Shown here piece by piece: positions 1-64,000 of a stretch of 64,000 bases of DNA; within the stretch, counting starts at the first letter, position 1, and every line of letters begins with the position of its first letter. Position numbers and translations under genes: made by a program. The notes below the pieces were generated by a model. The model was not told the origin of the DNA. It saw only the letters and a program-made list of their open reading frames with translations, and ran no database searches. The stretch is from Chlorokybus atmophyticus (Eukaryota; Plantae; Mesostigma and Chlorokybus algae), in assembly GCA_009103225.1 (NCBI GenBank), contig RHPI01003020.1:16481-80480 (forward strand), read 5' to 3'.

Positions 1-327
1 CGCGGTGTGAACACCACTGATTGACATAGGTGTTCGTAGCGATTGCCTGTGTTTGTTGGCGTATTTCCCGCTTGATCGACATGTGGAGATGGTAGTTAAT
101 CAGCTGTGTTTGCAGAGTCAACATAGCCGACCGCTGTAAGTTGTCGTTTATTGTAAAACTATAGCACGCGTGTGTATATCGCCTGTTACATGCTTGCCAA
201 CGTTTCCATTGCTGATCAAAAGCGTATATCGCTGTTTGTCAATAGTGTAGCATTTGAAACCGGGATTGGGTGATTTATGGGAGGACGCCTTGGGTGTGGC
301 GGCGGCGGCTGAAAGGAGTTTGTAGCG

Positions 328-2285
328 TTGCTCGTGGAAGAGCAACAACGCAAGTTGGATGCTATCGAGGCGGCAAGGACTGCTCGCAACGATAACCAGC
401 GTGATTATGCCAAGCGCCGCCGTGAGGAGGAAGTACCAGATCAACCAGTTGAAGGAAGAGTGTGGTTTGACGAGGACGCGTTTGAGCGCTTCTGGTGTGT
501 TCCTTCATGCGCTAACTTGTGGGAAGACCTGAGGATGGGAAGGCGACAACCTGGTTCTTCACAAGGTTTGTGAATGGTGATGCTAGAGCTGCGAAATTTA
601 CTGCATGCTTGGCTGCACATGGTGTTGAATGTCTTGTGTGTGCAGGAGGATGACCCATTGCAAGGCTTGGCTGCAGTTGGACATAACAAATAGATAGCAG
701 ATGCTGATACTTTGTCCACTTTTTGCGAATGTTGACTGTGGCTTGTTTGGGGGGTGCTGACTTTAGACAGCACAGATTAACAAAGATATTGAGCAGTTAG
801 AATCGAATGATGAAGATCTTGAGAACCGGGAGAACATCCATCTTGACTCTTCTCAGCTGCGCAAGAGGCAGATTCAGCACCAGGCTATTGTGCAACAGCA
901 TGTGCTCAGCCTGCGCATACATTGCACAACGCGTCACACGCAAACACGCGCGTAGACTGCGATGGCAAAGATGTAAGGATGGGGGGCACGATGTCGAGGA
1001 TGCACAAGGCTACAAGGACTATGCTACGGACGCCAAAGACGCCTTGGCACATTGCCAGGTGGGTGGGTGGGAAGTTGAGCAAAGGTTGCTGTCGGAACAG
1101 CTGTGATTGTAGTTGGTGGTAGCATCCATAAGCGTGAATAAGCGGACCTCTTGCATGACATTGAGTGTATGTACATATCAATAATGTATTCGTGACGCTC
1201 ATGTCAAGTGTGATAATCAGGCGTTAATAGCCGTTGTGTTGTGTGTGCAGCCACCTCGGGGACTGCTGCCGTGCATGCAGACTCTGCGTACAGGCAGAAC
1301 CATGTGTTCAGCCAGTAAGAGGTACTTTCATGCTGTAGCGATGACGTACGCTGCAGTCAGAGCTATGTTTACCATTTGTACATTGCTGCTGTGGTATAGT
1401 GTATGGTGGGACTTGCGCATGACACTGCTTTGTATTGTGCATGATTATGGTGCTGAATTTATCAATGATCGTAATCAAGTTGAGACAGACAACTCGTAGT
1501 GTATGCATGCATTATGTAGTCTATGCTGGTTGCATATGAGTGCGCAAGTCTAGGTGCATAGTCATGGTTGCTTATGCTATGTGACAGGCTTGAGATGCGG
1601 TCAAGCATCTGATGTTGAAGTTTGTGCTCGGTGTCTCAGGCGTGAAGTGCAAAGGCTGACCGAGCAACATAATACCATCAGCAAGGAGAGAGAAGTTCTA
1701 CGTGTGCAGTTGACTGGCTTGCAAGCATCTATGAGTGATAAGGAGCGGGAGACAAGCACAGACGACTCCACAGAGCTACGGGATGCCAAGGAGGAGGTTA
1801 ACATGCTGCACACAAGATGTGAAGTGAGTATCACTGGTGCTGTGTCCAACCACATGTCAAGCTTTATTTGCCTATAATAGCACTCACTTGAGGGCGTGCC
1901 TTGGCAGGATGCCAAGCAGCAGAGTCGTCGCCAGGCTGCTGAAGAAAAGCAAAAATGCAAGGCTGCGAAAGTAGTATGAAAGGAACTGGAGAGAATGAGT
2001 TGGATGAGATGCAGCAGCACGCTGAGGTTAGAGTTGTGCCTGGTTGTCAACTCACCTGGTGCACAGCGGTGCATGCTCAACTCGAAGAAGTGGCTGGTGC
2101 AGGTGTTGGAGATCAGGCTGCGCAAGGAGACAGATGCAGGGTGAGGGGAGAGGCGCCGTTAGGTCAGGGCTAAAAGGGACCTGAAAGGTTACGTTTTTAA
2201 GTTGGTCGAGTTGGAAGATATCAATGCTGGCCTGCGAGAGATAGTGCGCACTAGTCCATCAATGCGGCAAACAACACACGATGCC
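328..2285 (+). pseudogene. Degenerate spliced coding sequence, 5' part (coiled-coil-like segments); probably continues at 2716-2907 and 9114-10094
   Basis: Charged or helical peptide stretches (EEQQRKLDAIEAARTARNDNQRDYAKRRREEE; CARCLRREVQRLTEQHNTISKEREVLRVQL) lie between GT..AG intron-like segments, with scattered stops. No recognisable domain. Confidence 0.3.
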
Positions 2286-2710
2286 TATTGAGGATATTCC
2301 TACATCAGCCGGTCAGCTTGCCCTCTGCATAGGAATAACCGCTATAAGGTTCCAGGTGACTCAAGTTAAGAGGTCCAGACGCGACAAGGTTCCAGGCGCG
2401 TCGGCGAGTCCGGAGTCTTTAAACTTCCAGACGCTGTAGTATAATGATTGGATCTTGATGGTTATTTAACTATTTGGCGTGTGCCATATCTTGTTTAAAG
2501 GCTCTTGAACTTGACTACCTGGAGCAACTTAGAGCGCAAGCTATGGTTGAGTGTGCTAGATGCAATAGCTTATAGAGTAGAAGCTATGCGTAGCTGGCGG
2601 GTATAAAACCCGTGGACATGATGGCAATAAATGGTCTTGTATGGTCTCTTGACGCTGGTGTTGTGGCGTGCACTTGTGCATATGTATGCTTGTTATTGGC
2701 CATCTCAACA
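2286..2710 (+). mobile_element. Solo LTR (copia-type), 425 bp, TSD ATGCC
   Basis: Runs TATTGAGGATATT (TG mutated to TA)...ATCTCAACA. ATGCC at 2281-2285 and 2711-2715. Collinear similarity to the solo LTR at 30680-31148. Confidence 0.85.
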
Positions 2711-2907
2711 ATGCCTGTGTAGGGGAAGAGGTGCGGCAGCTATTTGAAGAAGACTTGAACAGGGTGGCCAGAGACGATTGCGTGGAGCCCCTGGCGTGTG
2801 CAGTGCGTGAGATTGCGTAGCAGCTCTTGCTCAGAGATGCCGTTGTCTTCCAAATTGCTGTTGTAGCCAAGTACAACATCGTGCCGGCACGCTATTATAT
2901 TGAAGCT

Positions 2908-4495
2908 AGATCCCAGCTCCCCCCCTCCGCCCTCCCTCTCTTCCGCGCCCCCTCCGCCTCCCCCCGCACCCGCCCTTCGCCCTCCTCCCGCTGCTGGCCC
3001 TGCCCCACCGCATAGCGGCGCCTTCGGCCCCGCCCCAGCAGGCCGCAAAGCTCGTGCACGCAAGCATGCCTCTGCTCCTCACCTGGGCCAACGCACCTTG
3101 GCCGACTTTATGCCCGCCTCCTCCTCCCAAAGCTGGTTCTTTTATGGTTGAGGAGGAAGAGCGAGCTGCCTCGCCCCCTCGCTCGGAGATCGTCGCCCCC
3201 CCGGTGCTGCAGCTCGAGGAAGTCCCAGCGGCCTCTCTCCAGCCATGGCTGAGCGTGTGCTTGCAGGCCGAGGATCTGCCCCCTCCCCCAGCACCGCCCT
3301 CTGCTCTCTACATTGCGCCGTGCGTGCTCTCTCCCGCCTGCCCTGATTCGGGGGCGTTGGAAGCCTCCATCCTTTGCACGGATGTCGGCAAATCTTCCGG
3401 CCTGCTCTTCATGAGAGCTCAGCCCCCTCTCCCTCTCTCCGCTCTCCCCCCTCGCGGCTTCCTTTGCTCGGAAGTCCGCCGCTCTTTGGAGAGGGTTAAG
3501 TTTCATCTCGACCCTGCCACGGAGGACCTGGCAGTTGACTGGAGCCTAAGTGAGGCGCTGTTGGCCATGGAAGACACGGGCTCCGTGCTTTTGCTGGTGC
3601 CAGTCGCGCCCCAGCCTCATCGCCTCGCGCCCCCATCCCTTCCCACCAGCAATGGCATACCCTTTCTCACTGGAACTCCGCCCTCCTCTCACACCGTAAG
3701 CCGTCTTCTCTCTCCTCTGAGATTGCTGCGGTTGTGGATCGCTGGCGGCAGGCTCATCTCAGCCTGTCGACGCCCGCCCATGATGTGACCCCCCCCTCTT
3801 CAGAGGCAGACACCCATCGCGCAGGCCCCAAGTCGGTTGTGAAGCGCCTCTTCTCCCCCCCGCCTGCCACCTCCGCGTTGCCGGCGTCACCAGCTCCGAC
3901 ACACACTCGGGTGCGCCTTCTCTCACCATTCCGCCCTCCCCCGGACACCCCGGTGGCGATGGCAGTAGTTCTTCGCTGCTCGCGTGCGACGTGGTGGCTG
4001 GGTGTTCGGCGTCTCCCCTCTCCTCAGGACGGCCCGCCCTTTTCCCTTCCCTCCATCGTCCCCTCTCCCTCCCCGGCGGAGGAGGAAGGGGCTCTCCTTC
4101 ACGCTGCAGCCGCCCTGCTCGGTGTGTGTGGAGACGCGCAGTGGCGTTACTGGCCGGAAGCCTGACACACTCTTCCAACCAGCTCCCCTGGCTCCTTGCT
4201 TGTCTGGACGGTCCGCCTCCCTGGCGACCCGGACGATGCCATGGTGAATGTCTCGGGCAGCCAGCCCGCGCTTTGGTTGGACGTGGCCAAGCTTGAAGGC
4301 GTGCGGGGGGGTGCAGCCTCGCTGCTCGACGACAGGTCCTTGGCTGGCCTTCGCCTTCTTCGCACCTCTCCCTCCCCTCTCCCCGCACTCATGCCAGACT
4401 CGAACAGCTCTTTAAGGGACGTGCTGTACGACACGGCGGCACCTCGGGGGTTCTTTGACATTGCTGCCCTGCTCGGCCTGCCTACGGATGACTGA
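2908..4495 (+). pseudogene. LINE ORF1 region (Pro/Ser-rich, frameshifted)
   Basis: Overlapping partial ORFs 2900-4495. The last ends at TGA 4493-4495, overlapping the ORF2 ATG at 4488 (ATGACTGA). No known domain recognised. Confidence 0.5.
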
Positions 4496-7400
4496 CTGCC
4501 TGCTAGACCCCTTGTCTATTTTGACCTGGAATGTCCGCGGCCTCAATGCCTCATCCTCCTCTCCCGGAGCCAACAAGCGCTCACGCTTGCTCACGCGCTG
4601 GCGTGACTGGTGCCTCCCCCGCAATTCAGTTCTATTCTTGCAAGAAACAAAACTCTCCCCCTCCTCCATGTGGCTTCGCCGTTTCTGGGGTGGGGGGTCC
4701 GTCTGGTCTCACGCCGACGGCACCCGTGGCGGGGTGGCCATTCTCTTCCCTCTTCTTTGGTCCAAGTACGTTGTCGACCAGGGCGAGGCTGTTCCCTCTA
4801 GATGCTGCTCGTTACGCATCCGTTGGGGAGAGGGCCTGTTGTTGCTTGTGTGCGTGTACGCCCCCACGGAGCGCACATAGAGGGCTAGCTTCTTCACCTC
4901 TCTCCCGTGCCTCCTCCCCGCAGCTGACTGGGCGCTGCTCGGGGGGGATTGGAACGCGGTTGACGACCCCTCCCTCGACAGGTCCCCCCCCTCTTCCTCC
5001 TCTCATGAGTCTCCGGCTCTGCTGCAGCTTTGTGAGGAGCTGCAGGTGGAGGACGTTCACCGCACCCTCCACCCCAACGAGCTCTCGTTCTCTTGGGATA
5101 ACGCGCACCTTGGCCCCTCTCATCGGGCTGGCCGACTCGACAGATTTTACCTCAGCCTGGATTTCCGCACATGGGTGGACGACAGCTCCGTGATCAACAC
5201 GGAAGTCCTCTCCGATCACCGGCCTGTCCATATCCAATTGGCGCTGCCGGGCTCTTTCTCTCCTCTCCTTGGGCTGTGGAAATGCAGCCCCTCCCTCCTC
5301 ACTGACCCTTTGTTCTTCGCCGCCGCTGAACAGCTCTGGGTCTCTCGCACACCCCCCTTCCCGGTCCCTCCTTCTCATGTCGTGAGCTGGTTCGAGCAGG
5401 GGCTGGAGGCTTTGACTGTTCTTGCCAAACAGCATGATCGCCGACGGCGCCATGCCAAGGCCCAGCATCAGCGTCGCCTCCGCGTCGATCTCTCTTCTGC
5501 TCGCGAGCAGCTTGATGCTGCTCCGCAAGACATGCTCATGCACGCAGAGCTGGTCCGCCTTCAGTCCGACCTGACTGCCGCGGAAGAAGATGAGGACACG
5601 GCGAGGGGGATAAGGGCTCACTCTCGCTGGAGGCTCCAGGGGGAGCGCATGACTTCCTATTTCTTCTCTAAAGCAAAGGCCCCTCAGCACTCCTCGGCTA
5701 TCCGTTCTCTCTCTCACTCCACCACCCGTCACTCTCCTCCATTGACCTCTCAACGGCAGATTGTGGAGGCCTGCGAGAGTTTCTACCGTGACCTCTTCAC
5801 CTCCTCCCCTGTCTTTCAACCGGCGAAGCAGGCTGCTATGCACGCTTGCTGGTCGGTGATGGAACGCACTCTCACGCCTGAGATGGCTGAGCAGCTGGAC
5901 TCCTCTCTCCTTTTGGAGGACCTGTGGCGGGCACTGTCTAGCATGGAGCCCCACCGCTGCCCGGGACGGGATGGGCTCACGGCGGCCTTCTGGAGGAAGA
6001 TGTGGCCGGTCTTGGGAGAGGGCTACTTCCGCTACTATCTACAGGTCTTGGCCCGCGGCAGTTTGGGGGCCTCGCAAAAGGTGGGGGTGGTTTCTCTCAT
6101 ACACAAAAAGGGTGAACTAGGTGATCGGAATTGGAGACCAATCACCCTCCTGCCGCTGCACTACAAGATCTTGGCTAAAGCGGTAGCCTCTCGACTGGCG
6201 CCTCTTCTCCCTCTGTGATTAGCCCGGAACAGGCTGGTTTTGTCCGGCACCGGTTCATTCTGGACAACGTGCTCTCCGCCCTAGATCTCCTCGACCTGGG
6301 CAAGGAGTCCGCCTCCTCCTACGCTCTCCTTATGCTGGATTTTGAGAAAGGTTTTGACAGGTTGGACTGGAGCTTCATTGATGGAGCCCTCTCGGCGCAA
6401 GGTTTCGGCCCCTCTTTCCGTTTCTGGGTATGCGGTGGAGGCAGCAGTCAGGTGCTGATAAATGGTGAGCTCTCAGCAGAATTTGAGCTGCAACGCGGCA
6501 GCGTCCGTCAAGGCTGCCCACTGGCCCCGTCCCTCTTCATCCTAGCCTCGGAGGCTCTGGGTGCACTCTTGCGAGCGAACCCCCTGCTACGCGATTTCCC
6601 CCTGCCTTCAATCCGCATGGGCTCCTCGGAGACTAAGGCTCACGGCGAGGAGGACGCTGAGGACATCCGTCACTTCAAGTATGCGGACGACTTTACCATT
6701 GTTTTGAAGCTGACGGCGGAGGCCCGAGCGGCCTTTTCCTCCACCATTGATATCCATTGCCTTGCGTCTGATGCACTGCTTGGTTGGCAGAAGACGTGTG
6801 GCATTCTCTTTGGCGCCCCCCCTCCTTTCTCGGTGGCTGACTGGGAGATCCGTTGGCTTGCCCTAGGAGAGGCAGTGAAGCTCCTTGGCGTTCCAATGGG
6901 CTTGTCTCTTCAACAAGACCAGCTCTTCGCGGACACCATTCGAAAGATTCAATCCAGGTTGGACGTGTGGTCACGGCAAGGGCTCTCCCTGCTCGGTCGT
7001 GCACTTGTTGCCAATAGCTCCGTCTTGGCTTGCTTGTGGTACCTGGCGGCCATATGCTCCCCCTCTCGCTCCTCTCTCTCCTCCCTTCGAGCGTCTTGTC
7101 AGTCTTTGTTGTGGGGTCGCGGGCAACAAGGCTCCCCGGCAAAAGGTGCGTTGGGAGGTCCTTCGCCTTCCAAAGGATATGGGGGGCCTCGGTGTGTTGG
7201 ACCCCGAGCTGCAAACTCAAGCCTTGCTTGCCAAATGGGCTATACGAGTTCTCGACCCTACGTGGGCCCCGTGGAAAGCCCTTGCTTTCGCACAGCTCCA
7301 GCGCTGGAGCACTGAGCCCTCTTCGGGGGTGCAATGGGTGCTCCCGACCTGCACTCTGCCGTCCTCGGGGCTCCCCCACTCCCACCTCCCCCGCCACTGG

Positions 7401-8872
7401 CAGTCTATTGTCAAGGCCTGGCTCGGGGTTCGACCTCTGTCTCCTCCCTCCATCTCCTCCTACGAAGAGGTCTTGCGTCAGCCACTTTTTTATGATGCAG
7501 ATCTGGTTGACGAGAGCAGTCGTCCTTTGGGCGCTCGCCTTAGTCGGGCTCGCTGGCGAGAGTGGGCGGCCGCGGGGTTCTACCGTGTCGTGGACCTGTG
7601 GGATGAGATCTTTGGCTCTCCCTACCCGGCCTCCGTCCTTGCTCACTACGCCCCCACACGCATAGCTGAGTGCCTCGCGGAGCTGTGGTCGTGTATCCCC
7701 CCCGTGTGGCGCTCTCTTCTCGATGCAGGCCCCTCCACCCCCGTCGCGGAGAAGTGGTGGGCGACGCTCTGGCCTGACGGCACGCTCAAAGCGGTTGTGT
7801 ACCTCTCGTCTGTCTCTCCCCCTGCCTGTGTGGGTGTTGCTTTCACTCTTGGAGGGCCAGAAGGCAACTCCCTGTCAGCCCCAGTGGTGGACGTCCGCCT
7901 TCCCTCCAGCCAGCTGCGTAGGGTTCGTGTTCTTCCTCCCCCACTTCGCTGGAGGCAGCGTCCGGCAGTGGGCTCGTCAGCATGGAGGGACCTCTCCCCC
8001 CACTCCCGCTACTTGGGTTGGTACCTGGCAGGGGGGGCCCTTCTCTCAGACCTTCACGCTGACCCCGCCCTGACTGTGTGGGATCCCTCGCTCCCCCCCG
8101 CTCACTCCACCGCCTTCTCCTTGTGGGACTATTCCCCCCCAAGCTTGGATACCGCACCCTCTGCTATAGGCGCTCTTGCGCCCCTGTCCCCGCCACCTCT
8201 CGTTGGTCTCTGCTCTCCCCTGTGATCCCGTGGAAACAGGTGTGGCTTTACATTCACCGGCTACCCTTGTCTGGGAAAGTATGCTCGCTGTTGTGGTTGC
8301 TCTCCCACAAGGCCTTGTTCACTGGGGATCGCCTCCGTCACATGGGCTTCCCGGCTGCCTGTCTTTCGTGCCTCCAGGAGGTGGAGGACCCGTTGCATCT
8401 TTTTGTTCTCTGCCCCGTGGCCGAGGCGACGTGGTGCTGGCTGCGGGCCCTTTTCAGTCGTATGGGGTGGGTGGGGGTGGACTGCTCCCCTCTCTCTCTC
8501 CTCTTCGGTTTGGGCGACCAGCCTTCTCCCTCTCCACTCACCTCCCTCTGGCGCATTTTGCGTCTGCTTGCTCTTTGGCAACTGTGGGCGGCCCGTTGCC
8601 GTGTTCGGTATGATGCAGCCCCTCCTTCTCCGCTTCACGTTGTCGCTCGGCTGTCGACCAATATGCACAGGCATATGCGGGACGCCTGGCTAGAGGTGTG
8701 CACGACACCCTTGAAGGAGGACGCCCGCCAGCAGGCCTTTTCCTCCTTCTCGTCCTCTTGGGGGGCGGGCTCCGTCTTGTGCACGTGTGTGTGGGCCCTC
8801 CCTTCACCACACCTCATCTCTCATTACCCCTTTCACTCATCGGCTTCTCCCTCTTCCCCTGCCTCACTCTGA
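4488..8872 (+). pseudogene. LINE ORF2: AP endonuclease, reverse transcriptase and zf-RVT, with one stop and about three frameshifts
   Basis: APE motifs TWNVRG, LFLQET, GGDWN, RLDRFY, SDHRP. RT motifs WRPITLL, EQAGFV, LDFEKGFDR, SVRQGCPLAP, YADD. zf-RVT motif WKQVW...CLSC...EDPLHLFVLCP. TAG at 4878-4880; frame changes near 6215, 7140 and 8220. Confidence 0.92.
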
Positions 8873-9113
8873 CTTCCGCACTCCCTTTCCCTCTCTCGTT
8901 TTTCTTCTCCCTGCTGACACTTGCTCTTCTCCCTGCTCTCTCACCTGTCTCCCTCGCTGTAGCTTAGCTCTCTCTACTCTTTAGCTGTCCTGCTTGTTTT
9001 GACTAGCTCTCTAGTACTTAGTTTTCATTCGTAAGTGCTGGCTTGTATGCATGAACATCTCTTCTTTAATACAACTTTCCCCTGAGAGGGTTTTAAAAAT
9101 AAAAATTAAAGCT

Positions 9114-10094
9114 GTCCATCAGCGCTTGCCTTGAGCAGTGGTTGTCATAACTGCGGACAGGCAGCAAGGCACACTGTTGATTAGTGCGTAGGCTGACCCT
9201 CTATCGTGCCTCCTTCGGCATGGCATGAGGGTGACTGAAGTACTGGTAAGTGCACAACCCGCACGGGGTGGACCAAGTGCTGCAGATGGTGACGAACTGC
9301 CTAATGGTGTGCTGCGTACGCTCAACAAATTGATGGAAACTGAGAGGCAACGGCAAGTTAAATGCAACAAGTCAAACCCAAACCTCAATGCTGTGGATTG
9401 CACTGCGGAGTGGGATGCCTCTGCACTGCTGCGCCAAGTGTTTGGGGCATTGACAGGGACGTTGCCATGGAAGGAGTGAAGACACCAGGGCCTCGTCATG
9501 CACAGGCTATGACAATACTACGCAACAGAACGTTGTTCCTCATGCACTCTGCTTTATATGCGCGGAGCAAGTTCACTTAATTTTTACTGCACTTGGTGGT
9601 TACCAACGAGGTGAACATGCAGTTAAATGGCAACAAATTGATTCAAACTCTGAATCGCCTTGGAGTTTCAGTGAGTTGCGATTATATTGACCGGCACATT
9701 CACACTCGGGCGCTGCATAGCATCAACTCCTTGAGTAGGATATGTCCAAGGCCTGGTATGCATGACCTGGCATCTATCGACAACCTGGACATAAAGGCGG
9801 GGCACTAGGCATGTTACAAGGGCAGGCATAGAGGAGACATCCACGCAACCTCAACTTAAGTCAAATGTAGGGCGGGCTCCGCGGTTGCCATTGACGCTGC
9901 AGGTGAGATTGGAACCAAATAATGAGTAACGCCGTACTTGTAATACGTTGTGGTAGACCTTGTGCTGATATAATGTGACTATTCGTGGCAACCATCCCGG
10001 AACAGAACTCTGGCAGAGTCCATGCGCTAAACCCATGCCACCACGAGATGCACTGCCCCGTGCATTAATTGTGCTGCAAAGCGCTCCCATACTC
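9114..10094 (+). pseudogene. Degenerate putative DNA-transposase-like sequence (DUF6589-like motif, tentative)
   Basis: GNKLIQTLNRLGVSVSCDYI...SIDNLDIKAGH*ACYKGRHRGDIHAT resembles the 'K-li-LnrlG-s-SY...DN-D...H-T' pattern I recall from DUF6589-type putative transposases. Many stops. Confidence 0.3.
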
Positions 10095-10507
10095 TGTTGA
10101 CAATCAGAGCTAAGCAGTGTTGAATGTGTTACAACAATAAACCTATCTCACACACATGAGCATGCACAGCAGCAGCCTGCACACTTGAGGTATGCAATAT
10201 GGATTATTAACTCTAGCTCAGCACACACAATATATAGTCCTAGCCACTTATCTAGCCAAATGTACACAAGAGTTCCTATTGGTTATGCTAGCTATTACAG
10301 CATGTGCCAGCATATCAAAGGACTGTCCTTTCTGGAGCCTTTTAGCGCCGCCAGAGGTCTGCTTCAGATATCAATGCCACAACTTCAATATCTTCCATTG
10401 ACACTCGAGGACTGTTAATGTAGGGGCTGTCAATGTAGGCGACTGTCAATGCAAAGGGGCTGTCCAAGCTGACTGTAGCTGGTGACATTAGGGGCTGTCC
10501 TCCAACA
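10095..10507 (-). repeat. 3' LTR of copia A
   Basis: TGTTGAC...TCCAACA on the + strand; PPT-like GCATAGGAG immediately upstream on the minus strand. Confidence 0.85.
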
Positions 10508-10559
10508 CTCCTATGCAGGCAGCTTGACAGTCTTCATGCTTGGGCTTCCACTGGATGCC

Positions 10560-13500
10560 AAGCATTATGCAGCAGCCCTTGAACTTGGATGGCGGAAGTG
10601 CCTTAGTCATGCAGTCCGCCAACATCTCCTCGGTGTTACAGTAAATGAACTCCACCACCTCTTGCCGTGTAGCGCGCTCACGCACAAAGTGATGCATAAC
10701 ATTAATGTGCTTCGAGCAAGAAGATGCGATGGGATGTTTCAGCAATCTGATTGCTCCTAATTGGCACACACACACAGTTGATGATGACCGTAGATGCCTT
10801 GTAGCCCAGGTCTGCTACAAGCTAGCGAAGCCACGGTCCTTCCTTTACAGCCTGTGATGCACCGATGTACTCCGCTTCGGCTGTTGATGCCGTCACAGTG
10901 GGTTGTAGCCTACTGCTCCAGCACACAACTCCACCATTCACAAGGAGAGCATAGCTTGTAGTTGACATCCTTGTGTTAAAATCTCTAGCGTAGTCAGCAT
11001 CGCAGTAGCCATGCAATGCAGTGTTTCCTCCTCCATATGTGATGCCGATAGCCGGTGTGCCAGCAACATAGCGAAGAACGCCCTTGGTTGTTTTCAATGC
11101 TCCATGGTTGATGCCGACATGTGCCGTGCCAGAACTCCAACAGCAAATGCATTGTCCGGCCTAGTGCTAAGTGATAAGTATAGCAAACTCCCTACCGGCT
11201 CTTCATATGGGTAGGTGGCTTTGTCTGACAATCCCTCTCCGTCGATAGCCCTGCTCATCCGTGCTCCAACATCCAGGAACTAGGAACTGACTTATACTTG
11301 GCCTCCTGTAGCCTCGACTTGTCCGCCAACTTCAACACCATCTGCTCCTGACTGATGTTAACAGTTTTGCGCTCCCTGTCTCTTGAGATTACCATGCCAA
11401 GAAAGTGATTGGCCTCTCCCAGATCTCTAGTGCTGAAGGTCTTCACGAGCGCCACCTAAACGTTGCTCACCTCCTTCATTTTCCTTGCAGCTATGAAAAT
11501 ATCATCCACGCATACAATAAGTCAGACCTCCTTATTCGGGTGGATGAACAGTCCTAGGTCGGCTTCGGATGCGGTAACATCAAACCTCTCAAGCTCCTTA
11601 CTCAGACGAATATGCCACACGCTGAGTGCTTACTTCAAGCTGTAGAGTGCCTTCACCAACGTGCAAGCAGTCTCCAGTCCTCCCTCTTAATAACCCTTGG
11701 GTGCTGGATGTACATCTCCTCCTCAAGTTCGCCATAAAGGAAGGCTGTCTTCATTCAAGTGATGCAACTCCAAGTCCTCAGCTATAATGAGAGCAAGCAT
11801 TTTGCGGAAGGTCACATGTTTACTAGCAGATGCGAAGACCTCGTTGAAGTCAATGCCTTCTTATTGCAGGAAGCCCTTCGCCACCAGCCTGGTCTTGAAC
11901 CTCTCGCTGTTGCCGTTGCCATCTCACTTGATCTTTTATACCCACTTAATTGGGATAGGCTTAACTTCAGGAGGTACCTTCTCCAACGTCCAGGTACAGT
12001 TGGCATGCAGTGATGCCATCTCCTTTGCTTGTTTCCACATCATTGCTTCAAAGCCTTTGAGCGCCTCTTTATATGTGGTGGGTTCGACAGTCCCTCCCAC
12101 GTTGGCACTTGCGACCGTTGCGACCATAGCCTTGCAGAAACCTTGTGGGTGATGTCTCCATCTCATATCGTAGGCCCCTTGCTCCTCATGATGCTGGTCA
12201 TTGTTGGTGATGTTGGTTTTGCTGCTGTCTGCTGATGATGAGTTAGGTTCAACTGCATGTTGATAGTTTGGAAGGTTGACAGCCTGCAGGGACTGTCGGT
12301 TGGGACTGTCAATAGCCGTGGCAGGGGTTGTCAATGAAGAATCTTGATAGTCTCCTTCTTCAGCTAGTCGTGTTTCAGCGTCTTCCTTGCAGCTAAGCAC
12401 GGTGTTTTTAGCAACAGGTGTAGTGCCTCCCTAAGCAAAAGCAACATCACGACTAATTACAATCTTGCCAGTGTCTTGCACTAGCACGCAAAAGACTCTG
12501 CTATTGGCTTCAAAGCCAACAAATACTCCTTTATTGCTGGCAGGTTCCAGCTTTCTCAGCTGCTTTGGGACGTGTACATAGGCCGGCCAGCCCTAACCTT
12601 CAACATGAACACCTCCGGATGTCGACCTTAAAACAACTCCCACGGTGTCTTGGTCTCCAAGCGCACTGGTGATTGGTTGCGGACATAGTTGGCAATCAGC
12701 AATGCTTCTCTCCACCAATAATATTTAAGTTGAGCTTCCACAAGTATGGCTCTCATTTTCTCTAAAAGTGTGCGATTGAGCCTCTCTGCAGCTCCGTTTT
12801 GTTAAGGTGTATATCGCGCGGTGGTTTCATAGGTGAAACCTATGTTTGCAAAGTATGCTTTAAGCTCGTTGTTGACATACACGCCTCCTCTGTCTGTGCG
12901 GACAGTGAATGCCTTGTGTCCAGAGTGCGCTTTCAGCATGGTGAGGACCTTTTTGACAGTTCCAGTAACTTCGGACTTCAGCTTAAAAGGCACACTGACG
13001 GATAGCTTGCTATAATTGTCAAGGAAAGTGCACAAGAAGAGGCTCCCCTCTCCCTTGGCAGCAACAGGCAAAGGATCGCAGACATCCATATGCACTAGTT
13101 CCCACACCCTCGTGTTGTTCACATGTGTTGATTGTGGGAAGGGCTGTCGATGTTGCTGGCCAAGCATACATGATTCACAACACACCTTGCTGGGCACGGA
13201 ACTCCTCCGCGATGTTGATTCCATTCACCATGTTCACCTTCACGAGGCTTGCAAAGTTGTCATAGCCCAAATGCGCAAAACGGCGATGCTATAGATGAGC
13301 TGTCTCTTCCTTGGCGCGTGCAGCAAATGCGCGGCTGTCAGTCTTCTCACTGAAAATCCCACCCTCCCTGATGTAGTAGAGGTCTTCTTTGAGCATGCTC
13401 TCCACCAAGGTGACGTCCTTCTTGACAACGTAGCCCTTCCCCTTCGAACACAACCTTTCCTCCACTCTTGGCAACATTTTTTACAGAGAACAGGCTAGTG

Positions 13501-13615
13501 CCAAGCCTTGGGACGTATTGAACATCCTTGAGAAGAATGCGTGTCATTGCTTTGCCAACCGTGCAATGCAGATGTACAGTCCCTTCGCCAATAGCCTATA
13601 GCAACTCCCGATTGC
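10560..13615 (-). pseudogene. pol: Copia A pol remnant (protease end, GAG-pre-integrase, integrase, RT, RNase H)
   Basis: RILLKDVQYVP; CCESCMLGQQHRQPF; LVHMDVC; RTDRGGVY; EPTTYKEA; FSTRDLGEANHFLGM; GYCDADYA; broken by stops and frameshifts. Confidence 0.9.
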
Positions 13616-14044
13616 TAAATTGTTGAAAGTATTCCTACATACGATCAGCATCGACCCTCCACATTGGAGTGGAAGGTCGTAAGGACGAGCACTAGGTCCG
13701 GACTTAGCAAGATGGCGTCGTCGGACCAGACTCCGGACTCCAGACTGGAGCCTTACTAACTGCTTTGTATCTCCGCGTATATCTACTCATATTAAGCGTG
13801 TAAGAGCTTGTTGGAAAGCTCTAGTTGTAAGAACAACAACGCAGCCTAGAGCACGTAAAAAGGCTGAGTATAGCTTACGCAGTGCTTGCAAACGTAGACG
13901 TGTGTGTAACTGGCTGATAAAAGAACCAGCGGACAACTTGTAATAGATGAACGTGATGTGACTTGTATATGCTCTGGTGGCGGTAGCTCTGTCTGTGTGT
14001 GTCTATGCTTGACTCAATTACATGTGCATGCTAGTCCTTCAACA

Positions 14045-14057
14045 GGTTATGGGCCCA
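14045..14057 (+). promoter_or_regulatory. Primer-binding site complementary to the anticodon arm of tRNA-iMet (half-tRNA priming); the same PBS occurs at 20168-20180 (-), 26179-26191 (+) and 34691-34703 (-)
   Basis: GGTTATGGGCCCA directly after LTR ...CAACA is the reverse complement of TGGGCCCATAACC in tRNA-iMet. The same type of PBS is known from Drosophila copia. Confidence 0.9.
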
Positions 14058-14171
14058 CACTACGCTTGAGGAGTGTGAGACTAGCTTGTGTGCATGGTCG
14101 TTCTACACTACGGTAGCTTTATGGTAGCAGGCCTTGAGTGTCAACTGCAAGTGAAGGCAGGCACGACAGTG

Positions 14172-17100
14172 ATGGAGGCGACCTACGACAAGGGGCAGAT
14201 TGCAAAGCTGAACACCGACGACTACAACACATGGTGCGTGGCGATGAAAGCCTTGCTCATTCACAAGAAGGTGTGGAAGTACGTTGATCCGAAGACACCA
14301 CCACCAACACCAGGAGCAAACACTGTATGGTCAGAGCATTTAGCAGACGCACACTCTTTGCTTGTGTTGAACAGCAAACCGCATCACTTTCCCATGCTCA
14401 CTGCATGTGAAGATGGTAGACAAGCTTGGGAAAAGCTATCAGCCGTTTTTAGAGTCAAGAACAATGCCAGGAAGTTGCAGCTACGCAAGCAGTAGAGCGC
14501 ACTCAAGAAAGAGAAATCAAAACCTATTACGAAGTATGTTGCACGCGCAAGGGAGCTATGGGCGGACCTCATCAACGTCGGCCACAACATGGGGGAGACG
14601 GAGGTCGTGCTGGCCATTATTGCAGGACTATCAGCAGAGTACGAGGTCGTAGCAACCCAACTGAAGACGTCATCCTCAAAGTTGACGGAAGACGATGTGC
14701 TACCTAGGAGCTGCTCACCCTAGAGCCAAAAGTTATGAAGATGGACGAGCAAGCGGACGCCGTGGCCTTCTGCACCGGCAAGCACGCAAAGAAAAGCAGT
14801 CATGAAGACAAGTACAAGGGCAACAAGCCGGGCAACCCTCGTTACAAAGACCTCACATGCCGTTGGTGTGGTTGGAAAGGTCACATTGAGAGGGACTGTC
14901 GGAAGAAACAACAGGGGCAACCTAGAGCAAGCACCAGCAACAGCAGCAACGAGCATCATCACAAGCAGAAACATGTCGCCTTCATCGCATCCGACTCGAG
15001 GGAGAACACAGCTTTTTGGATGGTGGACTCTGGCTGCAATTGTCATCTCACACCCAACAAAGAGGAGATGGAGAGCTACAAGAAGCTGACGTCTACAGTG
15101 AAGGTAGCGGGCTTCAGTGGCGAAGTACTATTGGCTGAGGGAGTTGGCAAGGTACGACTCCAGTGCAAGGTTGATAACACAGTGCACGAGGTGTTGTTAC
15201 GCAACATCCTGCATGTTCCTAAGGCTATTGCGAGTCTATTCTCTGTAAGGGTTGCGGAGCGCTTAGGAGCGGAGATCCTATTTTGGAAGGGTGGCTGCTC
15301 AGTCATTCTAGATGGGGTCGTGCACATGGTTGGAATCGCCGGTCCGGGAGGGCTCTACCACGTGGAGCAACCTTAAGACATTGATCCAAGCCATGGTGGT
15401 GATGGACAAAGAGTCGCCAACATTGTTGCATCGAAGGTTCGGGCATCTCAGCTACGTCAACCTCACTCGCCTTGTCGCTGAGAAGATGGTCAAGGGCATC
15501 CATCTCCACACAGAAGAACTTGAGAATGCATCAGGTGCATTTTGTGAACCATGCCTGGTTGCCAAGCAGACTGCTATGCCATTCCCATCATCCTCTTCTA
15601 GCAGTCAGCATCCTTGCGAGCTTGTGCACATGTCTGTGGCCCTATGCGCATTATGGCGAAGGGAGGGGTCAAAGACTTTGCTACATTCCTCAACAACTAC
15701 AGCAAGCTATCCGTCATCTTTTCTGTTGACACTGAAGTCAGAAGTTGCTGGAGCTGTGCTCACAGTTGTGGCCTTGTTGGAGAACCAGTCTGGCAACAAG
15801 ATGAAGGCAATGAGGAGTGATCGAGGAGGGGAGTACATCAACAAGGAGCTGAAGGACTTCTTCGCCAGCAAGGGCATACGCCACGAGACAACGACACCCT
15901 ACACCCCGCAGCAGAATGGAGCAACTGAACGCCTCAACAGGACACTCCTCAAGCGTGTTCAAGCCATGCTTCACGACACAAAGGTGGAAGACAATCCGTG
16001 GAAGGAGGTGGTACTCACTGCCAACTACATCCGCAACAGGTCTCCGATGAGCTCAGAGCAAAAGACTCCGTGGGAGCACTTCTATGGAGCCACACCAGAT
16101 GTGAGTGGTATGCGTGTGTTTGGATGCACGGCATATGCACTAGTGCCTAAACAGCTCAGGCAGAAGTTGGCACCGGTCAGCAAGAAAAGCATTTTCGTTG
16201 GCTACGAGTCGGGTTCAAGGGCTTACAGGATCTTGCTTGAAGACACTTAGACGATCATTGTCAGCAGAGAGGTGGTTTTCCATGAGGGATTGTCACAACC
16301 AGAAGCGAGCTTCTTTCCAAGAGATGACGATGAAGTACAGCCACAGAAGCATCCTAAGACAGTTGAAGCTGAGGGCGAGGCAGTCATCAACAACAAGGGT
16401 GAGCGAGACTCAGTTGTAGCAAGCCAAGAGGAGCCGCATCTGCAGCAGGAGCACACAGCTCGGAGATATCCAGTGAGGGAAAGAAAGGCACCTGACTTCC
16501 TACACAAGGCACACGTCGCCAGTGTGCAGGATAATGAAGAACCAAGCACCTATGCGGAGGCATTGTCAGCACAAGATCCGGAGCAATGGCAGCGTGCTAT
16601 GGACGAGGAGATTGCGTCACTCCATGCCAACAACACTTGGTCACTTGAGCAGTTACCGCAAGGTGGGAAGATCATTCCAGTGAAATGGGTCTTTAAGGTG
16701 AAGCATGATGGTTAGGGCAACATTGAGCGCTACAAGGCAACACTGGTGGCAAAGGGCTTCTTGCAGCAGAAAGGTGTGGACAATGAAGTGTTTGCATTTG
16801 CAAGTAAGCAGACCACCTTTCGTGCTAGCTGTGGTTGCTGCTGAAGACCTAGAGCTGCATCTTCTGGATGAGAATACTGCCTTCCTCTACGGAGAGCTGG
16901 AGGAGGAGATCTTCATCGAGCAACCACCTGAATATGAAAAAGGGGAGAGAGGCACAGCGTGCAAGCTGATCAAGGCACTGTTCGGTCTGCGCCAGGCACC
17001 GCGTATGTCGCACATCAAGCTCACCAAGGAGCTGGAGGCACTTGGCTTCACCGCATCCTCTGCAGACCCTGGGCTCTTCTTCCATGTAGACAACAAGGTC

Positions 17101-18063
17101 TGGCTGCTTGTGTATGTGGATGATATTCTCATCACCACCATGCAGGTGCACCACCTGCAGGAGACAAAACTTACTTTACAGCAAGCATTCTCGGTTCGTG
17201 ATCTTGGAGAGGCCAAGTGGTTCCTTGGCATGGTGATTGAGCGCGACAGGGCTGCTCGCACATTCAAGATCAGTCAGGAGCAGATGGTGAGCAGACTCGT
17301 CACCAAATTCGGGCTTACTGAAGCGAAGACCAAGACCACACCGTTAGCACTTGGCACTGCCCTCATCAAGGCAAAGGATGAGGAGGTACTCAACAAGGCG
17401 CAGTATCCATATGGTGAGCTGGTAGGCAGCATGCTCTATCTGGCGGTGTGCACACGTCCCGATGTCGCACATGCTGTCGGAGTACTTGCTCGCTACATGT
17501 CTGCACCGAGCATGGAGCACTGGAGAGCAGCAAAAGGAGTACTACGCTATATTGTTTGGAGCGCAACAGTTGGCACCAAGTTTGGGAGCGGGAGCACTGA
17601 ATTGAAGGGCTACTGCGACTCGGACTTTGCTGGTGACCTCAACAGCAGGAGGTCCACTACAGGCTACGTCTTCAAGCTGAACGGAGGCGTGGTGAGTTGG
17701 AACAGCAGGCTGCAGCCAACAACAGCAGCAGCTACATCACAGGGTAAGTACATGACAGCGGCAGCAGCAGTGAAGGAGGCACTTTGGCTTTGAAAGCTCA
17801 TGGCAGACCTGAAGCACCCCATGGCATGCATCGTCATCAACTGTGACAACTCAGGAGCCATCAAGTTGTTGGAGCATCCCATTGCCTCGGCAAGGACGAA
17901 GCACATTAATGTTATGCATCACTTTGTGCGAGACAGGGTTACACGGAGAGAGGTGGAGTTCCAGTACTGTAACATTGAAGACATGCTGGCGGACCTTATG
18001 ACAAATCCATTATCATTGCTCAAGTTCAAGACTTGTTGCGCAGGACTTGGCATCTATGTTTGA
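14172..18063 (+). pseudogene. Copia B gag-pol (stops and frameshifts)
   Basis: DYNTWCVAMKA; zinc knuckle CRWCGWKGHIERDC; protease WMVDSG; HRRFGHL; RSDRGGEY; YTPQQNG; RT LLVYVDD; RNase H GYCDSDFAGD. Confidence 0.93.
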
Positions 18064-18752
18064 CAATAAAAGCAAGCGTTGGAGGTCAAGCTGCTCGCGT
18101 GGGAGTGTTGAGAGTATTCCTACATACGATCAGCATCGACCCTCCACATTAGAGTTGAAGGTCGTAAGGACGAGCACTAGGTCCGGACTTGAGCAAGATG
18201 GCGTTGTCGGACCAGACTCCGGACTCCAGACTGGAGCCTTACTAACTGCTTTGTATCTCCGCGTATATCTACTCATATTAAGCGTGTAAGAGCTTGTTGG
18301 ATAGCTCTGGTTGTAAGGACAACAACGCAGCTTAGAGCGCGTTAAAAGGCTGAGTATAGCTTACGCAGTGCTTGCAAACGTAGACGTGTGTGTAACTGGC
18401 GGGTGTAAGAACCAGCGGACAACTTGTAATAGATGAATGTGATGTGACTTATGTATGCTCTGGTGGCGGTAGCTCTGTCTCTGTGTGTCTATGCTTGCCT
18501 CAACTACATGTGCATGCTAGTCCTTCAACACAAATTCCACCCTGATGGGGGAGGAAAAGGGAGTGATAGTCTTGGTCTTATTATTGGTGAGATGACGAGT
18601 GCAGCCTGAGTCTAGGACCCATGATGAGGAAGATTGGACAGTCCCTATATAGCTCAGAGCCTTGGGTTGTCTTCCAACAACTAGTGGTGCGAAAACATCT
18701 GATTGCTCCCCTTTGCTCCGTCCACCATATTCTTCAACTTGTTGACAGGCCG

Positions 18753-19226
18753 TGTCACAGCCCACTCAACCACAAAAGACTTGGTGCTTTTATGGTCGAT
18801 TAGTGGTAACTTAATGTACCTTCCCGTTACATTCCCCCCCACTTAAGAACGCTAACAACCTCGGCAGCTGACTCCCATCAACTGAGAAATCATCCCAGGG
18901 GTCTGATTAGGGTCGGTCACCGGCCCCACCGCACAAGGACCGGCCAATTTAGGCCCATAACGATTAGCGCGCGCATAGCGCACCAATGCCGGCCCCACAA
19001 GTCGCATCGCAACAGGCAAGTCGCGTCCCATCGATGATGGCAGTTATAACCATGTACGATGTTACTGGATCGATAAACAACGACCGCGGAATTTGTGTGC
19101 AAGGCAGGAATCGAAACCGGGTCTCAAGCTCCGATGACCAATATCACAGCCCACTCGACCACAATAGACTTGGTACTTTATGGTTTATGGTCGATGTGTG
19201 GTAATCTATTGTACCTTCCCGTTACA
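18753..19226 (-). mobile_element. TRIM (terminal-repeat retrotransposon in miniature), 474 bp, nested in gag of copia A
   Basis: Direct terminal repeats 18753-18831 and 19142-19226 (minus strand TGTAACGGGAAGG...GTGACA/GTGATA). PPT TTAAGTGGGGGGGAA next to the 3' repeat. tRNA-iMet 3'-end PBS at ~19105-19140. TSD GGCCG/GCCCG. No coding capacity. Confidence 0.88.
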
Positions 19227-20180
19227 GCCCGCTTGTTAACAGCCCATGTTGACAGTCCTTGCAAATGCGACAGTCTTCTTGCTTTGCTGCCCACCTCCCT
19301 TCCTCTTCGCTTCATCACGCTGCCGTTTGCTACACCCCTTCTTTCAATGGCCCTCCTTCTTATAGTAGGGGCACGTTCCCTTCTTTCTTTGAGGACAAGT
19401 AATGCCTCTCTGCTGGTGATAGCCTTTCAAGAATGTTTCCACAAAAGCTACTGCATCTCCACCACAGTCCGCCTCGTTGGCCTTCCGCTGCTCTACTTGC
19501 AGCAGGTAGGGCGTCACAGCATCAAGAAGCTCAGCTGCTGATGACTCCAGCACTGTTACCACCATCTCATACTCTTCTAGCAGGCTCGCCATGATAGCCC
19601 GTACCATTTCCATTCCTTTTACATCATGCCCGACTCCTGCAAGGTCTCGTTGCAGATCTCGTGGTCGGGCAATGTATTTGACGAGCGGCTCTCCGGGCTC
19701 CTTCTTGAATGCACTGAGGTCCGTGCGTAGTTGTATCGTCCTTACATTGGTTCTGGCATTGAAGAAGTCCTGCAACTGCTTTCAACACCCCCGCAACTTC
19801 TTCCAACATTTTCGACTAGTCTTGCACTCATTAATCAAGCCAAGGTGATGCTCCTTCACATGCAGGCCAATGCGTGCAAGAGCCTTCAAGCTAGTCTTGG
19901 CACAAGCTGACTCTTCACCTGCCCGTGCCTCCGCTCCATCAAGATCCACATACTCTCAGAGCTTGCTTGGTAATCAGCACCATTTTCATGCGTACACTCC
20001 ATGTGTTGTGGTTGTTTAAGTCCATCTCGCTCCACCATCATCTTGTCGTCACTGGTAGCCATGTTGCCTTTTTTTGCTCCTCGTGCAGACGTCTGTCCCT
20101 CAGTTCCGACGCTGACCTAGCTAGAGATGTTGTAGTGGTCTTTCGCTAAACCTTAACCCAGCTAGAGTGGGCCCATAACC

Positions 20181-20635
20181 TGTTGATTATCAGAGCTAAG
20201 CAGTGTTGAATGTGCTACGTTAAGCCTATCTCACACACGAGCATGCACAGCAGCAGCTTGCACACTTGAAATAGGCAATATGGATCATGAAATCTGCCTC
20301 AGCACACACAATATATGTAGTCCTAGCCACTTTCTTACACGATGAACATAAGATTTTCGTGTTGCTTATGCTAGCTATTCCATCATGTGCTAACATACAA
20401 ATGGACTCTCCTGTCTGGAGCCCTCTAGCGCCGCTAGAGGTCTACTTCACTATTATCAATGCCACAACTTCAGTCTTGCAGATATCTTTCATTGACAGTC
20501 GGAGACTGTCAATGTAGGGGCTGTCAATGTAGGCGACTATCAATCAAAGGGCTATCGATGTAGGCGACTGTTAATGCTAAGAAGCTGTTCAAGCTGACCG
20601 TAGCTTGTGAAGATAGTAGGGGCTGTCCTCCAACC
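20181..20635 (-). repeat. 5' LTR of copia A
   Basis: Similar to 10095-10507; followed on the minus strand by the PBS. Confidence 0.85.
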
Positions 20636-22085
20636 CTCCTCTGTAACTTTTTACTGTCTTCACCGACTTGCTAGACACATTCTTTAACCATAGTACCACC
20701 TCTCTCACTACAGTTGGGACATCTGACTTGAGCTTCACATGACGCACTAATAACAGCTTGGAGAAGTCATTAAGGAATATGATAATGTACAACGCTCCCC
20801 CCTTAAATGGCTCTGGTAACGGACCACACACATCTGTGTGCACCAAGTGTTCAACATGCTCGCTGGCGCTCTCAAAATTCTGGAAAGGTTGCCTATGCAT
20901 CTTGGACAGCACGCATGGCTCGCACAACACACCTCTGGATTGCTTGATCTGCGCATTACTCACCTTAATGCCTTTGACAAGATTTGTAGCCATCAGACAG
21001 TGAAGGTTGTCATACCGAAGGCGTCCAAACCTTCGATGTCCAAGTTCAGCTGACTCAGGGACTGTCGCCACAAGTGCCTTATCAATTTTAGCTTCTTTTC
21101 TTAACGAGCCCGTCTTGCTGCTCGCTCGTGATGAGGCAGACCTTGCCATCAACTCGGACAGACCTCTGCTCCTTGTTCTGACAGATCAGTTTTAGCCTTT
21201 AAAGCAACCTTCATGGAGAAGAGGCTAGTCTGTGCACGTCGGACATGAAGAACCTCCTATAGCTCCAGTGTGTACACACCTTCTCCCACCTTGCATTGAA
21301 GCACTGCCTGGCCTGTACCTGCTACCTCTAGGCTCCCACCCAACACCTCCGCAGTGCGCGGCCTTGTCTGAACCTAGTAGTTTTGTAGCAGCTCAGCATC
21401 CAGAGTAAGATGCTGTGTACAACCAAATTGAACACCCATACAGATTTGTCTTCCTCTGGATACTGCAAAAGCAAATGCTCCACCCACTCCTCTCTGTCCA
21501 CCCTGTGAATGGCCAATTTTTGACAGCTACTAACAATTACCCTTCCTGTGCCCAACTTGGTCGTAATGGAAGCATTTCCCTTGAAAGGCTTCTTTTGCTT
21601 CTTCTGATTTCCACCCCTGTTGCCATGGCTGTTGTTGCTTGTAATAGCTTTTCCGGATAACTGCGCTCGAGCACTGGACTCTCCATCAGCCTTATTGCCC
21701 TTAATCCGTGATTCTGCCTTCAACAGGATTGGTAGTATCTCCTTAAAATTTCTAGTTGTTGTTGATGCCCTCCAACACGATCACAACAATCTTAAACTCG
21801 CGTGGCAACCTAGACAACACATTCAAGTACATATCATCCTGAGACTGAATCTTCAATAAAGGTCAAATCATTTCTGCGCTTCTGTGCACGTCCCAAATAC
21901 TTTGTAACTGTCTTACTAGCAAGCTTCCTTATGTTGTAAAACGCTTGCTTAAGCTCAATTTTACGATCAATACAGCTTGTAGAGAACATGTTTTTCAAAG
22001 CTTCCCATGCATGCTTGGCATCAGATTGCATCTGTAGCAGTGGCCTATGACATGCTCAACGTGCATACTCTCACAGTGTTACCCT
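20636..22085 (-). mobile_element. Ty1/copia fragment C (gag C-terminal part, protease, pre-integrase, integrase N-terminus), same family as D, truncated at both ends
   Basis: MQSDAKHAWEALKNMFS; AELGHRRFGRLRY; CEPCVLSKMHRQPF; LVHTDVCGP. Collinear with D at 32330-34340. No own LTR seen. Confidence 0.85.
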
Positions 22086-22479
22086 CATTGCTCGAGTGAG
22101 TGCGTTGCATTCTGCACCAGATAATGCAGTCTATATCTCGGAACACATCCCTGTGCATTCGTTATTACTGTCATTACATAGTGCGCACACAAGCACTAGT
22201 GTGGTGAGAGGTAGCGGCATCAAGACAGGCAGTAGAGCACAAACACTCTACCTTGCATACACTTTCACCTTTGGACTAGCTGTATGTGCAAGCCCACCCC
22301 GTTCTCTCCAATAGTCGAGGGTGACCTCAGCAGCTAGAGCCCAACCTCCAACCTCACCTACGAGCGGACCCGCAACGGGAGCAACGATCGTAGCAGCAGA
22401 GGCTCACGTTCTGTCTCCGACTTTACTTCCTTCCTGTACACTCCACGGGATTGAGCTTCCCAACTCTTGTCTAATAGTA

Positions 22480-23905
22480 ATGACTACGAGAGGCAGTCTT
22501 CCAGCTCAACCACGTCCCTGCGCTTCTCCGGACGTGCTGGCACTCCCTCCGAGGCGAGTCGCTGGACGCATTCATCATCAAAGTTCCACTCTAAGATGCA
22601 ACAGCAGGCGCTGAAAAACAAAAACTGGTCAGATGAGATCGCTTTTCACATTAATGCTTAGTATCTAGACCATGAAGCACGAACGTCTGGAAGTCTGCTG
22701 CTGAACTGCATCGGGTTGATGGCTATGGCGAGCTTGCCAGCATCAGAGCATCTGCGTCACTGCACTGTCCAGCAGCCGTCTTTGCACCTGCCACTACCGC
22801 TGCAGTCACCGGTTTGTCCATAGCGGCAGCCACCGATGGAGCAGAGGAGGAGGAACCTGAGTTGGTGATCGTCACCCTGACCCCTGCAGAGATTGAGATC
22901 AGAACGGCCGCGACGGGCCCGAATCCTAGACCGTTTTGCTGCCATCCTTGAAGAACAACGAACTGCAGGCGTTGAGGTGGGCACACCCCTAATTGTAGCA
23001 ACGCCTGGCTCTCATGCGGGAGGCAATGCTTTCACCCTCGGGTCAGTTGCACTGCGCGCACCAGCCATCATTGTAGGTGCTACCATCTCTAACTCTCCAC
23101 TCAAGGATCTATACGCTGCACTTCGTCGCACCTGCCCACTGCAGACCACTAGCAAAGTGGAGGAGTTGAGGCGGTTCCAACGCAAGCCCAATGAGGACCC
23201 TCTACGCCTGTACTCAAGACTAGAAGGTCTGTTGAAGGACATTGACTACAAGATCGTCAGCAATGAATGGCTGCTGCGGTGGTATATGTCAATAAGTTGG
23301 ATGCCACCATGAGCGAGTCAACGCGCCTGACCCTGAACTACAGCAGGCCCCTTGGCTACACGCTTAAGAAAGCTTTTGAGACTGCACAAGCCATCCATAA
23401 GTGCTTGGTGTATGGGAAGGCAGTGTTGGACACCAACCGCAGCGCCTCACGGCCTGTAGCTAGCACAACTGTCGAGCCTCCTCGCCGCAAACGTGACCGG
23501 GACGCTCCACCAGCACGCGACGAAGGGAAACGGTCAGCGCATACTGCTTTGCCTACCCCTGCGCTATGTCATCGCTGTGGACGGCATGAGCACTACAAAA
23601 AGGAGTGCACCAAAGAGTACTCAACTCTGATCTGCGACTACTGTCACAAGACAGGCCACTTGGAATCAGTCTGCTGGCTTAAGTTCCCTGAGTTGAGACC
23701 CGTTAATAGCTACAACAGCAACAACTCTGGCGGCCACAACGGCAACAACTCTGGTGGCTACAACAGCAACAACACTGGCGGCCACAACGGCAGCAAATCT
23801 GGTGGCTACAACAGCAATTACACCGGAGGCCATAACAACACCAACAACTACGCCAATGCTCGCAAGGAAGAGCAAGGCTACATGGGGAAGAATCGCCCTC
23901 CTTAG
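22480..23905 (+). pseudogene. gag: Gypsy E gag with two CCHC zinc knuckles and an Asn/Gly-rich repeat tail
   Basis: KVEELRRFQRKPNEDPLRLYSRLE; CHRCGRHEHYKKEC and CDYCHKTGHLESVC; (Y/H)N(S/G)xx(S/T)GG repeats at 23711-23850; frameshifted. Confidence 0.75.
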
Positions 23906-25723
23906 TGCAAGGGATTGGAAGGACATCCGCGCGCTGCTGCTGTTGCCGCCAAGGCTCCAGCCAACCCGCCAGCGGATGACCATATGGCTGCCCTCATGGC
24001 GCATATGACATGCTTGGAGGAAGACAAGAAGCAGGACTACCGCGCCTGTTACTCTGCCTGATGGGCACTGATGGCTCCAAAGCACACGAGAGACACCAAC
24101 ACTCCGTCGCATATTTGACCATCTCGACGAGTTCGAGTAAAAACCGCAACATTGTCAGCAGCTACCTCTTTTGAAGCCACCAGTGGTGCTGCACCAGCAG
24201 CAACAGTTGCACCGGCTACGACGACTCCATCAACATCAGCAGCAACTGCTTCAATTTTACCAGTTGATGGGTTTTTAAAAAAAAGAAAAAAAAAATCACC
24301 GGCTGGTACACCAGTGAGCATCGTAACGCCGACACTGGTTAGCACGCAGGCAACAGCCACTGCTGTCATCAACCCTACAGCAGTAGGTCGCACCGGTCCC
24401 GATCCAACTGTAGGACCACCTGTGTCAGCATGCGTTGAGACCACTCGCGCGCCATTGAGCGGCCCTCTCGACACCACCGGCAATGCCATCGTCGAGCCTG
24501 CTGCCACTGCAGCGACATGCGCAGCTATTTTGCCCGCCCTCGACGTCACTCAAGCTGTCCCTCGAGGTCAGCAAGGTAAGCGTGCTTGGGAGACCATCAT
24601 GCGTGGAGCAGATCCCACTACCATTGCTTCTGGGCGCAGAGGGGGAGCGCACAACACGCGTTAAACGCAGTAATCGAGTCTTCCCACTGCCTGATTGTCA
24701 CATGCTGCCAGAACAAACTCAACGGCAAATGGAGGATGAAATTCTCGACGGCACGGCGCCTCTTATGCGAGATCTTGTCTTTGTAGTCAAAACACCTGTT
24801 GTACTGGAGTTGGCACTACAGCTGTTCTGGACTCTGCACAACGACATGCAGACGGCGCCACGCCAACCTGCAGCAGTCCGTCATGAACCCTTTAAGCGCA
24901 GCCCACTGGACACGTATTGAGACCGGCAACCCAGCGTATAGCAGCACATTGTTGATGCAGCCGACATGCCTCTGGGTGACAACAAAGCACTGAGGCCCCT
25001 CAATACCGTTCGACTTCATGAGCGCTACACCGCGCTAAAACAGGTGTTTACCTGGCGACAGGATCAAGCGGCAGCGATTGACGCAAGAGCGCACGCCCTT
25101 GCCAATGCTCGCGCTGACATTCTTTAACCCACAGTCGCTGGCCCATCATCCAGTACGACACCTCTCGTCGGTGGGCCCTTCATTAACCACATGAGGGCGC
25201 TGGCCCAACAAACCAGGGGGGTGATCGCCCCGCTGCTACCCGCCTTGTTGGAAGACTTGCCTAACGATTAACGGGATCCAGGGAGAGGCTACCTCACACC
25301 GCAAAGGTGGACACAACGAGATGGAGCAGGTTCAATCGGGGAACAGCAACTTCGCACTGCCCTATTGCGACAAGCAACCATGCTGCACCGACAAGAAGAC
25401 ATTGGCCTGAGACGGGTGTTGGGGATGCGAGAAGGTGGTCATGCAGCTCGAGCAAGACTAGTGACTTGGCTAGTCACCAATCACCCCGCAGTCCCCCTGT
25501 TCGCCTTCGGCACCGGATTGTTCTGGTTGGACGCCTTCCTGCGCTCGCTACGGCAAGCCTATGACGAGGTTGCCTTGGCAGCCACTAACACCTTAAAAGG
25601 AGTCCAAGAGGCCATACTGGAGTTGTTAGGGGTGGAAGCAGCATGGCAACGCAGACGCATCGCAGCTGCTTGAGAGCAGCATGTCCAACAGCCAGAGATT
25701 TACCTCACTGTGCGGGCGCGAGC

Positions 25724-27766
25724 TGTTAAAGGTATTACATGGGTGATGCTTGTATCCGGTCAGCTTGCCCTTCATACAGAAGTCGAGGGTCGAAGGTACC
25801 ATGAAGAAGCGCGTGGACTCTAGAATTAGCAAGTCGGTCGAGTCATGACGGACTCTGGACCAGGCTGCTTGGTAGAGCCTTGGGAGAAATCGCGTAGCTT
25901 CGTGGACACGTAAGCTTAGCAGGCGTGGCTTAGCTTGCTGGAAAGCTAGTTGTGAGCTAGACAGCGTAGCTTACAGAACAGCAATCGGCGGAGTATAGCG
26001 CACGCGATGCTTGCCAATGTAGACGTGTGTAGGGACTGGCGGGGTATAAAGCCCAGACTTGTTGCAATGAAGATAAGAGGTCACGATGTAGCATGTGTGC
26101 GGATGCTATGGCGGCAGTAGCAGTCGTGCTCTTGTATTGATGTTGTTGGCGTGTCATTTGCACGTGTGTATGTCAACAGGTTATGGGCCCACACATGCTT
26201 GTGTAGGTTGATGGAGTGTGTTACAATTATATGTGTAGCTGTAGTTGCTTTGTGGTAGTGTGGGGTTGTGAGGTCTGCGAGCAGAGAGGGCAACCAACCA
26301 AGGCCACCACCATGGACGGCTCGAAGATCGCGATTGGACTACTGGACGTTGACAACTACAACACTTGGAGTGTAAAGATGGAGCTACTACTGGCCCACAA
26401 GGAGATGCGAAAGTACATGGACCAAGAAGAGGAGATAATGGAGATCTTCTGGTGACTGAAGAAGAGTACGTGAAGTACTTGGAAGAGGAAGCGTTCTTGA
26501 TACGTGGGAGCTAAAGATGTCAGCTCGTGTTGCTGAGAGTGCGAGGAATACTTGGTGAAGCGTGGTGAAGCGCTTTAAGGAATGCGAGAGGCAACCCGTG
26601 GTAAGCACATTGATGTGCTTGGTGGAAGGAAGGAGAGCAGATGGCAACCCTTAAGGTCGAGCACGGTGGAGTGTTTGATGGACCTTCCGAAAAGGGGAGC
26701 GAGGGCAGTCCTTGAGGAAGCACGGTAAAGTGCTTGGTACTTTGGTTGAAGCATGTGGAGTGCTTGGCTGAAGGTGCATGCGAGGAAGCGTGATGAGCAT
26801 CCTGGAAGCGTGATCACTTGGCTGGACATGGAGCATCCTGGAGGCGTGAAGCTTGGAGGCTATACGCAGAAGCATGTTGACATGGACATGAAGATGGCCA
26901 TGGTGTGTGCAAGGTTGCTGCATTGACAAGGGTGGTTGAGGATGGAGTTGCAAGATACCACAAGGTCATGAGCAACAAAGAGGCACAAGTAGGTTGCGAT
27001 TGCGGAGTCCGTGGGAGCTGCAAGTGGTGGAAAGCAAGTTGACTAGAGGAGTCATAGGCTGATACCGAAGGCGGAGGCACTGTCAACAAGGACAGATGCA
27101 GCGGGTGCATGAAGGCAACATGTATGTACAGCAAGGAGCAAGGTTGGTGGTCAACCATGAGGCTCGAGTTGCTGTGGAAGTGAATGACTACAAGGTCATC
27201 CATGTGAAGCATGGAGGCGTGAGAAAGAAGGTGAAGGCTTGCGTGAAAGCAAGCGATGTGCGTGAGTAATGGAGGCGCTTATGTTGAAGGACAAGCTGCC
27301 CACGTGGGAGTGTTGAAGGTATTACATGGGTGATGCTTGTATCCGGTCAGCTTGCCCTTTATACAGGAGTCGAGGGTCGAAGGTACCAGGAAGAAGCGCG
27401 TGGACTCCAGACTAGCAAGACGGTCAAGTCATGACGGACTCCGGACCAGGCTGCTTGGTAGAGCCTTGGGAGAAATCACGTAGCTTCATGGATACGTAAG
27501 CTTAGCAGGCGTGGCTTAGCTTGCTGGAAAGCTCTGATTGTGAGCTAGATAGCGTGGCTTACAGAACAGCAATCGGCGGAGTATAGCGCACGCGGTGCTT
27601 GCCAATGTAGACGTGTGTAGAGACTAGCGGGGTATAAAGCCCAGACTTGTTGCAATGAAGATAAGAGGTCACGATGTAGCATGTGTGCGGATGCTATGGC
27701 GGCAGTAGCAGTCATGCTCTTGGGCTGATGTTGTTGGCGTGTCACTTGCACGTGTGTATGTTAACA
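25724..27766 (+). mobile_element. Non-autonomous copia-derived LTR element F (2043 bp), nested in Gypsy E
   Basis: LTRs 25724-26178 and 27311-27766; PBS 26179-26191; PPT GTGGGAG at 27304-27310; perfect TSD CGAGC. Only a gag N-terminus (LDVDNYNTWSVKMELLL) remains, with no pol. Confidence 0.93.
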
Positions 27767-28265
27767 CGAGCAACAACGGTGCTGGAGGTCGGAGTGGTCA
27801 ATGGCAGATGGGAAGCCTACATGGCAGGGATCTCAAGGGTTCCCACCATCACCCACGACATAAGAGCGCGGCTCCTGCGCGCAGTGTATTCACAGCCCAT
27901 GCCTCAGAATGACTGTTGGAGTGACGTGGTCAACAGCCCAACAGCCACATGGGAAGATACACTGGTCAGGGAGGCAGCTCATGCAGTACGCTAAACTTAT
28001 GTGGAAAAGCAGGCTGCACGGGAGGCGCGCCCACAAACACCTGGTTCTCCAGGGTTTACCCAACAGCCACTGGCTACTCCGCCAGAAATAACCCCAGCCA
28101 CACAGAGGCGCAATCCCCCTTGCGCCACAACCTGGGCATCCACAGGCAGCACCGCTAGCACCTAGGCCACAGCGTGTTTATCAACGGCCAAGACAAGGAC
28201 GGTTTGGGCCAGACCGCGGTCAAAGAGGTTCTCACGACCTAGCTGGTCGAGGGGCGCTTGCCGCA

Positions 28266-28934
28266 TTGTGCTCGATACCACCGGAAGAGACTGCAGCAGC
28301 AGTCACCCCACGCACATGCTATCGACGATTCAAGCGGCTGCGCATCCACGCGAACGCAGCCATTATCGCCAACCAAGGCAAGCATGTTACTATTAATGGA
28401 CGAGCACCCAAGCGGGTGATGCTAGACTCTGGAGCCCAGCCTGTCATCATCAAATGTTACCTCGCACGTGACCTTAGCATCACCAGCGCTGAGCTAATAT
28501 CGTGCCCATACGTGCTCGACACAGCAACTGGCACCAGTAACCAGGTGATTGGCATCACCAAGCAAGCCCTCTGCATTCGCTTGACAGGAGTGCACCCGTC
28601 CCACAGCACCAAGGTCATACAGGAGTGTGTGGTCACCGACGCAGGATCCTTCGACCTGTTGTTGGGACGAGACTTTAACTTCCCTGTTGGTATGGGGCTG
28701 GACTGCTGGACAGAGAAGGCGTGGTTTTGTCCTCATTGGGATCAGGAGGATGGAGAGGTTCAAGTATATTTGCCTCTCGAGCTGGTGGCTCGCGCTCGCT
28801 CCCATCGGAGGTTACCTGCAACAGCCACCAATAGGTTGTTGTCGTCAACTACTAACAGGTCAACTGCGACAGCCACCCACAGGTTGAGTTCGACAACCAT
28901 ACAGATCATCTGCGATGGTCACCCACAACTCTAA
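28266..28934 (+). pseudogene. Gypsy E aspartic protease region
   Basis: RVMLDSGAQPVII (D at 28425) ... FDLLLGRDF. Confidence 0.8.
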
Positions 28935-29160
28935 CCAAGACTCACCTATCCCATACGACGAGTCTCAGAAAAATGCCACCGAATAAGTGGCCCACCAGAA
29001 ACCAGCACAACGCCGCTGGCGCGCACAGATGGTCGCACATCAACTACTGACCAGACCACGGCTCACATCATGGTTCCCTCTCTACAAGGACCAAGTTGCG
29101 GTCCAGGAGCAACACCAGGTGGCTACTGGAATAGTGGAGTTTCACGAATTTCGTCGACAA

Positions 29161-29511
29161 CAAGGCATCATCGTGTTGAAAGTACTTGGAGGAATAAGTA
29201 GTGGCCTCGCCGCTGTCCTCAACACCGGCGTGACGGTCACCAAGTACTTCTACTGTGACCCTGATCCACACGCACAAATTGCCCTGGGCCACCACCTGCG
29301 CCACCTACACAAATGCTACCCGCAGCGACTGCCGCTGTCGGCACTGCAAGGCAGTCTGAAGGCACTGCTACAAGACACTCATATTATCACTACCAATCAC
29401 CTCCTGGCGGTGGGCAACATCGACCTACTTATAGCAGGATGGGAGTGTCAAGGACACTCAAGAGCAGGCAGCGGCCAAGGACTCGCTGATCCTCGCTCAC
29501 GATTGTTTTAG
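29161..29511 (+). pseudogene. Cytosine-C5 DNA methyltransferase domain (N-terminal half, motifs I-V) inside the Gypsy polyprotein
   Basis: Motif I-like IVLKVLGGISSGLAAVL; motif II-like YFYCDPD; motif III-like LLQDT; motif IV IDLLIAGWECQGHSRAG (Cys at 29446); GLADPRSRLF*EL. Cut at 29522 by copia D. Confidence 0.82.
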
Positions 29512-30679
29512 GAACTGATGCTGTTAATTAGAGATGCTGCATGCAACCATGCACAACAAGCATACACAGCACAGTGGTAAGAGCAGAGCTACACCGCCAG
29601 CAAAGTGACCAGAGAAGTGGACTCACTCAATAACCCGCGGCCTGTCGGCTCTGGGCCCTCAGTCTGGGTCTTACCAAAGATCAGACAAGACTGTACCAGT
29701 CCTAACTGCCTGCAACCTACACATACAACTACAGTCTACGAGTAGCTTATCAAGTACCAGCTTAATAAGCTACAATCGGGCTAGCTAAGCTGACTGGATT
29801 ATAGCATATAAGTGTTATAATTCTAGCAGTTTTCTAAGCCACAATGCCTTTTTCGACGCTGCTGCAGAGGCCATGTACTGTTCTTGTAGTGGAAGCTGCC
29901 ACTGTCGGTTGCAGCTTACTGTTCCAGTTAACCACTCCACCATTCAGCTTGAAGACATATCCAGTGGTTGACCTTCTGGTATCTAGGTCACCAGCATAAT
30001 CCGCATCACAGTAGCCTTGCAACTCTTGGTTGCCCCGCCCATACTGGATGCCAAGTGTTGCTGTCCTTGACAAGTAGCGTAATACTCCTTTTGCTGCCAG
30101 CCAATGCTGCATTGTTGGAGCAGACATGTACCTTGCCAATTGTCCCACAGCATGTGCAATGTCGGGCCGAGACGCTATGGACAGGTAGAGAAGGCTCCCC
30201 ATAAGCTCGCAGTAGGGATGCTTTGCCTTGTCCAGCTCTTCATTACTGTCCAGTGCTCTCACCAACTGAACTCCCACGCTCAGTGGCACCTTTCTGACAA
30301 TTGCGTTGTCAAGACCAAACTTTGTCACCAACTGCTTCACCGCTTGCTCTTGCGAAATGGTGATGGTTCCAGCAGCTCTTGTTCTAGCGACAACCATACT
30401 CAAGAAGTATGTTGTCTCGCCCAAAACTCTGCACTCAAACACAGCCTGCAGCTTGGTCTTCACTCGCTGCACCCCTGACATTCCTGACGCTGCAATCAGA
30501 ATGTCGTCCACATACACTAACAGCCACACTTGCTTGCTCTCGTGGTAAAACAAGCTCGGATCTGCCAAACTTGCAGTAAACCCCTGCTTCGAGAGCTCCT
30601 TGCTCAGTTTTGCACGCCACACCCGTGGTGCCTGCTTCAAGCCATGCAATGCCTTCGCCAATCTGCATGTTGTACCAGG

Positions 30680-31148
30680 TGTTGAGATTCGGACACTACT
30701 GACCATGCATGGAGTTGGTGCAAGCACAAGTACACACACTCTACCAGAGCATACACACAAGGCTGATCCAAAAGGCTTTCTAAGGATTACAACAAAGTCA
30801 CACCGCGGGCTTTTATACCCGCCAGTTCTGCACCTGTCTACTCTAGAAGCCACCACGACTTCTACACTCAACCAATTCCTGCGCTCTAAGTTGCACCACG
30901 TAGCTACTTTCAAGAGCTTTCCAACAAGCTATGACACACGCCATACAATGACGTAACCACCGAGCTACAACGTTTCTTCTACAGCGCCTGGAAGTCTCCG
31001 GACTCCGGACTCGACTCCGCGCCTGGAACCTTCTCGACTGAAGTCCTCGCCTGGATCTTTCTCGACTGGAACCTTCTCGCGCCTGAATCTTCTCGCGGCT
31101 ACTCTTATCCACAGGGCAAGCTGACCGGATACAAGAATATCCTCAACA
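30680..31148 (-). mobile_element. Solo LTR, 469 bp, TSD CCAGG, inserted in the RT of copia D
   Basis: TGTTGAG...CTCAACA. CCAGG at 30675-30679 and 31149-31153. Removing it restores YQEGPPG-TTCRLAKAL. Confidence 0.95.
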
Positions 31149-32616
31149 CCAGGTGGCCCCTCCTGATACCCTCTTGGTTGCTGAATGTAGATTCTCTCTT
31201 CCAGCTCCCCATACAAAAATGCCGTCTTGACATCCCAAGTGATGGAACTCAAGGTTGTCTGCTGACACAACTGCCACCATAGCTCTGAAGGTTGCCAACT
31301 TCCCCGCCGGTGCAAACACCTTATTGAAGTCAACTCCTTCTTGCTGCAGAAACCCTTTGGCAACCAATCTGGCCTTGTACCATTTGATATTACCATTGCG
31401 GTCCCTCTTCACCTTAAACACCCACTTGACAGGATTAGGCTTGACCCCTGCAGGTGAAACTTTCATTTCCTATGTTGCATTGGCATGCAGCGAGGCTATC
31501 TTCTCATCCATTGCCTGACGCCAACTGTCTGCATCAGTCGTCAGGAGTGCTTCTTCATATGTCGCTGACTCCACACTCTGTGAATCTGAGCCCGCCATAT
31601 AGCCAAACTCCTTATGGAAATGAACAGGACCCTTCCTGTCGTGCCCAGGATAATGCCCCCTACCTTGCTGTTGGTTTTGCTGCTGCTGATGACTCCTCTC
31701 AGCTCTGCGCGCAGCGCTGCTTACTTTCTTAGAGCTGAGCTCCCTTTCTAAATCAGCGCTGCTCACTGTCCACCAAATATAAAACAGCTGAACTAGACTC
31801 TGGCTGTTGTTGATCATCATCAGTGTCTTTATCTTCTGATGAATCGCTATTACTAATCTCCTGCAGCTGCCGTGCTCCCACGGCTTAATGGAATACAACT
31901 TTTCTGCTGATCACAATCTTCTGTGTATCCTCCAGCAGCACCTTATAAGCGTTAGAGTCTGGCTCATAGCTAACGAAGACACCTTCCTTGCTGACCGGGT
32001 CTAGCTTCTTCCTTTGCTGCTTGGGTGTCAACACATATGCAGTGCAGCCAAACACTCGCATGTTGCTAACGTCTGGAGCCTTTAAGAAGAACAGCTCCCA
32101 CGGAGTCTTCGCTTGAGCACGCACTGGCAATCTATTCTTGATATAGTTGGCTGTCAAGACCGCTTCTGCCCACCAGCAGTACTCAAACTTTGCATTACTC
32201 ATCATGGCCCTCACTCTTTCCATCAAAGTCAAGATTTAGCCTCTCTGCTGCACCATTCTGCTGCGGTGTGCACTGGGCGTTTGTCTGATGCACAATGCCT
32301 TGTGAAGACCAGAATGCAGCTCCTTGATCAGGTACTCCCCTCCTCTGTCACATCTGACTGTGTTCACAGATTTACCAGACACATTCTTCAACCACAGTTC
32401 AACCACCTCTTTCACCACAGCTGGGACATCTGACTTGAGCTTTACAGGACGCACCAATAACAGCTTGGAGAAGTCATTAAGGAAGGTGACAATGTAGGAT
32501 GCTCCCCCCTTTGATGGCTCTGGTAACGGACCACACACATCTGTGTGCACCGACTGTCCAACATGCTCGCTGACGCTCTCGGACTTATGAAAAAGTTGCC
32601 TATGCATCTTGGACAG

Positions 32617-33148
32617 TGTTGAGATCCGGACTAGCCCACTCGGCTAGCCTCGCGCGAGGCTAGCCGAGTGGGCTAGTCCGGATTTCAACAAAAGGTGGGG
32701 CCCTGCGACCCGGCCGTTTTAAGGCCTGTTATTGTTCAATTCACCTCCCCCCGATGAAGAGCCCCTCGCGCGAGGCTAGCCGAGTGGGCTAGTCCGGATT
32801 TCAACAAAAGGTGCTGCCCTAGCGACCTGAGTTCAAGTCCCACCGGACGCACTGCAAAATGGCAGTGAGAGAGAGCCCGATTTTTGGCACTGCTCCATAA
32901 TTCGGAGCGTCAAGTGAAGCCGCCGCAGTAGCTCGCGCGCTCGTTGTAAGACAGCCAGTGACGGAGGCTACCGCGCGCCAAGCACGCTTAGGGACAGGCC
33001 GCTGCTTGACGCGGGGGGAGGTGAATTGAACAATAAAAGGCCTTAAAACGGCCGGGTCGCAGGGCCCCACCTTTTGTTGAAATTCGGACTAGCCCACTCG
33101 GCTAGCCTCGCGCGGTGCTAGCCGAGTGGGCTAGTCCGGATCTCAACA
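32617..33148. mobile_element. 532-bp non-autonomous element with ~139-bp TIRs whose ends are 74-bp palindromes; TSD GACAG
   Basis: TGTTGAGATCCGGAC...GTCCGGATCTCAACA. GACAG at 32612-32616 and 33149-33153. It splits the CEPCVLS|KMHRQ motif of copia D. Confidence 0.93.
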
Positions 33149-35053
33149 GACAGCACACATGGCTCGCACAACACACCTCTGAACTGTTTGACATGCGCTT
33201 GCTCACATTGATGCCTCTTACTAGATTTTCAGCCAACAGATGATGAAGGTTGTCATACCCAAGGTGTCCAAACCTTCGATGCTAAAGTTCAGCTGACTTA
33301 GGGACTGTCGCCACCAGTGCCTTGTTGGTCTCAGCTTTTTCTATCAGGTAGAGCCTGTCCTGCTGTTCCCTCGTGATGAGACACACCTTGCCATCAACAC
33401 GCAGACAGACCTCTGCTCCTTTTCCTGATAGATCAGCTCCAGCCTTCAACGCAACCTTCATGGAGAAGAGGCTAGCCTGTGCACGTAGGACATGAAGAAC
33501 CTTCTCCAGCTCCACCCTGTACACACCTTCTCCCACCTTGCATTGAAGCACTGCCTGGCCTGTACCCGCTACCTCCAAGCTCCCACCCAACACCTCCACA
33601 GTGCGGGGACTTGTCTGCACCTTGTAGTTCTGTAGCAGCCCAACATCCGGAGTAGGATGCTGCGTACAACCAGAATCGAACACCCACCCGGACATCTGTC
33701 TTTCTATGGATGCTGTGAAGGCAACTGCTCCACCCACTCCTCTCTGTCCACTCTATAAATTGCCCTTTGCTGATCTCAGCTGCTGACAATAACTCTTCCT
33801 GTGCCCAACTTGGTCGTAATGGAAGCATTTCCCTTGAAAGGCTTCTTCTGCTTCTTCCAATCTCCACTCCTGTTGCCATTGTTGTTGTTGCTTGTACCAG
33901 CTCCTCCAGATGACTGCGCTCAAGCAGTGAACGCACTGAACTCTCCATCACCCTCGTTGCCTTTGATCCTTAATTCTGCCTTCAACAGGATTGGCAAAAT
34001 CTCTTCGAAGAACATCTTATGATTGGTACTGATACCCTCCAACATGATCACAACAATCTCAAACTCTCGTGGCAACCCTGACAACACATTCAAGCACAGA
34101 TCATCCTCTGAGACTAAATCTCCTATAGAGGTCAAATCATTCTTGAGCTTTTGTGCACGTCCCAAATACTCTGTAACTGTCTCACTAGCAAGCTTCCTCA
34201 TGTTGTTGAACGCTTGCTTGAGCTCAATCTTACAACCAACAGAGCGTGTAGAGAACATATTTTCCAAAGCTTCCCATGCATGCTTGGCATCAGACTGCAT
34301 TTGTAGTAGTGGCCTATGAAATGGCTCAACATGCATACTCATCAAAGCCAAAGCAAGCAAACTGCTTCGCATCCATGCAGACTCGTTACCAATTGGCGCA
34401 CTCCCCTTTGGGTCAACGTAGTCCCACACCTCCTTGTAGATGAGCTTCATCTTTATCGCAAAGCTCCAGCTGGCGTAGTTGTCGTCTCCCAAAGGTTTGA
34501 TGGTGAACTTCTCCTTCTCCAATCCAGCGGTTGTCATCCTGCTGTCTCCTGCTAGCTGAACTTCATCGCTGAACCCCACAGTCCTCCTGCTTGCTCGATG
34601 TACCTCTCAGACTCCCAGCTAACAGCTCCAACAACCTCACACACAGAGGAGAACACTCTCTCATAGTAGCTAGCTCTACACACGTAGATGTGGGCCCATA
34701 ACCTGTTGACTAAAGATGCTGCATGCAACCATGCACAAAAAGCATACACAGCACAGTGGTAAGAGCTCAGCTACACCGTCAGCAAAGTTGCAAGAGAAGT
34801 GAACTCACTCAATAACTCGCGGTCTGTCGGCTCTGGGCCCTCAGTCTGGGTCCTACCAAAGATCAGACCAGACTGTACCAGTCCTAACTGCCTGCAGCCT
34901 ATACATACAACTGCAGTCTATGAGTAGCTTATTAAGTACCAGTTTAATAAACTACACTAGGGCTAGATAAGCTGACTGGACAATAGCACATAAGTGTCAT
35001 ATGCTACACATGTAGAGAACACTGCATAACATGCTATATTCTCCGCAAGGGGT

Positions 35054-36680
35054 TTGCTGGTACAGCACGATGAGAACAAGAAGGAGCGGGTGGTGTCGTA
35101 TGCCAGCCGAAGCAACAACAGTGTTGAGGCCAGCTATAGCAGCTTCGAGGGGGAGTACCTCACTGCAGTGTGGGCTATCTCCTTCTTCAGAGTTTTCCTT
35201 TTTGGTCGACAATTCCAGCTGATCACCGATTATCAGCTACTCAAGTGGTTGATGACCAACCAACATCTGACAGGGAAACTTGGTCGCTGGGCCCTGTTGC
35301 TGCAGGAGTATGACTTCGAGATCGACCACCGCACCGGCCTCACCAACCAGGACGCCGATGGCCTCAGTCGCAACCCTCACCGCAGTACCAACAATGCAAC
35401 CGGAGCTCGGCACGAGCTCGGCCCCGCAGCAGCAGCTCCCACCGTGGCGGCCATGTTTGCTGTTGCCGCTGTACGGTCAGGGCGCCAGATCAACACCACC
35501 GCCACCTCAATGAAAGAGGAGATTTTTGCCCTTGAGTCTACCGGCCCCACAGTGACCACCCCCCCAGGGGATGTCTACGCGGTTAACATTGAAGTCGACG
35601 ACACCGAGTTGGCACCCACCGACACCAGGCATGACATATGGCTGGACAAGCCATCACTCTCCTTCTTTCAAAGTGGCCAGCTTCCCTCCATGAGTGCACG
35701 AGAGAAAGATCGTGTCAGTCACGCACCCGCCACTATGGATGGGCGGATGATAAGGTGTACCCCCGCGTTCAGGACGAGGACAAGGTGCCAACACCAGCCA
35801 CACGCGAGGGCATAATTACTGCCCTCCACACTGAGCTTGGACACTTCGGCGTTAAGCGTACCGTCAGCCTGGTAAGAGCGCAATATTGGTGGTATAGGCT
35901 GTTCAAACAGGTGCAGGGGTTCGTTGGTCGCTGCCAACAATGTGACATGATACGCGCCAACCTCAACACACGCAGCGCCACCTTGCACCCTCTCCGCATC
36001 CCCATCTCCGGTCTGTTCTATCACTCGGGACTTAACATCTTGGGAGACTTGGCACCCTCGGCACGGGCAACCGCTACATCCTGGTCACAATCCAGCACTT
36101 CTGAAAATGGGTGGAGCTGGTGTCATTACCCGACAAGAGCATCAAGGGGGTGTCTCAAGCCTTCCTCTCCCATGTCCTCAGCCGGTTCGGCAGCTGCGCT
36201 GAGGTCATCACCGACTAGGGCACTGAATTCAAAGGGGAGTTCGACACGCTGCCGGACAGATGCTACATCGATCATCGCCGCACTTTGCGTGACCACCCTC
36301 AAGCCGACGGTCTCGCCGAGCGGACAATACAGACTATTAGGAAGGCACTCCGCAAGTACGTGCTGGAGTATCAGAAGAACACCTGGGACGACCACCTGCC
36401 GTGAGTGACTCTTGGATATCGATTGTCAAAGCAGGCGGCTCTGCGCGAGTACAGCCCATACTACCTGATGTTCGAACGTCCGCCATTGCTTCTTTTTTGT
36501 GCACAGCAGGAAATAGACCATGTCGTGCACAACCTCAACGATCCCGATTGGATGCACCACGACATTATCACACGCGCCACTCTGTTCGAGCACACCGTCC
36601 CAATGGCCTTTAACAACCTGCGCATTGCACAGCACCGCGACACCTTGCGCTACGAGCGTGTGCGGAGCGGCTTCTAAAAG
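35054..36680 (+). pseudogene. pol: Gypsy E RNase H and integrase remnant
   Basis: VVSYASRS...EGEYLTAVWAISFFRVFLFGRQFQLITDYQLLKWL...RWALLLQEYDFEIDHRTG..N..ADGLSR; integrase zinc motif HTELGHFG...CQQC; core remnant; frameshifted. Confidence 0.88.
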
Positions 36681-36930
36681 GAGCATCAACGGCGGTTTCA
36701 AGCAGGGGACTTTGCGTACCGCATGGCAGCCACCAAGGACACGCTCAACACCTCCGTGGGCCGCACCGTCCACAAGGTACTCAAGGTGTACCCCACAGGA
36801 GTGCAGGACCTCTTTGGTCAGAATGGCGAGAGGGTTGAAAGGTAACATGGTGAACTGCGCGCCATGTCACCTTCTTTAAATAGCGGGCTTCGCCCACATC
36901 TAGCACCCTCGCCCCGCCCGCAGCACACGC

Positions 36931-37065
36931 TATGAACGCTGTGGCAGTGCGGGCGACAACGCACTGATGATGCTTTGCGATGGCTGCAACAAGGGCCTGC
37001 ATTGCTACTGTTTGGAGCCCCCATTGAACGTAATACCCATGGAGGAGTACTGGTGCGACGATTGC
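36931..37065 (+). other. PHD finger at the integrase C-terminus of Gypsy E (first Cys mutated to Tyr); not in the supplied ORF track
   Basis: Frame translation YERCGSAGDNALMMLCDGCNKGLHCYCLEPPLNVIPMEEYWCDDC fits the C4-H-C3 spacing, with TAT at the first Cys codon. Confidence 0.88.
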
Positions 37066-38755
37066 CGCACCAACGGTCCTCCTCACACGCGTTAACAGTT
37101 GAGCTCTGGAGCTGGAACCTCCCCAGAAGCTCAGGGGGGTGGCTTATTGACTGTGTGTCCTACAGCACAGCATGTACACTAAGGAGGACACCGCCTCCAC
37201 ATGTCCGTGTGACTCAGCGACAGCAAAGCAGCTCCACCAAGCACTCCTCGACATACGAGCTGAGTAATTTTTACTTTCATGCACTCGCTGGCCATATCCC
37301 GCCGCCGCCGCCGCCTGAACTAGCTTAATCTGGCCTGGCCTAGCTTAGCCTGGCCTGGCCTGGCCGCATCAACAAGCTGCTACTGTAAGTAGTGCTGTTC
37401 ACACAGTTCTTTGCGTGAGCGGACAACGTGTACCACTGTTAAGTGAGGCAAATGCGCAAGCAACACGTAGATACTATGCCCAAATTTCTGCCAACAAACA
37501 CACTGCAACCAGGCACACCAAGCTCACAGCGATGACAAGCACGATGCACACACGAGCATGCACAGGCTCTCACACAGTGAAGGGGTTCTTGGTTACCAAG
37601 GACGAGACGAGGCGGGATGGCGTGTTCGCGATTTAAGTCGTTTCACAAACTCTAAGCTTTCTCACGCACAGTGTCACCAGCTGATCCAGTGAACACTGTG
37701 CCTACTTATACAAGTCAAATCACGACTGTTCAGAACATAAGCTAACGGTCATATCAAGGCACTTTCCACAGCAATTGTCACTCGATATAGAACACAACTT
37801 ATAGTTGAACTCACCATTGAACAGCTACACGCGCTGCCTATGTAGGTTATGGTCGTGAGCTATTCTGGAGTCATGACCTAGCTATTGGTCAGTGACGCGC
37901 GCGCGTTGGTATGCTGGTAGGCCGGGCGATGGTTTCGATGTAGACATGCCCGATGAAGGCTGGTATGTGTGGGCACTACGCATGACACAACGTACACCTG
38001 GTGCTCCCAGCCTAGGAGCGACGGTGGACAAGGATCGGCGGTGGAGGTGGAGGCGTGGCGGCTTAGTATCAGGCGCTTAGATGGACTTAGGTTGGTAGTA
38101 GTAGTAGCTGCTTGTTGTTGTATTAATTTATTGTGGTAGCATAGCATGGAAAATGATGCAATATGATTTTATTATTTGCCAATCATAATCGGCGCCGTCT
38201 TGAATAGACTGACGCAATAAATCATAATTAAAATGTACCCAACAGCTGCCTTTGAAGGTACACTTTGGTAATGGCAGATACCATGAGGTATCTGTCTGGC
38301 ACAATCGGTTAATGTACAGTCGCCGGTACCTAACCATTGGGTACCAGCTTGTTACTTATTAGTCGGGTCAAGTCACCTTATCATGATTAGAAAGTAACTT
38401 TTTCGGGTGCCTGTCAATTAGTGTCGGTCCCTTTATGTAGATGGCCGCCGACTGATGATGACGGCTGTTATACTAAGGTCCTGTATTCAGATTACAGGTG
38501 GACTGAGCGACAGTTTTAAGGGGGTCTCCTCAGGTGCACGACCGATGCCAATATAAATTTGGTTGGCCGGCAGGGGAAACATTTTGCGACGTTGTTAACA
38601 GCCCCCAATCAAGGGATGGCTTTGTTACTAGCCGACAAGGGCCGGCATTTCAATGCTACTGCCAGTGTTATATACAATACATCCATATGTACATATACTT
38701 ATTATATACATATTATTTCAAAACACCATACGCGTATATAGCCACATGTATATGA

Positions 38756-38814
<59 letters not shown>
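38756..38814. repeat. Compound microsatellite (AT)n(TG)n
   Basis: Directly visible. Confidence 0.97.
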
Positions 38815-38818
<4 letters not shown>

Positions 38819-39370
38819 TAGCCATATAGAACGGATTGTCATTGACAGCCCCTAACAGGATTACCGGCACACATTTAGACAGCCCCCCGAACGACTGTTA
38901 CATTTGAAATTGAAAATCTTCGATACCTTAATAGCCGCCAGGTTGCGGCTGTCCATTCATTCTTGCATTTGCATGAATTGATACTGGTACAGCCTATGCA
39001 TGTCATAGCATGCACTGCATGGGCTCAGCCTATGGGCATATGAATCCACAATTGCCAAGCGGCCATCGCACGTTGCAAACAATAATCCAACTATTTTCAC
39101 GTCTCCATCGGCATGTGCACTTGTAGCTTAGTGGTTTGGGCGTCGTTTGCATGTTACAGGTCGTACATTCAATCCTTGTAAATGCTCGTAATCTTATCAA
39201 ACGAATTTACCAATGCCGCCGCTTCGCGCGCCATAGCGGCGTGGCCGGTGCCGTCAACAAGCCATCTTCGATGTGTCTACAATTAAACCTGAATGTTTAA
39301 TTGTTGTTGTTGTTTCATAATATCATAATTTGGTCCCTGGTCTGCTGCCCGACCGCTACCTAATTCTGAC

Positions 39371-39509
39371 GCGATTTAAACCAACCGGACCATACATGGT
39401 GCGACTCCGATAAACCATGGCTTTACTTTTTTCGCGTGAATTCGAGACCATACATGGTCCGGCTGTCTATGATAGCCAAACCATGCATGGTCCGTTGGTT
39501 TCAATTCGC
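39371..39509. repeat. Short imperfect inverted repeat (possible MITE relic) with three ACCATRCATGGT motifs
   Basis: GCGATTTAAACCAACCGGACCATACATGG versus the reverse complement of 39481-39509, GCGAATTGAAACCAACGGACCATGCATGG. Confidence 0.5.
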
Positions 39510-42279
39510 AGGGGAATATTCCGGTCCAAAGGTACTAACCAATGATGGTCATTTGACGTCAATCGATGCGCCACTGCTATAGAGAGTCTACCACAATTTG
39601 TCCGCTCATGCAATGAGCTGTGTCACAGCACCATCTATAGTGATAGCTTGTTGACTTACAGTAACACCCTTTTTGCTCAAGTAAGTGGTTCATATGCAAT
39701 TTGCTTAATATAGTGCAGTGCGCATCAGGGTACGCTTTGTCGCGTGCGAGCATTGTCATCACATAGTGCACATAAAAGTCATTGGAATGTTGAGTGATCG
39801 CATCAAGGCCACCGCACACGACATCACAAGCATACGCACTCTGCGGTGCATTTAATCTCATCAGTGAGAATAGGCTGCATTAGCAGGCAACCTCCCTTTC
39901 TTATCATCGAGGAGGAGACCTCTCGAGACCTCTACGGCTGCAGCTGTAGCTCTCATACCCGCGAGCGAAAGGCAGCAAGAGTGACAGCAGCGAACGAGTC
40001 CTCCTCCAACCACACCTCCTCCCAGTCTCATCCCTTGCAGGGTATAGCTGTGGACTTCTCCAACAGCGACAACAAGATGGAGTCGAGCTCTTACAATGCC
40101 TTGCGCTTTTCAAACGTCCTGGCACCACCTTGCAGGTTGAGTTCATTATTAAGTTTTAATTCAAAATGACTTGGTAAGCCATTACGAGCAACAACTTGAA
40201 GTGGACCGATGACATCTCCTTTCATATGGCGGCATAATGTTTAAACTACGAAGCCCACAAGGTGTGGAGGTGAGTAGCAGAGTTGCATCAACTTAAAGGG
40301 TATAGGGCGCTTTCCAGCGCCATCACATCTTTATCGGCATTAGCAGTGCCAGTATCCAACCCTGCTCCGGTTACAAGTGTCACTCCATTTACAGCACCGG
40401 AAAGCTGAACAAGCAGTGCTTGCAGTGGAGGAGGCACGATTGACAGCGACCGAGGCCGCCGCCGGGCGTACAGATTGCCAAAGTAGAGTCCTAAAGCGCA
40501 TAGCGGCGCTTTATCATGACCATCAGCCTGCAGGCGGGTGTCCGATATTTACAGCCCTGCTTTCATATAACGACATGAAAATCTCTCTCTCGCTGTCTCT
40601 TTTTGCACGTTTACCCGGCAACTGATTAGGGATCGAGGGAATGACGGGTGCCTGACCCTGTCTGACTGTGCATGCCTTTATCGCATACATTAATTCTAGA
40701 CTGTTGGTTCTGCTGTCGGCTAATGTGGACTGAGGCTGACGGCCAACAACCGGTCGATAGGTGTGAAGGTGAGCACGTGATTTTGTAATAACGGCCAACC
40801 ACCGGTTGCGCAGCATGGACGATCGGCGGTTGGCCATCATCACAATTATAGCAAACAAGTCACCACTCGGTCACTTATAGTGACGAACGATAATCGGTCG
40901 TAGCGTGACCGTTGTAAAGTATGCGCGGCGGCCTGCTTGTTGTGGCAAGCAAGTCGCCTTTGCAAACGGATATGTGATGTAATGTGCCGGCCGACTATCG
41001 TTGTTACGTAGCCGTGGCACATTATGCGCCTATGCTGATAGATTAATCAATCAACCGCCCGTTCCTATTTGTTGCCGAATGATGCCGGCAAGACGGAAAT
41101 ATGGTACATATTGCTTTAGTATGCCGTACACTATAAAACTTCGTCACAATGAAGATATATGAAGTAATGCAAATTTTTCGGCGGATGTATTGCCCGCCGT
41201 CCAAACGTAATTATTTTAATGTATCGATAGGGTGCTTTGTAACGGATTGAGTGCGATTGCTGTTAGTTAGTAGTGTAAAAAGACTTGTTGAGGATATGAG
41301 GGGTCGTCCAACCTCGTATCAATAGAACATGTTTTTGAGAATGCGTTTTCAATGGCCACCTGTCGTGTCGTATTAGAATCGCGCGCGGTATCAAATGTGT
41401 CGTTTCTTGCTCGCCATCTGTGAGACGGTAAAAGATGCTTTCGGCTTTATACTTTATACCGTACTCGGCAACTGTGTTGTACTCTGTCATCGCCTTGTTT
41501 GCATAGCTATTTGATTGGCGCATTGCATCGTAACGGCGCTACTACTTTTTGTGAATGGTTCCAAATCATAAATCAACATGAAAGCAATTTATTGCTTTTA
41601 CTTCATAACTCGAGTTGCTAAGTTGCTGTGCTCATTACGGGCTTATGGAGCGAATTTAAGAAATACTACACAAAACATGTATATGGGTGAATATTATATT
41701 GCTAGGTATGGAAGCTTACATTGTGATGGGCGAACCAAGTAAGCGTATCACTCAAGTCCAACGTTGCAGAAGTAGTGTACACTATTGTAGACAAATCTAT
41801 ATATTAAAAACATTTCGTGACTAATACATATACCATCATGCTTCATTATAACATTCAACATAGACCATGTTGACATGAATAATCTACCGCCATGCTGTCC
41901 ATGTATGTACACACCGTTTGTGCTCTTATTATCACGTTATTAGCACATTTAAACAATATGTGGATGTGCTTTACATGGCCGAGATCTTTTTGCTGTAGAT
42001 CCAACGGCTTGAGGCCGGTCGTCGCTGCTTAGCCAATGAGCGGCAGGAGGGACGCGCATACTGCCGCGCAGCCCGTCAGTCGCGAGTGCCATAAGCGATG
42101 GGCCAGTGATGGCGCTTTGTCGTGTGAGGATACGTGTGTGATGTGCCGGCCGGCCGGCCGGTCCAGCCAACCAGCTGCAGCACTAGTTAATGGGTTGTGC
42201 TGCTCAACCAATATAATGAGGATACCGATGGTATCCTTGGCAACCAGGATTTGCTTGCAGCTGGCGTAGTCAACAGCTA

Positions 42280-45117
42280 CCGTATTTACCCCATTAGAGT
42301 TCCCCCCTTTTTATACAGTTCCCCCCGGATTTTGCCAGGGGGAACTCTATTCGGGGGGAAACTCTATTCCTATAGGGGAACTCTATTCTGTAGCAGGGAT
42401 GCCGCTGGTATCGTTATGTCAACGATATCAGCGACCCCCCGCGATGGCTGTTCACACGGACTTCCCGCCAAACCTAAAGCAAACAGAGCATAGGCGGCGG
42501 CGGCGAGGTAGCCGGCGTAGTTGACGGCGGGGTAGGCCAACGCAATGGTAGGAGCGGCAGCAGCCAGGCTGGCTGCTCAGCATCGATTGGAGAGGCAGGC
42601 CGACGAAGCGGAGGCGGCGGCAAGGATTGCAACTGAAGCAGCTGCAAGGGCACGCGAGGCTGCAGCAAACGTCGCAGTAGAGGAGCAGCGAGACGCAGGA
42701 GGCCACCGTCCAACTGGCGTTGGGAAACGTGTGCACGCTGCCCGCCGCACCAATGGTGGAGGTCGGCGGTACAAGCGCCGAGCCTTCACCGTCCATCAGA
42801 AGGTGTGTCGATTAATCAGCAATGTGCGTGTGTCGTTACAGTGCGTGCGTGTGCTGCATTGTGTCGTTGTTGTTGCTGTGTGCGTGTGCTGCGTTGTGTT
42901 GTTGTTGTGTTAGTGTTGTCGCTGTGTGCGCGTGCTGCATGGTATTGTTGTCGTTACTGTCTGTGTGCTGCGTCGTGTCGTTGTGTTGTCAGCAATGTGT
43001 GTGTGTGCGTGTCGTTGTCGTCATTGTTGCTGCTGATTAGCTGTTGTGTTGTTGCCATGTTTGCTGCTAACTAGTTGCTGTTTAACTCCACAGCGCAAGT
43101 TCATCCAAATAGCAAAGCATATAGGCATTAAGAAGACGGAGAGAGAGCATGGCGTCCATGCTCCATCTTTGCGAAAGTGGCTTCGCCAAGAGTTGGAGAT
43201 AATGGCTGCCAGTGCTAGCGACTGCAGACTGAAGGGTGGTGGCAGGGGGGTTGCTTATCCCGAGCTAGATACTGTGGTGTATGACTACATTGTAGATCGA
43301 CGTTCTCGCGGGCTTGGAGTCACCCAAGCCATGATTAGAGTATGCACAATCAGCTATTGCAAGTGTGGCATGACGCAATTGGTGTGCATGTGTGTGGCAT
43401 GCGGCAGTCAATGTGCATGCGCATGATCATGTTTGTTTGCCTGTGCAGTTGCAGGCCCAACGCTTGATTGTGGAGCACAATGAGAGCGTTGATGACGATG
43501 TGAACATTTGGACCTTGAAGGTGTCCTTGAATTGGGTCGTGCGTTTCATGGCGCGCCATGATCTCACCGTGCGTCGCCATATGAAGGTGGGGCAGAAACT
43601 GCCTCATGATGTTGCCGAGAAGGTTGAGGGGCATCGCGTCTACATCACATTGATGAAAGAGCGTCACAAATATGCCTCCAGCCAGATTGTCAACATGGAT
43701 GAGGTACCCGTGACGGTGGATATGGCGGCTGGTCGGACAGTCAATCAGCAAGGCAGCCGAACCGTGACTATGCGCACGACTGGTAAGCATGCACATGTGT
43801 CAACGAAAGTGCTGTGTTGTGTTGGCAATGCTGAATGCGAGTCTGCACATTGACAGGAAATGAGAAGAAGAATGTGACGGTGGTGTTAGCGTGTGCTTTG
43901 GACGGCACAAAGCTACCACCTGTTATTATTCCCAAGCGCAAGACTATCCCCAACGACTTGGTGGTGCCGCAGGGGATAGTTGTATGGGCTAACGAGAAGG
44001 GATGGATGGACGAGGCCCACACGGTGGAGTGGGTGGATGCGGTGATGCGGAAGAGGTCTAAGCGAGTGTTTGGTAGAAGAGCACTGTTGATCTGGGACTC
44101 GTTTTCAGCACACAGGTTCGGTTTAACAGCTTCATGCACGCCATGTGCATGCCACGCACATGCACATCAGTTCTGTTGCTGCCATTGCATGTATGTGTTG
44201 ATGTTGCAATCATGCAGGTGTGACTCTGTGAAGGAACGCCTCAGCGCCATCTCTGTTGATCAAGCAGTCATCCCTGGTGGGTGCACTCCCATTCTGCAGC
44301 CGCTCGATGTTGGCGTCAACAAACCTTTCAAGGATATGCTGCGTGCGAAGGTGAGCATTGTTAACAATGTGCAGTAGCAACAACTACCCTTCTTACTAGT
44401 GATGCTGACTTTGACTGTGTATGTGCTCAGTGGGCTCTGTGGATGGCTGACCCAGCCAACCACTCGTATACGGCGGGTGGCCACATGCGGCACGTTGACT
44501 GGTCAACGTTGTGCACATGGGTGCAGCAGTGTTGGGAGGAGTTGTCTGTTCACACTATTCACAACGCTTTCCGAAAGGCAGGTGTGTGCGAGGCAGATTG
44601 GGCGCCAGAAGATGTTGAGCGCGATGATGTCGACGACATCATGAACATTGATGAGCTACCCCTTGAAGAGCAGGAGGAGCGCATGATGCAGGAGCTAGCT
44701 GAGCTGCACATGCGCGATGAGCGCAACGCTCGCACTGCCGCTAAGCGCATCAACCTTGTATCAGATAGCGAGATCAGTGATGCTAGTGATGCTAGTGACA
44801 GTGATGCTTGAGTCTCTGATGCATGAGCCTTCTATGCAACTTGATGCATGAGTCTTTTATCGTTCACATTCGCATGCATGCGCGCATTGACATGGCACAA
44901 TCAAGGGGCCACTCATTATGCAGCACGCACACACCACGCACAAACGGCAGGCAGTTATGCAGATACTCACGCACGGTAGGCAGGCATACATGCAATACAG
45001 TTCCCATCAGAGGGAACACTAAATGGGGGGGGAACTCTATCACACAAACACAGTTCCCCCTTTGATTTTGCCGGGGGGAACTGCATTCGAGGGGGAACTC
45101 TAATGGGGTAAATACGG
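42280..45117 (+). mobile_element. pogo-superfamily DNA transposon, apparently intact
   Basis: Perfect 27-bp TIRs CCGTATTTACCCCATTAGAGTTCCCCC (42280-42306, 45091-45117), TA target duplication on both sides, and subterminal GGGGAACTCT repeats. Confidence 0.95.
42545..44811 (+). CDS. pogo-family DD35D transposase, 6 exons (42545-42802, 43094-43339, 43449-43782, 43857-44115, 44218-44350, 44431-44811), ~536 aa
   Basis: All GT-AG junctions keep the frame open. RRAFTVHQK/RKFIQ HTH; YPELD and LNWVVRFMARH (CENP-B-type HTH); catalytic NMDEVP, IWDSF, QPLDV, with 35 residues between the 2nd and 3rd Asp. Confidence 0.9.
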
Positions 45118-45761
45118 TAGAAAACAATCCCATAACAGCTGAATGCCTATTCATTTCTCTGCTTGTTACTCTTGCAATTTCATCGATGCTTGTGACATTT
45201 AGCTCAAACGGATGTGATCCTAGATGAGTCGTTGCGTTGGTCTTCGTTGCCTTGCGCGATTGCAGACGCCGACAGCATCAGATAAAGTAAGTTGCCCATA
45301 TTTTGGACACTTATCCACTAGTAAGCGTCCACTGAACGGCCCACTGCAGTGACTGCGAGTGTGACGGTGCTGTCAAAGCAGCAATCAACGTCGTAACATG
45401 GCCGATTTGTGATGTACTAGGGTGATTCTTCAATGTGGTGTGCCGTGAGGTATAGCCGGCACAAAATGGCCGTGCCACACCTGGGCATTCTCCAAACTGA
45501 TACGGATTATGGATGCCCACTACCTGCTGATCACACACTGCCTACTACAGTGCGCGACCCTCGAATGGCACTTGCTCTTTAAGCTTATGGTACGGTGGCA
45601 ACAATGTCAATGTCGCATACTGCAGCTGGCGCGGCTGGTTGCGGGCGGGCAGCTGTCCAAAAAGTGGGCGCCTTACCCTACTCATGGCATAGATCTGCAA
45701 TTCACATGCGCCTGGCAACAAGCGGCCCACATTTGATGAATGCCTTGCGCGCCACTGCAGG

Positions 45762-46544
45762 CCCCGTCAGAGTCCCCCCCCGTATCATGGTATACAGACC
45801 CCCCTGGCAAATGCAAGGGGAGGACTGTATTGAGACATTATAGTCCCCTCCCTTGTTGTGTCCCCCCTCGAAAGGGACAGTGTTAGTGTTATGTCTGAAT
45901 AAGAGTATTGTATAAGATGTATGCGTAATTACGCATACAATATTATATGGTTGCTAACGTTGAACTAATATTGATACACTTCATTCATCACCTAAGCGCT
46001 TAAAGCACATGTACATGGATCAGTCATGAGTGCCATGACGGTCGACGCGTCGTTGACCATCTAGAAATGTTCAGAAATCACACGGTCAGTTTTAATTCAA
46101 TTTTTTGCACGTTAATCACTGAACTGTTGCGTTACACAAGATATACGTAAGTCGTATACTGTAACTCGACGTAATCGGCGGCTTCTGCTACACAATAGAG
46201 CCCCCCCTCCTAATAAAGTCCCCCCCCCCCCCCCCNNNNNNNNNNNNNNNNNNNNNNNNNNNNNNNNNNNNNNNNNNNNNNNNNNNNNNNNNNNNNNNNN
46301 NNNNNNNNNNNNNNNNNNNNNNNNNNNNNNNNNNNNNNNNNNNNNNNNNNNNNNNNNNNNNNNNNNNNNNNNNNNNNNNNNNNNNNNNNNNNNNNNNNNN
46401 NNNNNNNNNNNNNNNNNNNNNNNNNNNNNNNNNNNNNNNNNNNNNNNNNNNNNNNNNNNNNNNNNNNNNNNNNNNNTACAGTCCCCCAGGACAATCGAGG
46501 GGGGGACTGTACAAAAAGGGGGAACTCTGACGGGGTAAATACGG
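45762..46544. mobile_element. Related pogo-type non-autonomous element spanning an assembly gap
   Basis: Right end GGGGGAACTCTGACGGGGTAAATACGG|TA (46518-46546). Partial left end CCCCGTCAGAGTCCCCC at 45762. CAGTCCCC/GGGGACTG subterminal motifs. Confidence 0.6.
46236..46476. other. Assembly gap (N run); smaller gaps at ~52410-52430 and 58466
   Basis: N characters, each next to a poly-C or poly-G run. Confidence 0.99.
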
Positions 46545-48002
46545 TATACTTTAGAACGTAACTGTATGCTTATTGTCGCAGTTTAGTAAAGAGAGAGTCT
46601 ATTGGAGCCTTGGTGCAGGTGCAATTCGTAACTAAGCAGGTTCAAGAAGGCCCAAACCCGGCTTGAGGCGCGCAATTGCCCCGACCTGAGAGCACCTGGT
46701 GCCACTTGATACGGCTTGCTCAGCAATGGCACCACCTGAACCAAGCTCGGCGCCGTCTGCGATTCGGTGTAGTCAGCAACACGATGCGGTGACTTATCAT
46801 GTTATCGAGCGATGATGTTCAACCGCACAAAGTGACCGGTGATTACAGTGTGCATCATTTAATGCGCGGCCCGGGTGCAAAACCGCGGTTCACCTAGCAG
46901 TAGGTACGTGCGCGGCTATCCTTGACTTAGGGCGACATTTCTAAAGCCCGCTTACACTTGTTCACGGGCCGAAAAATGACACTCAGGGATCGGTCCAGGT
47001 TGGACGCTTTGACCGCTATGAGATGCACTGAGTGTCTTGCTTGAGCTAACAGATGCGTCGGTCATTGGTTGCACATAAGCCGGTTGTACACTGACTACGG
47101 TCCAGGTTGCGTGTCAGCACCTGTCCCGTCGCCGCGGGTGCAACTTGCACCGTGCAAGTATACTGGCAGGCAAAGCAAAGCTGATAGGATTTTACGCGTG
47201 TGGCTAAATAAGTGAGAGAATGTGCATGAGTGACACGCGCAATCTAGCCACTCAAAGTGTGTGCAACACATTGTTGCCGTCAAAGTGTGTGCAACACACT
47301 CTTGCTGTCAAGGTGTGTGTGCTGGATTGGGAAAGTGGTGACGTTTGCTGGCTGACTTGGTGGCTGGGCCTGGCTTAGCCTGGCCTGGCCTGGCCTGGCC
47401 CAGCAGTTGCTGCGAGGTAGAAGCTCCTATGCTCACCGCGGCTAGCAGAAGTGGCCCGTTAGTATGTGTTGAAAATAACTACTAGTCGTCATATAAGGCA
47501 TGCAGTGTCGCAGGTGACTAGCACACGCACTCTCTTTCCTTTCTCTTTGCACTCAATCTTCTCTCTCACTCACTCACTCAATTTCGGTCTTCCAGTGAGG
47601 TCTCCTCAATATGTCACTGTCGTATATCGGCACGCACGCATGCATAACATTCTCTCTCTACATCAGTCGTCAGTTCAGTGCGCTAGAAGCATACATGTCA
47701 AAGCACACACATACGTAAGCATGCTCCTTCCTCCTCGCTCTCACTCACTCTCTCACTCACTCATGTTTGCTCCTTAGCGAGGCTTCTATCTATCTCACGC
47801 TGTCACTCTACAATACTGGTACGCACGCCCATGCACATGCGAGTGTCTGTCAGACAGACATTCACATGTGCATGTGCGTGCGTACCAGCACAAGAGAGCC
47901 ACACAGACACACACATGCGTGTTTACATGCTCATATCTCTCATTGTATGCAGTGAGACCCACACCCCACCCTACGGCTGGTACATAGTTCACCTCGCACA
48001 GG

Positions 48003-50629
48003 ATGGAAATGTCGGACCACGGCATAATTGTGGTAGAGAAGACCACCAGCGACATGCTAGACTCTCCTTCACTCAAGCCCTCTTCCTCCTTCCACAACCA
48101 CACCAGCTCACTCCCAGCCCGTTTCCCCTACATTTGTGAGAGTAGCTACTCTCACAAATCGCAACTCCAAGTCCCCGACACCATCCCTCCCCCGGACAAG
48201 GACGCCGACAACATCCCCGTCCTCAGCACTGGTGCTCATGATCATCATCACGAAGATGAAGAAGAGAACCCAAGCTGGCTGTTTGACCCGCGAGTGGATG
48301 AACTGTGTGGGGACTTCACACTGCACGGTAGGTCTATGTGTGCGTGTGTGTGCTCGTTGTTTACTGGGACAAATACCTTCCTTTGTTTCTCAGCCATACC
48401 GAGGGCCATGAATATCCACACCAGTCTAAGGCGGCGGTCAGTGTGGCTGTTAGTATTCATCGCTGGGTTGTGTGTGTTCCTGTGGCTGGCAACCATACAG
48501 ATCAGAGCGCACCTCGCCCGCAACACGAACACCAACGTCGCACTGATCGACGAGTCGTACGGGGCAGGACTGCCCTTCCCCTCAGTCACAATTTGGAACC
48601 AAAACACAGTATGTGCGTGTGCGTGTGTATGCGCACCTGTGTGTGACAGGCCCCACAGCATGTAGTGTGGCTCACTCACCTTCATCATGCAGGTAAGGAG
48701 ATCTGCAGTGGAGAACACTTCATACTTTAATGAAATCTGCGGCGAGGAAGCCGGCCTGCTCGGGGATGTCAGCGGCGGGGTCCAACGATACCCACTCGAC
48801 TGGAACGACACTCAAGTATTGGTTTTAAGTTTGAACATTTGTTGGTTCAAACCGCGTTACTGACTATGTGTTGTTGTTGTTGTTGTTGTGCAGATTCTTG
48901 ATGCTGCGCATCAGTTGGAGGACATGTTGGTCGGATGCACGTTTTCAGGTCGCAATTGCTCTGCCGCAGATTTCTACACGTCCGTGTCGCCATTCCCAAA
49001 CCAGCGATACGGCGCCGCGTACACCTTCAGTAAGACTTGCAAGCATCATGCGTGCGTGCATGCGTGTGTAGTTATGGGTTTTGAAACACCAATTCCCTGG
49101 CAGATATATATGGCCAGTTGGCAAGCTATTCGGGAGGTCCGACTGGAGGACTGTCTTTGGCAATACACATCGGACAAGTATGCATGCGAACATCCTCGCA
49201 CACATGCAACTATGCCAACAATTGGCACATGCCCACACGTAGGACACTTGCGTGCGAGCATACTTTACTTGGCTACTGTGCCAGTCTGTAACCACGTTCA
49301 TCATCATTGTTGTATGTGTTCTCCTCCAGGATGACTACTGTCCTCGCACGTGGGGCGCCGGCATTGCTTTTGAGCTGCACCACCACGTGCTGCTCACCAA
49401 CGTGGAGGCCACGCAGCACATCAACCCAAACAACAGAGCGGTACGTATACGTATGTTGTGGTTGTTGGCACTCGTTGACTGATTCCCATACTTACTCATC
49501 AGGTCATTCGACCTGGGGTTTGGGCCAATGTGGACCTCTCTGCCGTGGAACAAAATCTTCTCGGACCACCTTATGGTAAGTACACTGTGTACTATATATC
49601 TGCGCTGTGCGCATGTGCGTGCGCATGCGTGTACTGCAACTTGTGCACGTGTCCATGCTGCGAGCACACATGTGTGGGTGTGGGTGTGGATGTGTAGGTG
49701 TATCTAACTGCTGCCTTGCTGCAGGTCCCGAGTGCGTTGACTTAAACAAGGGTCAGTCGTACCCGCCGAAGACGGCTGCGCTGGATTGTGCCATCAACTG
49801 CGCAGGGTTCGAGACATACAACAGCTCCCAGCTCATACACTTCAACCGCGCGGACTTCCTCGCCGTTGAATCTGCAGACGTGAAGTGCGTTGAAGACTGT
49901 TTCAACCTCACACTCACAACGTAAGCAGGGATGGTGTGGGTGTTTGGCATGGTCACACACGCGCACGTGCGCACCCACGCACCCACGCTCTCTGTGTCTC
50001 CAGGTTTTGCCAGTCTGGCAGTGTGAACAATGTCGTGACAACAATGGAACTTCCCTCGAGAGCATCATTCCGTTCCATTCTGAAGCGTTGGCCTTCGCTG
50101 TCACTCAACCACACCATCGATGACATCTTTAACGACACCACTCTCTACGACCAAGTCTACACCAACATGCAAAGAAACCTTATTATTGTCAACTTCTACT
50201 TCTCCAAACTGATACTAACCCAGTTCCACGAGTCTATTGCCATCACATTCGGGGCGCTCATATCCAACATAGGAGGTTTATCGGGCCTTTTTCTTGGTGC
50301 ATCGGCCATAAGCATGCTCGAGTTGGTGGAGATAATAACTTTGTTGGGTATGATCAAGTACAACAAGACACGCGCTGCGGCGGCTTCACAACGCTACTTA
50401 AAGGACTTGGATTGGAGCCAGCAGCAGCATGTAAGTTTATCAGACATGTGTGCGTGTGCATGTGTGTGCGTAAAGTAAGGTTTTGGGTTCTGTTGTGCAG
50501 GGCATATGGGCCTCCCAAGCGATGAAGAAACCCGCGGCATGTGCGTTGCAAAGGGGCAAATCGGGTGTGGACAAGTACATTCGTAAAGAGCGAAGGTCTA
50601 GCTCTGGGCAATTGTTGCAACCTGTATAG
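48003..50629 (+). CDS. DEG/ENaC (ASIC/ENaC-like) cation channel subunit, paralogue 1. Ten coding exons (48003-48327, 48394-48608, 48693-48815, 48894-49029, 49104-49177, 49330-49440, 49503-49575, 49725-49920, 50004-50430, 50501-50629), ~602 aa
   Basis: All introns are GT-AG and frame-preserving. DFTLH; TM1 VWLLVFIAGLCVFLWLA; FPSVTIWNQN.VRRS; HQLEDMLVGCTFSGRNCS; YGAAYTFN; GPTGGLSL; IRPG; PPYG; NLIIVNFYF; TM2 ISNIGGLSGLFLGASAISMLE. Confidence 0.92.
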
Positions 50630-50992
50630 TACACACATGATGGAGTGTAAGGCATTTTGAACGTGCTTGAAACACCTCTTGCATGTATACAATAGCACTT
50701 AACTCCAACCGTATGCAGCATTCATTAGCATCAGCTCTACGTGCCAGCGCAGTGCAACTTGCACTGATTGTTAGCCCTTTGGAATGGCTAACGATTGTGC
50801 ATGTCCATGCAGCTGCGCAAGCACACTTTTAGAGTATAACGCGGAATTACGTCATGCACACACTCACCAGTATGTTTGTTAGTGCCGTTGCCAAGCATGC
50901 CGACTGAGCTAGCACGATTGTACTAGTGGCCTGTAAGCAGGCGCTATGAATGTAAGCTAGCTGCAGTTGTGTAGTGGTGTGTGTTTGGCAAG

Positions 50993-51045
50993 GGGAGGGG
51001 GGCATGCCTGTTTTGTCTCAGACAAAACAGGCATGCCCCCCTCCC
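50993..51045. repeat. Perfect 53-bp hairpin palindrome (26-bp arms, 1-nt loop); copies at 57050-57102 and ~58672-58724
   Basis: GGGAGGGGGGCATGCCTGTTTTGTCT-C-AGACAAAACAGGCATGCCCCCCTCCC. Confidence 0.95.
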
Positions 51046-52531
51046 ACTTCAAACAACACAACGCGATGTCCGGGATCATCCACATTATGTTGCGTTGCGT
51101 TGCGTTGTTCAAAGTGTTATATGTGATGCCATGAACTATTTATCAAATGCAAATTGAGAGGCAACGACAGCTTTTTGTTCAAATAAGTAACCATATTTAC
51201 GCATGTAAGATATTGGGTGGGTTTTATATACTGCGTGAAGCATCAATTGCGCCCTCTTATTCACCAGTCAACAGTCCCGGACAAGAGCTCTCATAAGCCC
51301 CTCTTATGGATTCTGCAAGGACAAGCAAGGTATGTTGAGCTCATTACAATGAAATGCGATGAATGGTCTTTCCTTGTTGAGAATATCAAATAATGTACAT
51401 GCAGTGTCCAAGTTGTATTTCTCAATTAAATTCGTGATCTTATTGAAATAACAATTCTTCACTCTGCCCCCCCCCCCCCTATAATTTGTTGTAATGAACC
51501 TGCTTGATCACGTGTTCATTGTTATAAGATATGGCAAAGACCGATAGAATCAACAATCTCATAAGCTTTGTGTGTGTAATGCGATAATTATTATGTCATA
51601 CGTGTCATTTTACAGGATTGCGTGAGGCTATCGCATGCGTGTATCTTCATTGTAGCTCAGTCAACAAATTGTGGACCATGATAAGCTCATGGCTGCATTA
51701 CAATTATAATCATGAATAGATCTAAGCACCTGATTCGATTGCATTATGAGACTCTTATATCGCATGTGTCATAATGTTTACATAAACTGATTGTTTCATA
51801 ACATAATTACGTGGTCTCATGCCACTATGTATGCCATGGTAATTGCCTTGTTCATTATTTATGCCTTTGCTTGATGATAAATGAGTGCGTGAGTAAGCAT
51901 GAATTGTCTTTCAAATGACACTAACCGCCAACTTTACTATAAGCAAAGAGGGAAATGACCCTTATCAACTACGCGCGGCTAGCGAATCAAAAACTTTATA
52001 TAGCTTACATACGCGTCGGACTTAATATAGCTTACATACGCGTCGCCTCATACATCGTAATAGTAATCTAAAAGACACAACGGTGTTGAGCTATTGCGGT
52101 CAATCTTGATTTTGATTGCAGCTTTTGTGTAAGAGTAGAGTTGATTGTCTTACAGTCGTAAACGATGTAACTTACACAAACCCCCTACCTATGGCTATTA
52201 CGCATCATATTAAATGCACATACCGCTATACTATTTTATTAGATATTAGCATCCGGCTTGAATAGAAGCTTGATTTCAGCCCACTTATTTTATGCCTTGG
52301 TGAAACAAGTTGGCGTAGTAGCTAAAAACAAGCACATTTGTAGATGTGACTTGAACTAGCATAGTGTCAAATGGTGCAGGGGGATCTTCCCCCCCCCCCC
52401 CCCCCCCCCNNNNNNNNNNNNNNNNNNNNNGGGGGGGGGGGGGGGGGGAGGGCATGTCACACACTTGCCTTGGCACGTGCAAGTGGTGCTTCACACACAT
52501 TAATGATGCCTTACAACCCATCATGTGTGTA

Positions 52532-53154
52532 CTATACAGGTTGCAACAGTTGTCCAGAGCTAGACCTTCGCTCTTTGCGAATGTACTTGTCCACACCCGA
52601 TTTGCCCCTTTGCAACGCGCCTGCCGCGGGTTTCGTCATCGATTGGGAGGCCCATATGCCCTGCACAACAAAACCCACTCAACCCCACAAATGCGCACGC
52701 ACACGCACACATGTTTGACAAACTTACATGCTGCTGCTGGCTCCAATCCAAGTCTTTTCTATAGCGTTGGGAAGCCGCCGCAACGCGTGTCTTATCATAC
52801 TTAATCATGCTCAACAAAGTCAATATCTCAATCAACTCGAGCACGCTTATGGCCGATGCGCCAAGGAAGAGTCCCAACAATCCTCCTATGTTGGATATGA
52901 GCGCCCCGAATGTAATGGCAATAGACTCATTGAACTGGGTTAGGATCAGTTTGGAGAAGTAGAAGTTGACAAGGATGAAGTTGTCCTGCATGTTGGAATA
53001 GACTTTGTTGTAGAGAGTGGTGTCGTTAAAGATGTCCTCAACGGTGTGGTTGAGTGCCAGCGAAGGAAAGCGCTTCAGAATGGAACGGACGGATGCCCTC
53101 GAAGGAAGTTCCATTGTTGTCACGACGTTGTTGATGCTGCCGGACTGGCAAAAC
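52532..53154 (-). CDS. DEG/ENaC 3' fragment (last two exons, TM2 and C-terminus) of a diverged paralogue
   Basis: FCQSGSINNVV...ISNIGGLLGLFLGASAISVLELIE...QQQH|GIWASQSMTK...QPV*. Open frame with many synonymous differences from paralogue 1. Truncated at ~53179 inside the preceding intron. Confidence 0.85.
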
Positions 53155-54059
53155 CTGCAGGCATAATGTGGGGAGGGGGGTCCCGTCGCCGCGGGTGCAA
53201 CTTGCACCGTGCAAGTATACTGGCAGGCAAAGCAAAGCTGATAGGATTTTACGCGTGTGGCTAAATAAGTGAGAGAATGTGCATGAGTGACACGCGCAAT
53301 CTAGCCACTCAAAGTGTGTGCAACACATTGTTGCCGTCAAAGTGTGTGCAACACACTCTTGCTGTCAAGGTGTGTGTGCTGGATTGGGAAAGTGGTGACG
53401 TTTGCTGGCTGACTTGGTGGCTGGGCCTGGCTTAGCCTGGCCTGGCCTGGCCTGGCCCAGCAGTTGCTGCGAGGTAGAAGCTCCTATGCTCACCGCGGCT
53501 AGCAGAAGTGGCCCGTTAGTATGTGTTGAAAATAACTACTAGTCGTCATATAAGGCATGCAGTGTCGCAGGTGACTAGCACACGCACTCTCTTTCCTTTC
53601 TCTTTGCACTCAATCTTCTCTCTCACTCACTCACTCAATTTCGGTCTTCCAGTGAGGTCTCCTCAATATGTCACTGTCGTATATCGGCACGCACGCATGC
53701 ATAACATTCTCTCTCTACATCAGTCGTCAGTTCAGTGCGCTAGAAGCATACATGTCAAAGCACACACATACGTAAGCATGCTCCTTCCTCCTCGCTCTCA
53801 CTCACTCTCTCACTCACTCATGTTTGCTCCTTAGCGAGGCTTCTATCTATCTCACGCTGTCACTCTACAATACTGGTACGCACGCCCATGCACATGCGAG
53901 TGTCTGTCAGACAGACATTCACATGTGCATGTGCGTGCGTACCAGCACAAGAGAGCCACACAGACACACACATGCGTGTTTACATGCTCATATCTCTCAT
54001 TGTATGCAGTGAGACCCACACCCCACCCTACGGCTGGTACATAGTTCACCTCGCACAGG

Positions 54060-56686
54060 ATGGAAATGTCGGACCACGGCATAATTGTGGTAGAGAAGAC
54101 CACCAGCGACATGCTAGACTCTCCTTCACTCAAGCCCTCTTCCTCCTTCCACAACCACACCAGCTCACTCCCAGCCCGTTTCCCCTACATTTGTGAGAGT
54201 AGCTACTCTCACAAATCGCAACTCCAAGTCCCCGACACCATCCCTCCCCCGGACAAGGACGCCGACAACATCCCCGTCCTCAGCACTGGTGCTCATGATC
54301 ATCATCACGAAGATGAAGAAGAGAACCCAAGCTGGCTGTTTGACCCGCGAGTGGATGAACTGTGTGGGGACTTCACACTGCACGGTAGGTCTATGTGTGC
54401 GTGTGTGTGCTCGTTGTTTACTGGGACAAATACCTTCCTTTGTTTCTCAGCCATACCGAGGGCCATGAATATCCACACCAGTCTAAGGCGGCGGTCAGTG
54501 TGGCTGTTAGTATTCATCGCTGGGTTGTGTGTGTTCCTGTGGCTGGCAACCATACAGATCAGAGCGCACCTCGCCCGCAACACGAACACCAACGTCGCAC
54601 TGATCGACGAGTCGTACGGGGCAGGACTGCCCTTCCCCTCAGTCACAATTTGGAACCAAAACACAGTATGTGCGTGTGCGTGTGTATGCGCACCTGTGTG
54701 TGACAGGCCCCACAGCATGTAGTGTGGCTCACTCACCTTCATCATGCAGGTAAGGAGATCTGCAGTGGAGAACACTTCATACTTTAATGAAATCTGCGGC
54801 GAGGAAGCCGGCCTGCTCGGGGATGTCAGCGGCGGGGTCCAACGATACCCACTCGACTGGAACGACACTCAAGTATTGGTTTTAAGTTTGAACATTTGTT
54901 GGTTCAAACCGCGTTACTGACTATGTGTTGTTGTTGTTGTTGTTGTGCAGATTCTTGATGCTGCGCATCAGTTGGAGGACATGTTGGTCGGATGCACGTT
55001 TTCAGGTCGCAATTGCTCTGCCGCAGATTTCTACACGTCCGTGTCGCCATTCCCAAACCAGCGATACGGCGCCGCGTACACCTTCAGTAAGACTTGCAAG
55101 CATCATGCGTGCGTGCATGCGTGTGTAGTTATGGGTTTTGAAACACCAATTCCCTGGCAGATATATATGGCCAGTTGGCAAGCTATTCGGGAGGTCCGAC
55201 TGGAGGACTGTCTTTGGCAATACACATCGGACAAGTATGCATGCGAACATCCTCGCACACATGCAACTATGCCAACAATTGGCACATGCCCACACGTAGG
55301 ACACTTGCGTGCGAGCATACTTTACTTGGCTACTGTGCCAGTCTGTAACCACGTTCATCATCATTGTTGTATGTGTTCTCCTCCAGGATGACTACTGTCC
55401 TCGCACGTGGGGCGCCGGCATTGCTTTTGAGCTGCACCACCACGTGCTGCTCACCAACGTGGAGGCCACGCAGCACATCAACCCAAACAACAGAGCGGTA
55501 CGTATACGTATGTTGTGGTTGTTGGCACTCGTTGACTGATTCCCATACTTACTCATCAGGTCATTCGACCTGGGGTTTGGGCCAATGTGGACCTCTCTGC
55601 CGTGGAACAAAATCTTCTCGGACCACCTTATGGTAAGTACACTGTGTACTATATATCTGCGCTGTGCGCATGTGCGTGCGCATGCGTGTACTGCAACTTG
55701 TGCACGTGTCCATGCTGCGAGCACACATGTGTGGGTGTGGGTGTGGATGTGTAGGTGTATCTAACTGCTGCCTTGCTGCAGGTCCCGAGTGCGTTGACTT
55801 AAACAAGGGTCAGTCGTACCCGCCGAAGACGGCTGCGCTGGATTGTGCCATCAACTGCGCAGGGTTCGAGACATACAACAGCTCCCAGCTCATACACTTC
55901 AACCGCGCGGACTTCCTCGCCGTTGAATCTGCAGACGTGAAGTGCGTTGAAGACTGTTTCAACCTCACACTCACAACGTAAGCAGGGATGGTGTGGGTGT
56001 TTGGCATGGTCACACACGCGCACGTGCGCACCCACGCACCCACGCTCTCTGTGTCTCCAGGTTTTGCCAGTCTGGCAGTGTGAACAATGTCGTGACAACA
56101 ATGGAACTTCCCTCGAGAGCATCATTCCGTTCCATTCTGAAGCGTTGGCCTTCGCTGTCACTCAACCACACCATCGATGACATCTTTAACGACACCACTC
56201 TCTACGACCAAGTCTACACCAACATGCAAAGAAACCTTATTATTGTCAACTTCTACTTCTCCAAACTGATACTAACCCAGTTCCACGAGTCTATTGCCAT
56301 CACATTCGGGGCGCTCATATCCAACATAGGAGGTTTATCGGGCCTTTTTCTTGGTGCATCGGCCATAAGCATGCTCGAGTTGGTGGAGATAATAACTTTG
56401 TTGGGTATGATCAAGTACAACAAGACACGCGCTGCGGCGGCTTCACAACGCTACTTAAAGGACTTGGATTGGAGCCAGCAGCAGCATGTAAGTTTATCAG
56501 ACATGTGTGCGTGTGCATGTGTGTGCGTAAAGTAAGGTTTTGGGTTCTGTTGTGCAGGGCATATGGGCCTCCCAAGCGATGAAGAAACCCGCGGCATGTG
56601 CGTTGCAAAGGGGCAAATCGGGTGTGGACAAGTACATTCGTAAAGAGCGAAGGTCTAGCTCTGGGCAATTGTTGCAACCTGTATAG
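54060..56686 (+). CDS. DEG/ENaC paralogue 1, duplicate copy (same exon model +6057; possibly an assembly artefact)
   Basis: Apparently identical to 48003-50629, including introns. Confidence 0.7.
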
Positions 56687-58466
56687 TACACACATGATGG
56701 AGTGTAAGGCATTTTGAACGTGCTTGAAACACCTCTTGCATGTATACAATAGCACTTAACTCCAACCGTATGCAGCATTCATTAGCATCAGCTCTACGTG
56801 CCAGCGCAGTGCAACTTGCACTGATTGTTAGCCCTTTGGAATGGCTAACGATTGTGCATGTCCATGCAGCTGCGCAAGCACACTTTTAGAGTATAACGCG
56901 GAATTACGTCATGCACACACTCACCAGTATGTTTGTTAGTGCCGTTGCCAAGCATGCCGACTGAGCTAGCACGATTGTACTAGTGGCCTGTAAGCAGGCG
57001 CTATGAATGTAAGCTAGCTGCAGTTGTGTAGTGGTGTGTGTTTGGCAAGGGGAGGGGGGCATGCCTGTTTTGTCTCAGACAAAACAGGCATGCCCCCCTC
57101 CCACTTCAAACAACACAACGCGATGTCCGGGATCATCCACATTATGTTGCGTTGCGTTGCGTTGTTCAAAGTGTTATATGTGATGCCATGAACTATTTAT
57201 CAAATGCAAATTGAGAGGCAACGACAGCTTTTTGTTCAAATAAGTAACCATATTTACGCATGTAAGATATTGGGTGGGTTTTATATACTGCGTGAAGCAT
57301 CAATTGCGCCCTCTTATTCACCAGTCAACAGTCCCGGACAAGAGCTCTCATAAGCCCCTCTTATGGATTCTGCAAGGACAAGCAAGGTATGTTGAGCTCA
57401 TTACAATGAAATGCGATGAATGGTCTTTCCTTGTTGAGAATATCAAATAATGTACATGCAGTGTCCAAGTTGTATTTCTCAATTAAATTCGTGATCTTAT
57501 TGAAATAACAATTCTTCACTCTGCCCCCCCCCCCCCTATAATTTGTTGTAATGAACCTGCTTGATCACGTGTTCATTGTTATAAGATATGGCAAAGACCG
57601 ATAGAATCAACAATCTCATAAGCTTTGTGTGTGTAATGCGATAATTATTATGTCATACGTGTCATTTTACAGGATTGCGTGAGGCTATCGCATGCGTGTA
57701 TCTTCATTGTAGCTCAGTCAACAAATTGTGGACCATGATAAGCTCATGGCTGCATTACAATTATAATCATGAATAGATCTAAGCACCTGATTCGATTGCA
57801 TTATGAGACTCTTATATCGCATGTGTCATAATGTTTACATAAACTGATTGTTTCATAACATAATTACGTGGTCTCATGCCACTATGTATGCCATGGTAAT
57901 TGCCTTGTTCATTATTTATGCCTTTGCTTGATGATAAATGAGTGCGTGAGTAAGCATGAATTGTCTTTCAAATGACACTAACCGCCAACTTTACTATAAG
58001 CAAAGAGGGAAATGACCCTTATCAACTACGCGCGGCTAGCGAATCAAAAACTTTATATAGCTTACATACGCGTCGGACTTAATATAGCTTACATACGCGT
58101 CGCCTCATACATCGTAATAGTAATCTAAAAGACACAACGGTGTTGAGCTATTGCGGTCAATCTTGATTTTGATTGCAGCTTTTGTGTAAGAGTAGAGTTG
58201 ATTGTCTTACAGTCGTAAACGATGTAACTTACACAAACCCCCTACCTATGGCTATTACGCATCATATTAAATGCACATACCGCTATACTATTTTATTAGA
58301 TATTAGCATCCGGCTTGAATAGAAGCTTGATTTCAGCCCACTTATTTTATGCCTTGGTGAAACAAGTTGGCGTAGTAGCTAAAAACAAGCACATTTGTAG
58401 ATGTGACTTGAACTAGCATAGTGTCAAATGGTGCAGGGGGATCTTCCCCCCCCCCCCCCCCCCCCN

Positions 58467-59816
58467 GCAATTGATGCTTCACGCAGTATATAAAACCCAC
58501 CCAATATCTTACATGCGTAAATATGGTTACTTATTTGAACAAAAAGCTGTCGTTGCCTCTCAATTTGCATTTGATAAATAGTTCATGGCATCACATATAA
58601 CACTTTGAACAACGCAACGCAACGCAACATAATGTGGATGATCCCGGACATCGCGTTGTGTTGTTTGAAGTGGGAGGGGGGCATGCCTGTTTTGTCTGAG
58701 ACAAAACAGGCATGCCCCCCTCCCCTTGCCAAACACACACCACTACACAACTGCAGCTAGCTTACATTCATAGCGCCTGCTTACAGGCCACTAGTACAAT
58801 CGTGCTAGCTCAGTCGGCATGCTTGGCAACGGCACTAACAAACATACTGGTGAGTGTGTGCATGACGTAATTCCGCGTTATACTCTAAAAGTGTGCTTGC
58901 GCAGCTGCATGGACATGCACAATCGTTAGCCATTCCAAAGGGCTAACAATCAGTGCAAGTTGCACTGCGCTGGCACGTAGAGCTGATGCTAATGAATGCT
59001 GCATACGGTTGGAGTTAAGTGCTATTGTATACATGCAAGAGGTGTTTCAAGCACGTTCAAAATGCCTTACACTCCATCATGTGTGTACTATACAGGTTGC
59101 AACAATTGCCCAGAGCTAGACCTTCGCTCTTTACGAATGTACTTGTCCACACCCGATTTGCCCCTTTGCAACGCACATGCCGCGGGTTTCTTCATCGCTT
59201 GGGAGGCCCATATGCCCTGCACAACAGAACCCAAAACCTTACTTTACGCACACACATGCACACGCACACATGTCTGATAAACTTACATGCTGCTGCTGGC
59301 TCCAATCCAAGTCCTTTAAGTAGCGTTGTGAAGCCGCCGCAGCGCGTGTCTTGTTGTACTTGATCATACCCAACAAAGTTATTATCTCCACCAACTCGAG
59401 CATGCTTATGGCCGATGCACCAAGAAAAAGGCCCGATAAACCTCCTATGTTGGATATGAGCGCCCCGAATGTGATGGCAATAGACTCGTGGAACTGGGTT
59501 AGTATCAGTTTGGAGAAGTAGAAGTTGACAATAATAAGGTTTCTTTGCATGTTGGTGTAGACTTGGTCGTAGAGAGTGGTGTCGTTAAAGATGTCATCGA
59601 TGGTGTGGTTGAGTGACAGCGAAGGCCAACGCTTCAGAATGGAACGGAATGATGCTCTCGAGGGAAGTTCCATTGTTGTCACGACATTGTTCACACTGCC
59701 AGACTGGCAAAACCTGGAGACACAGAGAGCGTGGGTGCGTGGGTGCGCACGTGCGCGTGTGTGACCATGCCAAACACCCACACCATCCCTGCTTACGTTG
59801 TGAGTGTGAGGTTGAA
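58467..59816 (-). repeat. 1.35-kb inverted copy of 55958-57307 (and 49901-51250)
   Basis: The reverse complement matches with coordinate sum 115774. The first mismatch I found is at 59817. Confidence 0.92.
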
Positions 59817-61730
59817 GCAGTCTTGGACGCACTTCACGTCGGCGGATGTGACGGCGAGGAAGTCCGCGCGGTTGAAGTGTATGAGCTGGGAGCTGTTGTA
59901 TGTCTCGAACCCTGCGCAGTTGATGGCACAATCCAGCGCAGCCGTCTTCGGCGGGTACGACTGACCCTTGTTTAAGTCAACGCACGCGGGACCTGATGAT
60001 AGCCACTCAGCAGTTTAGTACACCCACCCACACACATACACATCTGTGCTCGCAGCATGAAACACACGTGCACATGCACAGGTTGCAGTACACACGCGCA
60101 AGTGCACGCACATGCTCACGCAGTTCAACTACAAAGTAAACAATGACTCACCGTAAGGTGGTCCAAGGAGATTTTGCTCTACGGCAGAGAGGTCCACGTT
60201 GGCCCAAACCCCAGGTCGAATGACCTGCAGAGAGTGTGTTAGTGAGCCAGTCAGTGTGAGTGCCCACAACCACACCCACCACCACAACTTGTGTACCGCT
60301 CTGTTGCTTGGGTTGATGTGCTGCGTGGCCTCCACGTTGGTGAGCAGCACGTGGTGATGCAGCTCGAAAGCGACACCGGCGCCCCACGTGCGAGGACAGT
60401 AGTCGTCCTGCAAAGCACACGTACAACATGGTGTTAAACACGGGTCGCAGACTGGCACAGTAGGCAAGTAAGTTGTGCTTGCATGCAAGTGTCCTACATG
60501 TGGGCATGTGCAGTGAGCTTGCATGCGTGTGGCCGCGTGTTTGCTTGCATACCTGTCCTATGTTTATGGCCAGAGACAATCCTCCAGTCGGGCCTCCCGA
60601 ATAGCTCGCCAACTCGCCAAATATATCTGCCATGGAGGTGTTGGTATCTTTATAAACTAGTACACATGCACACACGCGTGCGCACGCACACACATCATGT
60701 GTGCTAATCTTACTGAAGGTGTATGCGGCGCCGTATCGTTGGTTTGGAAATGGCGTCACGGACGGGTAGAAGTCTGCGGCGGAGCACTCGCGCCCCTGAA
60801 ACGTGCACCCGACCAGCATGTCATCCAACTGATGCGCAGCATTAAGAATCTGCACACAACACATAGTCAGTCACGCAGTTTGAAACCAACAAACATTCGA
60901 ATTTGAAACCAGTACCTGAGTGTCGTTCCAGTCTAGAGGGTAGCGTTGGACCCCACCGCTGACATCCCCAAGCAGGCCGACGTCCTCCCCGCAGATATCT
61001 TCAAAGTTAGGAGTGTTCTCAACAGCAGACCTCCTGACCTGCATGGGCAAAGATCAGCCACGCTACATGCTGTTGGGGACTGTCACACACATACACATAC
61101 GGTGTTTTGGTTCCATATGGTAACTGATGGGAAGGGCAGTCCTGCCCCGTAGGATTCGTCAATGAGTGCGACATTGGTGGTTGTGTTGTGGGCGAGGTAG
61201 GCTCTGATCTGTACGGTTGCCAGCCACAAGAACACACACAACCCCGCGATGAATACCAAAAGCCACACTGACCGTCGCCTTAGACTGGTGTGGATATTCA
61301 TCGCCCTCGGTATGGCTGAAACATGAAACAGCGGGAAAATGTAATGAAAAATGTATCTATCACGCATGTAACAACAAGCACACAAGCACACATACACATG
61401 CATACACCTACCGTGCAGTGTGAAGTCCCGACATAGTTCGTCCACTCTTGGGTCAAACAGCCAGCTTGGGTCCTCTTCATCTTCATGCTGTTGATCATGA
61501 GCATTGGTGCTGAGGGCGGAGATGTTGTCGGCGTCCTTGTCCGGGGGAGGGATGCTGTCGGGGGCTACGAGTTGTGGTTGTAGTTTATGGGAAGAGGGGA
61601 AAGAGGTTGGGAGTGAGCTGGTGTGGTGATGTGATATGTCGAAGGAGGAAGAGGGCTTGATTGAAGGAGAGTCAAGCATGTGCATGTCGCCGGTGGTTTT
61701 CTCTACCACGATTATACCGTGTTCTGCCAT
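59088..61730 (-). CDS. DEG/ENaC paralogue 2, same 10-exon layout; exons 1-8 diverged from paralogue 1, exons 9-10 identical to it as assembled
   Basis: MAEHGIIVVEKTT...DFTLH|AIPRAMN...FPSVTIWNQN|VRRSAVENTPNF...|ILNAAHQLDDMLVGCTFQGRECS...YGAAYTF. Splice sites are conserved. Confidence 0.88.
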
Positions 61731-64000
61731 CCTTCCTGCGCGATCATTGTGATGTTCACTTTGTACCAGTGAGTTTTGTATCTCACACAATCACACCCCG
61801 AGCGCGTACACACACTTGCAAGAGAAGAGACGATCTCTCTAGCATGTGAGTGAGTGAGAGAGTGATATGAGTGCAAGGAGCATGTGTGCGTACTCTGACA
61901 TGCATGCTTCTGGCAAATTGCATCTGTGTGATCTCAACAATGCTGTGTACATGCGTGTGCGTGCGTGCTGATGTAAGAGACTGACAATGATAGCTTAAGC
62001 AAAATGATGCGAGTGAGTGCAAAGAGGAAGGAGCGTGCGTTAGTATTTATAAGTACTCTGCCATTGAAAATCTGCTAGGAAGACTGCAGTTACGTTTACG
62101 TCATCACATCCACCTAGATCGGCCAAGCGCTGTGCTCACGACAGCAGCGCTTACCTGGCAAAACTGCTGGGCTGCCAGGCCAGGCCAGGCTCAGCAACCA
62201 AGCCAGCCAGCCAAACGTCACCACCTCCCAGTCCTACACCGTGGCAAACTTCTCTGCCTACATACTCTGCCGTTAAAGTATGTTTCACTCTTTCTGGAAA
62301 TAACTTGAGGGGAAAGAGTGTGGTGCACACACGCCGCCCAATCTGCTTGCCACTCACGCAAAATGGCTAGGCTATCTACTCTATGCTGTAGCAGCCTTGG
62401 CATGCCAACACTTGCACCCGCGGCGCCGGGACAGGTGCTGACACGCAATCATTCATCACCGGCAGTAACCGGCTTACTGACGTACGGTGACCGACGTAAA
62501 CGCCATCAAACCGGATATACAGGGCATTATATACCGGCTAGAGTGTCCAACCTGGACCGACCCCTGGCTGTCGTTTCGCCCCTGAAGCGGGCACTTAAGC
62601 TGCCGCGCGACACGCGGTTAAACGTGGTTTTGCGCCCGGCCGCGCAGTCAGGGAACGCACGCTGTGGTTACCATATGATCCTTGCGGTCGGGCATCACCG
62701 CTCGGTGTGATTCGCAGCTTACTAGCCGTGACGCACCGCGTCACTTACTAAACCGAATCTCTGATGGCGCCGCCGGAATAGGTTGCAGCTGGTGCCCTTG
62801 CTGCGTTAGCCACACCACGTGGCACCATCGGGCGCATTCAGGTAGATGCAACTGCGCACCGCAGGCGGGGAGGGGGCTTCGTGAAACTCATGAACTCATG
62901 AACTCCGTAAGTTACGACTGCTCCAACTTGGAGCCTCCAAGCCTCGACAAGATTGCCGTTGCATGTTGATCATGTATTTAATTTAGTGCGGATGTATGAG
63001 CTATTCAAGTAACATGCAAGGCACACACAAACACACAACATTCACACGCTCAAACACATGCACAACAGCGAGCAAGCCTTAAAATAAATATAGAGGCATA
63101 GAGGCATACATGCACTATCTATGTGCACTAATTACGTGCGTGCAAGGGGTGAAGATGAGGGCGGGTGAGCAGGCAGGGCAGGGCAGGGCAAAGGCGCGCA
63201 AAGAACCACCACTTGTGGTGGCGCAGCAGCAGCAACGACAGGCGTTTGACGTTGCAATCCTCGCAGGTGCACACCAATAGCAGCAGCAGCAAGCAGGTAG
63301 CAAGGCAGCAGGGCGAGGGCGGGGTGAGGGATGCTGTGCTGTGCGGTGTTGTGGTTGGCGGTGCAGTGCAGCCAAAGGTAGTAGTGTCCAATGTAAGACC
63401 CGTCACAAGTAGTTACAAACAGTCAAAATCAGTCCAAAATAGCCTGCAATCAAAGTCTCCAAGGTCTTGTCATAATTAAGGCAAGATTAGCAAATGCAGA
63501 CCAGTGTGTAATTGATAAGACGTAAGAACTGACTGTCACGCAAGAGCAGCATGCAGACATAGTATGTACATGCGCATGCCTTAAGTTAGTCATTAGCTAA
63601 TACAGAGTTAATTGCATTAATATATGCTCTTTCTACTCGTTTTTGATACATTACGTCGTTATCATGGTATATCATAGGTTGACGTGGCCAGTACGCAAGG
63701 TTTTCCATACGAAGTTCATATGATTGGACAAAACTTCACAGGGTATCGATCATGGTATCTCATGCACAAATATGCGTGCACATGCTAGTCTGCATCACCA
63801 GGCAAGCGGAGCAATCACAAGCAGAGGCAATTCATTTATGTTACATCCAACGCTTGCGCAGAGGTTGTCTTGTTACTTCAGTCTCAGCAGGAACACCAGC
63901 GTAATGTTGTAGAAAATCACTTTGCCAGGCTTGCATAGCATAGATCAGCTGTACACGCCTGCCATGCATACTTGAACCCAAAGGTTGTTTATATGCCCCC

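Follow-up and report, generated by a model that had tools for sequence, protein, structure and literature searches.

Intron-rich DEG/ENaC channel genes in the nuclear genome of Chlorokybus atmophyticus, a streptophyte alga

In animals, DEG/ENaC channels serve salt reabsorption, touch, acid sensing and peptide signalling, and the family is treated as essentially animal. Published surveys mention no carriers outside animals except a filasterean relative, a heterokont and dinoflagellates (PMC10507113, PMC9822975), and land plants are without DEG/ENaC channels according to one survey (PMC12806904). The homologues from Tunicaraptor unikontum, Cafeteria roenbergensis and Symbiodinium (Elkhatib et al., 2023, PMC10507113) resemble the Chlorokybus genes described here in being non-animal and patchy in distribution and in posing the same question of loss versus transfer; none of them belongs to the green or plant lineage, and the likeness is one of description, drawn outside the tree presented below. 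No paper describing a DEG/ENaC channel in the plant lineage was found in the literature. This agrees with the first-pass annotation of the locus, which knew of no characterised member of the family there, though the public Chlat1 gene models already carried PF00858. Among described channels, ASIC1 (human and chicken; PDB 7cfs, 9e4a and 2qts) is the best match in both sequence and fold to the first of the two genes, gene A, at an identity of only about 22%.

The window, by which we mean the whole stretch of 64,000 nucleotides that was analysed, belongs to the nuclear genome of C. atmophyticus, a streptophyte alga (JGI Chlat1, scaffold Chrsp290). This assignment rests on exact protein matches: P0157 and P0155 (C. 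atmophyticus, EukProt/JGI Chlat1) are both encoded exactly by the window. The same identity bears out the green-lineage algal host that had been proposed from the DNA alone, and it rules out a marine invertebrate, which had also been considered as the source. One argument offered for that host, a primer binding site matching the plant-type tRNA-iMet, falls away, as the 12-mer is absent from the window at zero and at one mismatch. ARAGORN found no tRNA genes in the window. The features of the locus are collected in Table 1.

Table 1. Channel genes, duplicated blocks and assembly gaps in the window.
Feature	Position	Strand	Basis
Gene A, DEG/ENaC channel, 602 aa, 10 exons	48003..50629	+	GT-AG introns, identity to P0157, Pfam ASC, AF2 fold
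Gene A exons 1-5	48003-48327, 48394-48608, 48693-48815, 48894-49029, 49104-49177	+	
Gene A exons 6-10	49330-49440, 49503-49575, 49725-49920, 50004-50430, 50501-50629	+	
Block R1: gene A plus flanks of 0.9 kb (upstream) and 1.8 kb (downstream); copy taken as real	47123..52408	+	homology across left edge
Block R2: identical copy of R1, including gene copy A' (54060-56686); probable assembly duplicate	53180..58465	+	100% identity, poly-C/N end
Inverted copy of A intron 8, exons 9-10 and 3' flank (49921-51250), adjoining C exon 8; probably chimeric	58467..59796	-	100% identity
Assembly gap, 21 N, flanked by a C20 run and a G18 run; the 3' ends of A and C converge on it	52410..52430		
Single-N gap after second copy of the same poly-C run	58466..58466		
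Gene C exons 1-8	61730-61412, 61315-61101, 61038-60916, 60849-60714, 60626-60553, 60407-60297, 60224-60152, 59992-59797	-	splice positions conserved with A
Gene C true exons 9 (53154-52728) and 10 (52660-52532); TM2 and GAS filter	52532..53154	-	exact P0155 translation
Upstream region of gene C	61744..62888	-	diverged homologue of A upstream 46638-47993; blastn 71-89% identity, collinear, inverted

Gene A was rebuilt from the DNA as a 10-exon model in which all nine introns are GT-AG, and its protein is identical letter for letter to P0157, the public C. atmophyticus model Chlat1 4575. The open model of about 602 residues read in the first-pass annotation is thereby confirmed. Against the Pfam ASC profile (PF00858), for which the cut-off (gathering score) is 23.6 bits, gene A scored 132.7 bits and its paralogue gene C 149.2 bits, with positions 2-454 of the 455 in the profile covered. 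Individual exons match the profile in collinear order, and an Atlas search with gene A returned the ASC assignment again and nothing further. The AF2 model of gene A has a pLDDT of 77, with values above 90 in the beta-rich core, and shows predicted helices at residues 120-149 and from 500 on that flank a large extracellular domain. The best 50 PDB matches of the model in Foldseek were all ASIC or FaNaC structures, led by ASIC1 with an E value of 2.9e-28 and a target TM-score of 0.69. At the sequence level, the match to human ASIC1a (7cfs) has an E value of 4e-24 and covers both membrane helices; it aligns the G/S-x-S selectivity filter in TM2, so that GLFLGAS of gene A stands opposite GLFIGAS of ASIC1a. 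The Gly and Ser of the filter are invariant in a 12-sequence alignment. Both membrane helices and the pore motif had been recognised at first reading, and the profile search and structure prediction suggested then have come out in their favour. Given the full-length ASC match, the predicted ASIC-type fold and the filter, genes A and C are members of the DEG/ENaC superfamily.

As for individual hallmarks, ASIC1 and gene A have in common the two membrane helices, the FPxVT sequence after TM1, the CxFxGxxCS hairpin and the GLFxGAS filter, and the acidic pair LELxE/D in TM2 is likewise common to ASIC1 and the Chlorokybus channel. The cysteine pair of CxFxGxxC is kept (C236 and C243). Relative to ASIC1, the Chlorokybus channel has HA in place of HG, has lost one disulfide, carries fewer cysteines in its thumb and has longer tails (about 100 residues N-terminal and about 70 C-terminal). 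The His-Gly motif before TM1 reads L-H-A in A, C and Chlat1 4583, and the splice that creates this reading was confirmed by a contig of run X3; the paralogue P0003 keeps H-G. The glycine of this motif matters for gating in ENaC, and therefore the function of A and C could differ or be weak. The change lowers the expectation of typical gating and not that of family membership, and some members of the family vary at this position. The disulfide that is lost joins FPxVTxCN and YGxCYTFN, and the alignment shows both of its cysteines replaced, by Trp and Ala. The thumb of the Chlorokybus channel is shorter than that of ASIC and has six cysteines, compared with ten in the thumb of ASIC1. Unlike ENaC, the Chlorokybus channel is without the GRIP/furin-cleaved finger insertion, and its filter reads GAS rather than one of the G/S-x-S variants. 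ENaC alpha, beta and gamma (PDB 6wth) nevertheless belong to the same family and fold, and their palm and TM2 align with E values of 8e-12 to 1e-7, a weaker match than that to ASIC.

Gene C is convergent with gene A and keeps all nine of its splice positions. Exons 1-8 encode residues 1-417 of P0155 and, joined to the exons at 53154-52532, translate exactly to this 600-residue protein (Chlat1 4576). Between C and A, exons 1-8 contain 78 synonymous and 59 non-synonymous differences (dS 0.30, dN/dS 0.20), and exons 9-10 in the 53154-52532 version give a dS of 0.33 and a dN/dS of 0.22. The paralogue with conserved splice sites and many synonymous differences noted earlier is thus confirmed, and both genes are kept under purifying selection (dN/dS about 0.2). 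Two runs, one from a 2013 study and one from a 2021 study, yielded contigs that span 61711 to 52448 and lack all nine C introns, each missing at the predicted sites. The spliced contigs of runs X2 and X3, whose RNA nature is a tool's guess and is not recorded as such, agree with gene C at all 40 listed variant sites. In these RNA-like contigs exon 9 has 53 differences from A in addition to an indel pair at 50172/50175, and the 3' end maps to 52448-52477, the end at 52448 lying one base from the poly-G run. Gene C is transcribed and spliced as predicted, as seen in contigs from runs guessed to be RNA. No A-specific spliced contig was seen among the contigs of the runs examined, so that the proposed check of junctions in RNA succeeded for every intron of C and not for A. 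An interpretation of A and C as alleles is ruled out by the dS of 0.3, the opposite orientation and the shared scaffold, and one as pseudogenes by the intact frames, the dN/dS of 0.2 and the spliced transcripts of C.

The window probably holds two real channel genes, not three or four. Blocks R1 and R2 are identical at 5286 of 5286 bases, and each stops at an N gap after the same poly-C run. The inverted segment beside C exon 8 has no differences from 49921-51250 over 1330 bp, with about 12% divergence immediately upstream and the last A/C mismatch at 49900. Diverged A/C homology crosses the left edge of R1 (47122/47123) collinearly (46974-47143 against 62576-62412, 71% identity), and the left junction of R2 joins the last bases of C intron 8 to A upstream sequence; homology between the paralogues therefore backs the left junction of R1 and not that of R2. 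The A-identical exon 9 sits 83 nt from C exon 8 and is used neither by the RNA-like contigs nor by the public C model, and in the window C exon 8 is separated from the true exon 9 by 6.6 kb of duplicated sequence. Divergence between A and C is uniform only if C exons 1-8 are joined to the exons at 53154-52532. The 21-N gap is 1.78 kb downstream of the A stop and about 100 bp downstream of the true C stop (52532); no exon crosses it and no reading frame is at stake.

Because the identical blocks end at N gaps by the same poly-C run, the R1 junction is backed and divergence is uniform only with the 53154-52532 exons, R2 with copy A' and the A-identical 3' end beside C are most likely assembly artefacts, as judged from the sequence itself. 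Alternatively, the duplicates may be real: gene A would then exist as two identical tandem copies, one of them inside a 6.6-kb intron 8 of C, together with a perfect 1.3-kb inverted repeat, and very recent duplication or gene conversion would account for the identity. The public annotation, which has identical proteins P003971 and P003973 on either side of the C model, fits the assembly as it is, and gene conversion is possible between inverted paralogues. We nonetheless consider real duplicates unlikely in view of the exact stop of both blocks at N gaps beside the same homopolymer, the perfect proximal exon 9 that neither RNA-like contig uses, the R2 left junction that paralogue homology does not support, and the direct transition from 100% identity to about 12% divergence. 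On the artefact reading, the identity of R1 and R2 and the inverted A-identical copy mean that the copy number in the assembly is inflated: the public assembly and annotation would contain gene A twice and a false 6.6-kb intron in gene C, with inflated copy counts as the result. The "expanding" family of the first-pass annotation is for this window an overstatement.

Could the channel genes belong instead to an animal or protist contaminating the culture? Apart from these genes, DEG/ENaC channels are known almost exclusively from animals and a few protists (PMC10507113, PMC9822975), and no plant-specific gene, none unmistakably of a plant, was seen in the window. This origin is nevertheless highly improbable, since identity to any labelled animal protein is at most about 25-30% and the proteins form a clade of their own. 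Identical transcripts occur in RNA-like runs of two studies eight years apart, and the same pogo-like end is present in both the channel contig and its left-hand neighbour, a contig rich in retroelements. The pogo-type element had been described as spanning the 46.2-kb gap between these contigs; it closes before the gap, with perfect 30-nt inverted ends at 42277-45120, and need not span it, but a third copy of its end at 46513-46546 places the same transposon family on both sides. That transposon end, together with the presence of four distinct Chlorokybus paralogues in one clade (99% support) on at least two scaffolds of the assembly, argues that the channel genes reside in this genome.

The four Chlorokybus proteins form a clade, with 100% support, together with P0095 (Logan SRR23287135) and P0161 (Logan SRR25569787), two environmental eukaryote proteins that carry no label; this clade is not nested in any labelled animal group. 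Its grouping with ASIC-like animal sequences has an SH-aLRT of only 86%, branching there and the deep branches being without resolution, and the Chlorokybus channels are not placed in the ASIC clade with support. The phylogeny that had been proposed with animal and protist channels thus sets Chlorokybus apart from the labelled animal groups, in a tree built without the Tunicaraptor, Cafeteria and Symbiodinium sequences. P0095 and P0161 are the nearest relatives, at an identity of about 30%, and P0095 reaches 250 bits, compared with about 100 for any labelled animal protein. These two proteins and the Chlorokybus channels have TIWN in place of TxCN and Gly or Ala in place of the partner cysteine, and P0095 has HA, like A and C. 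The gene for P0095 has no introns and lies in a genome of about 27% GC. For the ORF next to it, an Atlas search turned up nothing beyond a weak NadA lead. Word-indexed protein searches with P0001, a five-sequence subfamily alignment and the 12-sequence alignment returned only Chlorokybus proteins, P0156 and P0161, and no named outgroups. Among 1.84 billion representative proteins, the only subfamily members are the Chlorokybus proteins, P0095 and P0161. The Chlorokybus and environmental clade defines a small subfamily with its own hallmarks.

For the origin of this subfamily in the alga, we give a little under an even chance to horizontal transfer, in which an ancestor of Chlorokybus took one DEG/ENaC gene from another microbial eukaryote, with intron gain and duplication afterwards; inheritance from an early eukaryote by vertical descent, with many later losses, has about the same probability. 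Transfer would account for a distribution so patchy that the representative set yields nothing beyond Chlorokybus and two environmental proteins, for the absence of the family from land plants (PMC12806904) and for a closest relative, P0095, that is intronless and comes from an AT-rich genome. The deep branches of the tree, however, lack the resolution to favour it, and nine introns and four diverged paralogues speak of long residence, which is compatible with either origin.

The best explanation of the locus, and in our judgement a likely one, is that two resident, convergent DEG/ENaC paralogues with nine introns each lie in Chlorokybus nuclear DNA and that the duplicates between them are an artefact. 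A and C would be the products of an inverted duplication spanning 4 kb or more, with a dS of about 0.3. Each subunit would begin with a cytosolic N-terminus of about 120 residues, followed by the first membrane helix (about 120-149) and a predicted glycosylated extracellular domain composed of palm, beta-ball and a shortened cysteine-rich thumb. The second membrane helix, from about residue 500, would carry the G-A-S filter and, lower in the helix, two acidic residues. By analogy with ASIC and ENaC, the subunits may assemble as trimers that conduct Na+ and are not voltage-gated. Proton gating of the ASIC type is not expected, given the short thumb and the loss of one conserved disulfide.

These intact, intron-rich genes, at least one of them transcribed according to runs guessed to be RNA, widen the range of the DEG/ENaC family to include the plant side of the eukaryotes. 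A and C can be cloned directly for electrophysiology, and both the ancestral stimulus and the choice between loss and transfer become testable. Tentatively, and with more doubt than confidence, we suggest that DEG/ENaC is an old eukaryotic family that is not centred on animals and that has persisted within the plant lineage as a subfamily of its own, marked by HA or HG, a lost disulfide and a short thumb, with a working non-voltage-gated Na+ channel in an early-branching streptophyte alga. If this is true, Chlorokybus would possess a Na+ channel that may serve, for example, in zoospore sensing or in ionic or osmotic sensing in its subaerial habitat.

The first-pass annotation had proposed a ten-exon DEG/ENaC channel gene (here gene A, plus strand). 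Exon chaining reproduced this model exactly, with GT-AG boundaries at all nine introns and a 602-aa product. The exons of A taken singly match Pfam ASC (PF00858) collinearly, and the full-length product aligns to profile positions 2-454 of 455 with a score of 132.7 bits. Exon 9 served as query in an exhaustive HMMER search followed by cluster look-ups, and the best matches were Chlorokybus atmophyticus proteins (EukProt EP00898, JGI Chlat1). One of them, P0157 (Chlat1 4575), is identical to the A model. Projection of the A exons onto the inverted copy gave an intact 600-aa frame with splice sites at the same nine positions (gene C), as had been claimed for a paralogue. P0155 (Chlat1 4576, 600 aa) is identical to exons 1-8 of C joined to exons at 53154-52728 and 52660-52532. 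Given the exact identity to P0157 and P0155, the window is scaffold Chrsp290 of the Chlat1 assembly, and the green-alga host is confirmed. An earlier argument for this host from a retroelement primer-binding site falls away, since the 12-mer cited is absent from the window.

Coordinates of features in the window
Feature	Position	Strand	Details
Retroelement ORFs	5000-8300; 15300-17800; 29800-30900; 35000-36400
Pogo-like DNA transposon	42277-45120		DDE_1 ORF 43835-44377; perfect 30-nt inverted ends 42277-42306 and 45091-45120
N gap	46236-46476		241 N
Third pogo-like end copy	46513-46546		91% match; just right of the 241-N gap
First identical block	47123-52408		100% identity to second block, 5286 bp
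Inverted homology	47994-51250 vs 61743-58467		88% identity
Gene A	48003-50629	plus	10 exons
Homopolymer runs C20 and G18	52390-52447; 58447-58465		beside gaps
N gap	52410-52430
Copy of last exons	52475-53157	minus	0.69 kb, 87% identity
Second identical block	53180-58465		contains a further copy of A
N gap	58466		single N
Gene C	from 61730	minus

In exons 1-8, 78 synonymous and 59 non-synonymous differences separate A from C (dS 0.30, dN/dS 0.20), and the pair is under purifying selection. The apparent count of three or four such genes is corrected to a probable two. Self-comparison of the window provided the repeat layout (see table). Each of the two identical blocks has the same C20 run at its end, next to an N gap. 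The diverged upstream homology of A and C continues collinearly across the left boundary of the first block; at the left boundary of the second, the last bases of C intron 8 are fused to A upstream sequence. The copy adjoining C shows, from intron 8 on, 100% identity with A along 1330 bp, as far as the single-N gap. With the 53154-52532 exons as the end of C, and only then, A and C diverge uniformly (dS 0.30 and 0.33), and the proximal A-type exon 9, 83 nt from C exon 8, is unused by RNA-like contigs. The block ends, edge homology, uniform dS and unused exon together point to 53180-59796 as a redundant, partly chimeric insertion. Judged from the assembly and the RNA-like contigs, the true layout quite probably has plus-strand A and minus-strand C arranged tail to tail, with a poly-C/G tract between them. 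The gap at 52410-52430 interrupts no exon, and the homopolymer runs appear to have caused the breaks in the assembly. P0157 is entered under two accessions, one on either side of the C-model accession.

Two public runs, from separate studies dated 2013 and 2021, supplied contigs that were aligned to A. The RNA-like contigs omit every predicted intron at the predicted sites, and one of 2095 nt spans exon 1 to the 3′ UTR. At each of the 40 listed sites where these contigs differ from A, they carry the C base. Their exon 9 differs from that of A by 53 bases and an indel pair, which changes Q-R-N to Q-D-N and is of the 53154-52728 exon type. Contig ends map to 61682-61711 and 52448-52477, the latter one base from the poly-G run at the first gap. 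The skipped introns, C bases, exon 9 type and end positions demonstrate that C is transcribed and spliced as in P0155, the RNA-like status of the runs being the tool's guess. No A-specific spliced contig was seen among the aligned contigs of the two runs. Contigs of public run X2 match short parts of A (49049-49208; 49969 onward) and then run into sequence absent from the window; these probably come from additional paralogues or variant copies. In run X1, a 275-nt contig connects 47900-47940 with sequence that occurs at 42643, within the pogo-like element, and may reflect a shared repeat or another arrangement in that sample.

The pogo-type element had been thought to span the gap near 46.2 kb. 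It closes before the gap, and the third end copy shows that this transposon family occurs on either side of it. The left 37 kb of the window is filled by retroelement ORFs of Copia type (RVT_2, gag_pre-integrase, rve) and Gypsy type (RVT_1, RT_RNaseH, Integrase_H2C2), and no ordinary host gene was seen there.

A phmmer search of the PDB with A matched human ASIC1a (E 4e-24) from before TM1 to after TM2. An AF2 model of A built on 45 homologues has a mean pLDDT of 77; its core exceeds 90, and residues 1-85 and 566-602 form disordered tails. The 50 best Foldseek matches to this predicted fold were all ASIC or FaNaC chains (top E 2.9e-28, target TM-score 0.69). The reading of DEG/ENaC genes in a green-lineage alga is correct. 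FPSVT after TM1, the CxFxGxxCS hairpin, GLFLGAS and the acidic pair in LELVE are kept, whereas HG is changed to HA, the cysteine of FPxVTxCN to W, and its partner in YGxCYTFN to A. One conserved disulfide has thereby lost both of its cysteines. The thumb has six cysteines. By analogy with ASIC and ENaC structures, the subunits would assemble as trimers around a pore lined by TM2, in which the GAS belt and lower acidic residues would favor Na+; a re-entrant N-terminal loop would bear H-A, and amiloride may block the channel. A simple proton sensor of the ASIC kind is made less likely by the short thumb and the change in the palm disulfide.

The Chlorokybus proteome contains four distinct members: P0157 and, with their identities to A, P0155 (87%), P0001 (61%; not encoded in the 64-kb window) and P0003 (44%). 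Two unlabelled environmental proteins, P0095 and P0161 (Logan SRR25569787), are relatives from outside Chlorokybus, P0095 being the closest. In full-length scoring P0095 reached 250 bits compared to about 100 for any labelled animal protein. It is a 549-aa intronless ORF on a Logan contig of about 27% GC (SRR23287135; L001:1-4665), adjoining a SufE-domain gene whose next exon may start a NadA domain. Fusion of SufE with NadA would be a weak hint at a photosynthetic host. In a maximum-likelihood tree of 52 proteins, a clade with support 99 unites the four Chlorokybus proteins, which join P0095 and P0161 in a clade with 100% support and a long stem, whose place among animal and environmental sequences the tree does not settle. 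The disulfide pair is missing in all six. Separately, many full-length, uninterrupted ASC-family ORFs of 470-505 aa lie on metagenome contigs of 2-9 kb (among them P0009, P0010, P0022, P0029 and P0071).

A search of one literature library for ENaC combined with Chlorokybus found no such paper, only chance within-word matches. Two studies name non-animal homologues only from Filasterea-related, heterokont and dinoflagellate lineages (Elkhatib et al., 2023, PMC10507113; Aguilar-Camacho et al., 2023, PMC9822975), and a plant channel survey that used PF00858 states that land plants lack the family and does not mention Chlorokybus (PMC12806904). Public Chlorokybus gene models already bear PF00858; the novelty therefore lies in recognizing and describing these channel genes, not in the sequence. 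A and C are real DEG/ENaC members, of a known family in a lineage where it was not expected. Within the Chlorokybus lineage the family has clearly diversified, and it may have arrived there by descent or by transfer. DEG/ENaC-like genes may be more common in microbial eukaryotes than the literature states.
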